Source of the DNA: a virus
Virus genome (UHGV): UHGV-0240527
Reading direction: 5' to 3' (one strand)
DNA length: 64,000 nucleotides
Both the position numbers and the translations under genes were made by a program. Numbering within the stretch: the first letter of the stretch is position 1; each line of letters opens with the position of its first letter. A model generated the notes under the pieces. That model had not been told where the DNA came from. It worked only from the letters and a program-made list of their open reading frames with translations, and did not search any database. Shown here one piece after another: positions 1 to 64,000 of this stretch.

Positions 1-23
1 AAAAAAATATTTGATAAAAACCG

Positions 24-52
24 TTGACACCCTAAAAAGGTTTACGTATTAT
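24..52 (+). promoter_or_regulatory. sigma70-type promoter (TTGACA, 17-bp spacer, TATTAT) upstream of first early ORF
   Basis: TTGACA at 24-29 and TATTAT at 47-52 read directly; GGAG RBS follows before ATG at 103. Confidence 0.5.
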
Positions 53-102
53 TTGCATCAGACGGGCAAGCTAGCCCACTTCCTAAACTGGAGAATCTAA
101 AA

Positions 103-294
103 ATGGCATCAAGAAAAATCAAAGTCGGTGATGAGGTTAACGTTAAGTATGAGCACTCTCATAAAATGTTAACTATTCGCTCTTACAAGGTTTATCAGGT
201 GGAAGCTATCCACGAAGACGGTACATTTTCCCTAAAAGGACATAGCGAACGTTTCCCTGCTGAATTGTTCGAAAAATGGAGTACTAAAAAATGA
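103..294 (+). CDS. hypothetical early protein
   Basis: ORF track; ATG preceded by GGAG RBS; part of co-oriented small-gene cluster. Confidence 0.6.
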   Translation: MASRKIKVGDEVNVKYEHSHKMLTIRSYKVYQVEAIHEDGTFSLKGHSERFPAELFEKWSTKK

Positions 295-497
295 TTTACA
301 GCCGTGAATTGATGGTTACAACTAACGTTAACACAAAGGCAAAACGTTTTTACATGCAAATCTGTGGCGTATGGTCCAGAATATCAGAAGCCGACTATTG
401 CAACTATGTAGAAACGGCAATCAACTCGAATTGCTACCTTACAAGAAGCACTAAGAATTTTACAAGGAAGACAGCGATTTACTACTACGATAAATAA
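291..497 (+). CDS. hypothetical early protein
   Basis: ORF track; start overlaps upstream stop (ATGA), suggesting translational coupling. Confidence 0.5.
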   Translation: MIYSRELMVTTNVNTKAKRFYMQICGVWSRISEADYCNYVETAINSNCYLTRSTKNFTRKTAIYYYDK

Positions 498-583
498 AGT
501 ACTTTACAAGGGGCTTACAGTTCGATAGAGTAAGCCCCAGATAAAGAGCTTTACTAACTAACCTTAAACTAGGAGATTCTAAA
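498..583 (+). promoter_or_regulatory. family A intergenic cassette: TTTACA/-10-like promoter overlapping GGGGCTTA..TAAGCCCC hairpin, conserved 5'UTR with GGAG RBS
   Basis: near-identical cassette occurs six times upstream of early ORFs; hairpin arms covary between copies. Confidence 0.5.
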
Positions 584-964
584 ATGGCTTATCGTGCACC
601 GAAATTCATCAACAAAGACAACTTTCGCAACGTACTGGAGAAGGCACTTGATGAAAAATTTAAAGGTAACATTATTATTGTTCACTCATTCAATTTTAAG
701 TATGACATCAACGGGAATAAAATAAACCATTACACGGCAACCATGTTAGATGGTACGCTATCAAGTGAAAAAGCCGTACTGAATGCACTTGCTGGACGTG
801 GTAAAAACCTGATAAGCTGCAATAAGAGACGTTATCAGGGTGGCGCATATGGTTATGATGATGCTGTTTACCATCTTGAAAATATGGGCTATTCAGTGGA
901 GAAAGCTGGAGTGTCTCAAATAATTGGTAGTGATGGCTATGTGACAATATTCAAAATTAAATAA
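584..964 (+). CDS. hypothetical early protein
   Basis: ORF track; conserved cassette and GGAG RBS upstream. Confidence 0.6.
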   Translation: MAYRAPKFINKDNFRNVLEKALDEKFKGNIIIVHSFNFKYDINGNKINHYTATMLDGTLSSEKAVLNALAGRGKNLISCNKRRYQGGAYGYDDAVYHLENMGYSVEKAGVSQIIGSDGYVTIFKIK

Positions 965-1051
965 AAAGTACTTTACAAGGGGCTTATAGTTCGGTAGAGT
1001 AAGCCCCAGATAAAGAGCTTTACCACTCAATCCTAAATTGGAGATTCTAAA
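965..1051 (+). promoter_or_regulatory. family A intergenic cassette (promoter, hairpin, conserved 5'UTR)
   Basis: TTTACA at about 972-977, TAGAGT at about 995-1000, hairpin at about 979-1007. Confidence 0.5.
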
Positions 1052-1342
1052 ATGGCTATTATCAAAAACGTTGTAATTCCTGCAAAAACTCGTGATGACG
1101 CTCGCATCATGGCGAAAAAGTTAGGCGGGAAAGTTGTTGACAACGGAAAACAATCTGCTGTAAGATGGGGCGTGAAGACTGATAGACAGTTGAAGTTAAA
1201 AAATTCACCCATAAACCTTTTTACATGTGTAAACACTATTGGGAAGACAAATGTATACACAAAAAAGGCATATATTAGACGCGTAGCCTTAACATCCCCC
1301 ATTCGTACAATGAGAGGTTATGCAAAACTGAAAATTAATTGA
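1052..1342 (+). CDS. hypothetical early protein
   Basis: ORF track; cassette and RBS upstream. Confidence 0.6.
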   Translation: MAIIKNVVIPAKTRDDARIMAKKLGGKVVDNGKQSAVRWGVKTDRQLKLKNSPINLFTCVNTIGKTNVYTKKAYIRRVALTSPIRTMRGYAKLKIN

Positions 1343-1430
1343 TAAAGTACTTTACAGGGGGCTTAAAAGTTGGTATCTTAAGCCCCAGATAAAGAGCTTT
1401 ACCACTAAATCCTAAACTGGAGATTCAAAA
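1343..1430 (+). promoter_or_regulatory. family A intergenic cassette (hairpin variant GGGGCTTAA/TTAAGCCCC)
   Basis: same architecture as the other family A copies with compensatory stem changes. Confidence 0.5.
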
Positions 1431-1943
1431 ATGAAAACTGTAGACGCTACCTTTGAAGTTGTAAAAGAAAAATTTACCATTATCTATGAAGCTGTTAATT
1501 GCTATGAAGCAAGCCACAACCTTGATAATTGGAAGTTTACGGATGACCATCAAGGCGGCGTGACTATTAAAAACCCCAACTATCAGTATAATGAATTTAA
1601 ATATGCAATCCCTTTACATTACAGCCTTAAACAGCTTTCAAGTGACTATGCAAAACAAGGCCGGGAAAATCCATCAAAAGAGGCTTACACCAGCTTACAG
1701 GGAGAACTAGAAAGGGATTTAGAGGCTTCAGAATATAACATTGCCGCGAAAGTTGTGGATGTAAACGGTAGAACGGTTTTAGACAGCTTTTACATTGGTT
1801 GCGCTTTTGATTGGGCCTATAGTGACGAGGAGAATTTAGAGGATAGACTAAGAGAAGAGGTGAACAACGCAGACGCAGAATCTGAAGTATTAGAACACTT
1901 GGAAGCATTAAAAGATTCAGTGATGAATATCTTTAAGGACTAA
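1431..1943 (+). CDS. hypothetical early protein
   Basis: ORF track; cassette and RBS upstream. Confidence 0.6.
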   Translation: MKTVDATFEVVKEKFTIIYEAVNCYEASHNLDNWKFTDDHQGGVTIKNPNYQYNEFKYAIPLHYSLKQLSSDYAKQGRENPSKEAYTSLQGELERDLEASEYNIAAKVVDVNGRTVLDSFYIGCAFDWAYSDEENLEDRLREEVNNADAESEVLEHLEALKDSVMNIFKD

Positions 1944-2031
1944 ATAGACCTCTTTACACGGGGCTATCAAGCTGATAAGATAGCCCCAGATAAAGAGCTT
2001 TACCACTAAATCCTAAACTGGAGATTCAAAA
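1944..2031 (+). promoter_or_regulatory. family A intergenic cassette (hairpin variant GGGGCTATC/GATAGCCCC)
   Basis: conserved TTTACA, 17-bp spacing to TAAGAT, conserved downstream UTR. Confidence 0.5.
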
Positions 2032-2328
2032 ATGAAATTATCAAATAAAGTCCGTGAAAATCTAAGCAAGTTGCTCAACAAAATTGATTTTATCGAGACA
2101 TCAAGGAATAGCCATGATGTTATGGAATGGTTACACGGCAAAATAAAAGGTCGCCGTGTAGTGATTTGCTTATGGAACAGTTGCAGGGAGTATAAAAAAC
2201 CTGTATTGCAAGTTAATATATACGATGATACTTTTAAAAGTCCTGTAAAGTCTAAAAGTGATTTATTAGAATCCTATGAGATAACTGTAAATGGCAAAGT
2301 ATCACGTAAAGAGGAAACACCATGTTAA
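2032..2328 (+). CDS. hypothetical early protein
   Basis: ORF track; cassette and RBS upstream. Confidence 0.6.
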   Translation: MKLSNKVRENLSKLLNKIDFIETSRNSHDVMEWLHGKIKGRRVVICLWNSCREYKKPVLQVNIYDDTFKSPVKSKSDLLESYEITVNGKVSRKEETPC

Positions 2329-2654
2329 TGACTGGTATCACTGCAATCATTGCCATTTTCGCGCTATATAAGGCATATAAAGCCTATAATCTAGCAAATA
2401 AGGCAATCACACAGCAGGTTAGCAATAGCCTTGTAGAAAGCTTTCTAGGGCGTCTCAGTGATGAGCAAATAAAGCGGTTAGAAATGAGCTTCAGATTCAA
2501 AGCGAAAACCTATCAGATAAGTGACATCTTCAAGGATGATTTCCAGTTAGCCGATGATTATAATTCTCTGATAAATGCTTTAAATATCAGTGACTTAAAA
2601 GACTACTACGCTGTAATTGTTCAAGAATTGAGCAAACGAAAACAAAACTGTTGA
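2322..2654 (+). CDS. hypothetical early protein
   Basis: ORF track; short overlap with upstream gene. Confidence 0.5.
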   Translation: MLMTGITAIIAIFALYKAYKAYNLANKAITQQVSNSLVESFLGRLSDEQIKRLEMSFRFKAKTYQISDIFKDDFQLADDYNSLINALNISDLKDYYAVIVQELSKRKQNC

Positions 2655-2743
2655 CACTTGTTTTTAGATAGACTAAATTACACATCAACGGGGAGGGAAT
2701 GACCTTCCCACTAAATAAAGTCCTTAAACTAGGAGATTCTAAA
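2655..2743 (+). promoter_or_regulatory. family B intergenic cassette: TTGACA, 17-bp spacer, TAAATT promoter followed by GGGGAGGGAATGACCTTCCCC UTR hairpin and GGAG RBS
   Basis: cassette occurs four times upstream of early ORFs. Confidence 0.5.
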
Positions 2744-3016
2744 ATGTATACTACTAACAATGGCCGCACTTTGAACGTCACACTACGTCACTATGTAGGT
2801 GGTGTCATGCACTTTGAAGATTTACAAGCTGAACAACATATCTTAGATTGGCAAGTAGCAGGACTCCAAAAAACTGCTACCGGATACGGCAAAAAGATTC
2901 CAACTAGCTGGAAAGTTCACTATGAAGGCCGTTTACGTAGAATTTATCAGGATGTATGTAGTAATAGCACATCAAGTTATATCATAGTAAAAGGTAAAAA
3001 GCTGCATTTAGCATAA
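2744..3016 (+). CDS. hypothetical early protein
   Basis: ORF track frame; start moved from 2699 to the ATG at 2744 that follows the conserved GGAG RBS (2699 lies inside the UTR hairpin). Confidence 0.55.
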   Translation: MYTTNNGRTLNVTLRHYVGGVMHFEDLQAEQHILDWQVAGLQKTATGYGKKIPTSWKVHYEGRLRRIYQDVCSNSTSSYIIVKGKKLHLA

Positions 3017-3101
3017 AGTACTTTACAAGGGGCTTATAGTTCGATAAAGTAAGCCCCAGATAAAGAGCTTTATCACTCAATCCTAAATTGGAGATTCAAA
3101 A
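3017..3101 (+). promoter_or_regulatory. family A intergenic cassette
   Basis: conserved promoter/hairpin/UTR module. Confidence 0.5.
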
Positions 3102-3506
3102 ATGACTATTAATAATCGTGAGTTATCAATCTTAAAAGCACGTTTGACCGTTAACCGGATTAATGTTATTACGTCATCAGCACCGGATGAGACATTGCAC
3201 AACATTATCGGGAAGATTCAAAGTGTTATCTTAGACGTTGAAAACGTAAAAAATTCATTAGCTGACGTTGCAGCAGGTATCACGCTAGACGGTGCACAAT
3301 ATGAAATGGCTGACATGTTAGGCAAATCTAAGGTAATGAATAAAGAGCTTGATTTAAAAATGTTCCGCTTTGCCGTGAAAGTGTGGCTATCTGTCGAGTA
3401 TGACGCAAATTTTGCAATCGCTGACTTTTTCGCAACATGGTTGCAACGTAATTTAACAAATCATGATTTCCGTGATATCTGCGACGTAATTTACGCAGAA
3501 CTTTAA
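3102..3506 (+). CDS. hypothetical early protein
   Basis: ORF track; cassette upstream. Confidence 0.6.
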   Translation: MTINNRELSILKARLTVNRINVITSSAPDETLHNIIGKIQSVILDVENVKNSLADVAAGITLDGAQYEMADMLGKSKVMNKELDLKMFRFAVKVWLSVEYDANFAIADFFATWLQRNLTNHDFRDICDVIYAEL

Positions 3507-3609
3507 AAATTTCTCTTGATTTTGGTTTTTAAAACAAGTAAATTACTAATCAACGGGGAGGGAATGACCTTCCCCACTAAGTAAAGTCCTTAAACTAGGA
3601 GATTCAAAA
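3507..3609 (+). promoter_or_regulatory. family B intergenic cassette
   Basis: TTGATT and TAAATT hexamers, GGGGAGGG..CCTTCCCC hairpin, GGAG RBS. Confidence 0.5.
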
Positions 3610-3813
3610 ATGGCTATTATTAACGGCTTAAACATTGAAACTACTCACATCAAAGATATCAAAGTTGGTGATATAGTCCTTTTTCACGGCGTAGAAAAAA
3701 CCGTCACTGAAAAGGATATCAAGGAGGATTCATTCATGGGCCGGACTCTCTTCGGTGATTCCTATTGCTTAGGTTACCTTGCAGTTTTAAAAGTTGTCAA
3801 AAATAACCGTTAA
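3610..3813 (+). CDS. hypothetical early protein
   Basis: ORF track; cassette upstream. Confidence 0.6.
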   Translation: MAIINGLNIETTHIKDIKVGDIVLFHGVEKTVTEKDIKEDSFMGRTLFGDSYCLGYLAVLKVVKNNR

Positions 3814-3899
3814 AGTACTTTACAAGGGGTTTATAGTTCGATAAAGTAAGCCCCAGATAAAGAGCTTTACCACATTAATCCTAAACTGGAGATTCAAAA
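3814..3899 (+). promoter_or_regulatory. family A intergenic cassette
   Basis: conserved promoter/hairpin/UTR module. Confidence 0.5.
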
Positions 3900-4442
3900 A
3901 TGAAATGCTTTCACGGTACTACTCAAGAAAACTTCGTCAACCTGATTAATAACGGTGATAAACCATCAGGCGCATGGAATTGTTCGGATATGGATGGCAA
4001 TTTTTACGTTTATCCAGAAAATAAAATCTATGGCGACGATGAGGAAGAAATAATCTCTGAAGGCATTCAACAAGCTTTAGGTAATGCCACTATAACGGCA
4101 GCTTTTCAGATGAAAACTCAAAACATTGTTATCTTGGAACTTGATATTCCAGAAGATGAGTTGAATGATGATTATTCTTGTGATAATATGTCGAGTGTGG
4201 CAAGTTTTACAGAGTATTTTGATATAAGCTGGATTAAAAAGGTTTATATCACTGAATTTAATGCTATGTTTTCACCTTTTTGTCTTCCTTCACTGGATAA
4301 CCCGAACTTAAACTATCTTGATGAGTCTCTGGAACTTCTCGCTAAAAGTGTTCAGCAATCGGACAGTATTCAGGTTTTTTGTGACATCATGGATACACTA
4401 ACAGGAAACATTGCAGAAGAGGATTTGAAGAGTTTTTTCTAA
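3900..4442 (+). CDS. hypothetical early protein (acidic)
   Basis: ORF track; cassette upstream. Confidence 0.6.
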   Translation: MKCFHGTTQENFVNLINNGDKPSGAWNCSDMDGNFYVYPENKIYGDDEEEIISEGIQQALGNATITAAFQMKTQNIVILELDIPEDELNDDYSCDNMSSVASFTEYFDISWIKKVYITEFNAMFSPFCLPSLDNPNLNYLDESLELLAKSVQQSDSIQVFCDIMDTLTGNIAEEDLKSFF

Positions 4443-4474
4443 AAACCTATGCAATCACCTTATAAACACTGATT

Positions 4475-4495
4475 AGCCCCTCACAGGGGCTTTTA
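4475..4495 (+). terminator. putative intrinsic terminator hairpin (AGCCCCT..AGGGGCT + TTTT)
   Basis: GC stem followed by T run, directly before AGGAGG RBS of next ORF. Confidence 0.45.
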
Positions 4496-4508
4496 GGAGG
4501 CTTTAATC

Positions 4509-4742
4509 ATGCTTACAACCATTTACCTCATCCTTTCTATCTGTAATGGTCATTCATGTGACTTTAAAGGGCTTGAAGAGTTTACAGGAAGTAAAGAAAA
4601 TGCTATTCAAGTGTGCCAGATAGCAAGGCAAGACTATCCCGCCAGTGATGATATTCAATGCTACTTTAAGACAGAAGATGACGATGGAATCTATTTCGAC
4701 AGTGTTGATGGTCAATATGAAATTATCATTGAAAAAGACTAG
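4509..4742 (+). CDS. hypothetical early protein
   Basis: ORF track; AGGAGG RBS. Confidence 0.55.
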   Translation: MLTTIYLILSICNGHSCDFKGLEEFTGSKENAIQVCQIARQDYPASDDIQCYFKTEDDDGIYFDSVDGQYEIIIEKD

Positions 4743-4831
4743 ACAAGCCTGATAAAAGTCTGTAAATTACACATCAACGGGGAGGGAATGACCTTCCCCA
4801 CTAAATAAAGTCCTAAACTGGAGTTATCAAG
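4743..4831 (+). promoter_or_regulatory. family B intergenic cassette
   Basis: TAAATT -10, GGGGAGGGAATGACCTTCCCC hairpin, conserved UTR. Confidence 0.5.
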
Positions 4832-5095
4832 ATGGAAAACGTAGAATTAACCACACTATTGCAGATTGCAACTGATAAAGAGGATGTAGCATTGTTCCAT
4901 CGCATCGAGAGTGATTTGTTCAATGGTGAAATCATCAAAGAGTCTTACGAAGTTGTCGGATTCAAAGATGGTAAAGCATTTGGCTTTTTTGACCTCGACA
5001 AAGGTAACGCGGTTACAAAGTACGATGTTCTATCTTGTGAAATTCTGACAAAATACAACGAAAAAAGGCTTGCAACCTACGCCAATATGCAGTAA
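4832..5095 (+). CDS. hypothetical early protein
   Basis: ORF track; cassette upstream. Confidence 0.55.
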   Translation: MENVELTTLLQIATDKEDVALFHRIESDLFNGEIIKESYEVVGFKDGKAFGFFDLDKGNAVTKYDVLSCEILTKYNEKRLATYANMQ

Positions 5096-5175
5096 ATTAC
5101 TAATCAACGGGGAGGGGATGACCTTCCCCACTAAATAAAACCCTTAAACTACTTCCTAAACTGGAGATTCAAAAA
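5096..5175 (+). promoter_or_regulatory. family B intergenic cassette
   Basis: TAAATT -10, GGGGAGGGGATGACCTTCCCC hairpin, conserved UTR. Confidence 0.5.
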
Positions 5176-5424
5176 ATGGCAACTATCCGCGCAATTGTAA
5201 ATTCTTATGGCTGCTACACTCTGGACGTTAAATTTGATATAGGCGGGACTGATGAGTGTTTCGAACTGGTGAAGACGGTCATTAAACAAGTTATCCCAGA
5301 CTATAACCCTACTGATGACTTCTGGAAAGATGCAGTAAAAGAGGCGTTGAGCGATGAATATCATTACCATTATTGGGGTGACTTGATTATCTCTCTGTAC
5401 TACAGCAAACAAGGTTACAACTAA
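5176..5424 (+). CDS. hypothetical early protein
   Basis: ORF track; cassette and RBS upstream. Confidence 0.6.
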   Translation: MATIRAIVNSYGCYTLDVKFDIGGTDECFELVKTVIKQVIPDYNPTDDFWKDAVKEALSDEYHYHYWGDLIISLYYSKQGYN

Positions 5425-5462
5425 TCGACGCAACGGGGCTATTTAGCCCCAGATACCTTTAC

Positions 5463-5490
5463 AGCCCCTTTCTCATAGGGGCTTTTTTAC
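5463..5490 (+). terminator. intrinsic terminator closing the early cluster
   Basis: AGCCCCT..AGGGGCT stem followed by TTTTTT; preceded by a family A-type GGGGCTA..TAGCCCC hairpin. Confidence 0.6.
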
Positions 5491-7095
5491 GTCTCTGTAA
5501 TAGCCTCTATACAACCCTTTCCCTTCCCTTTCCAGAATCTATCCCACTAATTCGATAGAATCTATCCCGTACCTTAAAAGCAATAACTCTATAGTCTACT
5601 CTATAACCTCTTATCAAATCAACTTAAATAAAAGCCCATAACCCGAAAGGGAAGGGCAACCATTTAAACGCTCTATAAAGCCCTATAACAGCCTTATCAA
5701 CCTAACTTAAGGGATTGCATTAACCCACTCTAAAAAGCCCTTTATAGAGCTTCCCAGAGCCTTAGAAGAATCTTATAAGGGTGTAAGCTTTATCATCTCG
5801 TTAGTATTCTTGTGAACTACTAAAAAGGGCTTGGTAGTTCCTTTAAAGTATGTTATAGGGGCTATAAAGTTACTTTGAAGTAGCTTAAAAGTTACGTAAA
5901 TGCTAGCCCCCTTAACATTTTCTTAACAATTTCTTAACAAACCCTACATAGTTATGCTTGTTAGAGACTTGTTAGCCCCTTGTTAAATCTCTGTTAAGAC
6001 CACGTAAAAGCCTTGTAAGAGTCTTTAGCATAGCCTTTAAAGCCTCTGTAAAGCCCTATAAAGAGCTATCCATACAGTTGAGGGGTAGATACTAGGAAGA
6101 GACTTAAAAGAGCTTATAAAGAGCTATAGAGAGCTTTTAAGAGGTATGTTTAGAGAATCACTAAGTAAGAGAGGGAACGATAAGGAAGAGTTAGTGACCA
6201 TGTTAATAGCTTGTTAAAAAGATTAAACACTTGTTAGGAACTTGTTAATTATCCCTACAAAATAACTCTTTAAAATTAACTTGTTAGCTCTTGTTAGTCA
6301 TCTGTTAAGATTCTGTAAAGTCTATGTATCAACTGTTAAGAAACTGTTACATCCTTGTTAGTTCTGTTAAGAATCTGTTAAGACCTTTGGAGAGATGTTA
6401 AGAGCTTGTGAGAACTGTTAAGAGATTGTTAAGGATATTTTAAAATTCTGCAAAGGGATGGTAAGGGAGTTGTTAAGGGTTACCAAGCAGATATACATCC
6501 TAATCAGATATTTTTGAGTTCCTTCAAAGACCCTAAAAAATGACTTGATAGTCCTATTTTATAAAAATTTTAAAAATCTGAATAATTACCTAGACAGTCT
6601 TTTAAAAATACAGGTAGAAACAGGCTTATAAGATACCTTGTTAGTACCGTGTTAGACCTTGTGAGATAAGGTCTGTGAAGATATTCCTGTTAAGTTTGTT
6701 AAAACAGTCTATATAGAGGTTTAGTAATACCTAGTGAACACCTATAGAGGGTAACATAGCTTACCTAGAGATTAAGAGGTGTATAGAGGCTTCTAAGAGC
6801 GTATAGAGAGATGGTTAAGGTGATTGTATAGGTTGTTAAGAAGGCTTGTTAGAAGATTGTTTATAAGGCTTATTAAAGGGCTAGTTAGAAGGCTTATACA
6901 GGGGGCTATTAAGACCACTAGATAGTTACTAAGATACTATATAGTACTATATAACTATATAGAGAGTAAGATTAAGGAGGTTGTTAAGAAGGATAGATAT
7001 TTTGTTCACATATGCTGGTGACCCAGAGGTTGGGACAACCGATAAAATTTTATAAAAATTAAAAAAGCCCCCAATTAAGGAGGCTCTTAAGGTAT
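5490..7095. repeat. 1.6-kb non-coding region dense in short direct repeats (TGTTAAG/TGTTAGG family, CTATAAAG/CTTAAAAG family)
   Basis: no ORF of 60 aa or more on either strand in the track; dozens of YTGTTARG copies read directly, e.g. around 5950-6010 and 6190-6480. Confidence 0.7.
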
Positions 7096-7097
7096 TT

Positions 7098-7721
7098 TTA
7101 AATCAGTGTTTCCAGAACTGTTTTTAGTGATGACTTGGTTGTCTGATAAAAATGAGTAAAGCCGTTGTTGTTATCGAATATCTGCATCATGATATCATCT
7201 CCCTTGATTGGGTATACTCGGATATCATAGTGAAAACCATTAAAGACACAAGACCCATTACAGAATGCACTAAAGTCATCCACTGAGATATACTCTTCAT
7301 GTCCTGTGATTTTTATACAGATACCTTTACTCGGTCTCTTAGGATTAATATCTTCCATCACAGACATATTCTGTCCACCAAGAGATACCATAGTGACCAC
7401 TTTACGGTTCTTCTGTCTAAAGTACATCTTAACTTTCTGCAAAGTGTCTTCATAGAACGGATAAGACCTAGCTACAAAGATTCCTTCAAGTGGCTCTTTA
7501 CCATTTTCAACTTCTCTGGTATGTCGTACTGCAAAGATAATTTGTTGGAACCAGTTAAGATTTTCTTCGGAGAGTGCTTCTCGAACATCACTCCAGTCAA
7601 GGACTAAGTAGTTACCTTCAACTTCTTTTAAGTTATCTTTTTCCATATCTATCACACCATTATCGTAAAACTTGATATTCTGGTACTGCGAATTTATTAC
7701 TATTGTTCTTGATGAGGTCAT
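7098..7721 (-). CDS. hypothetical protein
   Basis: ORF track; first gene of long minus-strand operon (last transcribed). Confidence 0.45.
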   Translation of the reverse strand: MTSSRTIVINSQYQNIKFYDNGVIDMEKDNLKEVEGNYLVLDWSDVREALSEENLNWFQQIIFAVRHTREVENGKEPLEGIFVARSYPFYEDTLQKVKMYFRQKNRKVVTMVSLGGQNMSVMEDINPKRPSKGICIKITGHEEYISVDDFSAFCNGSCVFNGFHYDIRVYPIKGDDIMMQIFDNNNGFTHFYQTTKSSLKTVLETLI

Positions 7722-8124
7722 CCTCTGAAACTAAAAATGTAATACCACATAAGTGTCTGTAACGACTATCATACTCGAATATCTTAAACAGATATTTACC
7801 ATCATGATAAACCTGTTGCACTTCACCTTCTGCAACAATCTCGCCTGTAATAAAATTTTTTAGTTTATACACATTACCAACTTTAGGTACTGTTTTCATC
7901 TCAGGCTCTTTTAGTGCTACACCTATTTTTGCATCACCGAGTAAATGAGAACTCTCAAAAGCTACGTGTTTCATATAAGCTTCTGAGCATTCCCAAATAA
8001 AACAATGTACAAGAACCTTAGCAGCATGTCTTGAGCAGTTCAACTTATCACAAATTTCTGTGTACATCTCATCTTTAGTAGAATTGTCAAGCATTGCTCT
8101 TTGCACTACTTCTTTAATTTTCAT
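7660..8124 (-). CDS. hypothetical protein
   Basis: ORF track. Confidence 0.45.
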   Translation of the reverse strand: MKIKEVVQRAMLDNSTKDEMYTEICDKLNCSRHAAKVLVHCFIWECSEAYMKHVAFESSHLLGDAKIGVALKEPEMKTVPKVGNVYKLKNFITGEIVAEGEVQQVYHDGKYLFKIFEYDSRYRHLCGITFLVSEDDLIKNNSNKFAVPEYQVLR

Positions 8125-8536
8125 AAGCTCTCCGAATAACCCTATTAAGCATCTCTAAAGTCAGCTTTCCAGATTCTAAATGTGGCATGATGAGTTTTAA
8201 AGCTTTTTCAACATCATTCACAACATCTATTATACCTTCTGCATAGGCTTCTACAAGGATATCTTTTACACCGATATAGCCTTCATTGATAATGATTTGC
8301 ATATCAAAATCTTCTGATTGCTTGTTTAACTTACCTCTCCAATACCCATCAGCATTAAAAGATATCACTTCACACTCTTTAAAATCCATATCATCTGCAT
8401 GGAATGGAGTAATTATTGTGCATTGGATTGGGTACTCTACACCAGTGGTGTCAACATCAAAGACCTTCACAGAAGTAAGTGGTTTCTTTGTTTTAGAGCA
8501 GTAAACTGCCAATCTTTTACCAATAAGCTCTTTCAT
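8114..8536 (-). CDS. hypothetical protein
   Basis: ORF track. Confidence 0.5.
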   Translation of the reverse strand: MKELIGKRLAVYCSKTKKPLTSVKVFDVDTTGVEYPIQCTIITPFHADDMDFKECEVISFNADGYWRGKLNKQSEDFDMQIIINEGYIGVKDILVEAYAEGIIDVVNDVEKALKLIMPHLESGKLTLEMLNRVIRRAYEN

Positions 8537-8588
8537 TTCGCTACCTTCTAAGTTTCTACAAAGGGGCTATCAAGTAACCCCTAAGTTA

Positions 8589-8813
8589 TTACTCAGACTT
8601 TTCAGTCTTCTTATCGGATTTCTTACTAGTCTTCTCCTCAGCTTTCTGCTCAGGTTCCTTCTCAGGAGTTGCCTTGATAACCATATCAAGAAGCTCTGAT
8701 AAGTCACTCTTCAGCAAAGTAACAGGCTGCTCATTATAGAAGTTTTTGTCAAGATAGACTTTGAACTCTTCAATAGAAGGAAATCCAAAAATTGGTACAG
8801 GCGTCTTAATCAT
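8589..8813 (-). CDS. hypothetical protein (lysine/glutamate-rich C-terminus)
   Basis: ORF track. Confidence 0.4.
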   Translation of the reverse strand: MIKTPVPIFGFPSIEEFKVYLDKNFYNEQPVTLLKSDLSELLDMVIKATPEKEPEQKAEEKTSKKSDKKTEKSE

Positions 8814-8889
8814 TACTTAGTCTCTCCATAGGCATCTTTTAAGATTGCCTTGTTAATCATTTCAGCGATTGCAAAACGAACACATACAG

Positions 8890-9423
8890 CTATAATTGTA
8901 GGTTGCATTCTTTACTTACCTCTTCAAGTTTAACCTCAGAGTCCTTAAGTCGTTTCTTATGAACTCTGAATCTTATTAGTGAGATGATAATACCAGCTAA
9001 AGGAACAGTATACAAGTACCAGATATCATGTAGCTTTGCAGTAATCTGTGCAATGGTCAAATCTTGAGCTATGGAACTGATTGCTGATACTGCCAGTAAC
9101 ATTGCTAAGAAGAAAGCCAGTATCATAACAATATTCAGACAACCTCTGGCATGGTATTCATGCTTAATGCACTTACTCTTTTCGTCAACAACCCTGTTGT
9201 AGTCGTTTGTAAAGTCTCTGTAGAAAGCTTTCAAGTATTCTTTATTGTAGCCTTCAAAGCAACCTGTACCGTACCAATAATCACCACCAAAATGTGCTAT
9301 GATACCAGTATCTCCATTTGGTTTGGTTACTCTTAAAGAAGTATGATGACGAGTATCCTGATAATCTATCTTATATCTCTCTTCAAAAATCATTTTCCAA
9401 CCCCTCTCAATCGTTTGTTCCAT
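8890..9423 (-). CDS. hypothetical membrane protein
   Basis: ORF track; hydrophobic segment LNIVMILAFFLAMLLAVSAISSI consistent with one transmembrane helix. Confidence 0.5.
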   Translation of the reverse strand: MEQTIERGWKMIFEERYKIDYQDTRHHTSLRVTKPNGDTGIIAHFGGDYWYGTGCFEGYNKEYLKAFYRDFTNDYNRVVDEKSKCIKHEYHARGCLNIVMILAFFLAMLLAVSAISSIAQDLTIAQITAKLHDIWYLYTVPLAGIIISLIRFRVHKKRLKDSEVKLEEVSKECNLQL

Positions 9424-9608
9424 TCAAGGTCAACAAATCTTTGCAGGACTTTCCCTCTAGGTGTTACACCTTTTAAATCTGCATCGTAACAATGGTAAAA
9501 GTCACCTTCAGCATGTTTACCATAGCATTTTCTGATATTCTGGCTTCTGCGATACTGTTCTAACAAGGACAGTTTGTAGTAATCTTCAACTGTAGTTAGT
9601 TTTTTCAT
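9390..9608 (-). CDS. hypothetical protein
   Basis: ORF track. Confidence 0.4.
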   Translation of the reverse strand: MKKLTTVEDYYKLSLLEQYRRSQNIRKCYGKHAEGDFYHCYDADLKGVTPRGKVLQRFVDLEWNKRLRGVGK

Positions 9609-10150
9609 TCTTTCACCATAGCATTTCTGAACTGACGTTGTGTTTCTCTTGTAATTTCGTTTGGAGTAAAACCTGCTTTCAGCATATCTCTGAAAAGAAC
9701 TTCTAAATGGTTCCTCTCAATGATGTAAATGGCATTCTGAATAGCTGTTTTGCGCTCCTTCAGGTCACTACTAATCTCTTCGCACTTACTGGTAAGTTCT
9801 GTGTCAGTTTTCTTATAGACTGGCATAACATGTGCGTAGCAACCTTTATTAGTCTCCATGAAAAATTTAAAAGATTCTTCAGAGTCCTTTAGAGCAATCC
9901 CTATAAAGTTCTTGTAAGCACCTGTGAAAGATAAGGACTCAATCTCAGCAGTTGAGTATACAGTTCCTGCACACAGCCTTGCAGAAGTACTAAATGTGTG
10001 GTTTGGTGTCATGTCAAAATCTAAGTTCTTCAGTGGCCTGAAATAAACAATACCGTTGTGTGAGATATGTGTTACAACAGCCTCAACACTCTTTGACGGA
10101 TTCTGTTTAACGTACAAAATTATTTTATCTTTTTCTTTCACTGTAGCCAT
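9605..10150 (-). CDS. hypothetical protein
   Basis: ORF track. Confidence 0.5.
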   Translation of the reverse strand: MATVKEKDKIILYVKQNPSKSVEAVVTHISHNGIVYFRPLKNLDFDMTPNHTFSTSARLCAGTVYSTAEIESLSFTGAYKNFIGIALKDSEESFKFFMETNKGCYAHVMPVYKKTDTELTSKCEEISSDLKERKTAIQNAIYIIERNHLEVLFRDMLKAGFTPNEITRETQRQFRNAMVKE

Positions 10151-10222
10151 ATCTATTCTCCAGAAACTAAAAAGGGAACTACCTCTCGATAGCTCCCATC
10201 ATAATTAATGTTGTATACTCAG

Positions 10223-10804
10223 TCAAGAGTATTTTTTAGGCAGTAATGCACTTCGCTTGTTACTCTCTTCACTCAGCAGTGCAATAAATTCATCACCTTT
10301 ACCATTCCACGGACTAAATGTAGGGATATGTTCTCTGATAGCATCAATCACTGTTTTCAGGGCGTTATTTTTTAACCACCAATCAGACACTGCTGAGGCT
10401 ACAATATAATAAGCACCATCATCTGTGAAGATTGGCTCAGAGATACATGGTGAAATCATAGTGGTGATGATAGAGCCGTTATTCATGTAGTATGTTCTTT
10501 TTTCAACCTTATCAAGAAGCTTATGAAGGTCTGCAAAGAGACTTACCACCTCTTTATGGTCAATATCTTTTTCAAGACTTGCTCTGTACTTTAATAGTGC
10601 AGCATCAACCTCTTTATCATTGAATTTGAAGTACTGGACTTCTTCATTCACACATACGCTGATATTGTTGGTGTTTATCGTCAATTTGCACAGTTTGACT
10701 GGAGAGTTGATGTTGGTCTGAAAAAGTGCTACACAGCCCTCTACATTCCCGAAATGCTTGACTAATGTAACTTCTGGTTGGATATGCTCATGTTCTTCTG
10801 ACAT
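10223..10804 (-). CDS. hypothetical protein
   Basis: ORF track. Confidence 0.5.
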   Translation of the reverse strand: MSEEHEHIQPEVTLVKHFGNVEGCVALFQTNINSPVKLCKLTINTNNISVCVNEEVQYFKFNDKEVDAALLKYRASLEKDIDHKEVVSLFADLHKLLDKVEKRTYYMNNGSIITTMISPCISEPIFTDDGAYYIVASAVSDWWLKNNALKTVIDAIREHIPTFSPWNGKGDEFIALLSEESNKRSALLPKKYS

Positions 10805-11148
10805 TACAGTTTCCTCATTAAATACTTTTTAAGTTGTGTGTTAGGTTTCTCAAAAACTTCTATAGAAGATATCTTGACAGACTCACCACGCATACCAGTA
10901 TGTTTGAATATGTAGTACTCTAACATCCCTATATACTTTGCTGGTAAGTCATATTTTACATACACCGTCACAGAATCTTCAAACTCAACAACCTTTGTAC
11001 CATCTTTGTAGTTAAACTCTTTAGGATGGTTGTAGTTGTCTATGTCATACATTAAAAAGAGTCTTTTACGTTGTAAGTCAAGCTTATTTGTTAAAGACTC
11101 TTTAATATCTGAGAAGTTTTTGTACACTGTGACATGGAGCTTACTCAT
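10804..11148 (-). CDS. hypothetical protein
   Basis: ORF track; stop/start overlap with neighbour. Confidence 0.5.
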   Translation of the reverse strand: MSKLHVTVYKNFSDIKESLTNKLDLQRKRLFLMYDIDNYNHPKEFNYKDGTKVVEFEDSVTVYVKYDLPAKYIGMLEYYIFKHTGMRGESVKISSIEVFEKPNTQLKKYLMRKL

Positions 11149-11434
11149 CGTTAAACTCTCTGACGAAGAAATAGTTGACTTTGTTATTACCTACCATAAG
11201 GTCAAAGCAGGTATTTTCAAAAGGTTTGTTGTAGGCATCGTATGAAATATATGGGTCAGCTACTTGCTTAGTGCTTAACTTCTTACTTGATGGATTTAAG
11301 AGGCCACCATACAGCTTCTTGATAGCCTCTTCTACAACAGACCAGATAATTTCGTCAGTAATTTCTTCGTACAGGTCAAGTTCACGCTCCAGTGAGAAGT
11401 CACAAATAGGGAAAACAACCTGTACTTTACTCAT
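11141..11434 (-). CDS. hypothetical protein
   Basis: ORF track. Confidence 0.5.
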   Translation of the reverse strand: MSKVQVVFPICDFSLERELDLYEEITDEIIWSVVEEAIKKLYGGLLNPSSKKLSTKQVADPYISYDAYNKPFENTCFDLMVGNNKVNYFFVREFNDE

Positions 11435-11841
11435 TAACGAATAACCTGTGAGACTTGAATTGCTTCAGTTACTGACAAGTCACCTACTTTCTCTTCTTTG
11501 ATAAAAGTGAAGGTGAGTTCAACAGGTTCTTGCTCTTCTTGCTCTTCTTGCTCAACTGGAACACCATTAAGCTCATCAAAGATTGATTGGGTTGTCCAGT
11601 CTTCTCCACCATCTGGATAGTGGATTACGTAGAGAGGGAACTCTGTGTTAAACCAACCAAATACAGGGCAGCCATCTTCATCATCTCGCACCCGATGAAG
11701 GGTGCTTCCAGACCCTGTAAAACGAAGGAATAAATCTCCGTTGCACTTGAATATTACTGCGTCGGCAAAACCGATGTCTTCTCGACCATCATGACCAAAT
11801 GTGTCAACCTTTACTTGAATATCTCTAACATCTTTATTCAT
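11434..11841 (-). CDS. hypothetical protein
   Basis: ORF track. Confidence 0.5.
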   Translation of the reverse strand: MNKDVRDIQVKVDTFGHDGREDIGFADAVIFKCNGDLFLRFTGSGSTLHRVRDDEDGCPVFGWFNTEFPLYVIHYPDGGEDWTTQSIFDELNGVPVEQEEQEEQEPVELTFTFIKEEKVGDLSVTEAIQVSQVIR

Positions 11842-12232
11842 AAAAACCTCTCTCTGCTTGTTCGATTTTTGCTCTTAAAGTTTCGCAATACTGTAGATGG
11901 TAGTTAGCTTCTTGTTCATGTGTTGCTAACTGCCTTTCCAGAACAGTTTTATAGTAACCTGCAAGTTGCTCTTTTGTCAATGGGTGCTCTGAAATAATAT
12001 CAAGTCCACTTTCGCCAAGAGGGTTGAATTGTCCATGCTCATTGACATTGTAAGTCTCAAACTTGAACAGACCATTGTTCACAGACTCAATAGGTGACAA
12101 TTCAACAAGCTCTACAGTAAACCGTGTATACACCTTATCACCTCTTGAAACTACATTGTTCCCGACAATGCGTACAAGCGAGCCATTACGAGTGTACTTA
12201 AAAGTTCCAAAGTCACTAGCCCAAAGTTTCAT
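11834..12232 (-). CDS. hypothetical protein
   Basis: ORF track. Confidence 0.5.
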   Translation of the reverse strand: MKLWASDFGTFKYTRNGSLVRIVGNNVVSRGDKVYTRFTVELVELSPIESVNNGLFKFETYNVNEHGQFNPLGESGLDIISEHPLTKEQLAGYYKTVLERQLATHEQEANYHLQYCETLRAKIEQAERGFYE

Positions 12233-12283
12233 AGCTTTCTCCTTAGAAAATAAAAAAGGCTCCCGAAGGAGCCTATGAAGATA

Positions 12284-12748
12284 TTACTTTGGGTATACAC
12301 TGTCAAGGTAAATATCAGCTTCCATTCTGCGTCTGTTTTTAAGACCGTTTGAAGTGACCTTCTCACCTTTGACCGTTACCTTGTTCCACCACTGCATAGC
12401 TTCTGCACAACCTACCTTATTACCAGCGTTGTGGCGCTTGATAAATGTAGAGTCCTGCATAGCCGTGATACCGATGTTGTATGTTTCACTAACAAGGGCA
12501 TCAAACTCATTTTGAGTGGTTGGGGTTTTGATTGCTTTGTTGACTGCACTGACAAACTTTTCAACATCAGCAAGAAGATACTGTTCAGCCTGTGCCTCAG
12601 TAATCTTCATACCCATTTTGACAGGTCTTCCATCAATACGGATTGTCCCGTAACCAATTGTTGGGATTCCGGCAGAATCTTTGTAAGCCTCTAACTCCAG
12701 ACCTTCGAAGAACTTAATAGCGTCTAAACCTTTTCTTGAGAGTTGCAT
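12284..12748 (-). CDS. endolysin, GH24 phage lysozyme (T4/P22 gp19-type)
   Basis: N-terminal EGLELEAYKDSAGIPTIGYG matches the catalytic Glu / Asp / Thr region of T4-type lysozymes; size 154 aa. Confidence 0.8.
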   Translation of the reverse strand: MQLSRKGLDAIKFFEGLELEAYKDSAGIPTIGYGTIRIDGRPVKMGMKITEAQAEQYLLADVEKFVSAVNKAIKTPTTQNEFDALVSETYNIGITAMQDSTFIKRHNAGNKVGCAEAMQWWNKVTVKGEKVTSNGLKNRRRMEADIYLDSVYPK

Positions 12749-13632
12749 TACGCCTCCCCTGCTGGGTTAACTGTAACTGTTGCTGCATTGGATGTTACAG
12801 AGCCACCTGCACCAGTAACTACACAGGTGTAGCTTCCTGCATCAGCAGCGGTTGCACCTTCTTTGGTGTAAGTTGCAGTAGTTGCATCGAGGATGTCTTC
12901 CTCACCTTTCTTCCATTGGTAACCTGTCGCACCTGTTGCCACAACATTCAGTGTTAAGGTCTCACCTTCAGTGATTTCTTGATTGGTTGGTTGCTGAGTG
13001 ATTACTGGAAGTGCATTCACAGTCACTGTTGCTGCATCTGAGGTAACACTTGTTCCACCCTCTCCAGATACAACGCAAGTGTATGAACCAGCATCAGAAG
13101 GTGCTACTGACTGTTTTGTGTAAGTTGCAGAATTGGCACTCGGGATATCCTCACCATCCTTCTTCCACTGATATCCAGTGGCGTTAGTTGCTAGAATGCT
13201 TAGAGTAAGTGTGCCACCCTCATTGACTGTTTGACCTGTTGGTTGCTGAGTAATTGCTGGTGGCTTAATAGCATCCTTCAGCTTAGCATTCAACATTGAG
13301 AACGGCTTAACTCTTGCCAACCATTCACAGTAAATAGTGTCAACATCTTTACCATTGATGATTGCATACTGCAAATCCATGAAGAAATCAGCAGTTCTCA
13401 TCTGTGCACCAACACTGTAAAGGAGTTCATCACTAAAAGGAACTTTGTAGTCTGGTTTGTAATCAAACTCCTCAACTTCTGCAATATCAGCTTCAGGCCA
13501 ATATGAGCTATAGGTGAGTGGTAAAATAGCCTCTTGATATGTTCTAAAATCATATCTCTTACCAGCTTTTACGTTTGCAATGAAGCCCTTCACAAACTCT
13601 TTAAAGTCTGGGTAAGTCTTTGCTTTAATCAT
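12748..13632 (-). CDS. protein with N-terminal domain plus two tandem Ig-like repeats
   Basis: two about 90-aa repeats each containing GATGYQWKK..D/E..SYTCVV (Ig-fold signature); N-terminal 120 aa paralogous to the product of 13629-14000. Confidence 0.6.
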   Translation of the reverse strand: MIKAKTYPDFKEFVKGFIANVKAGKRYDFRTYQEAILPLTYSSYWPEADIAEVEEFDYKPDYKVPFSDELLYSVGAQMRTADFFMDLQYAIINGKDVDTIYCEWLARVKPFSMLNAKLKDAIKPPAITQQPTGQTVNEGGTLTLSILATNATGYQWKKDGEDIPSANSATYTKQSVAPSDAGSYTCVVSGEGGTSVTSDAATVTVNALPVITQQPTNQEITEGETLTLNVVATGATGYQWKKGEEDILDATTATYTKEGATAADAGSYTCVVTGAGGSVTSNAATVTVNPAGEA

Positions 13633-14000
13633 TTATTTTCAGCCTCTAAATGTGCGTTTAGTCTAAAATAACCTTTGTGATTCGGAGATACATCACCAAC
13701 AACAATACCTTTAACCTTATAACCTTTACCAATTACATACTGGATATCCATAAGGAATCTTCCAAGACCAACAATATGGAACATTGGATATAATAGATTC
13801 TCAGAGTCTGGAATATTGATTTCGGGTTTGTAGGTGCATTGTTCGATTGTTGGTGTAATATCTTCTTCAGGCCATTTACTGAGTCTCCATGTCAAAGGTG
13901 TTGGGATAACATCATTAATGTTGTACCTTTCACCATTTTGCACGGAATTGATATAGGATTGTAGGAAGCAATAAAAGTCTTTTGCACTCTTAGCTTTCAT
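13629..14000 (-). CDS. hypothetical protein, paralog of N-terminal domain of the Ig-like protein
   Basis: shared motifs (KxxDFxxFxQ..N..G.RY, SxWPEEDI/WPEADI) with 12748-13632. Confidence 0.5.
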   Translation of the reverse strand: MKAKSAKDFYCFLQSYINSVQNGERYNINDVIPTPLTWRLSKWPEEDITPTIEQCTYKPEINIPDSENLLYPMFHIVGLGRFLMDIQYVIGKGYKVKGIVVGDVSPNHKGYFRLNAHLEAENK

Positions 14001-14047
14001 TAAATATCCTTATAAATAGTTAAAGGGGCATCAGCCCCTATTCACAC

Positions 14048-14638
14048 TTAAGCTTTGGTCTTAAGTAGGTTCTTAAGTTTTTTAAGATTCATACTCTCAT
14101 CAAACTTAAAACCAAATCCATTGACATAATCAATGAACTCGGATTTCTTACTGAGTGACAATGCGTAACTCATATCAAAGTTCTTACTTGTTTCTGCGTC
14201 TGGACTAGAGTTCACATCAAATGAAATTTCTGTAGGCTCTTGCTTACTTTTTCTCATATTATCAACCAACAAACATGTATAGTTTGCTGGATAGAAATTT
14301 ACACTACCATCAACGTAGCTGTACTTATTATTATGGATAAGGTTGGAAAATACCTTAAGGAATGTTTCTGAGTCGTGGCAAACAAGTTTGAATTGGCTGC
14401 TCTCTCCAAGCGCAACTAATGAGTACGGGCTTTCACTATCAAAGTCATAATTTGGATTCGATGACGTTACTGTTACACGCATCAAGTTATTAGCAATAGT
14501 CTTCTGTTTAAAAGAATTTGGAACATAGTGAAGACCTCTATCACACTGATTAACTAATTCTTTCAATAGGTCATTTGCATATGGTGAGTTAATTGATACA
14601 GAGCCATCACTATTGTAATTAAAACTTACTGTTAACAT
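14048..14638 (-). CDS. hypothetical protein
   Basis: ORF track; AGGAGA RBS upstream. Confidence 0.5.
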   Translation of the reverse strand: MLTVSFNYNSDGSVSINSPYANDLLKELVNQCDRGLHYVPNSFKQKTIANNLMRVTVTSSNPNYDFDSESPYSLVALGESSQFKLVCHDSETFLKVFSNLIHNNKYSYVDGSVNFYPANYTCLLVDNMRKSKQEPTEISFDVNSSPDAETSKNFDMSYALSLSKKSEFIDYVNGFGFKFDESMNLKKLKNLLKTKA

Positions 14639-14865
14639 TTTTCAGTTCTCCTGCGATTTATAATTTTGCTGCAATAGAGAAACGAAGTAAACTCACTGGA
14701 AGAAACCATTAAGTGTTGTTCACTAGATTGAGCCATTGCCCTGAAATACATTCCAGTCAAAGCATCATAGTGACTATTCTTTCCAATTGAGGTTATATAG
14801 CCATGACTCTTTGCAGTTTGATATAAATCTATAATATCTGCGATTTCTAATTGGGAACTACACAT
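14632..14865 (-). CDS. hypothetical protein
   Basis: ORF track; GAGGA RBS upstream. Confidence 0.45.
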   Translation of the reverse strand: MCSSQLEIADIIDLYQTAKSHGYITSIGKNSHYDALTGMYFRAMAQSSEQHLMVSSSEFTSFLYCSKIINRRRTEKC

Positions 14866-15008
14866 AGATAATCCTCTTGTCTTCTGTAATTTTGAAAGAA
14901 CAGGTACAGACCAATTTCAGAGGATGAATAGTAGATTGACTCTACCCTTTTTGATTCCTTACAGTGATTGGTATTCTTACCTTTCTTCGGTTTATTTGAT
15001 TTTCTCAT
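14847..15008 (-). CDS. hypothetical small basic protein
   Basis: ORF track frame; start placed at internal ATG (15008) that has an AAGGAG RBS; track start 15029 lacks an RBS. Confidence 0.4.
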   Translation of the reverse strand: MRKSNKPKKGKNTNHCKESKRVESIYYSSSEIGLYLFFQNYRRQEDYLCVVPN

Positions 15009-15053
15009 TAAGTCTCCTTTGTAGAACAAGGCAGACCTACAGCTTTAAGTAAG

Positions 15054-15083
15054 ATGGTACAGTAATCCATACAACAAGTCAAG
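15054..15083 (-). promoter_or_regulatory. candidate sigma70-type promoter for the minus-strand operon (TTGACT, 18-bp spacer, TACCAT)
   Basis: hexamers read on the reverse complement; weak -10. Confidence 0.3.
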
Positions 15084-15105
15084 AACTATTGCAAGTTAAA
15101 AAAGT

Positions 15106-15130
15106 TGTTGACAAAGTACTTGACAAGGTG
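15106..15130 (+). promoter_or_regulatory. conserved tandem TTGACA element (GTTGACAAAGTACTTGACAAGGTG) in divergent promoter region
   Basis: near-identical 23-mer recurs at about 58109-58133 in the other divergent intergenic region. Confidence 0.45.
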
Positions 15131-15257
15131 TAGGCTTATAAATACTTAGAAGATAACTTAAAAGGTTCCTCTAAAAAGGCTATTTAAACAGATATCTTTC
15201 TGGATATCTATCTTTTATCTTAAAAGCCTTTTAAGAGGTCTTATAAGAGGCATACCA

Positions 15258-15629
15258 ATGAAAAACAGAACAAACAAAGGCCAGTTTAAAAAAGGCCAAT
15301 CTGGAAACCCATCTGGAAGACCAAAAGGCTCTCGCAACAAAAGCTCACTTGTAAAAGCTCAACTGACCATTGACAATTCTGCTGAGTTTGCTGCAAAGTT
15401 ATTTGAAGCGATTGTTACAAGGGATGCTGCTAAGCTTGCAGAGTTCGGGTTAAACACAGATGACGTAACCATCAAGAGTATGATTGAGGTCGGTAAAACT
15501 ATCTTTACTCACTCAGCAGGTGAGATGAAAGCACTTGCAGCAGACACTAAGAAGACTCCTGATAATGGTGGTCAACAACAGACAGATAACAAACCAACGT
15601 TCTCTGCTGTAGCGACTCTTAAAAAATAA
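15258..15629 (+). CDS. hypothetical basic protein with N-terminal GNPSGRPKG motif
   Basis: ORF track; lysine/arginine-rich N-terminus; motif read directly, function not assigned. Confidence 0.55.
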   Translation: MKNRTNKGQFKKGQSGNPSGRPKGSRNKSSLVKAQLTIDNSAEFAAKLFEAIVTRDAAKLAEFGLNTDDVTIKSMIEVGKTIFTHSAGEMKALAADTKKTPDNGGQQQTDNKPTFSAVATLKK

Positions 15630-15647
15630 TTTTAAAAGGTGTTGACA

Positions 15648-15688
15648 GACTCTACAAAGTTGCTCTAAAGTCTGTCACATCAAACAAC
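15648..15688 (+). promoter_or_regulatory. candidate promoter (TTGACA) embedded in 9-bp inverted repeat TGACAGACT/AGTCTGTCA
   Basis: inverted repeat arms flank the -35/-10 region upstream of 15711 ORF. Confidence 0.35.
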
Positions 15689-15710
15689 AAATGAGAGAAG
15701 AGAGTAAAAT

Positions 15711-17126
15711 ATGAGCGAATTATTTAAACATGCGCACCTTCATGCAGGTCGAACTGAAAATGGTGCTGTAAACCATACTTCATCAATGTCTGCTCTTGTA
15801 GACTTTTACAAAGCTGCTGGTTCAAGCCGTAGCAATGTAGAAATCTTACCAGACTTGTTCTACAAAGCTTTGCGTGAGGATGTTGATGTTGCAGTTCGTA
15901 TTTTGCTTCATATGCGAGATGTACGAGAAGGTATGGGTGAGCGTAAAGCCTTCAGAACTGTTTTGCTTCAAGCAATTGAAGATAAAGTTTTAGAGCCTAC
16001 ACAGGTTCTTCGCATTATGGATAAGATTGCAGAACTTGGTCGTTTTGATGACTTCAAAATCTTCGTGGGTACTTGTTTCGAGACAGATGCCTTCAAACAT
16101 TTAGAAGCAGCATTACTAGACCCTGCAACAGCAGGTTTGGCGGCTAAGTGGTTACCACGAGTCAAACCACGTCATAAGCAGTTTGTAAAACGTTTCTGCA
16201 AGTTTGCCAACTTGAGCGAGAAAGAGTACCGCACACTGTTATCTGCACTATCTGATACAGTTGAGCAAAAAATCTCTGCTAATGAGTTTGGCAAGATTGA
16301 CTACAGTAAGGTTCCCTCACTTGCTGCTGCACGTTACCAAAAACTGTTTAACCGTAAGGATGGAGAACGTTACAAAGCTTACATTGAGTCCTTATCAAAA
16401 GGTGAGGCTAAGATTAATGCTGGTGCTGTTTACCCATACGATGTGATTAAATCTGTCAAGCATGGTAATGCAGATGTTGCTAATGAGCAGTGGAAAGCAC
16501 TACCAAACTGGATGGCAGAAGGTGAAAACATCTTGTGTATGTCTGATGTATCAAGTTCAATGTCTTGGGTGAATTTTGGCTCCATTACTGCTCTGGATAT
16601 TGGTGTATCACTTGCCTTGTATGTAGCAGAACGCAATACAGGTTGCTTTAAGAATGAGTTGATGGTTTATTCAACAAACCCTCACTTCATCGAACTGAGT
16701 GGTGATTTACGAAACCGTCATCGTCAGGTGATGCGACACGTTGAATATGGCTCAACTAACTTACAAGCAGCTTTTGACCGCATTCTTGAGACAGGCAAAA
16801 GAAACAACTTGACTCAGAAAGATATGCCAAGTAAGCTTATCATCTTCTCCGATATGGAGTTTAATCAGGTTGATGGGGCTAACGGTCGTACAAACTTTGA
16901 AGCAATTCAGAGTAAGTACAAAAAAGCTGGATATGAGATGCCACAACTGGTATTCTGGTACTTAGCAAACCGTAATGGTACTTGCGAAGTATCTGTTAAG
17001 GATAACGGTGTAGCAATGGTATCAGGGTTCTCTCCAGCCACTTTAAAAGCTCTGCTTGGTGGTGAGAAGTTTGACCCAATCAGTGTAATGCTCAAAGCAG
17101 TAATGATTGACCGTTATATCTGGTAA
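15711..17126 (+). CDS. vWA-domain protein with Ro60/TROVE-like architecture (candidate RNA-binding protein)
   Basis: C-terminal MIDAS-like DxSxS (MSDVSSSMSW) and downstream FSDMEF; about 270-aa helical N-terminal region; family assignment is from architecture only. Confidence 0.45.
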   Translation: MSELFKHAHLHAGRTENGAVNHTSSMSALVDFYKAAGSSRSNVEILPDLFYKALREDVDVAVRILLHMRDVREGMGERKAFRTVLLQAIEDKVLEPTQVLRIMDKIAELGRFDDFKIFVGTCFETDAFKHLEAALLDPATAGLAAKWLPRVKPRHKQFVKRFCKFANLSEKEYRTLLSALSDTVEQKISANEFGKIDYSKVPSLAAARYQKLFNRKDGERYKAYIESLSKGEAKINAGAVYPYDVIKSVKHGNADVANEQWKALPNWMAEGENILCMSDVSSSMSWVNFGSITALDIGVSLALYVAERNTGCFKNELMVYSTNPHFIELSGDLRNRHRQVMRHVEYGSTNLQAAFDRILETGKRNNLTQKDMPSKLIIFSDMEFNQVDGANGRTNFEAIQSKYKKAGYEMPQLVFWYLANRNGTCEVSVKDNGVAMVSGFSPATLKALLGGEKFDPISVMLKAVMIDRYIW

Positions 17127-17144
17127 AAAGTTTTAAAAAGGGTA

Positions 17145-17173
17145 TTGACAATGTGTTTAATACCCTTTAATAT
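17145..17173 (+). promoter_or_regulatory. sigma70-type promoter (TTGACA, 17 bp, TAATAT) flanked by inverted repeat AAGGGTATT/AATACCCTT
   Basis: hexamers and spacing read directly; lies upstream of tRNA array. Confidence 0.5.
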
Positions 17174-17235
17174 GTTCTACATAGAAACGAAATGAGAGCT
17201 TTTCTAAGATACTGAAAAATATTTTAAAAAAGTTC

Positions 17236-17264
17236 TTGACAACCACTAAAAAATAATGTTAAAG
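17236..17264 (+). promoter_or_regulatory. candidate second promoter upstream of tRNA array (TTGACA, weak -10)
   Basis: TTGACA at 17236-17241; -10 ambiguous. Confidence 0.3.
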
Positions 17265-17291
17265 TGTTTACATAGAGTTTGAAAAGTTTAT

Positions 17292-17368
17292 CTCTGTTTA
17301 GCTCAGCTTGGTAGAGCGTTCCGTTTGGGGCGGTAAGGCCGGAGGTTCAAGTCCTCCAACAGAGACCA
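17292..17368 (+). tRNA. tRNA-Pro (anticodon UGG)
   Basis: manual cloverleaf: 7-bp acceptor CTCTGTT/AACAGAG, T-loop TTCAAGT, anticodon loop TTTGGGG, CCA encoded. Confidence 0.65.
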
Positions 17369-17375
17369 AATTAAT

Positions 17376-17453
17376 GTTCCAGTAGACAAAATGGTAAAGT
17401 CACCACTCTTTCAAAGTGGATATCTGAGGGTTCAAATCCCTTCTGGAACGCCA
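17376..17453 (+). tRNA. tRNA-Glu (anticodon UUC)
   Basis: 7-bp acceptor GTTCCAG/CTGGAAC, anticodon stem CCACT/AGTGG, loop CTTTCAA, CCA encoded. Confidence 0.7.
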
Positions 17454-17543
17454 GTTTTGACAGAAGACCAATTACAGCAAACTTAATCTACTCATCTGAA
17501 AGTTAATCGGACAAAGAAGATATTTGGTCTGGTCATTAAGAAT

Positions 17544-17620
17544 TGCGGGTATAGAGAAAGGGCGTCTCACATGTCTCATTAGCATGGTATCGGCAGGTTC
17601 GACTCCTGCACCCGCCTCCA
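17544..17620 (+). tRNA. tRNA with CAU anticodon (Met, initiator or Ile2); non-canonical features
   Basis: T-arm GCAGG/CCTGC and 6 of 7 acceptor pairs with 1:72 mismatch; anticodon loop CTCATTA; 3-nt 8/9 linker. Confidence 0.45.
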
Positions 17621-17703
17621 AATTTACAGAAGACCGTTTACAGCAATATTTATTAAATTTTTAGCGGAAAAATTGAAAGATACGGTCTGGTAATACTAAA
17701 CAT

Positions 17704-17780
17704 GGTTAGGAAGCACATAAGGTATGTGCGGTCGCCTGTTAAGCGAATGGCACAGGGTTCGAATCCCTGACTAACCGCCA
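17704..17780 (+). tRNA. tRNA-Asn (anticodon GUU)
   Basis: acceptor GGTTAGG, D-stem GCAC/GTGC, anticodon loop CTGTTAA, T-loop TTCGAAT, CCA encoded. Confidence 0.7.
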
Positions 17781-17849
17781 AATTTAGGAGAGAAGTGATT
17801 GCTCACCGATTTGTAAGGTGCAAGTCCTTAGCCTGAATAGAAATTAAAT

Positions 17850-17937
17850 GTGTCGTTATCCCGTAGATGGTAGCGGTGGGGACTGTAAATCCCTTGTCAT
17901 TGAGACTCGGTAGGTTCGACTCCTACACGGCACACCA
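17850..17937 (+). tRNA. tRNA-Tyr (anticodon GUA), long variable arm
   Basis: acceptor GTGTCGT/ACGGCAC, anticodon stem GGGGA/TCCCT, loop CTGTAAA, 88 nt, CCA encoded. Confidence 0.7.
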
Positions 17938-17942
17938 ATAAA

Positions 17943-18019
17943 GGCTATGTAGTTTAACTGGAGAAAATACTCCCCTGTCACGGGAGATGATGTGAGTTCA
18001 AGTCTCATCGTAGCCGCCA
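17943..18019 (+). tRNA. tRNA-Asp (anticodon GUC)
   Basis: acceptor GGCTATG/CGTAGCC, anticodon stem CTCCC/GGGAG, loop CTGTCAC, CCA encoded. Confidence 0.75.
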
Positions 18020-18448
18020 ATTTTGAGAGGGCTGTTTAGCCCATCCCTTAAAGAGTTCTTACGAGTATTCTTTAAGGGAGCAGAAGACCAAATACAGCAA
18101 GAATGTATGAAATTTCAAGCCAATTTAATTTTGAAAATTTAAAACTTGGTCTGGCTCAACAAATTTACAGAAGGCCGTTTACAGCAAAACTTAAACAATC
18201 TATTTCTCCGGTAAAGAAAAGGCGAAGGTTCGATTCCTTCACTCGGCAGATGTCGAGTTGGTGTAATGGTAGCACTTAAGATGATAAACAACGGTCTGGT
18301 AATTACCTTTGTAGATAAGTTATTAAGCTTACTTGTGAGTATGCGACCACAAAGGGTGAATGGGTAAATTCTAGATTTAAACCCAAAAAGGCACATCGCT
18401 ACAGACCTTAAGCAAGTCTGGGTAGCTTATCTACAAAGATAATTTAAT

Positions 18449-18524
18449 GGAAGTGTAGCAGAATGGTGATGCGGCAGACTTTTAATCTGACAGGCGATGG
18501 GTTCGAATCCCTCCACTTCTACCA
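18449..18524 (+). tRNA. tRNA-Lys (anticodon UUU)
   Basis: acceptor GGAAGTG/CACTTCT, anticodon loop CTTTTAA; T-stem imperfect; paralog of the CUU Lys tRNA. Confidence 0.6.
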
Positions 18525-18528
18525 ATAT

Positions 18529-18605
18529 GGTTCAGTCGCAGATAAGGTAATGCAAGGGTCTCATAAGCCCTATGAATGTGGGTTCGATTCCCATCTGAAC
18601 CTCCA
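18529..18605 (+). tRNA. tRNA with CAU anticodon (Met or Ile2)
   Basis: perfect 7-bp acceptor GGTTCAG/CTGAACC, anticodon stem AGGGT/GCCCT, loop CTCATAA, CCA encoded. Confidence 0.7.
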
Positions 18606-18606
18606 A

Positions 18607-18682
18607 GCTGGTATAGTTAAGAAGGTTATAACACTCCCCTGATAAGGGAACATCGGTGGTTCGATTCCACCTACCAGTACCA
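18607..18682 (+). tRNA. tRNA-Ile (anticodon GAU)
   Basis: acceptor GCTGGTA/TACCAGT, D-stem GTTA/TAAC, anticodon loop CTGATAA, T-arm GGTGG/CCACC, CCA encoded. Confidence 0.75.
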
Positions 18683-18697
18683 ATTTCAATAAAGTTG

Positions 18698-18726
18698 TTG
18701 ACATTGAGATGTGACTACTTTATAGT
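18698..18726 (+). promoter_or_regulatory. sigma70-type promoter inside tRNA array (TTGACA, 17 bp, TATAGT)
   Basis: hexamers and spacing read directly. Confidence 0.55.
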
Positions 18727-18930
18727 AACCTTAGTTTTCGTTGCGTAGCGTCTATTTTGCAAATTTAAAATAAATGCAAACGACAATGTTTTTCTGGCAG
18801 TAGCTTGATAGGCTAAACACCAGTGAGGTCTTCCAATCCCTCATCAAAGAATTTGGCGTACTCGCCCACGGTATGATTAATAAGGTGGGCATCTTTAAGG
18901 GCTTTCTAAGAGAGTCTTTAAAGATAATTA

Positions 18931-19012
18931 CGGGGCGTATCTCAGCGGTCTTCTAAACCGCCGTTAACCGAGTAAGTGGAGTATGCGGGTTCGAGTCCTG
19001 CCGCCTCGACCA
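18931..19012 (+). ncRNA. tRNA-like element: perfect acceptor stem and T-arm but no canonical D-arm; internal hairpin with loop CTTCTAA (UCU)
   Basis: 7-bp acceptor CGGGGCG/CGCCTCG, T-arm GCGGG-TTCGAGT-CCTGC, CCA encoded; body cannot be folded into a standard cloverleaf. Confidence 0.4.
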
Positions 19013-19026
19013 ATTTTGGAGAAATC

Positions 19027-19374
19027 ATGAAAACTTGTATTAGGTGCAAACTTAGCAAGGATGAAAATGATTTCTACATGAAAGATGGTAGGAGAACTCA
19101 TTCATACTGTAAAAAGTGTGTTAATGAGCAAACCATAGAAAGACAAAGAGCACTTAAACTCTTAGCTATTGAGTACAAAGGTGGGGTTTGTCATGATTGT
19201 GGTAAGAAGTATCATCCAGCAGTGTATGACTTCCATCATTTGAATCCTTCAGATAAAGATTTTAACATTGGTCATAGGAAAAGCCTTAAGTTCTCTCAAG
19301 AACTAAAAGATGAACTTGACAAATGTGTTTTGCTATGTTCAAATTGCCATAGGGTAAGACATGCAAAATATTAG
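19027..19374 (+). CDS. HNH family homing endonuclease
   Basis: motifs CxxC..CxxC, DFHHLNPSDKDFNIG and CSNCHRVRH typical of HNH nucleases; start moved to ATG with GGAG RBS (track start is an upstream GTG inside the tRNA-like element). Confidence 0.7.
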   Translation: MKTCIRCKLSKDENDFYMKDGRRTHSYCKKCVNEQTIERQRALKLLAIEYKGGVCHDCGKKYHPAVYDFHHLNPSDKDFNIGHRKSLKFSQELKDELDKCVLLCSNCHRVRHAKY

Positions 19375-19511
19375 TTAGCAGATTACTTAGACGACCTTAG
19401 CGGGTCTTCCTGTAGGGAGGTGGTCTGTATCTCATGTTTTCCAGAACATGTAAATAATCTGAGAAGGGGCTTTACAGTGTTGAGATAATACGGTAAGCTT
19501 CGAATTATAGT

Positions 19512-19594
19512 ATGGGACGATGTTAAGACTCTAAGGCATGAGCAACGGCTTCCAACACCGTTTCAAAGGGGTTCAACTCCTCCGTCCCATGCCA
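19512..19594 (+). ncRNA. tRNA-like element with aberrant anticodon arm (9-nt loop CTTCCAACA containing UCC); possible degenerate tRNA-Gly paralog
   Basis: perfect 7-bp acceptor ATGGGAC/GTCCCAT and T-arm with CCA, but non-canonical D region and loop size. Confidence 0.4.
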
Positions 19595-19607
19595 AAGTCT
19601 TATTAGG

Positions 19608-19695
19608 GGTAGGTAGCGGCTAATGGTAGCCAAACTGTCTTGAAAACAGTTGCCACTGTAGAGATACGGTGAGGGTTCGACTCCTTTACTTACCG
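19608..19695 (+). tRNA. tRNA-Ser (anticodon UGA), class II
   Basis: acceptor GGTAGGT/ACTTACC, anticodon stem ACTGT/ACAGT, loop CTTGAAA, long variable arm, G73; CCA not encoded. Confidence 0.65.
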
Positions 19696-19852
19696 CCTAA
19701 TAAGATTTAAAGCCAAGCTTCATTCGGATGTTGCTTTGGTATCCCTCGTGTATTGTCGTACACACTGATAAAACACCTAGTAGGTGTCACGGAGAAGAGA
19801 TAATATCAAGCTCTCCAAAGGTTCTAGTCACCGGATTAAACAAGACTATGCA

Positions 19853-19875
19853 AAGACCTATTTAGGTCTTTTTAG
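19853..19875 (+). terminator. putative intrinsic terminator within tRNA array
   Basis: AAGACCTA..TAGGTCTT hairpin followed by TTTT. Confidence 0.45.
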
Positions 19876-19952
19876 AGGGCTTCTAAGGTTATTACAGCTT
19901 GTTGTGGAACCTTGTTGCTTAGGTTCTTAGAAGTTCTCTAAAAAGATTTAAT

Positions 19953-20029
19953 GCACCTATAGCCCAACTGGTAGAGGCAGCAGACTTAGAATCTGCTCAG
20001 TGTGAGTTCGAATCTCTCTAGGTGTACCA
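19953..20029 (+). tRNA. tRNA-Leu (anticodon UAG) with short variable arm
   Basis: acceptor GCACCTA/TAGGTGT, anticodon stem GCAGA/TCTGC, loop CTTAGAA, A73, 77 nt, CCA encoded. Confidence 0.6.
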
Positions 20030-20036
20030 AATTAAT

Positions 20037-20112
20037 GCAGGTGTAGCAGAATGGTTATGCGGCTGACTCTTAATCAGTAAGACGATGGGTTCAATTCCCT
20101 CCACCTGTACCA
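20037..20112 (+). tRNA. tRNA-Lys (anticodon CUU)
   Basis: acceptor GCAGGTG/CACCTGT, anticodon stem GCTGA/TCAGT, loop CTCTTAA, CCA encoded. Confidence 0.65.
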
Positions 20113-20118
20113 AACATT

Positions 20119-20194
20119 GGGGATGTAGTTTACATGGTTAAAACATAAGTTTTGCAAACTTAAGTACAGGGTTCAATTCCCTGCTTCTCCACCA
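20119..20194 (+). tRNA. tRNA-Ala (anticodon UGC)
   Basis: G3:U70 wobble pair present in acceptor; D-stem GTTT/AAAC; anticodon stem TAAGT/ACTTA, loop TTTGCAA; CCA encoded. Confidence 0.7.
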
Positions 20195-20200
20195 ATTAGT

Positions 20201-20275
20201 GCATCCATAGTTTAAACGGGAAAATTACAGTCTTCCAAACTGAGGTTGAGGGTTCGATTCCCTCTGGATGCTCCA
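20201..20275 (+). tRNA. tRNA-Gly (anticodon UCC)
   Basis: perfect acceptor GCATCCA/TGGATGC, T-arm GAGGG/CCCTC, anticodon loop CTTCCAA, CCA encoded. Confidence 0.7.
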
Positions 20276-20281
20276 AACAAT

Positions 20282-20358
20282 GCTGCTTTCGTATAATTGG
20301 CTATTACACATCCCTTGTAAGGATGGAAATGCAGGTTCGAGTCCTGTGAGCAGCACCA
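20282..20358 (+). tRNA. tRNA-Thr (anticodon UGU)
   Basis: acceptor GCTGCTT/GAGCAGC, anticodon stem CATCC/GGATG, loop CTTGTAA, CCA encoded. Confidence 0.75.
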
Positions 20359-20454
20359 ATTCAGAGGTCAAGTGAAAGACCGCTTTGAGTCAACTGAAGA
20401 CCGTAACAAATACCACGGAGTTGAGTTAGCGGCACAACTTCAGACCTCTTTCAT

Positions 20455-20529
20455 ACTCGCTTAGTTTATATGGTAAAACATCACCATTACAAGATGAAGA
20501 AAAAGGTTCAAGTCCTTTAGTGAGTACCA
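20455..20529 (+). tRNA. tRNA-Val (anticodon UAC)
   Basis: acceptor ACTCGCT/AGTGAGT, D-stem GTTT/AAAC, anticodon loop ATTACAA, T-arm AAAGG/CCTTT, CCA encoded. Confidence 0.7.
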
Positions 20530-20530
20530 T

Positions 20531-20608
20531 GTTCCAGTATCCCAATTGGCAGAGGATGCAAGCTCAAACCTTGTATTAGTGACGGTTCGAATCCGTCTTG
20601 GAACACCA
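20531..20608 (+). tRNA. tRNA-Leu (anticodon CAA) with short variable arm
   Basis: acceptor GTTCCAG/TTGGAAC, anticodon stem GCAAG/CTTGT, loop CTCAAAC, A73, 78 nt, CCA encoded. Confidence 0.55.
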
Positions 20609-20613
20609 ATTTT

Positions 20614-20686
20614 GCAGGATTAGTTCAAATGGAAAGAGCAACAGTCTACGAAGCTGTTAATAGGGGTTCGAATCCCTTATCCTGCG
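20614..20686 (+). tRNA. tRNA-Arg (anticodon ACG)
   Basis: perfect acceptor GCAGGAT/ATCCTGC, D-stem GTTC/GAGC, anticodon loop CTACGAA; CCA not encoded. Confidence 0.7.
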
Positions 20687-20706
20687 CTAGATAAAAAGGT
20701 GATACT

Positions 20707-20949
20707 ATGCAAACATTAACAGTAGTTGAACATGAAAACTGTGAGAGTATTGAGTTTGTCAGGGTCATTGGTGTTGAACACCACATTTTCTTAAAAGTGG
20801 GATACTTATGTGACCCCGCTAGAGTAGAAAGATTTATACGTGATTGTTTTGGTGGTAGACATCTGAAGAGTGTTATTTTTGAGACAGTTTTACCAGAAGG
20901 TTTAGAAACGAATAATAACATTTACCTCCTTACGAGGATTAGACAATGA
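20707..20949 (+). CDS. hypothetical protein (embedded in tRNA array)
   Basis: ORF track; AAAGGTGA RBS. Confidence 0.45.
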   Translation: MQTLTVVEHENCESIEFVRVIGVEHHIFLKVGYLCDPARVERFIRDCFGGRHLKSVIFETVLPEGLETNNNIYLLTRIRQ

Positions 20950-21503
20950 GATACTTAAAGTATGCTTCATGGATTTTCTTAGCTTTGTTAGAGCCATTTG
21001 CAGCAATCTTAGCAGTTATCTTAGCACCTTTTGTAGTTCCATTCTACAGTGAGAAGAAAGGACACTTACCTTTCGGGTTCAGATGGATGGAGACATATGA
21101 CAACCCAATTGATGGTGATGAAGGTCACGTTAAAAGATGGGCTAATATTAGATGGATTGGTAAGCTGGGTGTCTACATGCAGAGAGTTGGATGGCTCTGG
21201 AGAAACAAAGCTTATAACTTCTCTTACCATGTATTAGGAAGAGATGTAAAAGATGTTACTAAGTGGAAAGGTAATATCAACGTAAGTTCTGACCCCGAAG
21301 ATAATCAGACAGGTTATCTCCTAATGTGGAACAGTAATGCTTGGGGATTATTCGCTTTTATCCCATCAATTAAAATCTTTGGTAAACAATTTTACTGGAG
21401 AATTTATATTGGATGGAAACTAAAAAGTGTTGTCCCAGAAGAAAGAGCATTCTCAAGGGAAAGAGTTATGTTGGCATTCTTTATTCATCCACTGAGAAAG
21501 TAA
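20946..21503 (+). CDS. hypothetical membrane protein (embedded in tRNA array)
   Basis: ORF track; hydrophobic N-terminus WIFLALLEPFAAILAVILAPFVVPF; start overlaps upstream stop. Confidence 0.5.
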   Translation: MRYLKYASWIFLALLEPFAAILAVILAPFVVPFYSEKKGHLPFGFRWMETYDNPIDGDEGHVKRWANIRWIGKLGVYMQRVGWLWRNKAYNFSYHVLGRDVKDVTKWKGNINVSSDPEDNQTGYLLMWNSNAWGLFAFIPSIKIFGKQFYWRIYIGWKLKSVVPEERAFSRERVMLAFFIHPLRK

Positions 21504-21511
21504 AGATTTAA

Positions 21512-21587
21512 AGGGGATTAGTTTACAAGGTTAAAACCTCGGTCTTTGAAATCGAAGAAGTTGGTTCAATTCCAACATCCCCCGCCA
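21512..21587 (+). tRNA. tRNA-Gln (anticodon UUG)
   Basis: unpaired 1:72, G73, D-stem GTTT/AAAC, anticodon stem TCGGT/ATCGA, loop CTTTGAA, CCA encoded. Confidence 0.7.
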
Positions 21588-21589
21588 AT

Positions 21590-21668
21590 GCTCCATTACT
21601 CCAATTGGCAGAGAGGCCAGACTTAAAATCTGTGTTATGTATCGGTTCGAATCCGATATGGAGTACCA
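21590..21668 (+). tRNA. tRNA-Leu (anticodon UAA) with short variable arm
   Basis: acceptor GCTCCAT/ATGGAGT, anticodon loop CTTAAAA, T-arm ATCGG/CCGAT, A73, 79 nt, CCA encoded. Confidence 0.55.
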
Positions 21669-21673
21669 AATTT

Positions 21674-21749
21674 AGCGGTATAGCATAACTGGCAATGCAG
21701 CAGCCTCTGAAGCTGTCCTATTAAGGTTCAAATCCTTATGCCGCTGCCA
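21674..21749 (+). tRNA. tRNA-Gln (anticodon CUG)
   Basis: acceptor AGCGGTA/TGCCGCT, D-stem GCAT/ATGC, anticodon stem GCAGC/GCTGT, loop CTCTGAA, G73, CCA encoded. Confidence 0.7.
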
Positions 21750-21780
21750 CTTCTAAGGATTCTTGCGAGAGTCCTTAAAT

Positions 21781-21856
21781 GTGGCCTTATCATAAATGGT
21801 AATGACCCATGCTGTGAACATGGTCTATACGGGTTCAAATCCCGTAGGTCACCCCA
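21781..21856 (+). tRNA. tRNA-His (anticodon GUG)
   Basis: acceptor GTGGCCT/AGGTCAC, D-stem TCAT/ATGA, anticodon stem CCATG/CATGG, loop CTGTGAA, C73, CCA encoded. Confidence 0.7.
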
Positions 21857-21861
21857 ATTTA

Positions 21862-21936
21862 TAGTCCAAGTAGCTTATATGGTTAAAGCGCGTGTCTGAA
21901 AAACATGAGAAGAGGGTTCAAATCCCACTGGACTAC
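21862..21936 (+). tRNA. tRNA-Phe (anticodon GAA)
   Basis: perfect acceptor TAGTCCA/TGGACTA, anticodon stem CGTGT/ACATG, loop CTGAAAA; 3' terminus ambiguous. Confidence 0.6.
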
Positions 21937-21954
21937 CAATTTCAAAGGTGCTTA

Positions 21955-22689
21955 ATGAAAGAGATGACAGAACAAGGTAAGGAGATTTTTAATCTCTTAA
22001 AAACCGGTAAAGGGTTCTCTAACCCACTGATTACTGGTGCAGCAGTTCTCGGTGGAACCGTAGCTGCTTCTACATCACTTGTAAGCTCTATTAGTTCTGT
22101 AACAGACCCTACAATGAAGGAGAAACTTGTTGCTGCTGGACTTACAACAGTCCTTCTAAACAGCTTTACAACAAGCCTTACAAGCACTACAGCAACTACT
22201 AAAACTCTGACAGACTACGGTCAAAAGTCTATTGATGAGTTTTCATCACGTATGCAGGTAGCAAAGGGATACTCCAATGTTATGGGTGCAGCAGGAGAAC
22301 AAGTTGGTTGTACACCATTCAGTGGTATTATGGGTGTTGCTACAGAGTATGGTCAAAAAGCTATTGACATGATGAACAGTACACTGGATAGTGTTAATGG
22401 TGTATTAAGTGACTTACAAGATGCTATTGATAAGGGTCTTGATACTGTTTCTGATTTAGCTAATCAGGCTGTTAGTAAGATTAATGAAGGTATTTCAAAG
22501 ATTACAGCTTATGCAGATGAAGTTGTGCAGATGATTGAAGAAGAAGCTGCCCTTATTGCAGAGTACCTTAAAACGAATATCAATGGGTTCTTAGCAGGTA
22601 TCTTACCAGACTGGTTTGATGATGCTTGTAAAACTGGTGTAATTGACACTATTGCAACACCAGAAATGAAGAACGCATTACAGAAATAA
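21955..22689 (+). CDS. hypothetical Ser/Thr-rich protein (embedded in tRNA array)
   Basis: ORF track frame; start moved to ATG 21955 after AAAGGTG RBS because the track start overlaps tRNA-Phe. Confidence 0.5.
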   Translation: MKEMTEQGKEIFNLLKTGKGFSNPLITGAAVLGGTVAASTSLVSSISSVTDPTMKEKLVAAGLTTVLLNSFTTSLTSTTATTKTLTDYGQKSIDEFSSRMQVAKGYSNVMGAAGEQVGCTPFSGIMGVATEYGQKAIDMMNSTLDSVNGVLSDLQDAIDKGLDTVSDLANQAVSKINEGISKITAYADEVVQMIEEEAALIAEYLKTNINGFLAGILPDWFDDACKTGVIDTIATPEMKNALQK

Positions 22690-22691
22690 AT

Positions 22692-22784
22692 GGAAGATTA
22701 ACCCTAAAAGGTAAGGGAGCAGTTTGCTAAACTGCCAGTAGCTGAGAAATCGGTGTACCAGTTCAAGTCTGGTATCTTCCTCCA
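22692..22784 (+). tRNA. tRNA-Ser (anticodon GCU), class II
   Basis: perfect acceptor GGAAGAT/ATCTTCC, anticodon stem GCAGT/ACTGC, loop TTGCTAA, about 21-nt variable arm, CCA encoded. Confidence 0.7.
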
Positions 22785-22788
22785 ATTT

Positions 22789-22864
22789 GAATCCGTGACA
22801 GAAATGGCTATGTGCCTGTCTGCAAAACAGGTTTATAAGGGTTCGAGTCCCTTCGGATTCTCCA
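22789..22864 (+). tRNA. tRNA-Cys (anticodon GCA)
   Basis: perfect acceptor GAATCCG/CGGATTC, anticodon stem CCTGT/ACAGG, loop CTGCAAA, U73, CCA encoded. Confidence 0.75.
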
Positions 22865-22901
22865 AGTTATTTTACTCTCTCTCAATTAAAATAATAATAA
22901 T

Positions 22902-22961
22902 GCCCTGCTATAAGTATTCTTCCTTTCGCTACCGAAGAGTATTTTTAGACAGGGCTTTTTT
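22902..22961 (+). terminator. intrinsic terminator ending the tRNA array
   Basis: GCCCTG..CAGGGC stem with internal hairpin, followed by TTTTTT. Confidence 0.5.
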
Positions 22962-23026
22962 ACAGAGTTATACTTTATAGGAAGACTTATACAGTATGTC
23001 TCTGACGTACATTGTGGTTTCTCCTT

Positions 23027-23050
23027 GACGGTCTCTGTGCCGTCTTTTTT
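23027..23050 (+). terminator. intrinsic terminator
   Basis: GACGG..CCGTC stem followed by TTTTTT. Confidence 0.6.
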
Positions 23051-23086
23051 AAGGGGAAACATGGTTAACTATTTGGAGAAAACATA

Positions 23087-23287
23087 ATGAGCGAGACCGT
23101 TTATAAAGAACTTTATGAAGCTAATAAAAAGCTAGAATTTATGCAGAATACTATCATGGCAATTGCAGACAGATTGTCTGTAGCAACAGGTATTGATATT
23201 AAAGAAGCATCTATGGATGCACTTCTTGATGCTGTTGATGCAAAGTTCGAAGTTAAGAAAGAAGAGACTGCTACAGACTCTGAATAA
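23087..23287 (+). CDS. hypothetical small acidic protein upstream of terminase
   Basis: ORF track; GGAG RBS. Confidence 0.5.
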   Translation: MSETVYKELYEANKKLEFMQNTIMAIADRLSVATGIDIKEASMDALLDAVDAKFEVKKEETATDSE

Positions 23288-23308
23288 TTCTATTTGCGGA
23301 GGTGCTTA

Positions 23309-24910
23309 ATGGACTTAAATGCTGTTAAGCAGAAGCGAGTGGAAGATGTTAGGAAAGTCCTAGCTGGAGAGTTGGGGCTTTCTGATGAAGTAAAAGAAAT
23401 TATCAAATCATTCGGTAAAGACCCCTCTAAATTCCTTCCAACTCAAATTCTGACTTTATTAAGATACACACCAGACCAAGTTAGACTTATCTTCAAATTG
23501 ATGACTGATAAGAATTATGTAGCCCCTCAGCCGGGTTCTCAAGAGGTCTTTTTAAATACTAATGCTGACTTGGTTCTCTATGGTGGTGCTGCTGGTGCTG
23601 GTAAAACTGCTGCATTGTTAATGGATTCTTTAAGGTTTATTGAAGACCCTAACTATAATGCTGTATATTTCCGTCGAAATACAACACAGCTACAAGGTGG
23701 TTTATGGCCTGCTGCAAAGAAACTATTTGGTAAGTTTGGTGGGGTTCCTCACGAGCAGAAGATGACTATCACATTCCCTTCTGGGGCAACTATCAAGTTT
23801 ACTTATTTAGAACTTGAAAAACACGCTGAAGGTCATCAGGGTATTGAATACTCAGCTATTTACTTTGACGAAGGTACACACTTCTCTGCTTCACAGATTT
23901 CATACCTACAAACACGTCTGCGTTCTGGTGCTGAAGGTGATTCATACATGAAGATTTCTATGAACCCAGACAGAGACCACTTTATTTACGATTGGGTAGA
24001 ACCTTTCTTAGATGAAGAAGGTTATCCAGACCCTGAAAAGTGTGGTCGTATTCGTTGGTATGTAATGAATGACGGTGTGATGGTTTCTGATTGGGAGAGA
24101 GACAAGATTCTTGAAATGTTCCCTCTTGAGATTCCTCAAACATACACCTTTATCTCTGGTACGATTGATGATAACCCAATCCTTGACTTCTTAGAGCCTA
24201 AGTACCGTGGTAAGTTGGAAAACAACACCCCTGTAAACGTTGCAAGACTTCGTTTCGGTAACTGGAAGGCTCGTGCAGAAGGTTCAAACTATTGGCAAAG
24301 ACAATGGTGTGAGATTGTTGATTCACTCCCAGAAGATGTATTCGATGTTAGAGCATGGGACTTAGCAGCAACTTTACCATCTGAGATTAACCCTAATCCA
24401 GACTGGACAGCAGGTGTTAAGATGGGTAAATCTAAAAAAGACGGTTGCTATTATATCATTGATGTAGTAAGATTTAGAGATAGACCCTCTGGAGTCGAAA
24501 CACAAATTAATTTGACTGCTGAAAGTGACGGTAAGCGAACTGGTATTTTTATCCCTCAAGACCCAGGCGCTGCTGGTAAATCCTACGCAACATCCCTCAT
24601 CAGGAAACTTGCAGAGAAAGGTTATCGTGCAAGAGCTAAACCAACAAATAAAGATAAAGTTACCCGATTTGCGGGGTTTTCTGCTGCTTCTGAAGCCGGA
24701 CTTGTAAAAGTCTTGAGAGGTAGTTGGAATGAAGCTTATTTTCAAGAGCTTGAAGGCTTTTGTGGTGATGGTAAAACTAAAGATGACCAAGTGGATGCTA
24801 CCAGTGATGCTTTCAACAGTCTTAACGAAGTTAAATTATTCAAGCCACCATCAATGGGTGCTCACACAGACTTAGTGAGAGGAAACCCATATGAGGGGCT
24901 TAGACGTTGA
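23309..24910 (+). CDS. terminase large subunit
   Basis: Walker A-like LYGGAAGAGKTAAL near N-terminus; position directly before the portal gene; start moved to ATG with GGAGG RBS. Confidence 0.8.
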   Translation: MDLNAVKQKRVEDVRKVLAGELGLSDEVKEIIKSFGKDPSKFLPTQILTLLRYTPDQVRLIFKLMTDKNYVAPQPGSQEVFLNTNADLVLYGGAAGAGKTAALLMDSLRFIEDPNYNAVYFRRNTTQLQGGLWPAAKKLFGKFGGVPHEQKMTITFPSGATIKFTYLELEKHAEGHQGIEYSAIYFDEGTHFSASQISYLQTRLRSGAEGDSYMKISMNPDRDHFIYDWVEPFLDEEGYPDPEKCGRIRWYVMNDGVMVSDWERDKILEMFPLEIPQTYTFISGTIDDNPILDFLEPKYRGKLENNTPVNVARLRFGNWKARAEGSNYWQRQWCEIVDSLPEDVFDVRAWDLAATLPSEINPNPDWTAGVKMGKSKKDGCYYIIDVVRFRDRPSGVETQINLTAESDGKRTGIFIPQDPGAAGKSYATSLIRKLAEKGYRARAKPTNKDKVTRFAGFSAASEAGLVKVLRGSWNEAYFQELEGFCGDGKTKDDQVDATSDAFNSLNEVKLFKPPSMGAHTDLVRGNPYEGLRR

Positions 24911-24926
24911 TAGCTAGGTGAGAAGA

Positions 24927-26393
24927 ATGGCAGATATTACAGAAACACAAGAAAGCTTACCACCATTTAGAATGGGTGAAGTAGGTTCTTTGGGTCTGAA
25001 GGTTAAGAATGGAAGAATCTATGAAGAACCTCGTCAGGCACTAAGGTTCCCTGAAAGTATTAAAACTTTCCAATTAATGATGCGTGACCCTGCTGTAGCA
25101 GCATCTGTAAATATTATTAAGATGTTTGTCAGAAAAGTCAACTGGAGATTCGTACCTCCAAAGGGAAAAGAGCAAGACCCTAAAATGCTTGAAAGAGCAG
25201 ACTTCTTTAATTCTTTAATGGATGACATGGAGCATGATTGGGCAGATTTTATTAATTCTGTAATGTCATTCTGCACTTATGGGTTCTGTGTTAACGAGAA
25301 AGTTTATAAGAAGCGTCAGGGTAAAAAAGGAAAGTACCAGTCTAAATTTGATGATGGTCTAATTGGATGGGCTAAATTACCAATCAGAAACCAATCAACA
25401 CTTGATAAGTGGTATTTTGACGAAGACTTTAGAAAAGTTACAGGTGTTAGGCAGAATCTGAGAAATGTTTCACATATTGCTGGAGCAATTAATCTCGGAG
25501 AAAGACCACTAACAAGAAAACTTCCACGAGCTAAATTCATGCTGTTCAAGTATGACGATGAATATGGAAATCCAGAAGGTCGTTCACCATTACTTAATGC
25601 TTATGTACCGTGGAAGTATAAAGTACAGATTGAAGAGTATGAAGCTGTTGGTGTTTCAAGAGACTTGGTAGGTATGCCAAAGATTGGTTTACCACCAGAT
25701 TATCTGGATGAAAATGCAGAACCTGAAAAGAAAGCTTTCGTACAATACTGCAAAACTGTTGTCAACGATATGATTGCTAATGACAGAGCAGGTTTAATCT
25801 GGCCTAGATATATCGACCCAGATACTAAAGAGGATATTTTCGAGTTCTCATTAGTTTCTAGACAGGGTGCTAAAGCATACGATACAGGTTCTATTATTGA
25901 CAGATATTCCAAGCAGATTATGATGGCATTTATGTCAGATGTTCTTGCTATGGGTCAGTCAAAATACGGTTCATTCTCTCTTGCAGATTCTAAGACAAGC
26001 TTATTAGCGATGTCAGTAGATATTCTGCTGAAGCAAATTAAGAACGTAATTAACCGTGACTTAGTTGCACAGACTTATGCTCTTAATATGTGGGACGATG
26101 AAGAACATGTACAAATTACATATGATGATATCGAAACTCCAGACCTTGAAGCAATTGGTTCTTATATCCAGAAGACTGTTGCAGTAGGTGCTTTGGAAGT
26201 TGACAAAGAGCTATCTAACAAGCTTAGAGAGCATATTGGTCTTCCTCCTGCTGATGAGTCTCAGCCAGTATCTGAAAAGCTTTCTCCAAATAGTCAAAGC
26301 CGTTCAGGAGATGGTTATAAGACCGCTGGAGAAGGTACTGCAAAGACACCTTCAGCGAAAGACCCAAGCACAGCAAATAAGGCAAATAAATAA
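24927..26393 (+). CDS. portal protein
   Basis: about 490-aa protein immediately downstream of terminase large subunit (conserved gene order); start moved to ATG with AGGTGA RBS. Confidence 0.65.
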   Translation: MADITETQESLPPFRMGEVGSLGLKVKNGRIYEEPRQALRFPESIKTFQLMMRDPAVAASVNIIKMFVRKVNWRFVPPKGKEQDPKMLERADFFNSLMDDMEHDWADFINSVMSFCTYGFCVNEKVYKKRQGKKGKYQSKFDDGLIGWAKLPIRNQSTLDKWYFDEDFRKVTGVRQNLRNVSHIAGAINLGERPLTRKLPRAKFMLFKYDDEYGNPEGRSPLLNAYVPWKYKVQIEEYEAVGVSRDLVGMPKIGLPPDYLDENAEPEKKAFVQYCKTVVNDMIANDRAGLIWPRYIDPDTKEDIFEFSLVSRQGAKAYDTGSIIDRYSKQIMMAFMSDVLAMGQSKYGSFSLADSKTSLLAMSVDILLKQIKNVINRDLVAQTYALNMWDDEEHVQITYDDIETPDLEAIGSYIQKTVAVGALEVDKELSNKLREHIGLPPADESQPVSEKLSPNSQSRSGDGYKTAGEGTAKTPSAKDPSTANKANK

Positions 26394-26893
26394 TGGCTGA
26401 AGTTATCTCTATTTCAAATGCTACACGAGTGCATTCGTATAGGGGTGTTCTTATTATCACTGACAAATTATCTGTAGAGGCTGGCTCAAGGGTCAGCCTT
26501 TCAGGTTATGTAAGTGATGGTGGAACCTCTGACGTTTTCACTATTTGCAGGTTACTTGATGCACCAATGAGTGGAAAACCGTTTATTTTAGGAAATTGTA
26601 GTGAAATTGTTAAAATTCCATTTGACAGTTCATGCCTTTTGGGTGTAAAGTTATATAACTGCGAGAATAAACGTATCAATGTTAATAGCATTGAAGCCGC
26701 TTTCATTACCCTCGACACTGCATTTCAATCTCCAATGACAGTTAATAAAGAAACAAACAGACTTGAGTACATTTTTTCACAAAATGATTACAAAGTACTT
26801 GTCAAAGGTAAAGTATATGATATGATTGTAAATGTGGTAGATGAATCTGGTAACCATTCAACAGTCCTTAAACAAAAAGTAAGGTTTAATTAA
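26393..26893 (+). CDS. hypothetical head-module protein
   Basis: ORF track; start overlaps upstream stop. Confidence 0.5.
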   Translation: MAEVISISNATRVHSYRGVLIITDKLSVEAGSRVSLSGYVSDGGTSDVFTICRLLDAPMSGKPFILGNCSEIVKIPFDSSCLLGVKLYNCENKRINVNSIEAAFITLDTAFQSPMTVNKETNRLEYIFSQNDYKVLVKGKVYDMIVNVVDESGNHSTVLKQKVRFN

Positions 26894-27225
26894 TGGGAAC
26901 ATTAACTATTGATGGTAAGAATAAAATCCTCGCCACGCTAACCCCAACGACTATTATTTTACACAATGTAGACCCAACGGCAGACCCTACAGCAAATAAG
27001 GTTACTCAGCCAGTGGCTATTTATTTTTCTGAACCGGATAATGGCTTAATTGCCTCAGAAGATACAGTTAATATTACTGTTCCAGCTTCTGCAACGGTCT
27101 CACACTATAGCTTGTGGGATGCTAACGATAAATGCGTGGCAACTGGTGCTCTTAGCAAACCTCAATTCTTTGCTGAAGAAGGTATCTATGTTATCTCTTC
27201 AGTCTCTGTAGATTTAAACAAATAG
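26893..27225 (+). CDS. hypothetical head-module protein
   Basis: ORF track. Confidence 0.5.
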   Translation: MGTLTIDGKNKILATLTPTTIILHNVDPTADPTANKVTQPVAIYFSEPDNGLIASEDTVNITVPASATVSHYSLWDANDKCVATGALSKPQFFAEEGIYVISSVSVDLNK

Positions 27226-27236
27226 GGTGAGTAAAA

Positions 27237-28583
27237 ATGAGTTCGAATATCTTCAGACTTGCTGATAGATTATTCAACCAACCTTTACTAGCCACTGAAT
27301 CATTAGCTCACTCAGCAGCAACTTATGTGAATAACAGATTGCTGGGTGATGTCCAAGCAGCAGTAAACTTTGATAAACCCAAAGGTGACGCAAGAAGTCT
27401 TTTAAAAGTAAAAGATGACATTGCTATTATCCCTATTATGGGTGGTTTAACTCATCGTATGACGTTCATTGATGCAATGTGTACAGGTGGATTAAGCTCT
27501 TATGAGGGTTTACGTAGAGGCTTTGACGAAGCTTTAGCAGATGAGTCAATCAAGACTATTGTTCTGCATATTGATTCTGGTGGTGGTGAAGCTTCAGGTT
27601 GCTTTGAATTAGCACGTCACATTATGGCTTCAAGAGGCCAAAAGAAAATTATTGCTTATGTAGATGAGTTCGCTTGTTCCGCTGCATACGCTCTTGCATC
27701 TTCTGCTGAAGAAATTATTGCATCACCAGATGCAGATGTTGGTTCTATTGGTGTAATCATGGTTCATCAGGAATTAACTAAGGCATTTGAAAAGAATGGC
27801 GTAACAATTAACGTTATCAAAGCTGGTGAGTTTAAAGGTATGGGTTCACCATTCCAAGCACTTTCAGAAGAAAGCAAAGAAAGACTTCAAAAGAGAATTA
27901 ATGATACCTACGCAACCTTTACAGGTTTTGTAGCTGAATCACGTAATATCTCTGAAGAAGCTGTAAAGAATACTGAGGCGAATGTTTATTCTGCTCAGGA
28001 AGCTCTTGAACTTGGTTTAATTAACTCAATCATGTCTCAAGATGATTTCTTAAATTACTTACAAGGTTCTGAAGAGGCTCCTGTAAGTTTAAACGTTAAC
28101 AATTCAGGTGAAGAAATGACTGAACAAGAAAAGCAAGAACTAGAGGCTTTGCGTCTTCAGGTTGCTCAAATGAAAGCCAAAGAACAGGAAGCTGCTTTGT
28201 CAGATTTGACTAATAAGATTTCTGCTTCTGCTGAAGCTTTTGGGTTTGATGCAAAAGAAGCTGCAACGACTATTTTAGGTGCTGGTCTTGACAACCCTCT
28301 GAGTGTTCTGTTTATGAATGCTATGGAAGGTGCTAACCAGAAACTTAATGAAACTATCGCGTCCCATGCTTCTGCAATGGAAGAAAAAGAATCAGAAATT
28401 ACCAAGCTGAAAGAAACTGCTGGTGCTGTTCTTGAACATTCCAACGCTATGGAAGAAGTGGGTAATGACGGCGAAGCTGATTTAGTTGAAGAAGAAAAAG
28501 AACCAGCTAAGAATGCTTCCGAAGACACCGCTGAACAACGCAAACTGGCTCTCCAGAATGCTCTAAAATCTCTTATCAAATAA
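27237..28583 (+). CDS. prohead protease (S49/ClpP-like) fused to C-terminal coiled-coil scaffold-like domain
   Basis: N-terminal 280 aa resemble SppA/ClpP-type serine peptidases (IAIIPIMGGL..., GxxSGGGE..., CSAAYALAS); C-terminal 150 aa is Ala/Glu/Lys-rich helical. Confidence 0.65.
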   Translation: MSSNIFRLADRLFNQPLLATESLAHSAATYVNNRLLGDVQAAVNFDKPKGDARSLLKVKDDIAIIPIMGGLTHRMTFIDAMCTGGLSSYEGLRRGFDEALADESIKTIVLHIDSGGGEASGCFELARHIMASRGQKKIIAYVDEFACSAAYALASSAEEIIASPDADVGSIGVIMVHQELTKAFEKNGVTINVIKAGEFKGMGSPFQALSEESKERLQKRINDTYATFTGFVAESRNISEEAVKNTEANVYSAQEALELGLINSIMSQDDFLNYLQGSEEAPVSLNVNNSGEEMTEQEKQELEALRLQVAQMKAKEQEAALSDLTNKISASAEAFGFDAKEAATTILGAGLDNPLSVLFMNAMEGANQKLNETIASHASAMEEKESEITKLKETAGAVLEHSNAMEEVGNDGEADLVEEEKEPAKNASEDTAEQRKLALQNALKSLIK

Positions 28584-28594
28584 GGAACACAATA

Positions 28595-28972
28595 ATGGCA
28601 TATCAAGGTTTTACTAAGTTAGGTAACAGAGAACCTCTGAATGATATCATTCTTTGGGAACAAATTACCCCAACAGGCCACTCTCGTAAAGAGTACACTC
28701 CAGTTGCTTCAACAGAATACCGTGTAGGTGAAGTTCTGAAAGCAGATGGTACTAAGGTACAAGCTGGAGAAGAAGCCCAAGCAGACTCTGTATGTATCGT
28801 TAATTTCTACGCAGACCTGCAACTGTCTTATCATGGTCAGTTAAAAGTGGTAGGTATCCACCGTGATGCAGAACTGAAAGACCTGCTTACTCTTGAAGCG
28901 AGCGTTGATGCTGCTGCCGTCAAGACAGCTCTGGCTGCTAAAGGTATTGATTTCGTACCAACTGGCCTGTAA
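28595..28972 (+). CDS. putative head decoration protein (lambda gpD-like position)
   Basis: 125-aa ORF between protease and major capsid gene; assignment by synteny only. Confidence 0.4.
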   Translation: MAYQGFTKLGNREPLNDIILWEQITPTGHSRKEYTPVASTEYRVGEVLKADGTKVQAGEEAQADSVCIVNFYADLQLSYHGQLKVVGIHRDAELKDLLTLEASVDAAAVKTALAAKGIDFVPTGL

Positions 28973-29005
28973 TAACAATAATAAGACATTCTGGAGAATT
29001 TTACA

Positions 29006-30112
29006 ATGTTGACTAATTCTGAAAAAAGCAGATTTTTCCTTGCTGACCTGACTGGTGAAGTCCAGTCTATCCCAAATACTTATGGGTATATTTCCAACTT
29101 AGGTCTGTTCCGTTCAGCACCAATCACCCAAACTACTTTCCTTATGGACTTGACTGATTGGGATGTTAGCTTGCTTGATGCGGTAGACCGCGATAGCCGT
29201 AAAGCAGAGACTAGCGCACCTGAGCGTGTTCGTCAAATCAGCTTCCCAATGATGTACTTCAAAGAAGTTGAAAGCATTACTCCTGATGAGATTCAGGGTG
29301 TACGTCAGCCAGGAACTGCAAACGAACTGACTACTGAAGCTGTAGTACGTGCTAAGAAGCTGATGAAGATTCGTACCAAGTTCGATATTACTCGTGAGTT
29401 CCTGTTTATGCAAGCTCTGAAGGGTAAAGTTGTTGATGCTCGTGGTACTCTGTATGCTGACCTGTACAAGCAGTTCGACGTTGAGAAGAAGACTGTTTAC
29501 TTCGACCTTGACAACCCTAATGCTGACATTGACGCTGCTATTGAAGAACTGCGTATGCACATGGAAGACGAAGCTAAGACTGGCACTGTAATCAACGGTG
29601 AAGAAATTCACGTAGTTGTTGACCGCTTATTCTTCAGCAAACTGGTTAAACACCCTAAGATTCGTGACGCTTATCTTGCACAGCAGACTCCGCTGGCTTG
29701 GCAACAGATTACTGGTTCTCTGAGAACTGGTGGTACTGACGGCGTTCAGGCTCACATGAACACTTTCTACTACGGTGGTGTTAAGTTTGTCCAGTACAAC
29801 GGTAAGTTCAAAGACAAGCGTGGTAAGGTTCACACTCTGGTGAGCATTGATAGTGTAGCAGCAACTGTTGGTGTAGGTCATGCTTTCCCTAACGTTTCTA
29901 TGCTTGGTGAAGCTAACAACATCTTCGAAGTGGCATATGGTCCATGCCCTAAGATGGGTTATGCAAATACACTTGGTCAGGAACTGTACGTATTCGAATA
30001 CGAAAAAGACCGTGACGAAGGTATTGACTTTGAAGCTCACTCTTACATGCTGCCATACTGCACACGTCCTCAGTTGCTGGTAGACGTTCGTTCTGACGCT
30101 AAACCAGACTAA
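29006..30112 (+). CDS. major capsid protein (lambda gpE-like)
   Basis: 368-aa ORF with strong GGAG RBS in the canonical position after protease/decoration genes; family assignment by size and synteny, no search. Confidence 0.6.
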   Translation: MLTNSEKSRFFLADLTGEVQSIPNTYGYISNLGLFRSAPITQTTFLMDLTDWDVSLLDAVDRDSRKAETSAPERVRQISFPMMYFKEVESITPDEIQGVRQPGTANELTTEAVVRAKKLMKIRTKFDITREFLFMQALKGKVVDARGTLYADLYKQFDVEKKTVYFDLDNPNADIDAAIEELRMHMEDEAKTGTVINGEEIHVVVDRLFFSKLVKHPKIRDAYLAQQTPLAWQQITGSLRTGGTDGVQAHMNTFYYGGVKFVQYNGKFKDKRGKVHTLVSIDSVAATVGVGHAFPNVSMLGEANNIFEVAYGPCPKMGYANTLGQELYVFEYEKDRDEGIDFEAHSYMLPYCTRPQLLVDVRSDAKPD

Positions 30113-30133
30113 TATTCTTAAGGAGGGTTATGA

Positions 30134-30583
30134 ATGTGCTATACAGGCGACCCAGCCAATAACCCTCTTGATAGAGTAAGAATCCTCTGCACAGACACCA
30201 ATAATGATGAAATTCTTATTGAGCAGTCTGTGCTAGAGTGGTTCTATCTAGAATCTGGAAAGGATGAAAAGAAAGCAGCCATCAAAGCTCTTAAATATTT
30301 ACTCTTTCAAGTAGCCAAGATGGGAGATGAGAAGGTTGGTGGTGTTTATTTACGTAACTCTTCCAGATTCAAATCTCTGAAAGCTGTTTATGACGACCTT
30401 GTTAAAAGCTCTGTTTCAGGACTACCCTATGCAGGTGGTATTAATCAGTGCGACATTGATATGCGTCGTCAAAATCCTTGCTCTGTCAAGAAATACACAG
30501 AATATGGTGATGCTGCCAGATACGAAGGCAGAGATTACTGCAACCGTGTTAATGGCGTATTTATTATCGAGCGAGATGAATAA
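30134..30583 (+). CDS. hypothetical head-tail connector/completion protein
   Basis: ORF track; position between capsid and tail genes. Confidence 0.45.
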   Translation: MCYTGDPANNPLDRVRILCTDTNNDEILIEQSVLEWFYLESGKDEKKAAIKALKYLLFQVAKMGDEKVGGVYLRNSSRFKSLKAVYDDLVKSSVSGLPYAGGINQCDIDMRRQNPCSVKKYTEYGDAARYEGRDYCNRVNGVFIIERDE

Positions 30584-31065
30584 TGGTTAAAAGGGTTATT
30601 CACCCCGCTAGAGCAAAATTAGTCGGGGCTATGAAGAACTTGCAAACGGCTAATGCTCAAGTTGGGTATTTTCAAGAACAAGGTCAACATAGCTCTGGTT
30701 TTTCTTATCCTGCTTTAATGTATTTACAAGAAGTTATTGGGGTTCCTTCAGCTTCTGGTAAAGTATATCGTAGGTTGTTTGAAATCACTATGATGCTAAA
30801 CAGACAGACCTTGTTAGAGCAGACTAAGAAGAATCTCTATAAGCAACTTAGCAGTCTCAACACAGACCCTTCAAATACTTTAGAAGCATTTGCAAAGAAT
30901 GCTCAGAAGGCAATTAAAAGGGGTTTTGGTAATTCTGCTATCCTCCCTCCTAACGCACCTTCCACAGTCAAGAAAAAAGGCTTTAACGCACCTCTTGTTG
31001 AGACAGGTGACTTAAGAGATAACCTTGCTTATAAAATTTCTACTAAGAAGGGTATTAAGAAATGA
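30583..31065 (+). CDS. hypothetical head-tail joining protein
   Basis: ORF track; overlapping start/stop. Confidence 0.45.
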   Translation: MVKRVIHPARAKLVGAMKNLQTANAQVGYFQEQGQHSSGFSYPALMYLQEVIGVPSASGKVYRRLFEITMMLNRQTLLEQTKKNLYKQLSSLNTDPSNTLEAFAKNAQKAIKRGFGNSAILPPNAPSTVKKKGFNAPLVETGDLRDNLAYKISTKKGIKK

Positions 31066-31463
31066 GACTCTTAAACAGACACAGCTTTGTAGTAAAGCGT
31101 AAAGTCTCTGAAGACGGTTATTACAATGATGATGGTGATTGGGTAGCTTCACAAGATATTGTAGAGGTTAACTGCAAAGGTAATATCCAGCCATATATCA
31201 AAGGTTCTGTAAAGAACGGTACACAGATTGCTTTACCGGAAGGTATCAGGCTTACCGATACAAGAATCCTGTATACTACATATAAACTTAGAACTTCAGA
31301 TGATGTAGAGTGGAATGAGTCTGACATTGTTATGATTGATGGTCATGAGTATGAAGTATTTATGACTATGGATTGGTCACAGCAATTAGCCCATACATCC
31401 CATTATGAATATATCATTATTAGAAGGGATAAAATGAATGCAGTTAGAAACAGCAGAACTTGA
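31062..31463 (+). CDS. hypothetical head-tail joining protein
   Basis: ORF track; overlapping start/stop. Confidence 0.45.
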   Translation: MRLLNRHSFVVKRKVSEDGYYNDDGDWVASQDIVEVNCKGNIQPYIKGSVKNGTQIALPEGIRLTDTRILYTTYKLRTSDDVEWNESDIVMIDGHEYEVFMTMDWSQQLAHTSHYEYIIIRRDKMNAVRNSRT

Positions 31464-32037
31464 AAAAGGTCTAGTTAGAACCTTAGTGGATGTTATTGGT
31501 CACAGACTAGCTCGTGATAAAAATAATAGACCAAATGTAATTAGAGCTTACCCTTCTGATAACTCAAATGACAAAGGTTTAAAACCTGACCAGCCATTTA
31601 TTACCGTATATTGTCAAGATGCTGCAACACCTTATGGTTGGGTTCTTGATAAGTTTGTTGAGGATGATGTAGTTTGCTACAGAATTGCTTTTCAGATTCC
31701 AGTATTAATTACGGTAAATGGTAAAGGTGCTCACAGTATTATGCTTGAGCTTAAACAACGATTAGAGATGAGTTCAGTCAGAGATTTAATTCTTGAAGAG
31801 ACAGGAGCTACAGTTTTAGACACTGGAGCTATCCCGAATGACTATACCTATCTCAATACAGATTTCGAAAATTCTGCGCCTCTTGTTGTAACTCTTGTAA
31901 AAAATTCAGTCCTGAAAGATGAACGTGGGGGAATTATTGAACGTGTCATTGTTGATGGTGAATTAGTTTACGAAGAAGGACAAGAGCCACCAGAATATAC
32001 TATCCATCTAGATGTAGACTCCAAAGGGGTAAAATAA
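31438..32037 (+). CDS. hypothetical tail completion protein
   Basis: ORF track. Confidence 0.45.
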   Translation: MQLETAELEKGLVRTLVDVIGHRLARDKNNRPNVIRAYPSDNSNDKGLKPDQPFITVYCQDAATPYGWVLDKFVEDDVVCYRIAFQIPVLITVNGKGAHSIMLELKQRLEMSSVRDLILEETGATVLDTGAIPNDYTYLNTDFENSAPLVVTLVKNSVLKDERGGIIERVIVDGELVYEEGQEPPEYTIHLDVDSKGVK

Positions 32038-33390
32038 ATGTGGAATCCAATTGTTAATGTAGATATTACATTGAACACCGCAGGAACTACAAGAGAAGGT
32101 TTTGGGCTACCACTATTTTTAGCTTCAACAGATAACTTTGAAGAAAGAGTCCGTGGTTACACTTCCTTAACTGAAGTTGCTGAAGATTTCGATGAAAACT
32201 CTGCTGCATATAAGGCTGCTAAACAACTTTGGAGTCAGACTCCTAAAGTAACTCAGCTTTATATTGGTAGACGTGCTATGCAGTACACTGTATCAATTCC
32301 TGATGAGGTTACTGAGAGCACCGACTATTCTTTAACTGTAGCTGTGAGCGGTGGAGTTTCTCAGCCATTCCAGTACACTTCACAGTCAGAAGATACTGCT
32401 GAGAAGGTGCTACAGCAGCTTAAAACTCAGATTGAAGCAGAGCCTTCTGTAAAAGACCTTGTTACCGTCAATGTAACTGGTGCTGGTGGTTCAGCAACAA
32501 TGGTAATCACCAAAGCGGGTGACAATGACTTCGTGAAGGTTACCACTACAGCACAAACAGTGTCAATTGCAAGTACAACTGCTGACACAGCATCGACTGC
32601 TCTGGCAGCTATTGAGGCTTATTCAACTGACTGGTATTTCATTGCAGCAGAAGATAGAACTCAACAGTTTGTCTTAGCAATGGCTTCTGAGATTCAAGCT
32701 CGTAAGAAGATTTTCTTTACAGCTAACTCTGATGTAACAGCCCTACAAGGTACAGAATTAGCCAGTGCAAATGATGTTCCAGCACAGCTTGCTAAGAGTC
32801 AGTACACTCGTACCGTTTGCTTGTGGCATCACACAGCAGCAGAAGACTATCCAGAGATGGCATACATTGCTTATGGCGCTCCGTATGATGCAGGTTCAAT
32901 TGCTTGGGGTAACGCACAGTTAACTGGCGTAGCTGCTTCTCTACAGCCATCTAATCAGAGACCTCTGACAAGTATTCAGAAGTCAGCTTTAGATGCACGT
33001 CACTGTAACTTTATTGACCTTGATGGTGGTGTTCCAGTGGTTCGTAGAGGGATTACTTCTGGTGGGGAATGGATTGATATCGTCCGTGGTGTTGACTGGT
33101 TAGAATCAGACCTGAAAACTTCTCTGAGAGACTTGCTAATTAACCAGAAGGGTGGTAAGATTACTTATGATGATACTGGTATTACCCGTATTCGTCAAGT
33201 CATTGAAACCTCTCTGCAAAGAGCAGTCAACAGAAACTTCCTGTCATCTTACACAGTTAATGTTCCTAAAGCCTCTCAAGTTGCTTTGGCAGACAAGAAA
33301 GCTCGTATCCTGAAAGACGTTACCTTCTCAGGTATCTTAGCAGGGGCTATCTTGGATGTTGACTTGAAAGGTACAGTGGCTTACGAATAA
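32038..33390 (+). CDS. putative tail sheath protein
   Basis: 450-aa ORF followed by 148-aa ORF, two small ORFs and the tape measure gene (sheath-tube-chaperone-TMP order of contractile tails); by synteny only. Confidence 0.45.
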   Translation: MWNPIVNVDITLNTAGTTREGFGLPLFLASTDNFEERVRGYTSLTEVAEDFDENSAAYKAAKQLWSQTPKVTQLYIGRRAMQYTVSIPDEVTESTDYSLTVAVSGGVSQPFQYTSQSEDTAEKVLQQLKTQIEAEPSVKDLVTVNVTGAGGSATMVITKAGDNDFVKVTTTAQTVSIASTTADTASTALAAIEAYSTDWYFIAAEDRTQQFVLAMASEIQARKKIFFTANSDVTALQGTELASANDVPAQLAKSQYTRTVCLWHHTAAEDYPEMAYIAYGAPYDAGSIAWGNAQLTGVAASLQPSNQRPLTSIQKSALDARHCNFIDLDGGVPVVRRGITSGGEWIDIVRGVDWLESDLKTSLRDLLINQKGGKITYDDTGITRIRQVIETSLQRAVNRNFLSSYTVNVPKASQVALADKKARILKDVTFSGILAGAILDVDLKGTVAYE

Positions 33391-33405
33391 TAGAGGTAAA
33401 TTGGA

Positions 33406-33852
33406 ATGGCTATGTATCAGCAATATTCCCCTAAAGACGTTGTGTGTAGCTGGAATGGTATTGCCATTGAAGGCTTTGCCCCAGACTCATTCTTACGTCT
33501 ACAGAGAACATCACCACTTGTGACACCAGTTGTAGGTGCAGGTGGTCAAGTTGCTCTGACAAGAAATGCAGACAAGACAGGTACTATTGAGATTGAGCTA
33601 ATGCAGACTTCTCTCTCTAACCAGATGCTTTCTGCAATTCAAGCTAAACAAGACAATATGGAACTTGAAGAAGATATCTCTTCTAACTTCGTAATCTACG
33701 ACCCATCAGGCTCTGTTCTGGCAACTGGTATTAATGCTTGGTTGCAGGAATTACCGCAGATTGAACTTGGTCGTGACCAGAACTCTAAAACTTGGATTTT
33801 TGGTTGTGAGAAGCTAGACTACACTTCTACAATTCCAGCGTCAAGTGTTTAA
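33406..33852 (+). CDS. putative tail tube protein
   Basis: size and position between putative sheath and chaperone genes. Confidence 0.45.
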   Translation: MAMYQQYSPKDVVCSWNGIAIEGFAPDSFLRLQRTSPLVTPVVGAGGQVALTRNADKTGTIEIELMQTSLSNQMLSAIQAKQDNMELEEDISSNFVIYDPSGSVLATGINAWLQELPQIELGRDQNSKTWIFGCEKLDYTSTIPASSV

Positions 33853-33925
33853 TAAATCCTATAAGGGGGAGACTTTAAAAGGTCTTCCCCTTTTTTGTTT
33901 CTTTTAAAAGTATTAAGGAATCACA

Positions 33926-34324
33926 ATGAAAACAGAATCTAGAGTAATTAATGGTAAGAAAGTAAATATCGTTCTGCTTGGGGCAAGAGATGGTATTAAG
34001 ATGTCTATGAAGTTGGGTAAAATTGTTGTTCCAACCTTTGCACAGATGCTGTCAAGTCTGACTGATAAAGACAAGAAAGAAGCTCCAATGGTTCCATTTA
34101 AAGAACTTGTTGAAGCTTGTTTTGACAGAATTGAAGAAATTAACCTTGAAGAAATGGCTACATTACTATTTCAAGGGGCAACTGTCGATGACTTCCCACT
34201 TAATATTGATACGTACTTCCAAGCAAACTACGGTGAGTTTATTGATTACTTAGCATTTGCGCTGGAGGCAAACTTCGGAAGTTTTTTCGAAGCAAGCATT
34301 TTCAAAAGCCTAACTTCTCAGTAA
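33926..34324 (+). CDS. putative tail assembly chaperone
   Basis: small acidic ORF immediately upstream of tape measure gene. Confidence 0.45.
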   Translation: MKTESRVINGKKVNIVLLGARDGIKMSMKLGKIVVPTFAQMLSSLTDKDKKEAPMVPFKELVEACFDRIEEINLEEMATLLFQGATVDDFPLNIDTYFQANYGEFIDYLAFALEANFGSFFEASIFKSLTSQ

Positions 34325-34326
34325 AC

Positions 34327-34565
34327 ATGGGTAACACTCTACAGACACCACTAACTGATGCTGCTGTAGAGGCAACCTATGAAGAAGCAGACGAGATGAA
34401 ATTTGTGCTTGCTATTTATGGTATGGAAGGGTGTAAAGAAACACTTGACCAACTCTTTGCTATGACATTCTCTGATTTATTATCATTGAGACAATTTCTT
34501 GAGATTCAGAGGTCGTATAAAGAGGAAATTGCTTACAACGAACTTAGAAGAGCAGGAAAAATGTA

Positions 34566-34566
<1 letters not shown>
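34327..34566 (+). CDS. putative tail assembly chaperone (second ORF)
   Basis: 79-aa ORF in a different frame directly before the tape measure gene. Confidence 0.4.
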
Positions 34567-39950
<5,384 letters not shown>

Positions 39951-39951
<1 letters not shown>

Positions 39952-41420
39952 TGGCAGGATTAACTACAACCGGATTACAAACTCTAAGATATCAGGAAAT
40001 TTTTGATAATATCAAATCAAGACTTCTTAGAGATATTTCACCCAACCTTGACGTTTCTGAAGATAGCCAATTAGGACTCTTCCTAGCTTCAATTGCAAGG
40101 TCTTTAGCAGATACTCATGAGATTCTATCAGAAATCTACGATGGGGGTACAATTGATAAGGCTGAAGGCTTTAACCTTGATGATATTACAGCTTTAAATG
40201 CGGTATACAGATATGTTGCTCAGGCAACAAGAGGTCAAGTTGAGTTTACTGGAACGACTGGTGCTACCATTCCTTCAACAACAAGATTAAGAAGTACTGC
40301 CGGAAACATCTTTTATCCAGTTAATAACATTACCCTTACTCCATCATATTGTGTTGAAGCTATCCTTGAAGTTAACTCTTTACGAACTGATGCAGATTAT
40401 GTTATTATTATTGATAACGTCATTTTCTCATATAAACCAACCTCATTAGACACAATCACCACGCTGCTAACAAAATTAGCAGAAGCTATTAATGGTGGTA
40501 TTGTAGCAAAAGCAGAAGTCATTAATGATGGAGCCGCACTAAGAGTCTATAAAGACGAGGGTGATATCATTGCAAGAACAAACCCTATGGTTGTCACTGC
40601 AACAACGTTTCTAACCTTTACAAAAATTACAACTATTTCAGATGTAGTAGCTGAAGAGGTTGGTGCTACACCTGCTTTGGCTGGTACGCTTATTGAGATT
40701 GAGACAACTGTTGATGGTCTTGACAGTATTTATAACAGGTATGACTTAACAACTGGTAGAAACGAAGAAACTGACACAGAACTTAGACAGAGATATTTAG
40801 AATCTTTAGCAGTTACTGGTGTAGGGACTTTGGATGCAATTGTAGCTGCTGTTAAAAGAGTTCAAGGTGTCTCAGATGCTTCAGGTGTTGAGAATGATAC
40901 TGAAGAGACAAGCTCAGAAGGTCTTCCACCAAAATCTTTTAAGATTGTTGTAGTTGGTGGTCAAAATGATAATGTTGCTCAAGCAATCTGGGATACAAAA
41001 CCTGCTGGTATTAGGGCTTATGGCTCAATTTTTGGTACAGCCCATGATTTAGGTGGTTTGGCACATAATATTTATTTTAGCAGACCAACACCAAAATACG
41101 CATTTGTTAAAGTCTCTTACTCTTTATATGATGAAGAAAGCTTGACAATCCCTGAAGAGGATATCAGAGACAGTATTGTACAAGGTATTAATGCTTATGG
41201 GAGAACTCTTAAGGTTGGTAATGATGTTATCCCTAACAGAATCTATGGATATATCTATGACGTAATTAAAGGTATTGAGATTAATGAGGTTAAAGTAGCC
41301 TTATCAAACAGCCAATCAGTTCCACCTAGTGACGGGCAGTATACTACAGCAAGAATTACTGTTGACGGTGACCAATATACTGTTTGGGAAAGCAGCCAGT
41401 ATACCATCACTAAGGAGTAA
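39951..41420 (+). CDS. putative baseplate wedge protein (gpJ-like position)
   Basis: 489-aa ORF in baseplate cluster; synteny only. Confidence 0.4.
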
Positions 41421-41422
41421 TA

Positions 41423-42277
41423 ATGTTTGAAAAGATTGATAGTGTTTATTACAAAACACTTGATGAAAGGACTGTAACACAGTTTAAAGATAAATTTATC
41501 TACACAAGTATCTTGAAAGCAATCACTGATGAATTACAAACTCTAGAGGATGTTTGCTGGCAGATGCACACAGAGAGAAATATCAGGACGTCAGTAGGCC
41601 AACAACTTGATAATATTGGCTCACTGATTAAAGTTCCTAGACCTTTAGGTGCAGATGATGAAACATATAGAGCTATGCTTTATATCCAAATCTTCCTAAG
41701 ACGCTCTGACACTACTCCAACATTCTTGCAAAAAGCAATTATGACACTATATGGTGCAACTTTCTCTCAGATTTTTGAGCATATTACTCCTAAGACTGGT
41801 GGTATCGTTATCCGTATCAACACTAGAAAAAGCGTTCTAGATGCTGCATATACACTATCAAAGATTTCTGCAACAACTACTGGCTCCGCTGTTATCTTAA
41901 GAGATGTTACTTTAAATGGGACTGCTTGGACACCTGTAGAGGTTGCTGATTCATCACTTGCTATTGTTGATGATAAAGAGAACTGGTTTGTAACTGATGC
42001 TAACAGGGGTCTGGTAACAAATAACACTGGTGGCTCTCTGGAGTCCAACCTAGTAGGGAGTCTTGCAGATGCTGGTGTTATTGATGGTTACTTTAAGGTT
42101 GACAGAACAGCAAACCCACAGAGCGATGATTATATGACTGTAGATAGGTCCAATAATAGTGGCTATTTCATTGCTGGTAAAGAAGCTATTGCAGGTGGTG
42201 CATATGGAATCATGGCTGAGGTTGCACAAATTGTCAAAGGCAGAAAAGATAAATCACAACAAGAAGGAAATTCTTAA
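41423..42277 (+). CDS. putative baseplate/tail fiber attachment protein
   Basis: ORF track; synteny. Confidence 0.4.
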
Positions 42278-42579
42278 TGGCAGTTCTAAATTGGTCTACA
42301 AACGAAGTAGATACTGATGGTAATCAGTTAAAAGTTTTACCACCACCGGAAGTTCAAGAGACAGGTCTTTTAAAGGGTGAGCCTATGGGTAGACAGTGGT
42401 TCAACTATATTATCAACTACCTGCTGAATAAAGTAAATGGCACTGTTGGTGAAGTTCGTTCATATGCAACTGAGCAACCAGATTTAGTGGCTAATGGCTG
42501 GAATCTCATTAAGTCTGAGACAGGGACTGCATCAACAAGTACAAGAAACCTTTACACATATGAATATGTAGGAGCTTAA
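42277..42579 (+). CDS. hypothetical tail protein
   Basis: ORF track. Confidence 0.4.
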
Positions 42580-42581
42580 TA

Positions 42582-43757
42582 ATGGCAGTAGGTGAAATTC
42601 AAATTAGTGCCTTGCCACAAGCGGCCTTACCAGTTGATTTGAGTGATATCTTCCACCTTAAGCAAGGTGTTGAGGATAAAAGATGTACGCTTGAGCAGTT
42701 GTTAGCACCTCACGCATCTTTGAGGAATAACCCTCATGGTGTAACTAAATCACAAGTAGGTCTTGATAATGTTATTAACTCTCTTCAATTAGTTGCAGCT
42801 AATAACTTGTCAGATATTGTAAGTGTTGCTGAGGCAAGAGCAAATCTACAAATTATGTCGTCAGAGGAAGTGAATAACTTAATTCAGCAACATATTGACG
42901 ACAAAAGTAACCCACACAATACAACGAAAGCACAGGTTGGTTTAAGTAATGTTCAGAACTGGACAACATCTAATCTGTACAATGAAGATGCTGATAAGTA
43001 TGCTACCGCGAAAGCAGTTAATAATTTATACAAAGCTATCCAAGCGTCATATCCAGTAGGGACTATTCATCTATCTGTTAACTCTGCTAACCCATCCACT
43101 TACTTGCTTTGTGGAGGTACTTGGGAGTTAGTTTCTAAAGGTAGAGCACTAGTTGGTTATGATACAGATTCTAGACCTGTTGGTTCAACGTTTGGTTCTC
43201 AGACTGTAGCATTAACAAATAATAATTTACCAGCACATACTCACTCTATCTATCTAACAGGTGGTGGTCATACACACTCTGCAAGTGTATCTATCTCTAG
43301 TTTTGATTATGGTTCAAAAAGTACATCAACTTTTGATTACGGTACAAAAACGACTAATAGTGCTGGTGCTCACACTCACACGTTTAGTGGCACAACAAGT
43401 AATGCTGGTAACCACAACCATAGAGTCCCTATGAGGGGTAATGATAGGGGTGGCACAAACGCTATTACTGCATCTGCTGATGCTGGTGTTGGTAATGCTA
43501 TGTATACTGATTTAGCTGGTGCTCACACCCATAGCTTCTCAGGTACAACTGCATCATCTGGTGCTCATAGCCATACTGTCGCAATTGGTGCTCACAGCCA
43601 CACTGTTAATATTGGTTCGCACAGTCATACAGGCACTGTTACTGTTTCTAGCTCTGAGCATACACACTCAGGGACATCTGGTTCTGTTGGTGGTGGTCAA
43701 GCTTTCAGTGTTGAGCAGCCATCTTTTGTAGTGTATGTGTGGCAGAGAACAGCTTAA
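42582..43757 (+). CDS. tail fiber protein with His-rich HxH repeat domain
   Basis: C-terminal repeats GAHTHTFSG, GAHSHTVAIGAHSHTVNIGSHSHTG; C-terminus (AFSV..VWQRTA) shared with the next gene. Confidence 0.65.
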   Translation: MAVGEIQISALPQAALPVDLSDIFHLKQGVEDKRCTLEQLLAPHASLRNNPHGVTKSQVGLDNVINSLQLVAANNLSDIVSVAEARANLQIMSSEEVNNLIQQHIDDKSNPHNTTKAQVGLSNVQNWTTSNLYNEDADKYATAKAVNNLYKAIQASYPVGTIHLSVNSANPSTYLLCGGTWELVSKGRALVGYDTDSRPVGSTFGSQTVALTNNNLPAHTHSIYLTGGGHTHSASVSISSFDYGSKSTSTFDYGTKTTNSAGAHTHTFSGTTSNAGNHNHRVPMRGNDRGGTNAITASADAGVGNAMYTDLAGAHTHSFSGTTASSGAHSHTVAIGAHSHTVNIGSHSHTGTVTVSSSEHTHSGTSGSVGGGQAFSVEQPSFVVYVWQRTA

Positions 43758-43767
43758 TTTCTTTACA

Positions 43768-43788
43768 GGGGCTATAAAGCCCCTTTTA
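43768..43788 (+). terminator. hairpin GGGGCT-ATAA-AGCCCC plus TTTT between the two fiber genes (attenuator/terminator)
   Basis: read directly. Confidence 0.5.
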
Positions 43789-43803
43789 AGAGGAAAATTC
43801 ATA

Positions 43804-46353
43804 ATGGCAGATTACAAATTGAGTCAGTTAAACTCAATCGACACAATTCGTTCAGAAGACCTATTGCACATCAGAGTTAAGAAAAGACCTGAAATGTTGG
43901 GTGACGAAGACCGTAGAATGACCTATCAAGACTTCTTAGCTTCCTTCAAACTAGAAAGGTTTGTTCAGATTGCTGGAAGCACTATGACGGGGGATTTAGG
44001 TATTGTCAAGTTACTTTACGGTGGTAAGGCAGTATTTGACCCTACAGGTTCTTCTGAAATTACTATTGGGGATGTTTTAAAGACTTTTAAAATTAACTCA
44101 AATGGGCTTAAACTCACTATTGCAGATGCCACAAGGTCGGCAACTGTTTATCATACTTTGAATAAACCAAGCCCTAATGAACTTGGTATGAGAACTAATG
44201 AAGAGAATGATGCAAGATATGCAAGGCTTGCTGTTACAAACACATTCTCTGGAACTCAGAACATTCAAGGTGATGCTAACTTACTTCGTCTTAGAAACCA
44301 GAATGCAAATAATGCGCAATATATTGAGGGTGTGAACTTAGATGGTTCAGCTAGATGGTGGGTTGGTATTGGTAGTAATGGCTCTGATGAAGTAAAACTG
44401 TACAATAACAAATACAACTCAGCTTTGACTATTGCAAGCAATATCTCTGTTAATAAGTCTTTAGCAATCACTGGACAAGTTCAACCTTCAGATTTCTCTA
44501 ACTTAGATGCTAGATACTTCACTCAGACAGTTGCTAATCAGAGATTTGCACAGTTAGCTGGCAATAATACTTTTACAGGTGCTAACACATTTAGGACTAT
44601 GAGTGTTATTTCAAATGCTGCTGCTATCACACTGCAATGTGCATCAGCAAACGAATCCCTGTATCTACTTGCAAAAGATTATGAAGGTGGAAACTTATGG
44701 TATCTTGGTAAAGGTAGTTCAGGTGCTGGTGTAACTATCTACAACTATACCACTAACACCTCTTTGGTCTTAGATGCTGCTGGAGTATCAGCAAATAAAA
44801 ATGTCAGAATCACTGGACAAGTTCAACCTTCAGATTGGGCTAACATTGACTCTAGATATATTCCGGCAGCAACATTAAGTACAATTGCAAGAACTAATGC
44901 AAGGAATACTTTTAATGGTGTACAGACAGTTGTTACGGATAATGAAGGTCTGATTGTTAAAAACTCTACTCAGAATAGACCATTATATATTCGTGGTGTG
45001 GACACTACTAATGTATCAAGATGGTGGATTGGTGTTGGTGGTGCTGATACGAATGATGTTACCCTAAATAACAGTTATTCTGGAACCCAATTGGTTCTCG
45101 GAAATACAACATCATACATTAACAAAACATTGACTATTGCTGGACAAGTTCAACCTTCAGATTTCTCTAACTTAGATGCTAGATACTTTACGCAAAGTGC
45201 TAGTGATAGCAGATACCTAAGAATCAGAAGTACTAGTTTTAATTTAGGAAACGGTGAAAAGTGGGCTAAAATCGCTACTGTTGTAATGCCACAATCAACA
45301 TCTACGGCAGTCATTGAGGTTTTTGGAGGTGCTGGTTTTAATGCGAATAACCCATACCAAGCAGGTAAGTGTGAAATTGTTTTACGAACGTCAAATAATA
45401 ATCCAAAGGATTTAAATGCTGTAGCTTGGAGAACAGCAGATAATGCCCTCATCACGGATATTGGTTATATTAACACTTCTGGTGACACTTATGATATTTA
45501 CTGTAAGGTTGGTGGCTACCAAAATTCTACGGTATCTAGGGTTCAATCTTCTAGTAATGCAAGTGTACAGTTGTTTGAAGTCCCGCAAACATTTGATGAT
45601 GCTCCACAAGGTATTGTGAAGGGTACACTTGCAAGGTACTACACAAGTTTGCAAAAACCAACCCCTTCAGATATTGGTGCATACACTAAAGCAGAGACTG
45701 ACCAGAAAATTGCAGAAGCAATTAGTGACTCTACAGACCTGAATAAAATCTATCCAGTAGGTATCGTGACGTGGTTTAACAGTAATGTCAACCCCAACAC
45801 AGCACTTCCTGGTCTAACTTGGACGTACCTGAACAATGGTGTTGGTAGAACTATTAGAATTGCAGCAGCAAACGGTTCAGATGTTGCGACAACTGGTGGT
45901 TCAGACTCTGTAACGTTATCTGTTGGTAACTTACCTTCACACACGCACAGCTTCTCTGCTACTACTTCATCATTTGACTATGGTACTAAGACTTCTAGCA
46001 CAACTGGTAACCACAACCACAACAGAGGTACTATGGAGATTACTGGTTCATTTGGTTACTTCAGAAGTGACGCTAGTAGCTTCTACACAGCAAGTGGTGC
46101 ATTCTACCTCGGTAGTCAGGCAGGTTCTAAAGGGTATACTGGTAACAACTTTACTAATGGTATCCCTGTCAACTTCAACGCATCAAGAAACTGGTCTGGT
46201 GTAACGAATACAACAGGTAACCACAGCCACACTGTTGGTATTGGTGCTCACAGCCACACAGTTAGCGGTAACACAGGTGGTACTGGTTCTGGTTCAGCAT
46301 TTAGTGTTACTAACCAGTTCTATAAGTTAATGGCTTGGGTAAGAACTGCTTAA
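43804..46353 (+). CDS. large tail fiber protein with internal tandem repeats and HxH repeat domain
   Basis: three copies of ITGQVQPSD(F/W)(S/A)N(L/I)D(A/S)RY; C-terminal HxH repeats (GNHNHN, GNHSHTVGIGAHSHTV); start moved to ATG 43804 after the hairpin. Confidence 0.65.
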   Translation: MADYKLSQLNSIDTIRSEDLLHIRVKKRPEMLGDEDRRMTYQDFLASFKLERFVQIAGSTMTGDLGIVKLLYGGKAVFDPTGSSEITIGDVLKTFKINSNGLKLTIADATRSATVYHTLNKPSPNELGMRTNEENDARYARLAVTNTFSGTQNIQGDANLLRLRNQNANNAQYIEGVNLDGSARWWVGIGSNGSDEVKLYNNKYNSALTIASNISVNKSLAITGQVQPSDFSNLDARYFTQTVANQRFAQLAGNNTFTGANTFRTMSVISNAAAITLQCASANESLYLLAKDYEGGNLWYLGKGSSGAGVTIYNYTTNTSLVLDAAGVSANKNVRITGQVQPSDWANIDSRYIPAATLSTIARTNARNTFNGVQTVVTDNEGLIVKNSTQNRPLYIRGVDTTNVSRWWIGVGGADTNDVTLNNSYSGTQLVLGNTTSYINKTLTIAGQVQPSDFSNLDARYFTQSASDSRYLRIRSTSFNLGNGEKWAKIATVVMPQSTSTAVIEVFGGAGFNANNPYQAGKCEIVLRTSNNNPKDLNAVAWRTADNALITDIGYINTSGDTYDIYCKVGGYQNSTVSRVQSSSNASVQLFEVPQTFDDAPQGIVKGTLARYYTSLQKPTPSDIGAYTKAETDQKIAEAISDSTDLNKIYPVGIVTWFNSNVNPNTALPGLTWTYLNNGVGRTIRIAAANGSDVATTGGSDSVTLSVGNLPSHTHSFSATTSSFDYGTKTSSTTGNHNHNRGTMEITGSFGYFRSDASSFYTASGAFYLGSQAGSKGYTGNNFTNGIPVNFNASRNWSGVTNTTGNHSHTVGIGAHSHTVSGNTGGTGSGSAFSVTNQFYKLMAWVRTA

Positions 46354-46360
46354 TCCCTTG

Positions 46361-46389
46361 TTGACTGATTGTTAAGATGGTGTTAATAT
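46361..46389 (+). promoter_or_regulatory. sigma70-type promoter (TTGACT, 17 bp, TAATAT)
   Basis: read directly, upstream of two small membrane-protein genes. Confidence 0.5.
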
Positions 46390-46432
46390 TCTTTATGGGT
46401 ATTCTCACCATCTTGGCTGATGAGGTGATTAA

Positions 46433-46627
46433 ATGCCTACAATCCTAGCAATTCTTCTAAAAAATCTAGGTAGCTTCTTCTGGAAACTCATTTTATCCCT
46501 TCTAAGTGAATACATGATTGAGAAAGTGTTCTTTAAGCTTGCAAGATACCTTGCGAGTAAAACAGACACACCTATTGATGATGAGTTCGTAGATAACTTA
46601 GAAAAAGCTTTTAAGGGGGAGAAATAA
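46433..46627 (+). CDS. small hydrophobic protein (holin-like candidate)
   Basis: 64 aa, N-terminal hydrophobic segment ILAILLKNLGSFFWKLILSLL; charged C-terminus. Confidence 0.4.
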   Translation: MPTILAILLKNLGSFFWKLILSLLSEYMIEKVFFKLARYLASKTDTPIDDEFVDNLEKAFKGEK

Positions 46628-46999
46628 ATGAAGTGGCTAGAGGAAGCTTTTAAAAATAATATTGGTGCAATTGTAGTTGGTATTTTTAGTGTTATTGGGA
46701 TGTATACCACGATGCAGGTTTCAAGTGGTAAACAAGAAGTGTCTGTCACAACAAAGTTACAACAGCTAGATAATTATTCCAAAAGTAACTATTCAGCTAT
46801 TCGTGATTTACAGTCTGACATGAGACTGATTCAGCTAGGGATGGAGAACCAGAAAGTTCAGTTAGAGAATGTTAAGGGTGAAAACGCAAAACTTACCAAA
46901 ACCCTTGATAAATTCTCTGACAGTGTGAACAATCTGGCTCAATCAGTATCAGCCTTGCAAGCTATTACTGAAAAGAACACAAAGAATACTGAAAAATAA
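46628..46999 (+). CDS. membrane-anchored coiled-coil protein
   Basis: N-terminal TM segment IGAIVVGIFSVIGMY followed by helical region. Confidence 0.45.
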   Translation: MKWLEEAFKNNIGAIVVGIFSVIGMYTTMQVSSGKQEVSVTTKLQQLDNYSKSNYSAIRDLQSDMRLIQLGMENQKVQLENVKGENAKLTKTLDKFSDSVNNLAQSVSALQAITEKNTKNTEK

Positions 47000-47004
47000 A
47001 ATTT

Positions 47005-47036
47005 AAGGCTCCCGTAAAAAGGAGCCTTTTTTGTTT
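47005..47036. terminator. bidirectional intrinsic terminator between convergent operons
   Basis: AGGCTCC..GGAGCCT hairpin flanked by T runs on both strands. Confidence 0.6.
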
Positions 47037-47936
47037 TTACTTACCTACTGACAGAGGTGCTTCAATCTTCCCTGCATGTTGGTAGTTGTTAATACCACCA
47101 ATAAAATCACTTGCAGTAAGATGTTTCAGGTCACTCAGGGTGTTAAGCTGTACACCAATCTCAAAAGTAGGTGCATGGAACTCTTCATTGTTCATCAGTT
47201 CATAAACCTGTTTCATATGGTTCTGATAAATCTGAGTATCTCCAAAGACACCTATCAAGTACCGTGGAGTGTATCCAGTCATCTTACAAAGAACTTCTAA
47301 GATGAAACCATAAGACGCAATATTAAACGGAAGTCCTAAAAAGGTGTCTACTGAACGTTGATACCACTGTAAGTCAACTTCACCCTCATTAGTGATATAA
47401 ATCTGAAACAGAACATGACAAGGTGCTAAAGCCATTGAGTTTGCTGAAATATCTGCTGCATTCCAAGCATTAACAAGCATGTAACGGTCTGTGATATCAC
47501 CCTTCATCTTCGTTACTAAGGTCTCTAGCTGGTCTACAACACAACCATTATGACCTTCAAAGTTTCTCCACTGAACCCCATAGATTCTCCCACCTGCATC
47601 TTCTAACCAATCTTGTTCAGAAGAATAATTAGAACTTAACCAGCGTTTAAAATCATCTGACCAGATAGTCCAGCGTTCCCCATCATTTTCACCCCAAGTG
47701 CGATAACGGAGTTCACCAAGCTTATTCTCGCCATTCAGGAACCATAAAGCTTCTCCGATAACTTGCCGTGTAAACACCTGTTTAGATGTTAAGAGTGGGA
47801 AACCAGTTCGCATATCAAAACGAAACTGAGGTGGAGCAAATGCAGAGATAACATCTCCAGTTCGTGTAGTACGCAGTTCACCAACGGATAAAACATGGTT
47901 CAGGATATTTTTGTAACTTGAATCTGCTTGTGACAT
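47037..47936 (-). CDS. thyA: thymidylate synthase
   Basis: motifs MALAPCH, YQRSVDTFLGLPFNIASY, GDTQIYQNH closely match ThyA active-site regions; Asn in D.H.Y.NH indicates dUMP specificity. Confidence 0.85.
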   Translation of the reverse strand: MSQADSSYKNILNHVLSVGELRTTRTGDVISAFAPPQFRFDMRTGFPLLTSKQVFTRQVIGEALWFLNGENKLGELRYRTWGENDGERWTIWSDDFKRWLSSNYSSEQDWLEDAGGRIYGVQWRNFEGHNGCVVDQLETLVTKMKGDITDRYMLVNAWNAADISANSMALAPCHVLFQIYITNEGEVDLQWYQRSVDTFLGLPFNIASYGFILEVLCKMTGYTPRYLIGVFGDTQIYQNHMKQVYELMNNEEFHAPTFEIGVQLNTLSDLKHLTASDFIGGINNYQHAGKIEAPLSVGK

Positions 47937-47937
47937 A

Positions 47938-48483
47938 TCAAAAGTGTCCTTTTACTTGTGGAACATAAATTTCAAAAGTTGCTTTACCATCCTCTGATGG
48001 TTTTGACTGTACCTTTGTAAATACACGGTTATCATACAGCTTCTCAAAGAAGTTTTCAAAAGGTAAATGCACAGTGGCCTCTTCAGTAACTTTATGGAAG
48101 ACTGTATGGAACACCACACCAGCATACGGTAAAGCATTGACAAGGACACCTGCACCACCAATTACAAAGACATCTTCATCAATAGAGCTATCAAGATACT
48201 TCAAAAATGCTCCAAAGGATTCTTTGCTGGCCTTAGCATACATTACCTCATCTTTGCCAAAGTCTATGCCTAAGTATGGTACAGAATTTGTTAAGATGAG
48301 ATTTGCACGTTCTGGTAAAGGTTTACTCCCCAGAGTCTTGAAAGTCTCGTTACCCATCACTACTAAGTTGTTTTTAGTGAGTCTCTTAAACTCTTGCATG
48401 TCCTGTTTATGTCGAGGCCACGGCATACCAGTTGGAGTACCAAACTCCCCATTTTCACCACTTGCAAAGATTAATTTAATCAT
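47938..48483 (-). CDS. dihydrofolate reductase
   Basis: motifs GMPW, VVMGNETF, LPERANLILT, VIGGAGV typical of DHFR; adjacent to thyA. Confidence 0.8.
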   Translation of the reverse strand: MIKLIFASGENGEFGTPTGMPWPRHKQDMQEFKRLTKNNLVVMGNETFKTLGSKPLPERANLILTNSVPYLGIDFGKDEVMYAKASKESFGAFLKYLDSSIDEDVFVIGGAGVLVNALPYAGVVFHTVFHKVTEEATVHLPFENFFEKLYDNRVFTKVQSKPSEDGKATFEIYVPQVKGHF

Positions 48484-48740
48484 TTTGTAAATCCTTTCTT
48501 AATGAACCAGTTGATAACATTCTTCACGGCTTTATTGCTATGGTATATTAGGTGTGGTGTAGGTTGGTATGAACCATAAGCCCAGAATGATAGATGCTCA
48601 CCACAACCAACACATGTAGTACTTTCTTCAGCTATATGACCATTAACAATCACATGAACTTCACCTTGTAAGTCTGTACACCCACAATGTGGACAGCGGA
48701 TAGGTGTCCCATCAGACTCATAGCAGTGTTCAATTTTCAT
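48480..48740 (-). CDS. zinc-ribbon protein
   Basis: CPHCGC...CVGCGEH Cys pairs. Confidence 0.5.
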   Translation of the reverse strand: MKIEHCYESDGTPIRCPHCGCTDLQGEVHVIVNGHIAEESTTCVGCGEHLSFWAYGSYQPTPHLIYHSNKAVKNVINWFIKKGFTK

Positions 48741-49256
48741 CTATTTAACCTCAAAAACTGGCTCAAGAACCAATATAAAGTCTACACAGTCATCTTCTTC
48801 ATCCAGAATACCATCAAAGTTCTTAGGAACGAAGTCGAAGAGACTCATAGAGTAGCGGTCAGAAGTAATCCTGATAGTTCCTCCGATATTCTCTACAGTT
48901 AATATTGTACGGCTTTCTGTTACCTCACTAATAAGATTGCTTACAAAGTCATCTAAGAAGTGCTTCATCAGTGATTTAAAGCCTTTAGGGTAATCTGTAC
49001 CAGAGTATGTTTCAATCTGAGGAACAAGCTTAACATTTATACTAGTCTTTGTTAAGAACGTATTAGAGAACATACTATCAGGTAACTTGCAAACAGTCTT
49101 TCCAGTACCTTCATGTTCAATCTCAACAAAACCAGCTTCGTCGCCACATGTAACTATTTTAAAAGATGCTTCATTCTCATACTGTGAAGCCATAAACTTT
49201 TTAAGCATCTCTTTAAGGAAATCTGCATGAGCATCTTGTAAGTAGATATCAATCAT
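48741..49256 (-). CDS. hypothetical protein
   Basis: ORF track. Confidence 0.5.
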   Translation of the reverse strand: MIDIYLQDAHADFLKEMLKKFMASQYENEASFKIVTCGDEAGFVEIEHEGTGKTVCKLPDSMFSNTFLTKTSINVKLVPQIETYSGTDYPKGFKSLMKHFLDDFVSNLISEVTESRTILTVENIGGTIRITSDRYSMSLFDFVPKNFDGILDEEDDCVDFILVLEPVFEVK

Positions 49257-49269
49257 AGTTAATCACCTA

Positions 49270-49629
49270 TTATGGGAACAAGCACTTAATGTCATCATTT
49301 TTGAAAACAAAACTTGTGTAGTTATGACCATCAACATCCAGCCAAACAGCCTGAACATCTACACCATCAAGGTTGTGGTAAAGCTCTTTGATGAAGTGGT
49401 CTTTTACAATCTGGCTGCTAGTTGTTTCCAGCTTAATGTTTGAGATTGCTGAACCTACAGCCATATAACCCATGACACGTTTCTTCTCAGTATGCTTAAT
49501 CTTACCATCTTTGTAAGCCATAATGAGATTGGAGAGAATCTTCACACCATAATACTTTTCAAGGTGAGTTGGTACGCCATAAAAGCCTAATGCGAAGTTT
49601 TCAGAGTGGATAATATTTTCACGTTTCAT
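49270..49629 (-). CDS. hypothetical protein
   Basis: ORF track. Confidence 0.5.
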   Translation of the reverse strand: MKRENIIHSENFALGFYGVPTHLEKYYGVKILSNLIMAYKDGKIKHTEKKRVMGYMAVGSAISNIKLETTSSQIVKDHFIKELYHNLDGVDVQAVWLDVDGHNYTSFVFKNDDIKCLFP

Positions 49630-49630
49630 A

Positions 49631-49960
49631 TTAATCTGCCAACCTTAAATTGAAATTAACACCAAATTTTTCACATACTTCCAACATATACTCAAGAGAG
49701 ACATTACCAGTGAGGTGGATTATGTTGGATACACGAGCCTGAGAAATACCACAAATTTTAGCAACTTGCTCTTGAGAAAGACCTCTGGATTTAATCTCTC
49801 TCTTAAAACGATGTGCAACGAAATCTCTCATTTCGTCTACATCCATTGGACAAATATAACTCTCCATTTCAGCCTCTCTATCAGCCTCCCAATCATCTTG
49901 TGGGGCGTAAGGGTCAAAAACCTCATTCATCTTTCTTCTTCCGTTTGCGTGAAGTGTCAA
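49631..49960 (-). CDS. putative helix-turn-helix DNA-binding protein
   Basis: LSQEQVAKICGISQARVSNI resembles HTH motif. Confidence 0.5.
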   Translation of the reverse strand: MTLHANGRRKMNEVFDPYAPQDDWEADREAEMESYICPMDVDEMRDFVAHRFKREIKSRGLSQEQVAKICGISQARVSNIIHLTGNVSLEYMLEVCEKFGVNFNLRLAD

Positions 49961-50135
49961 TCAATGAATCTATGTTTGTAGCCCTAACCTTTTCACGTTC
50001 ATCGTTAAGATAATCGTCAAGAGCCTTTTCAATCTGTGAATCATCTTGACAGATAACTGTAAAGACTGTAAAGCCGTCTGTATCATCAATTATCTTACCA
50101 TAACCGCTTCTGGGATGTAACTTTTTAAGAGCCAT
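49923..50135 (-). CDS. hypothetical protein
   Basis: ORF track. Confidence 0.4.
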   Translation of the reverse strand: MALKKLHPRSGYGKIIDDTDGFTVFTVICQDDSQIEKALDDYLNDEREKVRATNIDSLIDTSRKRKKKDE

Positions 50136-50136
50136 A

Positions 50137-50520
50137 TCAAATACCTGTGCAGCTTCTGTTTTCTAAGAAATACTCAACACCATACATAGCTTTTTGCATC
50201 AAATCTTCTTTAAACTGGATACGATGATTGAGCATAGACTGTACATCAATATCATCAGGGTGCTTCTCTTTAATGTTTGCAGATTGCAGGAAATATTCTG
50301 CAAGAACACGATACTGATAGTCAGTTACCTTATCAGTCATCTCTGTTAAAGACTCTTCAGAGATTGGTTTAAGTAGTTCACCATTAGCTAGAGCAACACC
50401 TTTTATAATCTGGCAAGTGTCTTCTGGAACACCTGATAAGTCCACATTTGGCAGTTCTGTTGCATTGACTGGTAAATTCATTGCCATAATCATTGCAGCA
50501 GCTAATAAAATCTTTTTCAT
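50137..50520 (-). CDS. secreted/periplasmic protein
   Basis: N-terminal signal peptide MKKILLAAAMIMAMNLPVNA. Confidence 0.55.
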   Translation of the reverse strand: MKKILLAAAMIMAMNLPVNATELPNVDLSGVPEDTCQIIKGVALANGELLKPISEESLTEMTDKVTDYQYRVLAEYFLQSANIKEKHPDDIDVQSMLNHRIQFKEDLMQKAMYGVEYFLENRSCTGI

Positions 50521-50559
50521 AATGACCTCAAAGTTATATTAAATTTTGTATTACGTTGA

Positions 50560-50985
50560 GTATAAAAATAAGCTATAACACCTGACTTGTCAACAGATTT
50601 TATAGCTTATTTGGCAGATTTTTTATAAGGCTACTGCCATCCTTCCATACCAAACCCGACCTCACCTCACAAAACCATACCAAACCCAACCCTACCTGAC
50701 CAGACCTCACCTCACCAAGCATTACTTAAAAACCCTCTTAGAAGACTCTTAAGTGATGTAAGTCTCATTTTAATGTAGCTGAGACTAACTACCCACACCG
50801 AACCTCACCTGACCTAACCGTGCCTTACCACACCTCACTTAAAAACCCTTTTAAAAGACTCTTAAGTGATGTAATCGAATTTTTATGTAGCTCCGATTAA
50901 CTACCCGCACTTTACCAAACCTCACCCTACCCTACCAGACCTTACCTAACCGCGCCGTACCTCATTAAAAGACCCTCTTAAAGAC
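50560..50985. repeat. composite repeat region: CA-rich ACC-type tracts plus conserved modules M1 (AAAAACCCTCTTAGAAGACTCTTAAGTGATG) and M2 (TAAGTCTCATTTTAATGTAGCTGAGACTAACTACCCACACC)
   Basis: modules read directly in two copies here and again at 52225-52390. Confidence 0.6.
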
Positions 50986-51014
50986 CTTTTAAAAAGGAGC
51001 CTCCGAAGAGGCTA
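50986..51014 (-). terminator. intrinsic terminator after the 51025-51465 gene
   Basis: on minus strand GCCTC-TTCG-GAGGC hairpin followed by TTTTT. Confidence 0.5.
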
Positions 51015-51024
51015 CCTAGTCAAC

Positions 51025-51465
51025 TTAGAAAGGTTTTCTACGTTGCTTGTTAATGTTAGCTTTCATAGCAGCTAAATGGTTTTGCTGTTCAATTAGTCGT
51101 GAACGTTCTTGATGGCTAAGTGCCATAGTGTTCACATTCTCAATCGCTTGAGTGGCTTGCTTTAAAGCACGACCAATCTTACCAGACATTTTACGTTTTG
51201 CAATAGTTGCTTGATGCTTAGGTTCAACCACACGATAACCAACACCCATTGAAGCAACCAGATAAATCTTCTCTTCTTTAAGAAGCTTCTCAATAAACTT
51301 CTCAAGTCGGTTTAGACGTGTAAGCGCATAAGCCTTCATTTCATCTTCGTACTTAACAATGTCACCTTGATAAGTTGGTTTCACAATACCTAAGAAGGCA
51401 TCCATCTCAGAATGTGATACAGTGTCACCGTAACTAAACTTTGCTGCTAATGCTTTTGTATTCAT
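51025..51465 (-). CDS. hypothetical protein (repeat-flanked cassette)
   Basis: ORF track. Confidence 0.5.
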   Translation of the reverse strand: MNTKALAAKFSYGDTVSHSEMDAFLGIVKPTYQGDIVKYEDEMKAYALTRLNRLEKFIEKLLKEEKIYLVASMGVGYRVVEPKHQATIAKRKMSGKIGRALKQATQAIENVNTMALSHQERSRLIEQQNHLAAMKANINKQRRKPF

Positions 51466-51467
51466 AA

Positions 51468-52073
<606 letters not shown>

Positions 52074-52074
52074 T

Positions 52075-52395
52075 TAGTTGATTGTTAAGTTGTTTGTAAA
52101 GAACCCTCAACAGAAGACTCTTTAGAAACTTGGTAGATTTTTAACGTGGCTACTACCATCCACCCATACCAGACCAGACCAAGCCAAGCCCAACACTACC
52201 GAACCGGACACGACCAGACCTTATTAAAAGACCCTGTTTAAAGACCTTTTAAAAAGATAAGTCTCATTTTAATGTAGCTGAGACTAACTACCCACACCAA
52301 ACCATAGCATACATCGCATTACCGGACAGAACCATACTTTACCAAACATCACTTAAAAACCCTCTTAGAAGACTCTTAAGTGATGCTGGTGAGTA
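52075..52395. repeat. second copy of composite repeat region (CA-rich tract, M1 and M2 modules)
   Basis: about 45 bp of M2 identical to copy at about 50755-50800; CA-rich tract parallels 50640-50720. Confidence 0.6.
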
Positions 52396-52599
52396 CCCGT
52401 TGGTTTATGATGCTCAGTATACTCACCAAATTTTCTATGTCAACAACTTTTATAAAAAAGTTCTGATAGCTATATGCGTCACGAAACAAAAGATTGTAAA
52501 CAAGACACCCATTGCAAAAGATGTGTCCAAAAGCTTACTTGCAACGTATGACAATACAAAGACAACCAGTATAAATAGAATGACTGTACTGAACATAGT

Positions 52600-53739
52600 T
52601 TACTCATAATCCCTAATAACTAGCCCTACAGGAAACTGTAAAGAACCTTTACGAGTCATCTTCTGGAACTGAACAGTTAAAGGTTTCCCGATAAACTCTT
52701 CAGGATGTTCAGCAAGATACTGTTTCTTCTCGTGTGTAGTTTTCCATGAAACATCTACAAAGACGTTAGGAAGAGTCTCTACAACGAACTTACCATGACC
52801 ACGCTTATCGGTCTTTACACCAGTCACTTTAAACTCTTCAGTGTGCATCTTCTTGTGCTTAATCAAGAAGTATGAACGGTGACAACACTCATAGAAGGAG
52901 TCTTCAGAGATTGAACGGTACATTGCACCTTCAAACTTAGCTTCAACCCACTTATCATGAGCTTCATCAAACTCTTCCCAAGAATTTACACGACGAGATT
53001 TAACAGGAACAACTTTACAGCCGTCTCTAAAGTCATTCAATGGTGAAGTCTCAATAATATCTCTACGCTCAGGCCACGTTTTAGTACTGTCACAGATATC
53101 ATACCAGTAGAACTTAAGTAAGTGTCTGTCAGGATTGTCTTCATTTTTAATCATAGAGACAATATCTTCTAAGTCCCACCCATGAGCATAAATCTCACCA
53201 TCAAATTCATCAACATCTTTATGGAGCCTCAACATTGCCATAATGTCAGGTATTAGCTCAGTAGGAATTTTATAAATAGTGTTCTCACGAGAATATGCTG
53301 TAAATACACTGCCAATACTCAAGTGTCTTGAAATTCTACAACGGACACCGTCAAGTTTTGGTTGAGCATCAGCAGGGAATTTCAAATACTTTGCATGACT
53401 TACCTTCGCAGCATCGTGAGCAAGCTGTACACCTACCCTCTCAGTATTCTGTGCAGACTCTTTTGTGTAAGCATAACCTTTGCGGTCTACTTGCTTTTTA
53501 TACTTAGCAGCAACTTCAAAGAGAGCTTGCTGTTCAGCATTACGCTCATTCTTTTTACCGATGTTCTTAGGCTCTGCTGTGTACTCTTCAAACATCATCT
53601 TACCATTTTCTTTGCCATACGTGGTAACAACTTTGTCACCTACAGCAACACATGACCAGATGTTAAAAGAGCCATCTTTATTTTGTTTGTACAGTATTGT
53701 CATTTTATTCCTCTGAGTGATACCAAGTATTGCAAGCAT
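52600..53739 (-). CDS. ATP-dependent DNA ligase
   Basis: KxDG adenylation motif (PKLDGVRC) and overall size about 380 aa. Confidence 0.7.
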   Translation of the reverse strand: MLAILGITQRNKMTILYKQNKDGSFNIWSCVAVGDKVVTTYGKENGKMMFEEYTAEPKNIGKKNERNAEQQALFEVAAKYKKQVDRKGYAYTKESAQNTERVGVQLAHDAAKVSHAKYLKFPADAQPKLDGVRCRISRHLSIGSVFTAYSRENTIYKIPTELIPDIMAMLRLHKDVDEFDGEIYAHGWDLEDIVSMIKNEDNPDRHLLKFYWYDICDSTKTWPERRDIIETSPLNDFRDGCKVVPVKSRRVNSWEEFDEAHDKWVEAKFEGAMYRSISEDSFYECCHRSYFLIKHKKMHTEEFKVTGVKTDKRGHGKFVVETLPNVFVDVSWKTTHEKKQYLAEHPEEFIGKPLTVQFQKMTRKGSLQFPVGLVIRDYE

Positions 53740-53896
53740 TACATGCGTAAAGCTCTAAGTCGTTTTTATCTGGTTTATGAAAACAGTTCGCTCCGCAGTG
53801 GCAACGAAACGGCTTCCCACCAACTGTCAGGATGAAGGATTGAACCTTTCCATCAGGAGTTCGTACAGCATTTTTATGCTTATCTTCTTTGTTCAT
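53705..53896 (-). CDS. small zinc-finger protein
   Basis: CHCGANC..CNACN Cys/His pairs. Confidence 0.45.
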   Translation of the reverse strand: MNKEDKHKNAVRTPDGKVQSFILTVGGKPFRCHCGANCFHKPDKNDLELYACNACNTWYHSEE

Positions 53897-54051
53897 TTAT
53901 CTCTTGCCTTTGTCAGATTTCATATATGACATGTTACTACGCCTTTTAATGAAATGCACAACGCATTTTGGTGTATCTTTTGCATCTTTGATGTGCAACC
54001 TTTCGAAACTGCGCACTGTGAAGGTTGCATCTGTCATTGTTTGCTTAGGTT

Positions 54052-54258
54052 TCATTTTCTCTTACCACCAATCTCTACGTCGATAACTTGAACATCACCA
54101 GCAACATCAAACTTATGAATGATACTTTCCACAGTGTAAGTCCAACCCTCAATGCGAACCAATTCACCTTCTCGTGGGACGATTGGGTTACGTTGAGCTA
54201 CGGTTGTAGTGGAGTGAACAACATCATAACAATAGATATAGTTTACTAGGACTTCCAT
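54052..54258 (-). CDS. hypothetical protein
   Basis: ORF track frame; start placed at internal ATG to avoid 89-nt overlap with the lipoprotein gene (uncertain). Confidence 0.35.
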   Translation of the reverse strand: MEVLVNYIYCYDVVHSTTTVAQRNPIVPREGELVRIEGWTYTVESIIHKFDVAGDVQVIDVEIGGKRK

Positions 54259-54268
54259 CGTGAAAACC

Positions 54269-54526
54269 TCACTCAATAACCGTAGTGTGTGATTGACCAT
54301 TTTTTCCATAACTATAAGATGTTGTCGTTTGAGAGTTTTGACATCTGACAACAACAATATCTCTGCTTATAGCATCACCATTGAGTTTGTAGATTTTGCA
54401 GTCTTGCATCTCTGGAGGGAGGCTGTAAGAAGCATCTTTGTTTTCATAAGATGGGTTGCAGCCAGCCAGAAAAATTACTCCAAGTGCAACCATTGCTTTC
54501 ACACAACTCTTAACCTTATTGTTCAC
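54269..54526 (-). CDS. lipoprotein
   Basis: signal peptide with lipobox (VIFLAGC) at N-terminus. Confidence 0.6.
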   Translation of the reverse strand: MNNKVKSCVKAMVALGVIFLAGCNPSYENKDASYSLPPEMQDCKIYKLNGDAISRDIVVVRCQNSQTTTSYSYGKNGQSHTTVIE

Positions 54527-54658
54527 GATAGTCTACCTCTCTGTATGTTTTTAAATAGTGAGTGATGAGTTCTGGTAATTCACTACGTTTAACGTTTGAA
54601 CGAAGAAGTGTCCAGTCAAAACCTTTACCAACCCTTCCCCAGAGACTGTACATTTTCT

Positions 54659-54892
54659 TCATAGCAACTCCAGAATATCAATACGTTCACCTTTGAGTAC
54701 TCCAGTACGGTCTTTTGCAATCTTACCGTCAACGATAAGGATGTGTGTAGACCTTAAAGCGTCGTTGTTAAAGGTTTTTACGAACTTGCTAGGCATGACT
54801 ACAATGGACATCTCCTGAATTAACTCTGGAGTGTAGCAGTTATCATGAAGTTGCTGAATAACGTCTGCAAGTGTCATTTTTGATGTCTCCAA
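54659..54892 (-). CDS. hypothetical protein, paralog of 55080-55289
   Basis: shared C-terminal motif DGKIAKDRTGVLKGERIDILELL vs GGKIAKDKTGYLKGERVDIENLL. Confidence 0.5.
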   Translation of the reverse strand: METSKMTLADVIQQLHDNCYTPELIQEMSIVVMPSKFVKTFNNDALRSTHILIVDGKIAKDRTGVLKGERIDILELL

Positions 54893-55083
54893 TATTCAAT
54901 ATCTACAAGTTCTTGTGCAATGCTTTTAAGGTTACTTTTAAGGAAAACTTTCTCACCACCAGACAGGGAAGTGTTATCAATGAGTCTATTCATTTTCTCA
55001 AACAACTTCTGCTTACGGTTCTTGATAGTTTCCTTTGAAGCACCTTTCATCATTGCTGCATGGGTTCTTCCACGGTGGCTCAT
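54874..55083 (-). CDS. hypothetical basic protein
   Basis: ORF track. Confidence 0.45.
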   Translation of the reverse strand: MSHRGRTHAAMMKGASKETIKNRKQKLFEKMNRLIDNTSLSGGEKVFLKSNLKSIAQELVDIEYWRHQK

Positions 55084-55289
55084 AGCAAATTCTCGATGTC
55101 TACACGCTCACCTTTCAAGTATCCTGTCTTATCTTTTGCGATTTTCCCTCCAGCAATAAAGATATCTACTGTACGCAGAACTTCAGGGTTTACTCTATAA
55201 CCACTGCAAATAACAATAAGCATGTCTTCAATCTCTTTTTGAGAATAACCTGCACATTGTAACTGAACTTCAATCTCTGAAAGCGTCAT
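55080..55289 (-). CDS. hypothetical protein, paralog of 54659-54892
   Basis: shared motifs with 54659-54892. Confidence 0.5.
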   Translation of the reverse strand: MTLSEIEVQLQCAGYSQKEIEDMLIVICSGYRVNPEVLRTVDIFIAGGKIAKDKTGYLKGERVDIENLL

Positions 55290-55350
55290 GTGACCTCCTA
55301 TACAAGATACAGTATAAGGTACTCTTCCATGAGCACCTTGTCAATACTAA

Positions 55351-58050
55351 TTAGTGAACCTCAAGCCAGCTTTTACCAACCTTACCATTACCTGTAACAA
55401 GTGTTTCTTTCTTAAGACCTAAGTTTTTAGAAGCTTGTCCATAATACCAGTCAGTAACTGCTTTCACTTCTGCCGTCATACTTTCTGGACATTCCCAGCT
55501 TGTTTCATCGTGATATGCGCAGAGTAAACGAGCACCAATAGCTGGTTGACGACCATTCAACTTCATCAAACCTTCGTCAATCATACGACGACAAGCAAGG
55601 TTAATTGCCTCATTTTGAATCTGAGCCTCTGAACCCATCAAAAGATAATTCAACAGTTTGTGTGGAGATTTACACCACAACCAAGCTCCAGCAACCTTTA
55701 CGAAACCCCCTTTAGAGATTGCAGCAGTCTTACCAAACACCTCTTCAAGTGCCTTTTTAGTTGCTTTGTAGTCAGCTTCTAAGTCATCTAACAGCTTCTT
55801 AATTTTAGGCAAACGGATAAAGTAAGTCTGTTTAGTCAGTGCACCTTCCTGAGTAGTTGCAGCTTTAATTGTCTTAGCAAACTTCTCATCACCTGCACCG
55901 AACAGCAGTGCATAGATACCATTCTTAGCTTTCTTACGACCCTTGCTAATCTCATGAAGAAGATTCTCATCCTGAGTAGCTCGACAAGTCAAGATATCTT
56001 GCTCATCATTCAAGCTAAAGTAAATACTATTCAGTGTGTGTGCATCAGTCCCTGAATAGACAACGTAAAGGTCATTCTCAGAGTCATAGCGAAGGTACTT
56101 ATCAATCTCTGGGTTGAGGTACTCATCAAAATGTTTGCAGTAATAGCGTCCATCTTCTTGACGAATAAACTCAATCTCTTCTTTACCTTGCGTTACCGCT
56201 TTGGTGAAGTCTTTGTCACCCATAAAGTTACAAAGGAGAACTAGCTGGGCTGAGTTCATGTCTACAGAGACAACATTAGTACCTTCTTCACAAATCCACA
56301 CTGCCCTCATTGGCTCCCCATAGACAGCAGCACCAGACGGTACGTTTACAATACCATATTGTGTCATACGTCCAGTTGAAGTACCAAATACCATTGCACC
56401 AGCACTAAGGCGACCATCTGGACGAATCTGGTTCAGCCAACCTTTCTCGTCATCCTTTGAGTTCTCAATAGTTCTGCGTCGGTGCATCAAAGTATAGTAC
56501 TTCGCAATCTTCTGTCCAAGCTCACCTTCAATCGTATCATAAGATGATTCAGTAAGTTTTGGTGAAGTACGGATTAAGCAAGGCTCAAGCAAATCTGTGT
56601 ATTTCTTCACAGACCAGTTATGCTCGATGTACTGTACACCTTCATGTTCAACATAACTCAAACCACACCGCTCAACCATTTCCTGCCACTTAGGATGCTT
56701 TGTAATCATCTTTTTATTGTCTTTGAAACGACAAACTTTGACAGGGCGACCATCTGAGTCTTTCTTGTAATTCCAGTCATCTGGAATCCAACCAACTGAT
56801 TTCAAGTAGTCTTTAACAACTGCTACCTGAGTCATACGAGAAACTTCAAACTCAATTGGTGTATATGGTGCATCAATCAATCCTGTGTAGCGACTTGACT
56901 CCAGTTCAAAGTGGTTAACAACATGGCTGTTATAGTACTTCACAGTTTTAACAGTTTTTACTGGCTTCCAGTCTTTGCATTTCTTACCAATCTTTGCATT
57001 CAACTCGTTGCAAATTGCACGAGCATCCTTCATTGCTACAAAGCCTTCCTTGTACTCTTCACCAGTTACAGAGTTGGTTGGTGTATAGCAATTTCTCTTT
57101 TCAATGTTAAAAATCTTTGTAGTTGGCTTACCAAATGGCTTGATTTCGTATGTCTGCATCTCACCGTTACGTACCTGCTGACGATACTTTGTTTTAGGGT
57201 ACTTGGTAATTCTCTTCAGTCCATCTGCATGACCGAATGTTTCAACATACTCATTCCAAGCTTTTGCAAACTCTTCTCCAGTGACTTTACCTTTGGTCTT
57301 AATAGTTGGAGGTAGATGTGGTTCAACCTCTGAAGCAAGTTCATTAGTCAATTTGTCAAGCTCCTTTACATGGAACTCCATAAGCTCCTTATCAGCTTTC
57401 CAACCATTGATAGCTTGTTGGCTCATCCAGAAAGATGTCTCTTTAGCTCGCATGTAAGTTTCATAAGTGTCTATACCACACTTCTTAAGCTTGAGATACT
57501 CGTTATCAAGTGCCCGTTTAGTTTTGGCGTTAATACGGATATCTTCTACAACACGAGTGAAGATTTCTGCATTCCACACACCCCAATGTTCAATCTCTGG
57601 TTTACGAACACCAACACGAGCACCCCATGCAGCCAAGCCATGAGCGCCTTTATAACCCTTTGGAGTTGGTCTATCCATCCACTGAACACGAGACTGGATA
57701 AGAGAATCCTGAAAGAAATTACTCCACGGCTTACACTTTGGATTATCAAAGTTCCATAAATCCGGTGCAATGTGATTGAAAACCCACCAGTCATAACCGA
57801 GACCATTATGGATACAAAGTCGTTTTGCCTTCAACGCAAACTCAATACCTTCACGTAATCCACCCTTGATGTACTTAGTGTACTTGTGACCGAGAATAGG
57901 CTCATCAGTAAAGACCCATACTGGTGGTTCTTCGTCGTCAGATTTGTAGTCTGCGAAAGCCATTACGTGAACTTTAGTGAACTCAAGGAGTAAACCATCA
58001 GTTTCTGTATCACCAACTAAATGTAAGTTTTTAAAATCTACGTTTTCCAT
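55351..58050 (-). CDS. DNA polymerase, family A, with 3'-5' exonuclease domain
   Basis: N-terminal exo motif LHLVGDTETDG; C-terminal motif C region LLCAYHDETSWE; about 900 aa; start placed at ATG with GAGGGAG RBS. Confidence 0.8.
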   Translation of the reverse strand: MENVDFKNLHLVGDTETDGLLLEFTKVHVMAFADYKSDDEEPPVWVFTDEPILGHKYTKYIKGGLREGIEFALKAKRLCIHNGLGYDWWVFNHIAPDLWNFDNPKCKPWSNFFQDSLIQSRVQWMDRPTPKGYKGAHGLAAWGARVGVRKPEIEHWGVWNAEIFTRVVEDIRINAKTKRALDNEYLKLKKCGIDTYETYMRAKETSFWMSQQAINGWKADKELMEFHVKELDKLTNELASEVEPHLPPTIKTKGKVTGEEFAKAWNEYVETFGHADGLKRITKYPKTKYRQQVRNGEMQTYEIKPFGKPTTKIFNIEKRNCYTPTNSVTGEEYKEGFVAMKDARAICNELNAKIGKKCKDWKPVKTVKTVKYYNSHVVNHFELESSRYTGLIDAPYTPIEFEVSRMTQVAVVKDYLKSVGWIPDDWNYKKDSDGRPVKVCRFKDNKKMITKHPKWQEMVERCGLSYVEHEGVQYIEHNWSVKKYTDLLEPCLIRTSPKLTESSYDTIEGELGQKIAKYYTLMHRRRTIENSKDDEKGWLNQIRPDGRLSAGAMVFGTSTGRMTQYGIVNVPSGAAVYGEPMRAVWICEEGTNVVSVDMNSAQLVLLCNFMGDKDFTKAVTQGKEEIEFIRQEDGRYYCKHFDEYLNPEIDKYLRYDSENDLYVVYSGTDAHTLNSIYFSLNDEQDILTCRATQDENLLHEISKGRKKAKNGIYALLFGAGDEKFAKTIKAATTQEGALTKQTYFIRLPKIKKLLDDLEADYKATKKALEEVFGKTAAISKGGFVKVAGAWLWCKSPHKLLNYLLMGSEAQIQNEAINLACRRMIDEGLMKLNGRQPAIGARLLCAYHDETSWECPESMTAEVKAVTDWYYGQASKNLGLKKETLVTGNGKVGKSWLEVH

Positions 58051-58108
58051 TTTTACTCCCTCTAAAATCATTAACCTCATACATTACTGCAAAAAATTAT
58101 AAAAAGCA

Positions 58109-58133
58109 AGTTGACAATGTACTTGACAAGGTG
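58109..58133 (+). promoter_or_regulatory. conserved tandem TTGACA element (GTTGACAATGTACTTGACAAGGTG), second copy
   Basis: matches 15106-15130 element; lies in divergent region between polymerase operon and plus-strand genes. Confidence 0.45.
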
Positions 58134-58307
58134 TTAATCTTTGCGAAGTGGGTTTTTACTTAAAAGGTTACTTAACAGTTTAACTATACAGATACTTTAA
58201 AGCTCTTAAAAGATTATTTAATAGCTTTTAAAAAGCTTTAAAGTATAACGTATAGAATACGTTAAGATAAAAGATTAAAACTTAATAGTTACTTAAAAGA
58301 GGCTTAC

Positions 58308-58730
58308 ATGCAGAAAATGTTTGTTCACCCAGACATAGCTGACTTTGTTAGAGCTTTGCAGAAGTTGGAAGAACTTGACATTGCTGCTCAACGGGAATAT
58401 GCTCACCATCACAGGAGAATGGTTGATATACAACATGAAATAGAGTTATCAGAAGACTATGAAGATGACTTAAAATGCTCTGTGTTCGAGCACATGAAAG
58501 ACGTTGCTATAGCTAGACGTAAAGCTAAAGATACAGTTGCTTTACTAGATTCTCTTAAAAAGAGGTTGCAAAGTGGTACAGACCTGTGTAATCTAGCATC
58601 ACTGATTAACGATGTTGAAACTTCTTGGGACAGGCATTACTATCCACGTTCTGAAAAGACACTTGACTTTTCTTCATCTGAAAACTTAAAATGCTCTAGA
58701 AAGAAACTTAACCAACTGAGAGAGAAATAA
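58308..58730 (+). CDS. hypothetical protein
   Basis: ORF track. Confidence 0.5.
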   Translation: MQKMFVHPDIADFVRALQKLEELDIAAQREYAHHHRRMVDIQHEIELSEDYEDDLKCSVFEHMKDVAIARRKAKDTVALLDSLKKRLQSGTDLCNLASLINDVETSWDRHYYPRSEKTLDFSSSENLKCSRKKLNQLREK

Positions 58731-58731
58731 T

Positions 58732-59532
58732 ATGAATACTACTGTAGACCAAATGCTTAAAGAAAAAGGTATTGATGAAGCATTTTTAATCAATGCTGTA
58801 GAAAGCATGGCTATGATTCTTCGTGGAAATAACTATACAGAACAGTTTATGCCAAAAAGCTATAACTTGCCTGAAGATAAAACTGATAACGGTGCTTTTG
58901 CAGAGCAGGTTAATATGATGTTGTCAGATACTACACTTGCCCTTGCATCTATTGCAGTCGGTGTTGATGCGCTTGCAGAGTTCATTTTTTATGAAATGCA
59001 AAAGAATGACTATATCAGGATGTCAGATGAAGAAAAGGAACTATTGCTGACTAAGGATACTGATTTCCTTATTGACACACTAATCTCATCAACAAGTGCT
59101 GTTATGGCAGTTCTTGAGAAGCGCATGGAAGAGAAACTTTCACGATATGAAAAACTTGATTGGGGCGTAGAAGAGTTAAGCCCACGAATCAAAGAAATTA
59201 TCCAGCAAACTAAAGAGTCTTTGGAAGAAGCTGTTGAAAATGACTCTGTAGCTGATATAGAACCTCTTCAGGTGAAAGTTGCACTGATGATTCCAGCTAT
59301 CTCTACGATGATGAATATCGTTGCACTAATCCAACTTTCACAGATGATGGGTGTAAGTATTGAGTTCATTGAAGAGATGACTGGTGGCGTTAGTATGCAA
59401 GCAATCAATGATGTTTTGGTGAACATCGGTGCTTCAATCATTGAAGAGAAACTACGCATTAACTTCGGTGATGATTTTGTGAAGCAAATCTCAGCTATGG
59501 CTGAAAAAGAGTCTACTGAGCAACTGCACTAA
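58732..59532 (+). CDS. hypothetical protein
   Basis: ORF track. Confidence 0.5.
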   Translation: MNTTVDQMLKEKGIDEAFLINAVESMAMILRGNNYTEQFMPKSYNLPEDKTDNGAFAEQVNMMLSDTTLALASIAVGVDALAEFIFYEMQKNDYIRMSDEEKELLLTKDTDFLIDTLISSTSAVMAVLEKRMEEKLSRYEKLDWGVEELSPRIKEIIQQTKESLEEAVENDSVADIEPLQVKVALMIPAISTMMNIVALIQLSQMMGVSIEFIEEMTGGVSMQAINDVLVNIGASIIEEKLRINFGDDFVKQISAMAEKESTEQLH

Positions 59533-59593
59533 GTCTTTATAAATCTTACAAGCCTCCTTAGTTGGGGGCTTTTTAGTAATTAATGGAGATAAA

Positions 59594-60337
59594 ATGAGTA
59601 ATATTATCGCCTTTACTGGAAAGGCACGTTCTGGAAAAGACACCTCATGTTCTATTGTGAAGAACATTTTAGAGGATGAGTATGGCTACAATGTTGAAGT
59701 AATGGCCTTTGCAGACAACCTTAAACTATCTGCATCAAAGATATTTGACTTGACTTGGAATGACCTGTACGGTGAAACTAAAGAGACTCCACAGGTTTTT
59801 GACTTATCATATCCTGAACTGATGTTTAAAGTTACGGAAGCTATGGAGTTCACCTTCAGAGATGAACGTTACCATATGGACTTCAAGCTTATGTCAGAGT
59901 TAACCGGACGATTAATCATGGAGCTTAAGAAGGTTGCTAAACCTACCCTATTAACACGTCTGGGATTTAGTAAAAAGTATAAATTCTCATCAAGACAAAT
60001 TCAACAGATTTGGGGTACTGAAGTTGTCCGTAAAGTAATGGGCGACAAGTTCTGGTCTAAAGACCTTGAAAAAAGAATGGTTAGATTCCATGAAATGTGC
60101 TCACTTAGAAATCAATATGGTTTTGTCTTAATCAGTGATTTAAGATTTGACTCTGAAGCTGAATGGCTGAGTAGATTTGCACACCAAACTATTGAAGTAA
60201 AAAGAGACAATGTGGACAAAGTTTCATCACATGTTTCAGAAAATGGGATTTCTACAAAATATGAGCGTGACATTATTCATAATAATGGTACTCTTGCAGA
60301 CCTTGAGAACAAGCTAAGAGCCATCATTAAAGTTTAA
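59594..60337 (+). CDS. deoxynucleoside monophosphate kinase (T4 gp1-like)
   Basis: N-terminal P-loop-like IIAFTGKARSGKDT resembles T4 dNMP kinase N-terminus. Confidence 0.55.
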   Translation: MSNIIAFTGKARSGKDTSCSIVKNILEDEYGYNVEVMAFADNLKLSASKIFDLTWNDLYGETKETPQVFDLSYPELMFKVTEAMEFTFRDERYHMDFKLMSELTGRLIMELKKVAKPTLLTRLGFSKKYKFSSRQIQQIWGTEVVRKVMGDKFWSKDLEKRMVRFHEMCSLRNQYGFVLISDLRFDSEAEWLSRFAHQTIEVKRDNVDKVSSHVSENGISTKYERDIIHNNGTLADLENKLRAIIKV

Positions 60338-60345
60338 AAGAGAGA

Positions 60346-60546
60346 ATGAAGATGAGAGTAAAAGACAATTTTAAAGTTATTGACCACCGTTTAGTGGAAC
60401 TCTCATCTCTTTCCAATGAGGTAATGATTGAACGTCTTAAGAGAGTTGAATCACGAAGGAAAGAGATTGCAGATGAAATTCATGAACTGGACAAGATTGA
60501 AAATGGATTGAAGGCAGAACTACAACGAAGAGGTGCTAATGTCTAA
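60346..60546 (+). CDS. hypothetical small protein
   Basis: ORF track. Confidence 0.45.
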   Translation: MKMRVKDNFKVIDHRLVELSSLSNEVMIERLKRVESRRKEIADEIHELDKIENGLKAELQRRGANV

Positions 60547-62524
60547 AGGTCGTAAATTGAAAGAGGCTGGTCAGTTTATTGGTCATTGTGCATGTCCACG
60601 TTGTGGTTCATCAGATGCTGGTTCAATCTATCATCATGACGATGATTCTTATTCGATGACTTGCTTTAGTTGTAACAAAGGTTTCCCAGAGTGGGATTTT
60701 GATAAAGGACAAATCGTGAGCACTTATTCTACTGGTTCAGACAATAAAAACCGTACTTTCCGTGGAATGGATTTAGACGATGTAAAAGAAAACCTAGAAG
60801 CAATGGACTTGAAAGACAGGAAGATTCCTGCAAAAGTCCTTGAACGCTTAGGTATCAAGGTTGACATTGACAGTGACGGTGAAATTGATGCGCACTTCTA
60901 TCCAACTTACAAACGTAATGAAGATGGTAAGCTAGAACATGTTGGCTACCGTGTTCGTCACCGTTACCCAGAAGACCATCCAAAAGAGCACCTACGTGGT
61001 AAGCTAAAAGACTTTTCTGGTGGTGTTGGAGACATTAAAGGTGAACTGGCAATGTTCGGCTCATGGATTGCTCCAGAAGGTGGTAACCGTCTATTCATCT
61101 GGGAAGGTGAGATGGAATGTGCGACAGCAATCTACATGACTTCTTTGGCGATTAAAGATAAGTCTCGTCGTAAGAATTACTGTCACGTATCTGTTCCGTC
61201 AGGTGCAAACATTAAGTCTATCAAAGATAACTATCAGTACATTACATCATTTGATGAAATTTACTTGTGCTTTGATAACGATGAAGCAGGTGCTAAAGCT
61301 ACCAAAGAGGCTGCTGGTATCCTACCTATTGAGAAGGTTCGTTTATTCCAGTATCCAGAAGGTGTAAAAGACCTTAACGAATGGTGGACAAAGTTCTATA
61401 AAGAGAAAGATACAGTTCTGGAAGGATTTAAGCAGCGTATCTACAACGCACCTCGTTATTGCCCTGCTGGTATCAAGAACTTTGCAGATGGTTTTGAGGC
61501 AATGAAGAATCGTGGTCAGATTCCTTTGATTCCTTTCCCAGAATCTTTCGGGGATTTGAACAGACTAACTTACGGTGGTTATGGTTTAGGAGAGATTACA
61601 ACTCTGGCAGCACCATCTTCAGTAGGTAAATCAGCTTACACTCGTGAGATGATTTATTCAGCTTGGAAGGAAACCGATTACAATATTGGTGTAATTCCGG
61701 TAGAAGATACCTATGAAGAGTTGATGGAGATGCTCTGTGCAATTCACCTGAGCAAACAGATTTCTGAGATTCCTTATGACGAACGTGATTGGGATGAATT
61801 AAAGGAAGCACACACAGAACTATCTAAAGGTCGTCGTATCCACATCGTAGACCATCAAGGGGCGATTGACCAAGACAACCTGCTGGAATTTGTTGACTAT
61901 CTTGTTAACAGTTTAGACTGTAAGATTATTATTCTTGACCCTATTACGTTGGCTCTGTCACGTTCAGATACGGATGAAGAGGAAGTTTTGTCTGAACTAT
62001 TGCGCCGTTGCAAACGCTACCAGTATGCACAGGTGAACGTCTGTCACGTTCGTAAGAGCGCAGGGGGTCAGAAAGCCAACTCTGAAGGTGGAGATATCTC
62101 TGAAGAGGATATCAAAGGCTCTGGTGCGTATTTCCAGATTTCTATGAACAACATTCTGTTAATGCGTAACAAGGTTGACCCAGACCCTGTTAAGAAAAAC
62201 TTGACAAAAATCAAGTTAACTAAGTGCCGTCGGCATGGTAAGTCAACTGGTATTGCTGGTCATACTTGGTACAATCCAGATACAGGACGTCTCATCAAAG
62301 CATCTGGTTGTGGAGTTGACATTGATGGTGCAGCAGAAAACATTCGCCAGCAGTTTGGTATTGGTGAAGCTGAAGACCATTACGATGACTCTTTGCCACA
62401 TTATGAGGATGAAGTGTTTGACCGTGAGACTGGTGAAGTCTATACTGAAGAGCAGCGTCAAAGCTCAACGATTCCACCTGTATTAAGTGAGGATGCAGAT
62501 GACTGCCCGTTCGAAACTGAGTGA
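60539..62524 (+). CDS. DNA primase-helicase (T7 gp4-like)
   Basis: N-terminal zinc ribbon CPRCGSSD..CFSCNKG, central TOPRIM-like acidic region, C-terminal Walker A (APSSVGKSAYT) of DnaB-family helicases; start at ATG following GTG. Confidence 0.75.
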   Translation: MSKGRKLKEAGQFIGHCACPRCGSSDAGSIYHHDDDSYSMTCFSCNKGFPEWDFDKGQIVSTYSTGSDNKNRTFRGMDLDDVKENLEAMDLKDRKIPAKVLERLGIKVDIDSDGEIDAHFYPTYKRNEDGKLEHVGYRVRHRYPEDHPKEHLRGKLKDFSGGVGDIKGELAMFGSWIAPEGGNRLFIWEGEMECATAIYMTSLAIKDKSRRKNYCHVSVPSGANIKSIKDNYQYITSFDEIYLCFDNDEAGAKATKEAAGILPIEKVRLFQYPEGVKDLNEWWTKFYKEKDTVLEGFKQRIYNAPRYCPAGIKNFADGFEAMKNRGQIPLIPFPESFGDLNRLTYGGYGLGEITTLAAPSSVGKSAYTREMIYSAWKETDYNIGVIPVEDTYEELMEMLCAIHLSKQISEIPYDERDWDELKEAHTELSKGRRIHIVDHQGAIDQDNLLEFVDYLVNSLDCKIIILDPITLALSRSDTDEEEVLSELLRRCKRYQYAQVNVCHVRKSAGGQKANSEGGDISEEDIKGSGAYFQISMNNILLMRNKVDPDPVKKNLTKIKLTKCRRHGKSTGIAGHTWYNPDTGRLIKASGCGVDIDGAAENIRQQFGIGEAEDHYDDSLPHYEDEVFDRETGEVYTEEQRQSSTIPPVLSEDADDCPFETE

Positions 62525-62594
62525 TAGTTATAAAAGAGAGGGGTTCACACCCTTCTTTGAAGAAAAAAGTTTAAATAAATTTCAGGAAGAGTGT

Positions 62595-62623
62595 TTGACA
62601 AAGATTGATAGGTTCTATAGAAT
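62595..62623 (+). promoter_or_regulatory. sigma70-type promoter (TTGACA, 17 bp, TAGAAT)
   Basis: read directly in intergenic region after primase-helicase. Confidence 0.5.
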
Positions 62624-62776
62624 GCTCTACATGAAATGTGATGGAGGCGTTGAGGTAGAAGAAAACTTCCATCACAGTATTATTACAGTCACTATTACTA
62701 TACCTCAGCATAATATTGGTTGGCTGTTTATAATGAAAGAAAATGTGTTTGAATATCAAGTATATCGGAGAATATC

Positions 62777-62926
62777 ATGAAACACTCTAAAGCATTTGAA
62801 AAAGTTTTTGGGGATTCCTTAAAAGCCACTGCTGGAAAACCAGCAAAATACTATGAAGAAAAACGTGTAAGAACTGGAAAAACTGCACGTAAAGCAGCTT
62901 CTAAAGATAAGCACAACTTCCAGTAA
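62777..62926 (+). CDS. small basic ORF (49 aa), candidate
   Basis: ATG preceded by GGAG; not in ORF track (below the 60-aa cutoff). Confidence 0.3.
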   Translation: MKHSKAFEKVFGDSLKATAGKPAKYYEEKRVRTGKTARKAASKDKHNFQ

Positions 62927-62998
62927 TTAGTATTTGACAATAGAGTATCAACAAACTAGAATTGGTACTCTTCATAAATTGAGATAGAGGTTTAAATA

Positions 62999-63856
62999 AT
63001 GTCTAAAGTTGTTAAAATGAAAGCTCCGGTAGAGAAGTACAACGGTACTGAACGCCAAACTCTGCGTTACCTGCTGAAAGATGTCTGGTTTTATTACCTG
63101 AACACTTCACCACGTCCGGGAAAAGGTAAATCTATTGATAAGAAATTCCCAGGAAAAGACTGTAACTATAGCGTATCAATTCTGGCAGAAGATGGTAACA
63201 AGCTGTTTAAAGAGTTTACTAAGTCTAAGAAAAACCCAGAAGGTTGGGATAAAGTTACTACTGAAGCGGTTGATGCAGACGACTTCGAAGAGAAGTTTGG
63301 TTGTAAACCACCATTTGAAGCAGACACTTACTACATCTTGAAAGTAAGTCGTGCAGCAGCTTATAAAGATGGTGCTGTATGGACAGCTAAACAGTCATTC
63401 CCTGTAATGCTGATTGAAGAAGTAAATGGTAAGCGTGTAGCTGTTAAGCAGCCGATGAAGAAAATCAAAGCTCAAGCATCTGACAAACATGAAGATGATA
63501 AGAACTATGATGTAATTCATCCAGATATTGCAGTTGGTAACGGTTCTTTTGGTAGTGTGATTCTTTCTACTCACTTCTACACTTTTGAGAACAATGTCTT
63601 GACAAAGCCTATTCAGGAACAGTTTATCATTGATACTCTTGTACCTTACACTGGTGGTAACGGTGCTAACGGTGAACCTGAACTGGATGAAGATGAACTG
63701 GCTATGCTTGGTCTTGATGGTGTCGAAGATAACGGTGAAATCACTGAAGAAGACGCAACAGACCATAAATCTTCGAATGATTCTGATGATGGTGACGATG
63801 AAGACTTGCCAGACCCAGATGACGAAGAAGATGAAGACTTCGATACAGAAGACTAA
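62999..63856 (+). CDS. single-stranded DNA-binding protein (T7 gp2.5-like) with acidic C-terminal tail
   Basis: C-terminal 40 aa almost entirely Asp/Glu ending ..DEDFDTED; location in replication module. Confidence 0.5.
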   Translation: MSKVVKMKAPVEKYNGTERQTLRYLLKDVWFYYLNTSPRPGKGKSIDKKFPGKDCNYSVSILAEDGNKLFKEFTKSKKNPEGWDKVTTEAVDADDFEEKFGCKPPFEADTYYILKVSRAAAYKDGAVWTAKQSFPVMLIEEVNGKRVAVKQPMKKIKAQASDKHEDDKNYDVIHPDIAVGNGSFGSVILSTHFYTFENNVLTKPIQEQFIIDTLVPYTGGNGANGEPELDEDELAMLGLDGVEDNGEITEEDATDHKSSNDSDDGDDEDLPDPDDEEDEDFDTED

Positions 63857-63875
63857 TCTCTAAAAGTTACTTTAA

Positions 63876-63902
63876 AGCCCTGTACTTAGTATGGGGCTTT
63901 TT
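63876..63902 (+). terminator. intrinsic terminator
   Basis: AAGCCCT..GGGGCTT hairpin followed by TTTTT. Confidence 0.5.
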
Positions 63903-63918
63903 CATATGGAGAGCCATA

Positions 63919-64000
63919 ATGGAGAAGTACACATTAACAAAGCTTCCCGATTCAGTTACACATGTCTTTATTGACTCTGATAGTATTGCCTATAAAGGTG
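63919..64000 (+). CDS. hypothetical protein, 5' partial (continues beyond window)
   Basis: ATG with GGAGA RBS; open to the end of the window. Confidence 0.35.
   Translation, partial: MEKYTLTKLPDSVTHVFIDSDSIAYKG

Follow-up and report, generated by a model that had tools for sequence, protein, structure and literature searches.

The early gene cluster and its intergenic cassettes

The 64,000-nucleotide window, i.e., the whole stretch of DNA analyzed, is a Felixounavirus genome, that of a Felix O1-like (Ounavirinae) phage. At its left end, 14 small ORFs of 63–180 aa are arranged in the same orientation and form the early cluster (Table 1). All ten of the cluster ORFs scanned belonged to PHROG families without known function, and no cluster ORF passed the threshold in a Pfam search. 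Eleven of the 14 ORFs are directly preceded by a cassette of approximately 100 bp, which begins where the small gene before it stops, at the stop codon, runs to the next ATG and consists of a host-type promoter, a GC-clamped hairpin, a standard leader and a ribosome site. The cassettes belong to two families, A and B, which occupy nearly all intergenic gaps in the cluster.

The repeats were located using a repeat finder, which returned a 106-nt unit six times (family A) and a 61-nt unit four times (family B). The string AGCCCCAGATAAAGAGC was counted six times against 0.10 expected, and CAACGGGGAGGGAATGACCTTCCCC four times against 0.00 expected. Every copy of both families lies on the + strand within 1–5200, and none was found in the rest of the 64 kb window. 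A preliminary description of this DNA had counted ten cassettes; its six A and four B copies were recovered at the same places, while the total rose to eleven with C1, a B subtype whose GGGC..GCCC form is also present in relatives (Suspvirus loci). A canonical intrinsic terminator lies inside the cluster, in contrast to the cassette hairpins, and the wV8 record labels its counterpart there a Rho-independent terminator. At the cluster end, a hybrid hairpin without promoter (CAAC-GGGGCT-ATTT-AGCCCC-AGATA..CTTTAC), B-like on its 5' side and A-like on its 3' side, is followed by a second canonical terminator.

Table 1. Positions of the cassettes and associated features in the early cluster
Feature	Position	Strand	Repeat unit	-35	-10	Hairpin	ATG	Remarks
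Small ORFs (14)	103–5424	+					103, 291, 584, 1052, 1431, 2032, 2322, 2744, 3102, 3610, 3900, 4509, 4832, 5176	Left end of window
C1	10–102	+		TTGACA 24–29	TATTAT 47–52	GGGC-AAGCTA-GCCC 64–77	103	N17 spacer; SD GGAG
A1	487–583	+	487–592	503–508	TAGAGT 526–531	510–538 (GGGGCTTAC/GTAAGCCCC)	584	Invariant box AGATAAAGAGCTTTAC from 539, then SD
A2	956–1051	+	956–1061	972–977	TAGAGT 995–1000	979–1007	1052
A3	1335–1430	+	1335–1440	1351–1356	TATCTT 1374–1379	1358–1386 (GGGGCTTAA/TTAAGCCCC)	1431
A4	1936–2031	+	1936–2041	1953–1958	TAAGAT 1976–1981	1960–1987 (GGGGCTATC/GATAGCCCC)	2032	10-nt loop
B1	2640–2743	+	2672–2732	TTGACA 2651–2656	TAAATT 2674–2679	2690–2709 (leader)	2744	7-bp stem; one C of 3' arm lost
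A5	3006–3101	+	3006–3111	3022–3027	TAAAGT 3045–3050	3029–3057	3102
B2	3505–3609	+	3537–3597	TTGATT 3516–3521	TAAATT 3539–3544	3555–3575 (leader)	3610
A6	3803–3899	+	3803–3908	3819–3824	TAAAGT 3842–3847	3826–3854 (GGGGTTTAT/GTAAGCCCC)	3900	T·G wobbles at pairs 5 and 9
Intrinsic terminator	4475–4494	+				AGCCCCT-CAC-AGGGGCT-TTTT
B3	4729–4831	+	4761–4821	TAGACA 4740–4745	TAAATT 4763–4768	4779–4799 (leader)	4832
B4	5059–5175	+	5091–5151	TTGCAA 5070–5075	TAAATT 5093–5098	5109–5129 (leader)	5176
Cluster end	5431–5489	+				Hybrid 5435–5450; terminator 5463–5483		Terminator with T-run

Earlier accounts of Felix O1 and wV8 listed the cassettes just as direct repeats, without a name. Family A corresponds to the 57-bp direct repeat of Felix O1, CTTTACATGGGGCTTAAAAGTCTGTAAAGTAAGCCCCAGATAAAGAGCTTTACCACT (PMC3185647), and the family B promoter to the 39-bp repeat TTGACACTGG...TTAAATTACACATCAAC; the features DR_1 to DR_9 of the wV8 record are the same sequences as the cassettes. 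Five other putative promoters were named in the Felix O1 paper, where downstream secondary promoters were stated to be unknown; in its RT-PCR table, four ORFs of the corresponding cluster (16, 20, 21 and 22) peaked at 5 min, in support of early promoters, and ORFs 14, 17, 19 and 23 peaked at 25 min by crude RT-PCR (PMC3185647). Some of these late-peaking ORFs also follow cassettes, which counts against an early-promoter reading. The literature searched contained no transcript 5' or 3' ends from Felix O1-like phages.

Conserved promoters and covarying stems

As the preliminary description had stated, all six family A copies carry TTTACA, a 17-nt spacer and a TAnnnT -10 element lying over the hairpin, followed by a conserved leader, of about 44 nt up to the ATG. 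The standard cassette leader, about 45 nt long, is otherwise unstructured, with a weak 3–4-bp stem at the SD and a GGAG Shine–Dalgarno sequence at fixed spacing. The TTTACA-N17-TAnnnT motif was retained in 95 of the 102 parsed family A copies, relatives included, while the surrounding loop was free to vary, and this conservation amid drifting loop bases supports the promoter reading. In family B, TAAATT is followed after 10 nt by GGGGAGGG-AATGA-CCTTCCCC; to the -10 element and leader hairpin already described, a good -35 element at 17 nt has to be added, and with relatives included all copies had the -35, the 17-nt spacer and TAAATT or TAAAGT.

The transcription start sites of both families are predicted ones. 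For family A, the predicted start falls where the 3' arm ends, on the A of CCCC-AGATAAAG, and the hairpin covers the spacer, the -10 and this predicted +1; thus, it would be carried only by read-through transcripts. The family B hairpin begins 2–3 nt from the predicted transcript 5' end.

The window copies of the family A hairpin read GGGG(C/T)nnnn, a 10–11-nt loop and nnnnGCCCC, and the arm variants reported earlier (TTAC/GTAA, TTAA/TTAA and TATC/GATA) are all present and complementary. A covariance model search retrieved 107 family A copies; the 19 genomes that hold them represent four genera of Ounavirinae. Among the 101 distinct copies, the 9-bp stem was paired in 98.3% of cells compared with 83.5% in shuffles, and 119 cells were double changes compared with 24.4, although these cells come mostly from few changes spread over paralogous and orthologous copies, with about 6–10 independent events. 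The stem covaried strongly, scoring 0.366 against 0.111 when shuffled and at most 0.025 in slid controls. Both sides changed at four pairs. Pair 3 is U-A in all Erwinia-type copies and G-C in enterobacterial phages, pairs 7 and 8 show a joint UA/AU swap, and pair 9 has five pair types. In family B, the variants GGGGAGGG, GGGGC, GGGC and GGGA were all paired, with a score of 0.114 against 0.045; the arms, previously described as covarying between copies, do so within the window in family A, and in family B only once relatives are added. The predicted RNA folds of the cassettes ranged from -15.6 to -22.9 kcal/mol (z of -1.9 to -6.0).

Moreover, the non-Watson–Crick stem cells of the 102 parsed family A copies comprised 75 G·T and 1 A·C, which points to selection of the hairpin on the sense strand. 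This asymmetry and the covariation, which exceeds both controls, support the earlier proposal that secondary structure is selected and not the promoter alone. The hairpin appears to be selected as a folded sense-strand molecule, most likely RNA rather than ssDNA. Single-stranded DNA also tolerates G·T pairs, so that RNA is probable but not proven.

The same data bear on two other explanations. The inverted repeat could be a cruciform, or it could be bound as double-stranded DNA by a dimeric regulator, of phage or host origin, and so serve as an operator at which the early promoters are shut off. The palindrome covers sequence from the -35 to +1, and the boxes that flank it, AAAGTACTTT and AAAGAGCTTT, are near-palindromic and extremely conserved; in Erwinia phages, the lineage-wide change of GGGG/CCCC to GGTG/CACC might mean protein co-evolution. 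However, the arms vary between copies within single genomes and are always complementary, which a fixed half-site would not need. The 75 G·T and 1 A·C cells would place A·C mismatches on the other strand and argue against both a symmetric duplex site and a cruciform, and loops of 10–12 nt also disfavor extrusion; this explanation was considered improbable. It is more improbable still that the repeats are neutral leftovers of duplication and recombination, with a hairpin of no selected function. The cassettes plainly spread and recombine, and diagnostic bases are common to the copies within a genus, but the core is kept in phages only about 52% identical genome-wide (PMC4472883), 98% pairing is maintained by compensatory changes, and the hexamer positions are retained while adjacent loop bases drift.

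Recombination at the cassettes and resemblance to PeSLs

In the comparison with seven relatives, 14 of the 15 internal ends of colinear blocks lay within 8 nt of a cassette, the cassettes making up 20% of the region. The flanking blocks overlap on one common cassette at A6 in KhF3 and at A3/A4 in wV8, and at B3 in wV8 they do so with 1.4 kb extra. The breakpoints partly reflect that indels are tolerated only between genes.

Promoter-early stem-loops (PeSLs) are known from the T4-like phages RB49/phi1, PST/T4 and nt-1/KVP40 (Arbiol et al. 2010, PMC2839356; Comeau et al. 2014, PMC4122927). Read directly, the RB49 PeSLs consist of a stop codon, an A-rich stretch, TTGACA, a GGGG..CCCC stem placed over the -10 or between it and the -35, and then GGAGAATCAAAAATG, in agreement with the published definition (PMC2839356). 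This architecture is identical to that of the present cassettes. Both have a stop codon in an A-rich stretch, sigma-70-like -35 and -10 elements, a stable G-run/C-run stem with G·T pairs located between the two promoter elements, over the -10 or a little downstream, and an SD and ATG at the end, all within about 70–100 bp. Both lie upstream of small genes without known function, in a variable region where the cassettes are the points at which indels and replacements break when close relatives are compared, and the RBS strings are near-identical (GGAGAATCAAAAATG in RB49 and GGAGATTCAAAAATG in this phage). When two models were compared with RB49, only weak matches of 21–28 bits were obtained, on the gene strand of PeSL-bearing or PeSL-like intergenic spacers (R1, 4 of 4; R2, the best 3 of 5). 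As this similarity is marginal, the elements are of the same kind, with homology not demonstrable.

The two systems also differ. The carrier here is Ounavirinae and there Straboviridae, and the present cassettes have a longer leader (about 45 nt), an invariant AGATAAAGAGCTTT box, a possible outer helix and two discrete families. For RB49, experiments demonstrated promoter activity, terminator activity and mini-circles, whereas the cassettes here are known from sequence; the covariation and strand asymmetry found here were unreported in the 2010 PeSL paper (PMC2839356). The cassette is a real and well-supported element, but the kind of system is already known. We consider it likely that the cassettes are PeSL-type composite regulatory elements (promoter/stem-loop/RBS) of Felix O1-like phages. 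The PeSL precedent in T4-like phages (PMC2839356) and the role of cassettes as recombination breakpoints had both been missed in the preliminary description.

Putative roles of the hairpins

As PeSL-type elements, the cassettes would each supply a host sigma-70 early promoter, so that every gene could be transcribed independently right after infection, and the approximately 100 bp of repeated sequence would provide recombination homology through which single genes are gained, lost or replaced with their cassette. The family A hairpin, carried only by transcripts from upstream, would mark the 3' boundary of the upstream message. A terminator/attenuator or a processing site, as suggested earlier, are the leading candidates for the role of the hairpins. 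In the preferred reading, the family A hairpin would attenuate read-through and/or shield the 3' end of the upstream message once the A/U-rich leader has been cleaved.

A reading of the hairpins as ordinary Rho-independent terminators, which would make the cassettes plain terminator–promoter pairs, appears unlikely. The GC-rich stems do lie 12–15 nt past stop codons, and the RB49 PeSL stem-loop cut lacZ expression as strongly as rrnB T1 (PMC2839356). The annotators of KhF and wV8 flagged some B hairpins as terminators, but on the opposite strand. Instead of a U-tract, AGAUAAAG or ACUAAAUA comes after the stems, and a pattern scan of the + strand called none of the cassette hairpins, which makes classical termination doubtful. 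The family A loop of 10–12 nt is long for a terminator, and canonical stem-plus-U-tract terminators are used in the same cluster (4475–4494 and 5463–5489).

In T7, RNase III processing sites lie between the early genes and are not known to be embedded in promoters. Family A resembles these sites: its interrupted hairpin is intercistronic, measures about two helical turns, contains an internal loop and could leave a protective hairpin at the upstream 3' end. If it were such a processing site, the 9-bp inner stem would combine with a 3x3 internal loop and an outer helix of some 10 bp, formed by AAAGUACUUUA pairing with UAAAGAGCUUU, into an interrupted duplex of about 22 bp; a cut on the 3' side of this loop would let the upstream mRNA keep the hairpin and give the downstream mRNA a 5' end close to the promoter-initiated one. 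The outer helix appeared in the minimum-free-energy fold of all six window copies and was 98.4% paired in 62 copies, although six of its ten pairs are invariant and thus uninformative. One outer pair changed from G-C to U-A on both sides in 7 of the 62 copies (11/102 in the larger set), but was broken in 8 of the 102 parsed copies, and the helix has one constant mismatch position. Pairing with the constrained -35/UP region would account for the invariance of AGATAAAGAGCTTT across four genera; however, the 5' and 3' boxes are near-palindromes and mutual direct repeats, so other explanations are possible. The outer helix is weakly supported and absent from family B, and RNase III cleavage of the cassettes is putative, which sets them apart from T7. 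Overall, we regard RNase III processing as rather unlikely.

For family B, the ompA leader offers a parallel, as Emory, Bouvet and Belasco reportedly described a 5'-terminal stem-loop stabilizer in it in 1992. With a stem-loop about 2–3 nt from the 5' end, 5'-end-dependent attack by RNase E is blocked. Unlike ompA, family A transcripts would be without a 5' hairpin, and the family B start is a predicted one; the distance of the family B hairpin from that start matches the ompA case, and this hairpin may act as an additional 5' stabilizer on the cassette's own transcript.

Early gene cluster and cassette anatomy

When nucleotides 1-6000 of the window were compared with GenBank using megablast, 260 phage records were matched, nearly all of them from Felix O1-like phages of Escherichia, Salmonella, Shigella, and Citrobacter, with phage KhF3 giving the best match (89.5% identity over 99% of the query). 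Thus, on the basis of these matches, the window is assigned as a Felixounavirus genome (Ounavirinae). One further record, GU169904.1, named Staphylococcus phage SA1 (147 kb), contained approximately 4.8 kb with 90% identity to the early cluster, which probably reflects chimerism or contamination of the assembly. Downstream of the early cluster, a non-coding stretch is followed by oppositely oriented genes, the tRNA genes, and structural genes. All ten cluster ORFs scanned belonged to PHROG families of unknown function, the Pfam scan of the cluster ORFs gave no match above threshold, and the gene count of the cluster varied among relatives. A cassette, that is, a repeated module of approximately 100 bp with promoter, hairpin, leader, and ribosome site, precedes 11 of the 14 genes; the remaining three overlap the preceding gene or come after a canonical terminator.

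The preliminary description had placed ten such cassettes in two families, A and B, whose copies are labelled A1-A6 and B1-B4 here. At the same positions, a repeat finder returned six 106-nt units and four 61-nt units, and the diagnostic strings of the families occurred six and four times, against 0.10 and 0.00 expected from shuffles; within the window they were confined to the + strand of 1-5200. The anatomy described for both families was also seen in the alignments. The feature is real and far beyond chance, and its first interpretation was essentially right. Family A consists of an upstream stop, (A)TAAAGTAC, TTTACA, one base, GGGG(C/T)nnnn, and a 10-11-nt loop holding the TA of the -10 element, followed by nnnnGCCCC, AGATAAAGAGCTTTAC, the leader, CCTAAACTGGAGATTCAAAA, and ATG, and its stops sit 5-9 nt 5' of TTTACA inside the A/T-rich (A)TAAAGTAC. 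Family B consists of a TTGACA-like hexamer, 17 nt, TAAATT, ACnnATCAAC, the hairpin GGGGAGGG-AATGA-CCTTCCCC, and a leader ending in the same ribosome-binding region as family A before the ATG. The Shine-Dalgarno and start string CCTAAACTGGAGATTC(A)AAAATG was present in eight cassettes, with variants in the rest. An eleventh cassette, C1, was added to the ten. A promoterless hybrid hairpin combined a B-like 5' side (CAACGGGG) with a stem (GGGGCT/AGCCCC) and a tail (AGATA..CTTTAC) that both resemble family A, and appears to be a cassette that has recombined or decayed.

Coordinates of features in the window and in loci of related phages
Feature	Location	Coordinates	Remarks
Cluster of 14 small co-oriented ORFs	window	103-5424	window opens at start of cluster
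Eleventh cassette (C1)	window	10-102	TTGACA-N17-TATTAT + GGGC..GCCC leader hairpin; family-B subtype, also in Suspvirus genomes
Family-A upstream stops	window	495-497, 962-964, 1340-1342, 1941-1943, 3014-3016, 3811-3813	
Canonical stem-plus-U-tract terminators in cluster	window	4475-4494, 5463-5489	
Hybrid hairpin without promoter	window	5431-5460	after last cluster gene, just before canonical terminator 5463-5489
tRNA cluster	window	17292-22864	+ strand; 25 genes, including two Met, two Lys, two Gln, two Ser, three Leu
Promoter-like motif TAAAAAAGTTGTTGACAAAGTACTTGACAAGGTGT	window	15097-15131, 17213-17247, 58100-58134; also 18684-18707 and 52434-52457 (inverted)	
Opposite-strand terminator labels	KhF3 (L001)	3119-3139, 3984-4004, 5543-5563	
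Opposite-strand terminator label	wV8 (L002)	8092-8112	
RegB-labelled gene	relative L008	1790-2380	upstream of cluster
RegB-labelled gene	relative L004	2986-3495	upstream of cluster
RegB-labelled gene	relative L006	3657-4202	upstream of cluster

The early cluster is separated from the oppositely oriented genes by approximately 1.6 kb (5490-7090) free of genes and dense in short repeats with a 10-11-bp period (CTGTTAAG, CTTGTTAG, AAAGAGCTAT, CTATAAAGCC). The phasing of these repeats suggests protein-binding iterons or bent DNA, and the stretch is possibly an origin or genome-end region. Felix O1 has a matching gap between gp23 and gp24.

Candidate promoter elements and hairpin placement

Sigma-70-type -35 and -10 hexamers separated by 16-18 nt were found in all 11 window cassettes by scanning and direct reading. 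The consensus scan returned every family-A site as TTTACA-17-TAnnnT together with three B-type sites, and the two remaining B-type sites were confirmed by reading the sequence. A covariance model with the six window copies of family A as input was run on the window and 20 loci from public collections, yielding 107 family-A cassettes above 51 bits, with a clear gap to the next scores, in 19 genomes of Felixounavirus, Mooglevirus, Suspvirus, and Kolesnikvirus. TA...T was located exactly 17 nt past TTTACA in 95 of the 102 parsed copies, while the intervening and surrounding bases varied, and the 16-18-nt spacing also held across the family-B alignment. Such conservation of the hexamers amid variable bases supports the promoters proposed in the preliminary description.

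Other promoter types were considered. N4-type hairpin promoters are read by a phage-encoded virion RNA polymerase and have a 5-7 bp stem with a 3-nt loop; this type was rejected because the stem is 9 bp, the loop is 10-12 nt, and clear sigma-70 hexamers are present. Promoters for a phage RNA polymerase were rejected owing to the wrong geometry and the same hexamers, and the Felix O1 genome paper reports no phage RNA polymerase (PMC3185647). A second promoter from the downstream CTTTAC box was also rejected because TAnnnT is missing at 16-18 nt. Elsewhere in the window, another repeated promoter-like motif, TAAAAAAGTTGTTGACAAAGTACTTGACAAGGTGT, carries two -35-like hexamers in tandem, and its AAAAGTTGTTGACA part is the string that heads the promoter-early stem-loops (PeSLs) of the T4-like phage RB49.

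For Felix O1, a classic phage in diagnostics and biocontrol, the genome paper states that the early promoters and the passage of transcription past terminators are unknown (PMC3185647). By RT-PCR, ORFs 16, 20, 21, and 22 of the homologous cluster were detected at 5 min post infection, and ORFs 14, 17, 19, and 23 peaked at 25 min (PMC3185647). The 5-min expression is the one indirect line of support for activity of the cassettes. The literature searched contained neither mapped transcription starts nor RNA-seq data for Felix O1-like phages. The cassettes provide approximately ten strong candidate early promoters per genome and also a defined, portable promoter/leader/RBS unit.

The hairpin of family A covers the spacer and the -10 element, which lies within the loop and the 3' arm, and the predicted start, 7-8 nt downstream of the -10, is the A after CCCC (CCCC-AGATAAAG). 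Thus, the cassette's own transcript would lack the 5' arm, and according to this start prediction the hairpin could fold only in RNA from the upstream gene, 12-15 nt after the upstream stop. In family B, the predicted start is 7-8 nt past TAAATT and 2-3 nt before the hairpin, so the cassette's own transcript would begin with the stem-loop. A 5' stem-loop, as in the ompA leader, protects from 5'-end-dependent RNase E decay.

The hairpin tails AGATAAAG and ACTAAATA contain no U-tract behind either family, and a + strand terminator scan returned only 5463-5483 and chance sites, with none of the cassettes called. Given the missing U-tracts and the canonical terminators of the same cluster, the cassette hairpins are not regarded as ordinary intrinsic terminators. 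The favored reading is that the hairpin would attenuate read-through and/or protect the 3' end of the upstream message. In the KhF3 and wV8 records, family-B leader hairpins carry Rho-independent terminator labels, all placed on the strand that has none of the cluster genes; this labelling is most likely an artefact of automatic prediction.

Covariation and strand asymmetry of the stem-loops

The family-A hairpin is under selection. In 101 distinct copies, 98.3% of the stem cells were standard pairs compared with 83.5% when partners were shuffled, 119 cells were changed on both sides compared with 24.4 expected, and the covariation score was 0.366 compared with 0.111. When the 3' arm was slid by 1-3 columns as a control, pairing dropped to 20-56% and the score did not exceed 0.025; a 62-copy set gave the same picture. 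The earlier claim that the stem arms covary between copies therefore holds against both shuffled and slid controls. Changes on both sides occurred at four of the nine stem pairs. Pair 3 was U-A in all Erwinia-type copies and G-C in enterobacterial phages, pairs 7 and 8 changed jointly (UUA/UAA vs UAU/AUA), and pair 9 showed five pair types; several arm variants, each complementary, coexisted in single genomes. As many cells descend from a handful of changes spread among copies, the independent compensatory events number perhaps six to ten.

The non-Watson-Crick cells of the 102 parsed copies comprised 75 G·T and one A·C, the latter being a wobble as it appears on the opposite strand. This asymmetry indicates a structure favored on the sense strand, which argues for RNA or sense-strand single-stranded DNA and against a symmetric protein operator or cruciform. 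Together, covariation and asymmetry are direct evolutionary evidence for selection of the stem-loop as a folded sense-strand molecule. An antisense terminator was also rejected because the minus strand would carry A·C mismatches and no minus-strand genes are located there. For family B, the outcome was comparable: a second model found 41 copies with differing hairpins (GGGGAGGG/CCTTCCCC, GGGGC/GCCCC, GGGC/GCCC, and GGGA/TCCC), all 10 nt after the -10; 96.6% of their stem cells were paired, and the covariation score was 0.114 compared with 0.045. Predicted folds of the cassette RNAs ranged from -15.6 to -22.9 kcal/mol, with family-A z values of -1.9 to -6.0. An Rfam search of 1-7200 gave no family match and two sub-threshold chance hits.

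In all six window copies of family A, the predicted fold also paired AAAGUACUUUA, comprising the -35 and the A-rich stretch 5' of it, with UAAAGAGCUUU, the invariant post-start box. This outer helix of approximately 10 bp and the 9-bp inner stem would form an interrupted duplex of approximately 22 bp with a 3x3 internal loop, a shape that recalls the early RNase III sites of T7. The extended hairpin could instead be a processing site of that kind; if the internal loop were cut on its 3' side, the resulting 5' end would be near the promoter's own start, and this model would give processed 5' ends at AGAUAAAG. The outer helix was 98.4% paired in 62 copies, and at one pair 7 of these copies (11 of 102 in the larger set) had U-A in place of G-C, both sides having changed, but 8 of the 102 copies break this covarying pair, and 6 of the 10 outer pairs are invariant. 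Pairing with the promoter-constrained -35 would explain the invariance of AGATAAAGAGCTTT across four genera. Because the covariation is thin, with one pair set against six invariant ones, and family B is devoid of any comparable outer helix, processing is kept as a rival to attenuation or 3'-end protection.

Cleavage of the conserved GGAG ribosome sites by a T4 RegB-like enzyme was dropped as no RegB family match was obtained. In relatives, the genes labelled "endoribonuclease / T4 RegB-like" matched only a lytic-transglycosylase (SLT) domain in Pfam, above the cut-off in one of three relatives and weakly in the other two; judged from these matches, the label looks wrong. Other records label this gene "Vs.1" or "putative lysin".

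Recombination at cassettes and likeness to PeSLs

Window 1-5600 was compared with KhF3, wV8, FO1a, BPS17W1, BPSELC-1, BPS15Q2, and MBP4696116. Of 15 internal ends of colinear blocks, 14 were within 8 nt of a cassette, while cassettes make up 20% of the region. Flanking blocks overlapped on one shared cassette, a signature of repeat-to-repeat exchange. For example, at the place of the window's single A6, KhF3 carries two copies with an additional small gene between them. The 170-aa gene that the window has between A3 and A4 is missing from wV8, which retains one cassette there, and wV8 carries 1.4 kb extra after B3. With FO1a, the colinear stretch starts at A3 and stops at B2 exactly. Genus-specific diagnostic bases were common to all copies of a genome, which points to spread or conversion among copies.

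PeSLs were defined in RB49 and phi1 and later in PST/T4 and nt-1/KVP40 (PMC2839356, PMC4122927). Their layout opens with a stop codon surrounded by A-rich sequence, followed by a sigma-70 promoter. The stem pairs a G-run with a C-run, includes G·T pairs, and is located between the -35 and -10, over the -10, or just downstream; a Shine-Dalgarno sequence and ATG form the 3' end. The genes that PeSLs precede are orphans in hyperplastic regions, where PeSLs bring about modular shuffling (PMC2839356, PMC4122927). The window cassettes share the sigma-70 hexamers at 16-18 nt, the stop in an A/T-rich stretch, the placement of the G-run/C-run stem, and the 3' Shine-Dalgarno sequence and ATG. Like PeSLs, they mainly accompany small genes without assigned function where gene content varies, and breakpoints of indels and replacements that separate close relatives fall inside them. 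Direct reading of RB49 intergenic spacers showed the same layout with both hairpin placements, including a PeSL subclass with the -10 inside the hairpin, as in family A, and a ribosome-site string nearly that of the cassettes (e.g., TAAAAAGTTGTTGACAGGGGGTCACCGATCCCCTATAATG...GGAGAATCAAACATG). Two cassette models, R1 and R2, matched RB49 weakly (21-28 bits, E 0.005-0.14); the matches lay on the gene strand of PeSL-bearing or PeSL-like spacers in four of four cases for R1 and in the three best of five for R2. In blastn searches, the cassettes matched only Ounavirinae records and no T4-like phage; in GenBank, 288 Ounavirinae genomes contain approximately 1,300 cassette copies. Thus, by layout the cassettes are the same kind of element as PeSLs, with only weak sequence matches to RB49, and homology is not claimed. 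A degenerate-pattern scan of IMG/VR returned two loci, which were regarded as chance matches because they had no hairpin and no model match.

In the Felix O1 literature, cassette sequences are given as 57-bp and 39-bp direct repeats, and the genome paper names other putative promoters and calls the secondary promoters unknown (PMC3185647). The wV8 record annotates them as DR_1 to DR_9 without interpretation, and they receive no discussion in the wV8 paper. Within the literature searched, no paper naming Felix O1-type repeats PeSL-like was found. The present results extend the PeSL idea beyond T4-like phages to a second, unrelated phage group, a question left open by the PeSL authors. PeSLs, as regulatory cassettes, serve both the expression and the shuffling of accessory genes. 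The additions are strong covariation with strand asymmetry, a hairpin position with respect to the start that differs between families A and B, and a possible outer helix; for PeSLs, we found no report of stem-loop selection by covariation or strand asymmetry.

A broader and improbable reading starts from the processing site. Family A would then be a dual-entry module, in which the inner stem, the internal loop, and the outer helix, where the -35 region pairs with the invariant +1..+15 box, may be a processing site, cleavage may give read-through and promoter-initiated transcripts one 5' leader, and the upstream message may be capped by a protective hairpin. PeSL-like cassettes with RNA-selected hairpins would in turn represent general integron-like gene capture in unrelated virulent phage families, not a peculiarity of the T4 group.

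Two non-coding blocks elsewhere in the window (50645-51000 and 52164-52385) contained 5-nt-periodic CCnnA/ACCnn tracts (e.g., CCATACCAAACCCGACCTCACCTCAC), each followed by a conserved CTTAAAAACCCTCTTAGAAGACTCTTAAGTGATG-like box, with five copies in total.

Follow-up and report, generated by a model that had tools for sequence, protein, structure and literature searches.

The window analysed here is a stretch of 64,000 nucleotides of the virus genome UHGV-0240527, and by homology it belongs to a Felixounavirus, a myovirus of the Felix O1 kind. Two gene blocks converge in this window on a stretch of non-coding DNA, and each of them ends in an intrinsic terminator. On the + strand, a cluster of small (early) genes, the last ORF of which stops at 5424, is followed by a terminator at 5463-5490 (+). 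On the - strand, the gene block that finishes with ORF 7098-7721 (-) is followed by a terminator at 7055-7088 (-). From 5425 to 7097 neither strand has an ORF of at least 60 aa, and the longest one found has 41 aa. This result agrees with a preliminary description of the sequence, which had delimited a 1.6-kb non-coding block at 5490-7095, and the limits that it gave fit the two terminators. The upstream small-gene cluster, which it had called strongly promoted, is enriched in sigma-70-like sites, with 32 as compared to 17.3 ± 3.8 expected.

Nine ORFs of 25-41 aa are contained in the block. Those of 33-41 aa were intact in 0 of 13 related genomes. One ORF of 26 aa (6418-6498, - strand) was intact in all relatives, yet it crosses a boundary of the direct terminal repeat (DTR) and lacks a ribosome-binding site; it was discounted as a gene, since the underlying DNA is conserved for other reasons. 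The segment 5491-7054 showed no credible gene, no 3-nt periodicity and a strong 10-11-nt periodicity. In fact, a spacing analysis of the kind proposed in the preliminary description (base autocorrelation of 5490-7095) gave peaks at lags of 10-11 nt (z 7.4-7.8) and harmonics at about 21 and 32, with no elevation at lags 3 and 6. An Rfam scan of the block at permissive E-values returned chance-level matches only, therefore giving no structured RNA, and a tRNA scan of the block found none. Intrinsic curvature, calculated with a wedge model and approximate parameters, was 16.2 degrees per 21 bp in the block and 17.6 in the DTR, as compared to 14.5 ± 0.9 in controls. End-to-end compaction and AA/TT periodicity of the block were unremarkable, and static bending was ruled out as an explanation.

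When the region 5400-7200 was compared with known sequences, 257 phage records matched, nearly all of them from Felixounavirus or Mooglevirus and mostly at 80-95% identity. In five related records with both termini, the prefix and the suffix are the same repeat of 580-694 bp, an identity that in deposited records is partly due to construction, since PhageTerm-style rearrangement copies the repeat. The boundaries are identical in the five records, and read ...TGCTA/GCCCCCTTAACA on the left and ...GGCTACC/AAGCAGATATACA on the right (the slash marks the boundary). Mapped onto the window, they fall at 5905/5906 and 6484/6485. In the record of Pr103Blw, a 581-bp "short direct terminal repeat" is annotated at either end, and the first base of the record corresponds to window position 5906 in the alignment; further records from several laboratories start at the same base. 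Independent support for the ends comes from the read-derived boundary positions and from one wet-lab mapping, carried out on UAB_Phi87. The DTR of this phage measured 608 bp by Bal31 and run-off sequencing (PMC4837284), and our boundary mapping on its record gave 614 bp. DTRs of 581 bp (Pr103Blw) and 613 bp (Ro111lw) have been published from PhageTerm analyses.

Relatives differ in the length of the DTR (569 to 694 bp) by the gain or loss of units of about 11 nt. Conserved boundaries are also found in the genera Mooglevirus and Suspvirus. A DTR of 439 bp was predicted blind from boundary homology in Kolesnikvirus, and several deposited records begin or end exactly there. The large terminase subunit (TerL, 23294-24910), which contains Terminase_6N/6C domains, is about 99% identical to the TerL of NBSal004 and of other DTR-bearing relatives. 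In a published tree, TerL of the Felix O1 type falls in the DTR group (PMC4837284).

From left to right in the window, the block starts with a unique non-coding flank of 415 nt (5491-5905), delimited by the octamer list, homology and boundary alignment, which corresponds to the right end of the chromosome. It is C-rich on the + strand and contains octamers of the CTATAAAG, CTTAAAAG and CTTTAAAG type. Its last 20 nt or so, AAAGTTACGTAAATGCTA, are conserved and adjoin the left DTR boundary on the outer side. In Pr103Blw and in four other records, the DNA immediately before the right-hand DTR copy is homologous to this flank. The DTR follows as a single copy of 579 bp (5906-6484), assigned by homology to the records with termini. 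At its left edge (5909-5940, - strand; TRF period 11) are three TGTTAAG motifs facing the left cut, namely CCCTTAACA and then TTAACA twice, which start at 5912, 5923 and 5934 and therefore are 11 nt apart. The motif orientation switches at CTACATAGTTATG (5944-5956), which is invariant in 14 genomes of three genera. Octamer and repeat scans of the DTR interior (5957-6433, + strand) revealed arrays with a spacing of 10-12 nt: TGTTAG/TGTTAA units at 5957-6017 and 6201-6252 (+), CTNTAAAG/AGAGCT units at 6035-6143 (+) and the main CTGTTAAG array at 6280-6433 (+). The right edge (6471-6484, +) consists of TGTTAAGGG, then TTACC, then the cut, and corresponds, in inverted form, to the left edge, where TGTTAAGGG lies at 5909-5917 on the - strand. 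Within the block, TGTTAAGGG occurs at these two edges only, the copies being inverted relative to each other.

Directly outside the right boundary lies AAGCAGATATACA (6485-6497, +). This element occurs once in the window and is conserved in all four of the Ounavirinae genera examined, which makes it a candidate for a role in cleavage or recognition. The remaining flank of 570 nt (6485-7054), unique, non-coding and corresponding to the left end, was described on the basis of sequence, octamer list, repeats and conservation. It contains an AT-rich segment with a palindrome-containing 14-mer, ATTTTATAAAAATT, at 6556-6569, a second copy of which is found at 7047-7060, as well as arrays of TGTTAG, TATAGAG, GGCTTAT and CTATATAG.

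The preliminary description had counted dozens of copies of YTGTTARG in the block. The enrichment was found, and the strict motif occurs at a density 34 times that of the rest of the window, but its copies are only 12 on the + strand and 2 on the - strand. The large number is reached with a wider octamer family (CTATAAAG, CTTAAAAG, CTGTTAAG, CTTGTTAG), also named in that description and here written as CT[ATG][ATG][AT][AGT]AG. This pattern has 43 copies on the + strand of the block, as compared to 5.3 ± 2.3 in first-order Markov shuffles, corresponding to 27.5 per kb in the block vs. 2.9 per kb elsewhere in the window. Octamers are found in both flanks and in the DTR, and the arrays span about 1 kb past the cut sites; the TGTTAAG repeats are mostly within the DTR. 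Indels longer than 8 nt among relatives cluster in size at 11-12, 21-24 and 32 nt. A block-wide helical register (coherence R = 0.48 at 10.45 bp) was better than that of random placement (p = 0.002), and was marginal (p about 0.05) against a null in which tandem neighbours stay together and the longer gaps are jittered. We therefore describe the phasing of the octamers as local and not as block-wide.

The block is more conserved than the flanking genes. Among 13 genomes, most of its 50-nt bins were 0.83-0.95 identical, with three dips to about 0.6, while the flanking coding DNA was 0.64-0.92 identical. The protein encoded next to the block is 47-56% identical in Mooglevirus and Suspvirus, and the DTR DNA is 76-80% identical in Mooglevirus. 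The motif cores are in turn more conserved than the spacers (0.89-0.96 vs. 0.77-0.85, permutation p = 0.001), a difference to which alignment artefacts in repetitive DNA may contribute in part. The repeat number, whose conservation the preliminary description had proposed to compare, is steady: the DTR contains 19 copies of TGTTAR here and 17-20 in 13 relatives. In phiEa21-4 (Kolesnikvirus), of which only short patches align, the 11-nt periodicity (z = 8.8) and the TGTTAR arrays in the DTR are kept. On the basis of the conservation of the block and of its motif cores, we read the phased motifs as putative protein-binding sites.

These observations point to the block as the place where the genome ends of a Felix O1-like phage lie, or are joined in a concatemer, and it would be made up of the DTR and of the two end flanks. 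We assign to this identification a probability of about 0.9, the ends of the present genome being placed by homology with its relatives. A repeat region at the genome ends had been the last alternative listed in the preliminary description, and it proved to be the right one. The DTR of the Felix O1 group is already known, having been published by length, and the one found here is of the same kind: the published repeats of Pr103Blw (581 bp), Ro111lw (613 bp) and UAB_Phi87 (608 bp) are homologous to the block at 85-93%, with the same boundary sequences and gene neighbourhood and no essential difference. The ends look like an internal gap between genes because the assembly was opened elsewhere with a single DTR copy; virion DNA should carry the DTR at both ends. 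Between the + strand small-gene cluster and the right genome end there is thus no further transcription unit, and the - strand gene block is the first one within the left genome end, reading outwards.

The identity of the block, its boundary positions, the phasing and the conservation are shown here or in close relatives. The chemistry of cutting and of DTR duplication is inferred by analogy with DTR phages of the T7/T3 type. Replication would produce concatemers in which every junction contains the DTR once. Positioned on the block, the terminase would cut at the conserved boundaries 5905/5906 and 6484/6485, and the DTR would be duplicated, in such a way that every packaged chromosome would have it at both ends. 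The TGTTAAG and CTNTAAAG octamers, spaced by 10-11 nt, may offer sites on one face of the DNA to a recognition protein (a terminase component or an accessory protein), which the inverted TGTTAAGGG copies at the DTR edges might orient towards each cut. The idea of a symmetric cut site is tentative, considering that the offsets from TGTTAAGGG to the cut are unequal (3 nt on the left and 5 nt on the right), that Mooglevirus has another sequence outside the left cut and that phiEa21-4 departs on the inside of the right DTR edge.

Among known systems other than the Ounavirinae DTRs, the T7/T3 concatemer junction is similar in having a short exact DTR with fixed ends. In T7, as in the block, a 7-8-nt core recurs about once per helical turn within and beside the repeat. 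At the T7 left end, YCTAAAG or ATAAAG occurs every 12-14 nt between nt 175 and 360, with three more copies inside the repeat, and T7 CCTAAAG resembles CTATAAAG and CTTAAAAG. However, there is no detectable sequence homology between T7 and the block (searches return essentially only Ounavirinae), and the likeness is confined to the short core. Moreover, the DTR found here is 3.6 times longer than the 160-bp repeat of T7 and is itself filled with repeats, and the flanks are 0.4-0.6 kb long, promoter-free and bounded by terminators, whereas the T7 left end carries early promoters reading inwards. Packaging studies on T3 and T7 have defined pac recognition and cleavage sites. To our knowledge, no function has been settled for the short-repeat arrays of T7. 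Many short direct repeats one helical turn apart are also found in the parC-type centromere of plasmid R1, where ParR binds cooperatively to 11-bp iterons. A spacing of this kind would suit a protein that assembles as a filament, or a wrap, along a single face of the DNA.

A protein-binding array, for partition or for packaging, was another possibility raised in the preliminary description. Partition is not supported, as no partition ATPase or centromere-binding domain was found in the flanking genes; the phage is also lytic, and the array is ten times larger than R1 parC and lies at chromosome ends. Packaging is our best guess: the repeats may be binding sites for a packaging protein, most likely for terminase recognition and cutting, although we would put this assignment at slightly below even odds. 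A small terminase or another array-binding protein was not identified among the flanking genes, the ORFs upstream of TerL and the DUF5681 protein. The genes flanking the block had no Pfam match and hit only PHROG families of unknown function. The ORFs just upstream of TerL likewise gave only unknown-function PHROGs, and a T7-like small terminase was not found there. The DUF5681 protein (123 aa, 15258-15629) is the first in the operon containing TerL. It had no sequence match in the PDB, and its AlphaFold model was poor (pLDDT 68); with this model Foldseek returned nothing significant, the small terminases of G20c and P74-26 appearing at E about 3.

The octamers might instead bind a phage or host protein that is not involved in packaging, such as one that coats or protects the ends of the incoming chromosome, organises them for concatemer recombination or regulates promoters, and the identity of the DTR would still hold. 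In fact, two promoter regions elsewhere that are nearly identical to each other (15051-15350 and 58051-58400) also have clusters of CTTAAAAG-type octamers in their leaders, and thus at least that sub-family is not terminus-specific; in addition, the extension of the arrays past the cut sites exceeds the needs of a cleavage site. We consider this explanation unlikely, because the searches just described yielded no candidate for such a protein either and because the TGTTAAG-type units face the cut sites and have their highest concentration in the DTR, which fits end formation better.

An iteron-type replication origin, alone or together with the DTR, had also been proposed, and is still less probable. 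T7 has secondary origins close to its genome ends, and the direct phased repeats of the block adjoin the invariant AT-rich palindromic ATTTTATAAAAATT at 6556-6569 (AT-rich element 6554-6572). The units, however, are 8-mers spaced by 10-12 nt, that is one helical turn, as compared to iterons of 17-22 bp. No recognisable initiator was found by Pfam and PHROG among the flanking genes, the block contains no DnaA box, and the change in GC-skew sign follows the gene strand across the whole window and hence is uninformative.

The arrays could also be read as -10-like elements that capture host RNA polymerase on the entering DNA, considering that TGTTAAGAT approaches an extended -10 (TGnTAAGAT), that some units read TGTTAAGAT or TGTTAAGTT, and that TAAGAT or TAAAGT is the second hexamer of the early promoter-like sites in this phage. 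This reading is very improbable: most of the 12 CTGTTAAG-type units lack the final T of the -10, which about 2 of them have, and promoter-like sites in the block are at the chance level (9 vs. 7.7 ± 2.8 expected). Functionless low-complexity DNA, generated by slippage and tolerated at genome ends, would account for the gain and loss of 11-nt units that changes the DTR length, but it is a shade more improbable again, since the block is better conserved than the neighbouring genes in three genera, cores exceed spacers, the TGTTAR copy number is steady and the architecture is kept in Kolesnikvirus despite sequence divergence. The least probable explanation is the one that the preliminary description preferred, a T5-like injection-stop signal separating first-step-transfer (pre-early) from early DNA: the block is, like the T5 region, non-coding and rich in repeats and palindromes, and it adjoins a promoter-rich small-gene cluster, but the phage is a Felixounavirus and not T5-like, the T5 site lies inside a terminal repeat of roughly 10 kb, some 8% from the end, while here the repeat is of 579 bp and the chromosome ends are inside the block, and the small genes are oriented towards the chromosome end, with a terminator closing their cluster. 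The location of the block is thus already at odds with this explanation.

Returning to the genome-end reading, a more elaborate version of it can be imagined, which we regard as speculative and improbable as a whole. The roughly 45 phased octamers would constitute a dedicated nucleoprotein platform at the chromosome ends of the Ounavirinae, in which a small terminase is not recognisable, and on it a candidate protein, perhaps DUF5681, would polymerise along one face for about 1.5 kb; the inverted TGTTAAGGG edges would set both DTR cuts, and the octamers in promoter leaders would couple packaging to gene expression. If this were true, the platform would be a terminase-recognition system with an organisation other than that of the pac and cos sites known from previous studies, which are compact. 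Literature searches did not return descriptions of the phased octamer arrays, of the inverted TGTTAAGGG edges or of the exceptional conservation.

Many deposited Felix O1-like genomes are, like the present one, opened at arbitrary points with the DTR collapsed. With the boundary sequences ...TGCTA/GCCCCC... and ...CTACC/AAGCAGATATACA, the true ends can be located by eye in four genera. The block is the most conserved non-coding DNA seen in the window and, for phages that have no known small terminase and are widely used in therapy and diagnostics, it represents a defined substrate for DNA recognition and cutting.

In the interval from window 5424, where the last + strand ORF stops, to 7098, the stop of the first - strand ORF, the longest ORF is of 41 aa, in agreement with the preliminary description, which reported none of 60 aa or more; the base autocorrelation of 5490-7095 has no 3-nt signal. 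The gene-free block (5491-7054) is delimited by intrinsic terminators at its left (5463-5490, + strand) and right edge (7055-7088, - strand), and scans of it for Rfam families, tRNAs and sigma-70 promoters gave nothing above chance. Two gene blocks converge on it, an arrangement that is already unlike that of T5. The small-gene cluster at window 1-5500 contains 32 sigma-70-like sites (17.3 ± 3.8 expected), many of the form TTTACA-N17-TA(A/G)A(G/T)T, intergenic and on the + strand, in agreement with the genome paper of Felix O1, where 57-bp promoter and hairpin repeats were noted.

The stretch matched 257 phage records, nearly all from Felixounavirus or its sister genus Mooglevirus and mostly at 80-95% identity (89% for Felix O1, AF320576 12281-14030). 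Short direct terminal repeats (DTRs) have been published for Felix O1-like phages: PhageTerm gave lengths of 581 bp (Pr103Blw) and 613 bp (Ro111lw), and a length of 608 bp was obtained for UAB_Phi87 from Bal31 digestion together with sequencing run-off (PMC4837284). The Pr103Blw record opens at the true left end, with the terminal repeat annotated at 1-581 and 87841-88421; the first base of this record corresponds to window 5906, from where the two sequences align colinearly into the - strand genes. Five records from several groups (Pr103Blw, Ro111lw, E9, NBSal004 and NBEco005) carry the repeat at both ends (580-694 bp), the exact identity of the two deposited copies being partly a product of record construction. 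The same boundary sequences were found in 5/5, namely ...GTTACGTAAATGCTA|GCCCCCTTAACATT... on the left (window 5905|5906) and ...GTTAAGGGCTACC|AAGCAGATATACATC... on the right (window 6484|6485), and further records begin at the exact base matching window 5906. The window therefore holds the 579-bp DTR once, in collapsed form (5906-6484), between two unique non-coding flanks: 5491-5905 is the tail of the right chromosome end and 6485-7054 the head of the left one. Both terminal gene blocks read outward, each ending at a terminator. The same boundary mapping gave 614 bp on the UAB_Phi87 record, as compared to the published 608 bp, and 569 bp on Felix O1, which fits the short terminal repeats that the original authors inferred from pulsed-field sizing. 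Independent evidence for the ends comes from the read-derived positions and one wet-lab mapping. That the block comprises the chromosome ends and the DTR, a possibility listed at first as an alternative (a genome-end repeat region), is well supported. The reading initially preferred, an injection stop as in T5-like phages, is excluded by the taxonomy of the matches and by the location of the block.

The boundary sequences are kept in Mooglevirus (Mordin, Sf13, Sf16) and Suspvirus (mistaenkt). In the Erwinia phage phiEa21-4 (Kolesnikvirus), whose large terminase (TerL) is only 69.5% identical, just short patches of the syntenic non-coding block (16472-17912) align to the window. The similarity that remains at the boundaries (left, TTA|GCCAC...TTAACA; right, ...|AAGCAGATATACA) led to the prediction of a 439-bp DTR at 17028-17466. 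A search with this segment found Kolesnikvirus records starting or ending within a few bases of its limits: it matches 1-439 of SPARTY and of vEam_PM_21, the latter containing another copy as well, and 84250-84688 of the 84690 positions of vEam_W_28. This agreement indicates that the boundary signature is predictive across four genera. AAGCAGATATACA, just outside the right cut, is unique in the window and kept in all four.

A 26-aa ORF at 6418-6498 (- strand), intact in 13/13 related genomes compared and devoid of a ribosome-binding site, spans the right DTR boundary, so that only concatemeric or circularised DNA contains it in full; it probably arises as a by-product of conserved cut-site DNA. 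ORFs of 25-73 aa annotated inside the terminal block of E9, UAB_Phi87, LMP25/33/34, NBSal004 and phiEa21-4 (gene 32; 2661-2882 of L021, the stretch of record EU710883 used here) show no conservation between genomes and are probably over-annotation.

Base autocorrelation of 5490-7095 revealed a very strong 10-11-nt signal (z 7.4-7.8 with respect to other window parts), with harmonics near 21 and 32 nt, and Tandem Repeats Finder returned many short arrays of period 10-12. The repeat-filled non-coding stretch noticed at first sight is thus real, and the dozens of copies attributed to it hold for the wider octamer family, written as CT[ATG][ATG][AT][AGT]AG, with 43 copies on the + strand of 5491-7054 (5.3 ± 2.3 in first-order Markov shuffles; 27.5 per kb vs. 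2.9 per kb in the remaining window). The strict YTGTTARG has 14 copies, at 34 times the density found elsewhere. Spacings between neighbouring octamers concentrate at 10-12 and 20-23 nt; unit phasing is solid locally and the block-wide register only marginal.

The TGTTAAG-type units are essentially a feature of the DTR, since TGTTAR occurs 19 times there, 7 times in the left flank and never in the right flank. Their number, which the preliminary description proposed to compare among related genomes, stays at 17-20 per DTR in 13 relatives, despite DTR lengths of 569-694 bp. The left edge of the DTR (its first 35 bp) has three - strand units 11 nt apart (starts at 5912, 5923 and 5934), followed by the invariant CTACATAGTTATG (5944-5956); from 5957 on, all units are on the + strand. 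Within the block, TGTTAAGGG occurs only at the two DTR edges, inverted (5909-5917, - strand; 6471-6479, + strand), 3 nt inside the left cut and 5 nt inside the right one, so that virion DNA begins alike when read inwards from either end. A separate array of CTNTAAAG/AGAGCT units lies inside the DTR (6035-6143), and the flanks contain CTATAAAG, CTTAAAAG, TATAGAG and CTATATAG. The phiEa21-4 DTR keeps TGTTAR arrays, and the 11-nt periodicity is retained (z = 8.8). The right-end flank of this phage (L021 1473-2028, EU710883 16472-17027) has a different phased unit, TTCTAA(A/G), which occurs 13 times, always on the same strand, and is absent from the DTR and the other flank. In felixounaviruses, this place is taken by CTATAAAG-type units; the flank motifs have thus diverged, whereas the DTR motif has not.

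In the window, the left-end flank also contains the 14-mer ATTTTATAAAAATT, which includes the palindrome TTTTATAAAA and occurs exactly twice in the window (6556-6569 and 7047-7060), both times within stretches invariant across 14 genomes; the second copy overlaps the T-tract of the - strand terminator. In the same flank, GCTGGTGA (7014-7021) differs at one position from the E. coli Chi octamer; it is thus no exact Chi site, and with respect to the nearer end it lies in the inactive orientation.

In 13 genomes of two genera, the identity of 50-nt bins of the block to the window is mostly 0.83-0.95 and falls to about 0.6 in three places, as compared to 0.64-0.92 for flanking coding DNA. Mooglevirus DTR DNA has 76-80% identity, whereas that of the adjacent 207-aa protein is only 47-56% in Mooglevirus and Suspvirus. 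Of 230 records, 201 have the 60-mer over the left boundary at 95% identity or more. Conservation is higher at octamer positions than in the remaining block (0.89 vs. 0.81), and higher in the TGTTA core than in the spacers (0.92-0.96 vs. 0.77-0.85; permutation p = 0.001), a difference that repeat alignment may somewhat inflate. The lengths of indels of more than 8 nt concentrate at 11-12, 21-24 and 32 nt and so correspond to whole units. Sequence comparison indicates that the block is under selection. This conservation, across genera and in the octamer cores (0.89-0.96), contradicts both functionless slippage DNA and the possibility, raised initially, of low-complexity AT-rich sequence lacking positional conservation.

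In T7/T3-type phages, concatemers hold one repeat copy per junction, and terminase cuts at both repeat boundaries, the repeat being duplicated during packaging. From these phages and from the anatomy of the block we infer how it most likely works: a concatemer would carry one DTR copy per junction, terminase would cut both DTR boundaries and the DTR would be duplicated in packaging. Since the units lie one helical turn apart, with conserved cores and polarity towards each cut, they are putative protein-binding sites, on which a protein might assemble along one DNA face and position the nuclease. Static bending was rejected as an explanation, the predicted intrinsic curvature being only slightly over background.

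Searches for a small terminase detected none. A possible small-terminase-like candidate, only by its position and by its domain, which occurs in some small terminases, is a 123-aa DUF5681 protein (15258-15629, + strand) with an invariant, GNPxGRPKG-like N-terminus, whose gene opens the rightward operon in which TerL (23294-24910) lies further downstream. A PDB sequence search with this protein gave no match; its AlphaFold model is poor (pLDDT 68) and found no significant match with Foldseek. A nearby 471-aa protein (15711-17126, + strand) has DUF2828 and DUF7788 domains (PHROG 'RNA-binding protein'), and its gene is directly upstream of the site where relatives hold a large tRNA gene cluster.

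The units might instead form a binding array that serves end protection, concatemer formation or regulation, outside packaging, since the leaders of two near-identical promoters elsewhere also have clusters of CTTAAAAG-type octamers. The only other window clusters of the CTNNNNAG octamer family, at 15051-15350 and 58051-58400, are each a divergent intergenic region of about 230 nt. Both contain the near-identical element GTTGACAA(A/T)GTACTTGACAAGGTGT, followed by a leader dense in CTTAAAAG, CTTTTAAG, CTTATAAG and CTTTAAAG that precedes a + strand gene (starting at 15258 and 58308, respectively); the two clusters may be a shared regulatory site. An iteron-type origin in the block, also suggested at first, is unlikely: no initiator was found among the flanking genes, the block has no DnaA box and GC skew follows the gene strand. 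A role of the AT-rich left-flank element is conceivable.

The block, read as chromosome ends with a DTR, belongs to a kind of element already known: its closest counterparts are the DTRs of other Felix O1-like phages, of which it is another copy, and in mechanism it comes closest to the T7/T3 concatemer junction. At the T7 left end, YCTAAAG or ATAAAG cores recur every 12-14 nt beside and inside the 160-bp repeat, without sequence homology to the present block. The literature searched on Felix O1-like phages gives DTR lengths only, with no description of phased arrays, inverted edges, a cross-genus boundary signature or exceptional conservation. What is added here is the anatomical detail, a rule for locating the true ends of these genomes and a testable packaging substrate.

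Follow-up and report, generated by a model that had tools for sequence, protein, structure and literature searches.

The DNA analysed here (the window, 64,000 nucleotides of the viral genome UHGV-0240527) carries two similar genes directly before an endolysin gene, the longer of them extended by Ig-like domains, which raises the question of what such a pair does beside a lysis gene. With a probability of roughly 0.9, the 294-aa product is the hexamer decoration protein (Hex-Dec) of Felixounavirus, and the 123-aa product is an old duplicate of its capsid-binding domain (CapBD) that most likely serves as an accessory late protein. The window belongs to Felixounavirus, with 95-96% nucleotide identity to genomes of that genus (megablast). 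Both open reading frames were found on the minus strand as the earlier note had read them, and their position directly upstream of the endolysin was borne out. The features of the locus and of the two related capsid genes are as follows.

14025..14038, minus strand: GC-rich hairpin GGGGCTGATGCCCC, set between the paralog and a 196-aa gene upstream; 5' boundary of the unit
13629..14000, minus strand: stand-alone CapBD paralog, 123 aa, 14.2 kDa, pI 6.8 (BLASTP, phmmer, Foldseek)
12748..13632, minus strand: Hex-Dec ortholog, 294 aa, 31.5 kDa (PDB, phrog_3995 and Felix O1 ORF36 matches)
12284..12748, minus strand: GH24 endolysin, last gene of the three-gene unit (PF00959, E 1.2e-40; phrog_7 endolysin)
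12257..12274, minus strand: intrinsic terminator directly 3' of the endolysin (scan: AGGCTCCTTCGGGAGCCT then TTTTTATTTT)
28595..28972, plus strand: beta-tulip trimeric decoration protein (Dec), the second capsid decoration (9NCF_J, E 5.5e-79; 9C2D_J, E 5.1e-72)
29006..30112, plus strand: major capsid protein (MCP), by orthology the binding partner of Hex-Dec (9NCF_A, the Bas63 MCP, E 2.8e-248)

The identity of the 294-aa protein was established by searches of the PDB with phmmer, in which it matched the Hex-Dec of phage Bas63 (9NCF_S, E 7.6e-248) and gp20 of phage Sf14 (9C2D_S, E 4.3e-166). The whole protein also matched phrog_3995 (E 2e-171), and ORF36 of Felix O1 equals it in length (294 aa) and position. 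Its orthologs are thus the Hex-Dec proteins of Ounavirinae, namely Bas63 (9NCF chain S), Sf14 gp20 (9C2D and 9C3A, chain S) and Felix O1 gp36, which share with it the type of Ig domain, the position beside the endolysin, the cognate MCP and the beta-tulip Dec. These orthologs are Hoc-like monomers that plug the 60 pentamer-proximal hexamer centres of a T=9 capsid (PMC12609058; PMC11821841). Virion proteomics, which the earlier note had proposed as a check, is positive for the orthologs: Sf14 gp20 was detected in virions by mass spectrometry (PMC11821841), as was Felix O1 gp36 (31.6 kDa, 44% coverage). The 294-aa protein is therefore this phage's copy of an already published, Hoc-like capsid decoration protein and is ordinary for its group. 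For the phage of the window, we infer capsid binding from these orthologs, to which the identity is ~96% in CapBD and ~99% in MCP.

The protein consists of one N-terminal and two C-terminal domains.

13267..13632, minus strand: CapBD, Hex-Dec aa 1-122, with Arg79 and Arg107 (alignment with Bas63)
13012..13263, minus strand: Ig-like domain 1, aa 124-207 (Pfam Ig_3, Ig_2 and I-set; AlphaFold2; alignment with Bas63 Ig1)
12760..13011, minus strand: Ig-like domain 2, aa 208-291 (matches the last, fourth, Ig of Bas63 Hex-Dec)

In the phmmer alignment, CapBD and the first 122 residues of Bas63 Hex-Dec are near-identical; the dN/dS of CapBD is 0.03-0.08. The earlier note had called this part a non-structural-looking module, but it is in fact a capsid-binding domain of resolved structure (9NCF_S, 9C2D_S). 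In Sf14, Asp221 of the MCP is salt-bridged to two arginines, R79 and R107 (PMC11821841). Both arginines are present in the Hex-Dec of the window and invariant in the alignment (A2), and the window MCP, near-identical to that of Bas63, retains Asp221, which makes it the cognate HK97-fold MCP of a T=9 capsid. In the AlphaFold2 model of the full-length protein, the CapBD part was poor (pLDDT 30-57) and was set aside as a basis for surface analysis; the poor model is consistent with the statement of the Sf14 authors that AlphaFold mis-predicts CapBD (PMC11821841).

The two tandem Ig repeats announced by the earlier note were confirmed by Pfam and AlphaFold2, although each measures ~84 aa rather than ~90. 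They share 68% identity in an 82-aa alignment (E 8e-37). Pfam placed Ig_3 (80.8 bits, cut-off 30), Ig_2 (66.1 bits, cut-off 27) and I-set (57.4 bits, cut-off 23.7) on two stretches each, residues 125-290 were predicted as two beta-sandwiches (pLDDT ~95), and Foldseek matched the predicted pair to tandem Ig structures such as those of Robo, titin and MALT1 (E 1e-14). These scores, model and structural matches rule out a compositional or low-complexity artefact. Tandem Repeats Finder detected no DNA-level tandem repeat and the two Ig-coding stretches are just 68% identical in DNA, so that a recent tandem duplication can be rejected and the duplication of the Ig domain is old. Residues 205-292 are almost identical to residues 372-458 of Bas63 and less like its residues 205-290; the second Ig domain of the window thus corresponds to the last one of Bas63, and the middle repeats are absent here. 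The number of C-terminal Ig-like domains, one to four in this family, is the sole difference between the window protein and its orthologs: two in the window and Felix O1, three in Sf14, four in Bas63 and one in many others. Of the cell-surface binding module that the earlier note had suggested, what survives is a proposed role of the exposed Ig domains as cell-surface binders, by analogy with T4 Hoc.

On the minus strand the genes run from the paralog through Hex-Dec to the endolysin, the first two joined by an ATGA overlap and the endolysin ATG overlapping the stop codon of Hex-Dec (TAATG). The hairpin GGGGCTGATGCCCC at the 5' boundary is a listed rho-independent terminator of Felix O1 (PMC3185647 Table 2), and in phage Barry a terminator is annotated at the equivalent place after the endolysin. 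Hex-Dec lies outside the structural module, ~15 kb from MCP and on the opposite strand, so that the suggestion of a decoration protein encoded away from that module proved correct. The arrangement, which had been thought unusual, is not: the locus is kept in Barry, VpaE1, Sf14, Felix O1 and the Erwinia phage Fifi318, and Felixounavirus, Mooglevirus and Kolesnikvirus all keep the decoration gene followed by the endolysin. The distance of the decoration gene from the morphogenesis genes was remarked on for Felix O1 in 2010, and the same remote position for Bas63 in 2025 (PMC12609058).

Two known systems resemble Hex-Dec. Like T4 Hoc, it is a non-essential monomer at hexamer centres with an acidic Ig string on a small capsid-binding domain, and the PHROG families of Hoc-like head decoration match its Ig region only (aa 120-292; phrog_2973, E 4e-28). 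The capsid-binding domain of Hoc is C-terminal, whereas that of Hex-Dec is N-terminal, and the two differ in topology and are unrelated in sequence (PMC12609058); the 294-aa protein thus has no homolog of the domain that follows the Ig domains in the Hoc family. On its prolate T=13 head Hoc occupies every hexamer; on the T=9 head Hex-Dec is confined to the pentamer-proximal ones. T5 pb10 (5LXK, 5LXL, 8ZVI) is likewise a dispensable monomer at hexamer centres, and its Ig domain is homologous (5LXK, E 2.7e-12; 8ZVI, E 1.9e-12), with the match confined to aa 128-207. It differs in having a capsid-binding bundle of five helices (~75 aa), a single Ig domain and no stand-alone paralog, and PDB searches found no sequence similarity between its N-terminal domain (5LXL) and the ounavirus CapBD, which places Hex-Dec outside the pb10 family. 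For CapBD and the paralog, a word-indexed search for remote homologs returned ounavirus proteins only. An exhaustive profile search gave only 13 cluster representatives among 1.84 billion proteins; in these CapBD stood alone or bore one Ig/Big_2 domain or two, and a Lys/Ser-rich tail occurred once. CapBD carries Ig domains of the I-set type in the ounaviruses of enterobacteria and, in Erwinia phages, a Big_2 domain.

Based on the orthologs, the following course is proposed. After capsid assembly, one Hex-Dec monomer would bind at each pentamer-proximal (quasi-3-fold) hexamer centre of the T=9 head, giving ~60 copies per head. The N-terminal CapBD of ~120 aa would be the inserted part, anchored by salt bridges from Arg79 and Arg107 to MCP Asp221, and the two flexible, acidic Ig-like domains would project into the solvent, where, probably like those of T4 Hoc, they would adhere weakly to glycans or to surfaces, or else modulate the aggregation of particles. 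The paralog, Hex-Dec and the endolysin would share one translationally coupled late unit because all three have late functions, and their order would be ancestral in Ounavirinae. The 123-aa gene would be an old tandem duplicate of CapBD alone that kept the fold under purifying selection and lost the capsid-contact arginines.

What remains new is this Ig-less paralog, which corresponds to Felix O1 ORF37 and Sf14 gp21 (YP_009618566) and falls in phrog_4463. It is neither mentioned nor modelled in the structure papers on Bas63 and Sf14, the latter of which tabulates selected proteins only (PMC12609058; PMC11821841), and the Sf14 supplement makes no mention of gp21. The paralogy read by the earlier note holds: the 123-aa protein shares 38% identity and 55% positives with CapBD, the first ~120 residues of the longer protein, over 101 aa (BLASTP, E 5e-17), and each of the two proteins matches the PHROG family of the other (phrog_4463 and phrog_3995). 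In the PDB, phmmer found 9NCF_S and 9C2D_S only (E 4e-12), even at E up to 1, the profile of the paralog and CapBD likewise matched no other chain, and the same two chains were the sole significant Foldseek matches of its AlphaFold2 model (E 1e-4, TM 0.58). The paralog thus belongs to the CapBD family by homology and by fold, the fold being judged on a model of moderate confidence (pLDDT 63.7). The chain stops after CapBD, displays no Ig domain and has no match in Pfam; its sole PHROG family is of the unknown-function class. In all 16 paralog sequences, the residue aligned to R79 is Gly and that aligned to R107 is Asn, Gln, His or Arg, so the pair of capsid-contacting arginines is absent from the paralog. 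Ig-bearing relatives mostly retain Arg or Lys at both positions.

The most likely identity of the paralog is that of a late accessory protein which the phage can dispense with, and not of a stoichiometric component of the virion. As to its role, the leading guess, of low confidence, is that it interacts weakly or transiently with Hex-Dec or with the hexamers of the capsid. In Felix O1, the expression of ORF36 and of ORF37 is maximal at 60 min. The neighbor-joining tree of such short sequences is unreliable for the timing of the duplication, and the conclusion is limited to the absence of the CapBD paralog from Kolesnikvirus.

That the paralog is a functionless duplicate in slow decay seems unlikely. 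Its dN/dS (0.18-0.5) exceeds that of CapBD by 4 to 10 times, and the loss of the contact arginines, together with a 226-bp internal deletion shared by ~19-20 records of a single clade that has kept Hex-Dec intact, would suit such a fate. Yet the value against Sf14, 0.18 at a dS of ~1.1, indicates clear purifying selection, and the open reading frame is intact at full length in 233 of the 253 ounavirus records, across three genera. The gene also still has a Shine-Dalgarno sequence of its own and remains coupled to the gene that follows it. P0099, a stand-alone relative of uncultured origin, is still an open reading frame of 122 aa although it is only 45-48% identical.

It is similarly doubtful that the paralog is a functional second hexamer ligand, whether by filling the 20 true-3-fold hexamers, which are closed to Hex-Dec, or by transiently capping centres during assembly. 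As a transient cap, it would set where and when Hex-Dec gets installed. Its use as a second, Ig-less decoration on the true-3-fold hexamers, through which the two paralogs would fill all 80 centres, is taken by itself quite improbable. The CapBD fold and the late co-expression with Hex-Dec speak for it, and a monomer on a true 3-fold axis would be blurred by icosahedral averaging. The altered contact residues could also suit the shifted geometry of Asp221 at true-3-fold hexamers, as seen in Sf14 (PMC11821841). Nevertheless, the other hexamers are without reported density in both Bas63 and Sf14, the Bas63 map showing none on hexamers other than Hex-Dec's (PMC12609058; PMC11821841). The Felix O1 virion list from mass spectrometry (coverage of at least 25%) does not contain ORF37, though a smaller protein of 9.7 kDa was detected there; the paper on phage wV8 deals with the tail fibre alone. 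Given the coverage threshold, the selective Sf14 table and the averaging, this negative virion evidence is weak. Moreover, the clade with the internal deletion has naturally lost the paralog and keeps Hex-Dec, and a whole genus, Kolesnikvirus, does without it; REP11 and vB_CECAV_041 are examples of natural phages with a deleted paralog. An accessory late protein remains the preferred reading of the paralog.

For the pair as a whole, it is very improbable that the two proteins form a lysis accessory, that is, a non-virion module that binds the cell envelope and works with the adjacent endolysin, in line with the cell-surface binding idea of the earlier note. The translational coupling to the endolysin gene, the lack of a holin next to the Felix O1 lysin and the possibility that Ig-like domains bind carbohydrate would agree with such a role; against it, mass spectrometry and cryo-EM both put the orthologs in the virion, neither sequence has an evident signal peptide or transmembrane segment, and neither protein matches a lysis family in Pfam or PHROG. 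A tail protein, as the 294-aa product is labelled in many records ("putative tail protein"), in the category of phrog_3995 ("tail") and in the Felix O1 genome paper ("major tail protein"), and as weaker PHROG matches to Ig-bearing major tail proteins might suggest, is hardly credible, since those matches are limited to the Ig region (aa 96-208), the orthologs sit at the centres of capsid hexamers in the published cryo-EM maps (PMC12609058; PMC11821841), and the Bas63 authors call the label a mis-annotation (PMC12609058).

For the orthologs, the capsid-bound structure, the presence in virions, the odd genomic position and the correction of the tail label are already in print. The practical value of the present result is therefore one of correct annotation, as capsid decoration and not tail, with the phage of the window as a variant with two Ig domains. 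CapBD is a rare modular anchor and may interest designers of phage display on T=9 heads. If the paralog binds capsids, it would offer a natural example of decoration proteins that discriminate between quasi-equivalent hexamers; and if it is indeed a second hexamer ligand, the two genes would be a sub-functionalised pair of decoration paralogs, undescribed for any tailed phage.

The 294-aa protein belongs to the ounavirus Hex-Dec/gp20 family, and every testable defining feature of that family was found for it. Its gene lies between those of a small paralog and an endolysin, and the features concerned are as follows.

14038..14025, minus strand: GC hairpin GGGGCTGATGCCCC, between the three-gene unit and the upstream 196-aa gene
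14000..13629, minus strand: paralog, 123 aa
13632..12748, minus strand: Hex-Dec, 294 aa
12748..12284, minus strand: GH24 endolysin, 154 aa (PF00959, E 1.2e-40; phrog_7)
12274..12257, minus strand: strong intrinsic terminator, directly 3' of the endolysin
28595..28972: beta-tulip decoration protein (Dec), a partner protein
29006..30112: major capsid protein (MCP), also a partner protein, near-identical to that of Bas63, D221 included

The three open reading frames are consecutive, the paralog stop codon overlapping the Hex-Dec start (ATGA) and the Hex-Dec stop that of the endolysin (TAATG), with a Shine-Dalgarno sequence at each start. A sequence identical to the hairpin was given as a terminator in Felix O1 (PMC3185647). 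The 196-aa gene directly upstream (14048-14638, minus strand) belongs to phrog_4034 (unknown function), no Pfam family was found for it, and its position is kept across Felixounavirus, Mooglevirus, and Kolesnikvirus. The dS values against Felix O1, Barry, and VpaE1 are very uneven across 12284-14000 (paralog, 0.04-0.08; the N-terminal capsid-binding domain of Hex-Dec, CapBD, 0.17-0.52; endolysin, 0.47-0.61), which suggests recombination breakpoints within the operon. Divergent from the unit, a DUF5681 ORF (123 aa) and then a 471-aa DUF2828/DUF7788 protein, annotated as "RNA-binding protein" in related phage records, occupy 15258-17126 (plus strand), just upstream of 25 clustered tRNA genes (17292-22864, plus strand) that lie between the early/late divergent region and the structural module.

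The region of the three genes shares 95-96% DNA identity with many Felixounavirus genomes, e.g., KhF1, KhF2, nataliec, and Barry, and the paralog, Hex-Dec, and endolysin correspond to ORF37, ORF36, and ORF35 of Felix O1 and to gp21, gp20, and gp19 of Sf14. In sequence searches of the PDB, the long protein matched chain S of 9NCF, the 460-aa "Immunoglobulin-like domain protein" of Bas63 (E 7.6e-248), and chain S of 9C2D/9C3A from Sf14 (372 aa, E 4.3e-166). The Bas63 ortholog, for which the name Hex-Dec was introduced, was bound only to the facet-edge hexamers of the T=9 head, its Ig-like domains were unresolved in the map, and its gene was placed >10 kb beyond the structural module (PMC12609058). 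The same paper reports that most genomes mis-annotate Hex-Dec as a tail protein and that Ig domain number in felixounaviruses ranges from one to four (PMC12609058). The same picture was obtained for Sf14 gp20, which was found in virions by mass spectrometry; its CapBD comprises the N-terminal 118 residues, of which Arg79 and Arg107 are salt-bridged to Asp221 in three of the six capsid subunits (PMC11821841). Both arginines are present in the window protein, whose predicted mass is 31.5 kDa; Felix O1 gp36 (31.6 kDa) had already been found in virions with 44% coverage (PMC3185647). Its Ig1 aligns with Bas63 Ig1 and its Ig2 with Bas63 Ig4; the window protein is the two-Ig length variant also found in Felix O1.

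Every point of the earlier note's observation held, the paralogous pair and the two tandem Ig-like domains included, with repeat length alone corrected. Over the ~100 N-terminal residues of the long protein, the paralog is 38% identical to it (E 5e-17), and each matches the other's PHROG family. The repeats (residues ~124-207 and ~208-291; 68% mutual identity, E 8e-37) score well over the curated thresholds of Pfam Ig_3, Ig_2, and I-set, and are about 84 aa long instead of the about 90 aa first given. AlphaFold2 predicted both as beta-sandwiches (pLDDT about 95), and PDB entries with tandem Ig domains matched the model (E 1e-14). Each domain has a single cysteine and therefore no canonical Ig disulfide. 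With a shallow alignment, AlphaFold2 failed on the CapBD (aa 1-122), where pLDDT was 30-57 against about 95 in the Ig domains. A mismatch between the density and the AlphaFold model of this domain was likewise noted in the Sf14 paper (PMC11821841). The N-terminal module was wrongly taken as non-structural: it is this CapBD, as mapped in Sf14 gp20. The second guess, that of a decoration protein whose gene stands apart from the structural genes, was right. The Ig-gene finding is real, though its main content was already in print; in the literature searched, a Hoc-like protein in Ounavirinae was mentioned only in the Bas63 and Sf14 papers (PMC12609058; PMC11821841).

As in the orthologs, about 60 Hex-Dec monomers per head would plug the centers of pentamer-proximal hexamers via the CapBD. 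Hex-Dec resembles T4 Hoc and T5 pb10 in how it works, but it belongs to neither family: its likeness to Hoc-like PHROG families and to pb10 (matched through the pb10 Ig domain, 5LXK) does not extend beyond the Ig region, the domain order of Hoc is reversed, and the N-terminal five-helix domain of pb10 has no similarity to the CapBD. The Ig domains are acidic (pI ~4.1 per domain), and by analogy such a string may provide Hoc-like weak surface or glycan adhesion, or control aggregation. Expression of Felix O1 ORF36 and ORF37 is maximal late (PMC3185647). For the linkage to the endolysin, the best reading is a common late timing in a gene order that is ancestral; Erwinia ounavirus Fifi318 (Kolesnikvirus, locus L009) likewise has the order upstream gene, CapBD-Big_2 protein, and lysin.

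The small paralog is mentioned in neither the Bas63 nor the Sf14 paper (PMC12609058; PMC11821841). It is homologous to the CapBD: by sequence only 9NCF_S and 9C2D_S matched in the PDB (E 4e-12), and Foldseek with its AlphaFold2 model of moderate confidence (pLDDT 63.7, pTM 0.67) returned the same chains (E 1e-4, TM 0.58). The gene is intact in 233 of 253 ounavirus records (Felixounavirus, Mooglevirus, Suspvirus), and no relatives outside these ounaviruses were found in an index of 5.8 billion proteins; a stand-alone relative from an uncultured source, P0099, is 45-48% identical. Against Sf14, dN/dS is 0.18 for the paralog, 0.04 for the CapBD, and 0.08 for the lysin, i.e., the paralog is under purifying selection, looser than that on the CapBD. 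All paralogs carry Gly at the Arg79 position and Asn, Gln, His, or Arg at the Arg107 position. A basic residue is mostly kept at these positions in Ig-bearing relatives. The paralog is near neutral (pI 6.8) and the CapBD acidic (pI 5.0). An intact copy is missing from about 19 to 20 of these 253 records, and Kolesnikvirus lacks the gene. The three Felixounavirus records examined (REP11, vB_CECAV_041, and Z31) share an internal deletion of 226 bp (window 13929-13702); Hex-Dec is intact in the first two (293 aa in REP11, 210 aa in vB_CECAV_041) and split into two ORFs in Z31. The paralog is not essential.

It is probably not a stoichiometric virion component either: Felix O1 ORF37 is absent from the virion MS list, though a 9.7-kDa protein was detected (PMC3185647), and no density was reported by cryo-EM at the remaining hexamers (PMC12609058; PMC11821841). 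Alternatively, it may occupy the 20 true-3-fold hexamers, which is possible because a monomer on a 3-fold axis would be blurred by icosahedral averaging and the MS evidence on it is thin. We read the paralog as an accessory late protein, dispensable and descended from the capsid anchor.

An exhaustive profile search yielded only 13 proteins at E ≤ 1e-3 among 1.84 billion cluster representatives, either stand-alone CapBD copies or a CapBD followed by I-set-type Ig, a Big_2/Big-like domain, or a Lys/Ser-rich tail. The distant relatives, at 2501-3115 of the Fifi318 locus and proteins P0101-P0105, carry the Big_2/Big-like domain or the Lys/Ser-rich tail in place of I-set-type Ig. The CapBD is therefore a rare, modular anchor that has exchanged one kind of display domain for another.

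Follow-up and report, generated by a model that had tools for sequence, protein, structure and literature searches.

In the Q-engaged paused complexes formed at the lambda PR' promoter, sigma region 4 occupies a -35-like element located 1 bp from a -10-like element. In T4 middle promoters, a MotA box (TGCTTtA) has its centre at -30 and is separated from the -10 by 11-13 bp; these promoters depend on the appropriation of sigma by AsiA and MotA. The promoter spacer can also be read directly, as in the case of the Z-element, which is located at -22 to -18, is contacted by the beta' zipper and matters most when the -10 is weak; promoters that combine a -10, a Z-element and a -35 include T7 A1 and A2 (Yuzenkova et al. 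2011, PMC3173786). For Felix O1, the 2010 genome paper reports neither AsiA nor MotA homologs, and no phage polymerase or sigma-modifying protein is known; its temporal control is not understood, and how transcription is timed with the host polymerase alone was given as not known (PMC3185647). Felix O1-like phages are widely used in Salmonella and E. coli typing and biocontrol. No transcription start mapping, RNA-seq or binding data for these phages were found in the literature, and the paper on phage wV8 makes no mention of promoters.

The DNA analysed here, referred to as the window, is a stretch of 64,000 nucleotides of the virus genome UHGV-0240527, which shows 98-99.7% identity to Felixounavirus genomes such as momo and wV8. 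Its leftward and rightward gene blocks diverge at two points, sites 1 and 2, whose counterparts in Felix O1 are the junctions of genes 40/41 and 96/97. The Felix O1 genome paper arrives at the same four transcription units; of promoters, it proposed one at site 1, "P41 TTGACA(N15)TATAGG", while the polymerase junction yielded none (PMC3185647). Downstream of site 1 lies the DUF5681 gene, followed by the tRNA cluster and structural genes, and downstream of site 2 a block of replication and nucleotide-metabolism genes. The DNA polymerase gene on the other side of site 2 probably starts at 58050 rather than at 58080. The two sites are separated by ~43 kb on a genome of roughly 88 kb.

Both sites contain a 24-mer, GTTGACAAWGTACTTGACAAGGTG, of which the window holds exactly two copies, at 15107-15130 (W=A) and at 58110-58133 (W=T), both on the plus strand. 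A first-pass annotation of the window had placed two 23-bp copies at 15106-15130 and about 58109-58133; both copies are real, but the coordinates were one base off and the length is 24. Its statement that each copy is intergenic, between diverging minus-strand and plus-strand gene sets, is borne out by the gene positions. The search for further copies that it had called for returned none in the window allowing up to 3 mismatches (0 in 100 shuffles), and the 12-bp-period TTGACA pair of the complete wV8 genome occurs at the same two sites only. Within the window, the arrangement TTGACA-N6-TTGACA is likewise confined to sites 1 and 2 (shuffle mean 0.015). A related pair with a 13-bp period, found at position 12517 of wV8, is absent from the window and has been lost by its phage. 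The likeness between the two sites reaches past the 24-mer, with an A-tract directly upstream of both, ACTTAAAAGGTT ~25 bp downstream of the 24-mer and ACAGATA further on. The features of both sites are collected in Table 1.

Table 1. Features at the two divergent regions and promoters of similar upstream context in the window
Feature	Position	Strand	Remarks
Site 1, gene context: small genes / DUF5681 gene	ending near 15010 / 15258	- / +	
Site 1, leftward promoter candidate TTGACT-17-TACCAT	15054..15082	-	promoter scan
Site 1, A-rich upstream tract TAAAAAAGTTG	15097..15107	+	abuts hexamer 1; kept in 13/13 distinct site-1 variants
Site 1, hexamer 1 TTGACA, putative -35 of rightward promoter	15108..15113	+	invariant, 47 loci/13 sequences
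Site 1, hexamer 2 TTGACAA, in spacer, ~-23 to -17	15120..15126	+	invariant in all variants
Site 1, TG + minimal -10 TAGGCT	15129..15136 (TAGGCT 15131-15136)	+	17 bp after hexamer 1
Site 1, predicted leader of DUF5681/tRNA/structural operon	15143..15257	+	putative start ~7 nt past -10
Site 2, gene context: DNA polymerase gene / next gene	55351-58080 / 58308	- / +	
Site 2, leftward candidate TTGCTT-17-TAATGT, DNA polymerase operon	58081..58109	-	sequence reading; back-to-back with hexamer 1
Site 2, A-rich upstream tract TATAAAAAGCAAG	58098..58110	+	read at site 2
Site 2, hexamer 1 TTGACA, putative -35 of rightward promoter	58111..58116	+	invariant, 8 distinct site-2 variants
Site 2, hexamer 2 TTGACAA, in spacer, ~-24 to -18	58123..58129	+	invariant; N6 before it varies at four positions
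Site 2, TGn + minimal -10 TAATCT (extended -10 form)	58132..58140 (TAATCT 58135-58140)	+	18 bp after hexamer 1
Site 2, predicted leader of gene 97-type replication operon	58147..58307	+	putative start
Other promoters with TTTTAAAAAAGTTG context	15642, 17145, 17236, 18698, 62934	+	sequence pattern
Other promoters with TTTTAAAAAAGTTG context	55344, 52443, 50593	-	sequence pattern

Relatives of both sites were fetched from IMG/VR and metagenomes via the conserved flanking leader sequence (a downstream anchor at site 2), an anchor chosen because selection on the element itself was to be avoided. The site-1 set comprises Felixounavirus, Suspvirus, Mooglevirus and further relatives. Its columns show a kept A-tract, an invariant TTGACA, a variable N6 (AAGTAC, AAGGAC, AAGCAC, AGGTAC, AATGAC, TTCCTC, AGCCTC or AGGGGA), an invariant TTGACAA, two variable bases, TG and finally TAnnnT. 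The -10 itself appears as TAGGCT, TAGCCT, TAAGTT or TAGTGT, so that its middle trinucleotide is free (GGC, GCC, AGT, GTG) while the first T, the A and the last T are fixed. At site 2, both hexamers are again invariant across sequences in which 4 of the 6 intervening positions vary, and are followed by TG(T/G)TA(A/G)TCT, with TGtTAATCT and TGgTAGTCT as the variants seen. Fixed bases at T-12, A-11 and T-7 around a free middle are, as read from these alignments, the signature of a minimal sigma70 -10. The TG of site 1 is present in the IMG/VR and metagenome variants. Felix O1, which reads TTGACA AAGCAC TTGACA AGGTA TAGGCT, has TA in its place, and TG is therefore not absolutely fixed; from the same sequence it follows that the "N15-TATAGG" of the genome paper is this site in another register. 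The "promoter" feature in the AYO145A GenBank entry, which spans 35 bp from hexamer 1 to TATAAA, fits neither hexamer at N15-18.

Compared with the sigma70 consensus, the TTGACA at 15108 and at 58111 matches at 6/6 positions and is invariant across relatives, and the -10s, TAGGCT at 17 bp and TAATCT at 18 bp, each match at 3/6, with T-12, A-11 and T-7 conserved. It is because of these 3/6 matches that the promoter scan makes no call at the rightward sites. The context of hexamer 1, TTTTAAAAAAGTTG-TTGACA-N16-18-TAnnnT, also recurs at eight further intergenic promoters in the window, both copies are oriented toward the downstream plus-strand genes, and both precede leaders with common features. 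The TGn of an extended -10 is seen in TGtTAATCT at site 2 and in TGgTAACTT and TGaTAGATT at the third tandem promoter, that of wV8 12517 and its ortholog, and at site 1 a TG directly abuts the -10, without the one-base gap. Single-hexamer promoters occupy the equivalent places in more distant Ounavirinae: Pectobacterium phage Wc4-1 has TTGACA-N17-TAGGCT, with a -10 identical to that of site 1, and Erwinia phages have TTGACA-N17-TACATT, TTTACA-N17-TACACT and TTGACA-N16-TAGAAT. The three Felix-clade tandem promoters have minimal -10s, whereas single-hexamer promoters score 4-5/6. The TAnnnT at 17 or 18 bp, together with the shared upstream context, therefore points to sigma70-type promoters of the two rightward operons, and we regard it as very probable, judging from sequence, that sites 1 and 2 are sigma70 promoters with hexamer 1 as the -35.

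The first-pass annotation had found no convincing -10 at either TTGACA. It is true that none comes near the consensus, but a minimal, conserved TAnnnT lies 17 or 18 bp after hexamer 1. Its view that this is no plain sigma70 promoter holds insofar as there is a conserved, shared signal in which the second TTGACA is under selection without a -10 partner; a reading of the element as no sigma70 promoter at all is at odds with the upstream A-rich context, the conserved TAnnnT and the -10s at 17 bp found in the T4-like phages described below.

Nothing comparable could be assigned to hexamer 2. Site 1 has no TAnnnT 16-18 bp past it and site 2 no -10 at 16-19 bp. If each hexamer were the -35 of its own promoter, two overlapping promoters would start 12 bp apart. 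This would draw on the TACTTA found 17 bp past hexamer 2 at site 1, and on the Felixounavirus sequence AAGTAC-TTGACA-AGG, which nearly equals that of the early-gene promoter family, AAGTAC-TTTACA-AGG. Against this, TACTTA/CACTTA is without the essential final T, the corresponding positions read AAGTGG at site 2, GGGGGT at wV8 12517, AGGGTT in phiEa21-4 and TGTTCC in the T4-like phages, none of them -10-like, and the flank of hexamer 2 in Moogle is not shared by the early promoters of that phage. Such an arrangement is accordingly judged very improbable. Hexamer 2 as the -35 of a second promoter was rejected (TAnnnT 16-19 bp downstream in 0/5 loci), and co-evolution of its flank with the early-promoter -35 context was not supported (early AAAGTAC/AATTGC in Moogle versus TTCCTC as the tandem N6).

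A leftward role of the element was also considered. Read as its reverse complement, hexamer 1 of site 1 yields TTGTCA-18-TGcAATAGT, and site 2 has no equivalent; moreover, the distance from the element to the leftward promoter differs by ~25 bp between the two sites. The leftward candidate region of site 1 is itself 100% conserved in three genera. At site 2, the leftward TTGCTT-17-TAATGT might tentatively be taken to drive the DNA polymerase operon, with a scan score below the threshold; Moogle has TTGCTT-17-TAGGGT at the matching position. A T4-type late promoter was rejected since TATAAATA at 15137-15144 is not conserved in Suspvirus or Mooglevirus, and the sites of CRP, FNR, IHF and LexA, the PhoB box and promoters of sigma32, sigma54, sigma28 and sigma24, compared by eye on the basis of their consensus sequences, did not fit the conserved positions and spacing.

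The same layout appears at other loci and in other phages. At wV8 12517 the sequence is TTGACA ATACCCA TTGACA TTGG TAACTT, and the Moogle ortholog reads TTGACA ATACCCC TTGACA TTGA TAGATT, so that the hexamers and the TGn are both kept while the middle of the -10 differs. Erwinia phage phiEa21-4 has TTGACA TTCTAC TTGACA GGGGC TAAAGT at position 16494. A pattern scan also detected the tandem layout in fragments of a T4-like lineage that encode UvsW, UvsY and a metallophosphatase; the isolates nearest to it, pelagiphage Mosig, Methylophilales phage Melnitz and cyanomyoviruses, share 57% amino-acid identity at most, and the lineage is aquatic and unrelated to the Felix O1-like phages. Its -10s (TATAGT, TATCAT, TACAGT, TAAAGT and TATTAT) lie exactly 17 bp past hexamer 1, and the second TTGACA is retained in 15/18 members, with TTGCCA as one variant. 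Across five independent loci, that is, site 1, site 2, wV8 12517 with its Moogle ortholog, phiEa21-4 16494 and the T4-like promoter, a TAnnnT is always found 17-18 bp past hexamer 1 and never past hexamer 2. The spacing is not strictly constant, with a hexamer-to-hexamer period of 12-13 bp and 4, 5 or 6 bp from hexamer 2 to the -10.

The recurrence was quantified with a scan for the frame AAAGTTG-TTGACA-N15-TG-TA, in which hexamer 2 was left unspecified. It gave 92 distinct sequences, nearly all with good -10 hexamers, and a second exact TTGACA was found in the spacer of 19/92, at the same offset in 18 and shifted by one base in 1; these 19 come from Ounavirinae and the T4-like family only. 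After clustering on the flanks, the frame AAAGTTGTTGACA-N15-TGTA corresponds to ~59 independent families, among which 0.018 would be expected to have a second TTGACA at that offset and 2, unrelated to each other, were observed. Recurrence in two lineages is one independent replicate, with p about 0.02.

These phages bear directly on whether a dedicated regulator recognises the repeats. In an operator model, the two TTGACAA repeats would be bound by a phage Cro/C1-type HTH protein or by a host factor, and the protein, lying over the -35 and the spacer, would control the two rightward operons in concert, along with the third tandem promoter. The direct repeats with a conserved seventh base (TTGACAA) are in line with this, as are the weak -10s of the tandem promoters, which are frequent in regulated promoters. 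The phage also encodes one HTH_3 protein (E = 6e-10), on the minus strand at 49631-49960 of the window, which has a further, sub-threshold match to Sigma70_r4; a search of solved structures returned a designed repeat protein as its sole match. This HTH is found in Felixounavirus, Suspvirus and Mooglevirus and is absent from the Erwinia and Pectobacterium relatives, whose sites 1 and 2 have single hexamers. Such a phyletic link between the HTH and the tandem layout, promising over three genera, amounts to one clade contrast and is undercut by the phages outside the clade: phiEa21-4 lacks the HTH (best tblastn E = 3.3) and nonetheless has, at 16494, a tandem promoter with this geometry, and the geometry is conserved in the aquatic T4-like lineage, which infects very different hosts and is also without that HTH. 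Furthermore, a rigid dimer would be ill suited to a repeat spacing of 12 or 13 bp with 4-6 bp to the -10, the bases that are conserved coincide exactly with the -35 consensus of sigma70, and a palindromic reading, CTTGACAAG, is not kept in Moogle. An operator is thus thought unlikely. The tandem promoter of phiEa21-4, which has no HTH homolog, and the T4-like recurrence therefore speak more for a reader within the polymerase itself than for a Felix-specific regulator, and, the T4-like lineage being aquatic, the reader common to all would be the bacterial polymerase. Of the proposals made in the first-pass annotation, a shared regulator site or -35 elements for a modified polymerase, a phage-specific regulator has become less likely given the aquatic T4-like phages and the HTH-less phiEa21-4.

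The use of hexamer 2 by a polymerase in an altered state is a further alternative. Unmodified host polymerase would use hexamer 1, and a polymerase with a repositioned sigma region 4 would use hexamer 2, at 4-6 bp from the -10, keeping the operons active across infection; the repositioning could be brought about by a phage factor, or occur in escape, when the emerging transcript displaces region 4 from the beta flap. In keeping with this reading, hexamer 2 matches the -35 consensus perfectly, is under selection and lacks a -10 at the normal distance, and the lambda PR' complexes mentioned above show that short-spacer binding of region 4 is physically possible. The timing of Felix O1 transcription, which is not known (PMC3185647), leaves room for such a switch. 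On the other side, no sigma-remodelling protein is recognisable in Felix O1 (PMC3185647), with ten proteins scanned here, and the layout is present in lineages of very different gene content, which makes this reading quite improbable.

Functions outside transcription appear extremely improbable. The element could belong to a replication origin or to packaging, or be a neutral relic of a 12-bp duplication, and the distance between the sites relative to the size of the genome, as well as the structured, word-rich non-coding DNA adjoining both, could be cited for it. Nevertheless, the footprint matches promoter grammar at each position, and the invariance of the hexamers amid varying neighbour bases is not expected of a neutral relic. 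In addition, had 12 bp of a functional promoter been duplicated, the copy at 17 bp from the -10 would be the downstream one, and the opposite is seen.

The adjoining non-coding DNA has features of its own. The site-1 leader carries ACTTAAAAGGTT at 15156-15167 and a long hairpin at 15157-15247 (fold z = -2.6; 33 pairs, 1 compensatory) and is nearly invariant in three genera. In the site-2 leader, ACTTAAAAGGTT is located at 58158-58169 and the hairpins are nested (fold z = -3.9; 30 pairs, 2 compensatory). Covariation support for both leader hairpins is modest, and Rfam returned sub-threshold microRNA noise for both leaders and no known RNA family. Words of the form CTT-W-W-[ATC]-AG occur 127 times in the window against 34 expected and are densest in the two leaders and in an ORF-free stretch at 5.4-7.1 kb, the site-2 leader being the densest cluster of the window, with 7 words per 200 bp versus a shuffle maximum of 3. 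In phiEa21-4, the two densest word windows genome-wide are the two equivalent leaders, though the promoters there are single-hexamer. If the divergent regions have any shared regulator site, the words in the leaders qualify for that role better than the two TTGACA hexamers do.

Taken together, the reading preferred here is that both sites are host sigma70 promoters of the two rightward units, with hexamer 2 as an auxiliary element read by RNA polymerase, an account that we consider to have an even chance of being right as a whole. Host sigma70 RNA polymerase would read both promoters and launch the two rightward transcription units, site 1 driving DUF5681, the tRNAs and the structural genes and site 2 the replication and nucleotide-metabolism genes. 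On the grounds of sequence grammar and conservation, the upstream A-tract would act like an UP element, and at site 1 it resembles the proximal subsite of an UP element; on the same grounds, the first TTGACA would serve as the -35, paired with the minimal -10 TAGGCT (17 bp) or TGnTAATCT (18 bp), and transcription would start near 15143 and 58147.

The role of hexamer 2 is a more speculative part of this account. Lying at ~-23 to -18, it may be an auxiliary spacer element read by RNA polymerase itself, either as a second docking site for sigma region 4, allowing faster capture or a hand-over during escape, or as a Z-element-like spacer contact, and either option would support promoters whose -10 is only minimal. 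That hexamer 2 works via RNA polymerase and not via a dedicated regulator has a probability that falls, if anything, slightly short of even. The variable register between hexamer 2 and the -10 speaks against reading by the polymerase, and an operator, too, would account for the weak -10 and for the A conserved as a seventh base. To our knowledge, no state of RNA polymerase has been described in which an initiating complex recognises a -35 hexamer at 4-6 bp ahead of the -10. It is a rather doubtful proposition that a perfect spacer -35 hexamer at this distance, beside a normal -35, constitutes a distinct basal promoter element. Sigma region 4 or the beta' zipper would land on such an element while the polymerase is in a second conformational state, during capture, escape or sigma retention, and the element would have evolved independently in unrelated phages of very different hosts, driving key operons from weak -10s.

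With these assignments, promoters would be placed for two of the four transcription units of Felix O1-like phages, and they would constitute a small, conserved group in which the -35 box is doubled and the -10 is minimal. Since the geometry is conserved in an unrelated T4-like lineage, the group offers a simple, testable case of a strongly selected spacer element, one that current promoter models do not account for. A polymerase that reads a second -35 box, if true, would bear on the prediction of promoter strength and on synthetic promoter design.

As for the described systems, there is a close likeness to canonical sigma70 promoters that combine an UP element with an extended -10, as in strong early coliphage promoters: the A-tract, TTGACA, the 17-18 bp spacing and TAnnnT are all present, along with the TGn at site 2, the intergenic place and the orientation toward downstream genes. 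The sites differ from it by an equally conserved, perfect second -35 in the spacer and by a minimal 3/6 -10, and site 1 also departs from the canonical extended -10 in that no base separates its TG from the -10. Like Z-element promoters, they have a conserved spacer element at ~-22 to -18, the segment contacted by the beta' zipper, and the three Felix-clade tandem promoters have minimal -10s, with which that contact would matter most. However, Z sequences are AACCT, AACAT or AATGT, against the full TTGACA(A) here; the ACA core alone is common to both, and the register shifts by +/-1. The similarity is weak (GACAA and AACAT match at 3/5, and a 1-nt shift is required at site 1), and a Z-element leaves the invariance of the whole TTGACA hexamer unexplained.

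The likeness to lambda PR' lies in a second -35-like hexamer, TTGACT in lambda, at a non-canonical short distance from a -10-type element. In PR' that hexamer is downstream of the -10, beside the pause element at +1 to +6, while here it is upstream of the -10, and there is neither a conserved pause-type hexamer nor a known Q-like protein. A PR'-type pause module was rejected, with AAGTGG at site 2 and TACTTA at site 1 in the -10-like position and hexamer 2 upstream of the true -10. At the sites of lambda CII and P22 C1 (TTGC-N6-TTGC), too, short direct repeats follow each other after roughly a helical turn, straddling the -35 of phage promoters whose -10 is weak, but the period is 10 bp and the -35 poor, compared with 12-13 bp, a TTGACA unit and a perfect -35 here; a CII-type activator site was rejected on period, repeat unit and -35, and no CII-family protein was identified. 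T4 middle promoters resemble the present sites in having a phage-specific element that replaces or supplements the -35 and retargets host polymerase; this candidate was rejected as well, the MotA box being absent at both sites and the spacing wrong. The element is thus not of the CII, MotA-box or PR' type because the defining spacings and sequences are unmet, and no earlier description of a conserved second consensus -35 hexamer in a promoter spacer was found in the literature. As far as can be read from its bases, the element belongs among the sigma70 promoters.

The only recognisable DNA-binding protein near the operons of the two divergent regions is a Cro/C1-type helix-turn-helix (HTH) protein, which is annotated at 99 aa in the Felix O1-clade relative wV8. 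Felixounavirus, Suspvirus and Mooglevirus all have it; Kolesnikvirus and the Pectobacterium relatives lack it. The promoter upstream of its gene block is flanked on both sides by the arms of a perfect 10-bp inverted repeat (TAAGCTATAA ... TTATAGCTTA), a candidate for either an autoregulatory operator or a terminator hairpin. In the operon that holds this gene, the mechanically called DNA polymerase ORF begins at 58080 (region 58048-58080); the true start would be the ATG at 58050, as implied by a conserved ribosome-binding site (GGGAGTAAAAATG) and a predicted leftward promoter.

Features of the window and of related phage sequences
Feature	Coordinates	Strand	Description
Cro/C1-type HTH protein, 109 aa	49631-49960	minus	within leftward polymerase operon
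HTH-block promoter	~50545-50610	minus	TTGACA-17-TATTTT; upstream of HTH-gene block
~106-nt early-gene repeat, six copies	487-592, 956-1061, 1335-1440, 1936-2041, 3006-3111, 3803-3908
Second early repeat family	2672-2732, 3537-3597, 4761-4821, 5091-5151		TTGAYW-N17-TAAATT-type promoter
Near-palindromic word clusters	15150-15350, 58150-58350		leaders downstream of both divergent-region promoters
Third doubled -35 promoter	wV8 12505-12560; Moogle ~10067	reverse (Moogle)	13-bp period, TGn extended -10
Doubled -35 promoter, aquatic T4-like phage fragments	IMG/VR contigs L047 3901-3936, L062 2768-2799; ~18 other IMG/VR contigs

With regard to the leaders, the short near-palindromic words CTTAAAAG, CTTTAAAG, CTTAACAG and CTTAATAG occur 127 times in the window against 34 expected, an approximately 4-fold excess, and they cluster downstream of both promoters. 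The densest windows of these words in the distant Erwinia phage phiEa21-4 are the equivalent two leaders (21100-21300 and 64750-64950). The words may form a conserved control element, acting at the protein or the RNA level and independent of the doubled -35.

Repeated promoters are also found among the early genes. Each ~106-nt repeat carries the promoter TTTACA-N17-TAAAGT, whose spacer and -10 lie within the inverted repeat GGGGCTTA-N13-TAAGCCCC; this is preserved by compensatory changes (GGGGCTAT/ATAGCCCC) in the 1936 copy and through one G-T pair in the 3803 copy. The inverted repeat may fold as a hairpin in read-through RNA or else serve as an operator. The copies of the second family share a conserved hairpin (GGGGAGGGAATGACCTTCCCC) and a ribosome-binding region after the promoter. 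Where the rightward early genes meet leftward genes, 1.6 kb (5433-7098) contain neither ORF nor tRNA and are filled with iterated words in their dozens (CTGTTAAG, CTTGTTAG, CTATAAAG, TATAGAG); the stretch may serve as a replication origin or as an array of protein-binding sites. Its counterpart in phiEa21-4 (16471-17660), likewise free of ORFs, has a tandem -35 promoter at its beginning.

Felix O1-like or Kolesnikvirus-like sequence is present in GU169904.1, MG065668.1 and OK283618.1, labelled Staphylococcus phage SA1, Campylobacter phage A126 and Listeria phage LPML1, respectively; the SA1 record is 97.6% identical across the first divergent-region site, and all three are probably chimeric or mislabelled. 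The "promoter" annotated in phage AYO145A (NC_028825.1 24198-24232; L001 769-803) runs 35 bp from the first TTGACA to TATAAA. With the stated N15-18 spacing this fits neither hexamer, and the database annotation of the site is therefore geometrically inconsistent.

Doubled -35 promoters appear elsewhere as well. Sequence comparison finds a third one kept in both wV8 and Moogle; in the window (3784-3800) an early-type promoter has taken its place, and a remnant, AAAAGTTGTCAAAAATAACCG, is left. The conserved T4-like example sits between a DUF6561 gene and a 180-aa ORF. Its direction is antisense to the DUF6561-uvsW genes, so that an early antisense promoter is a possible reading.
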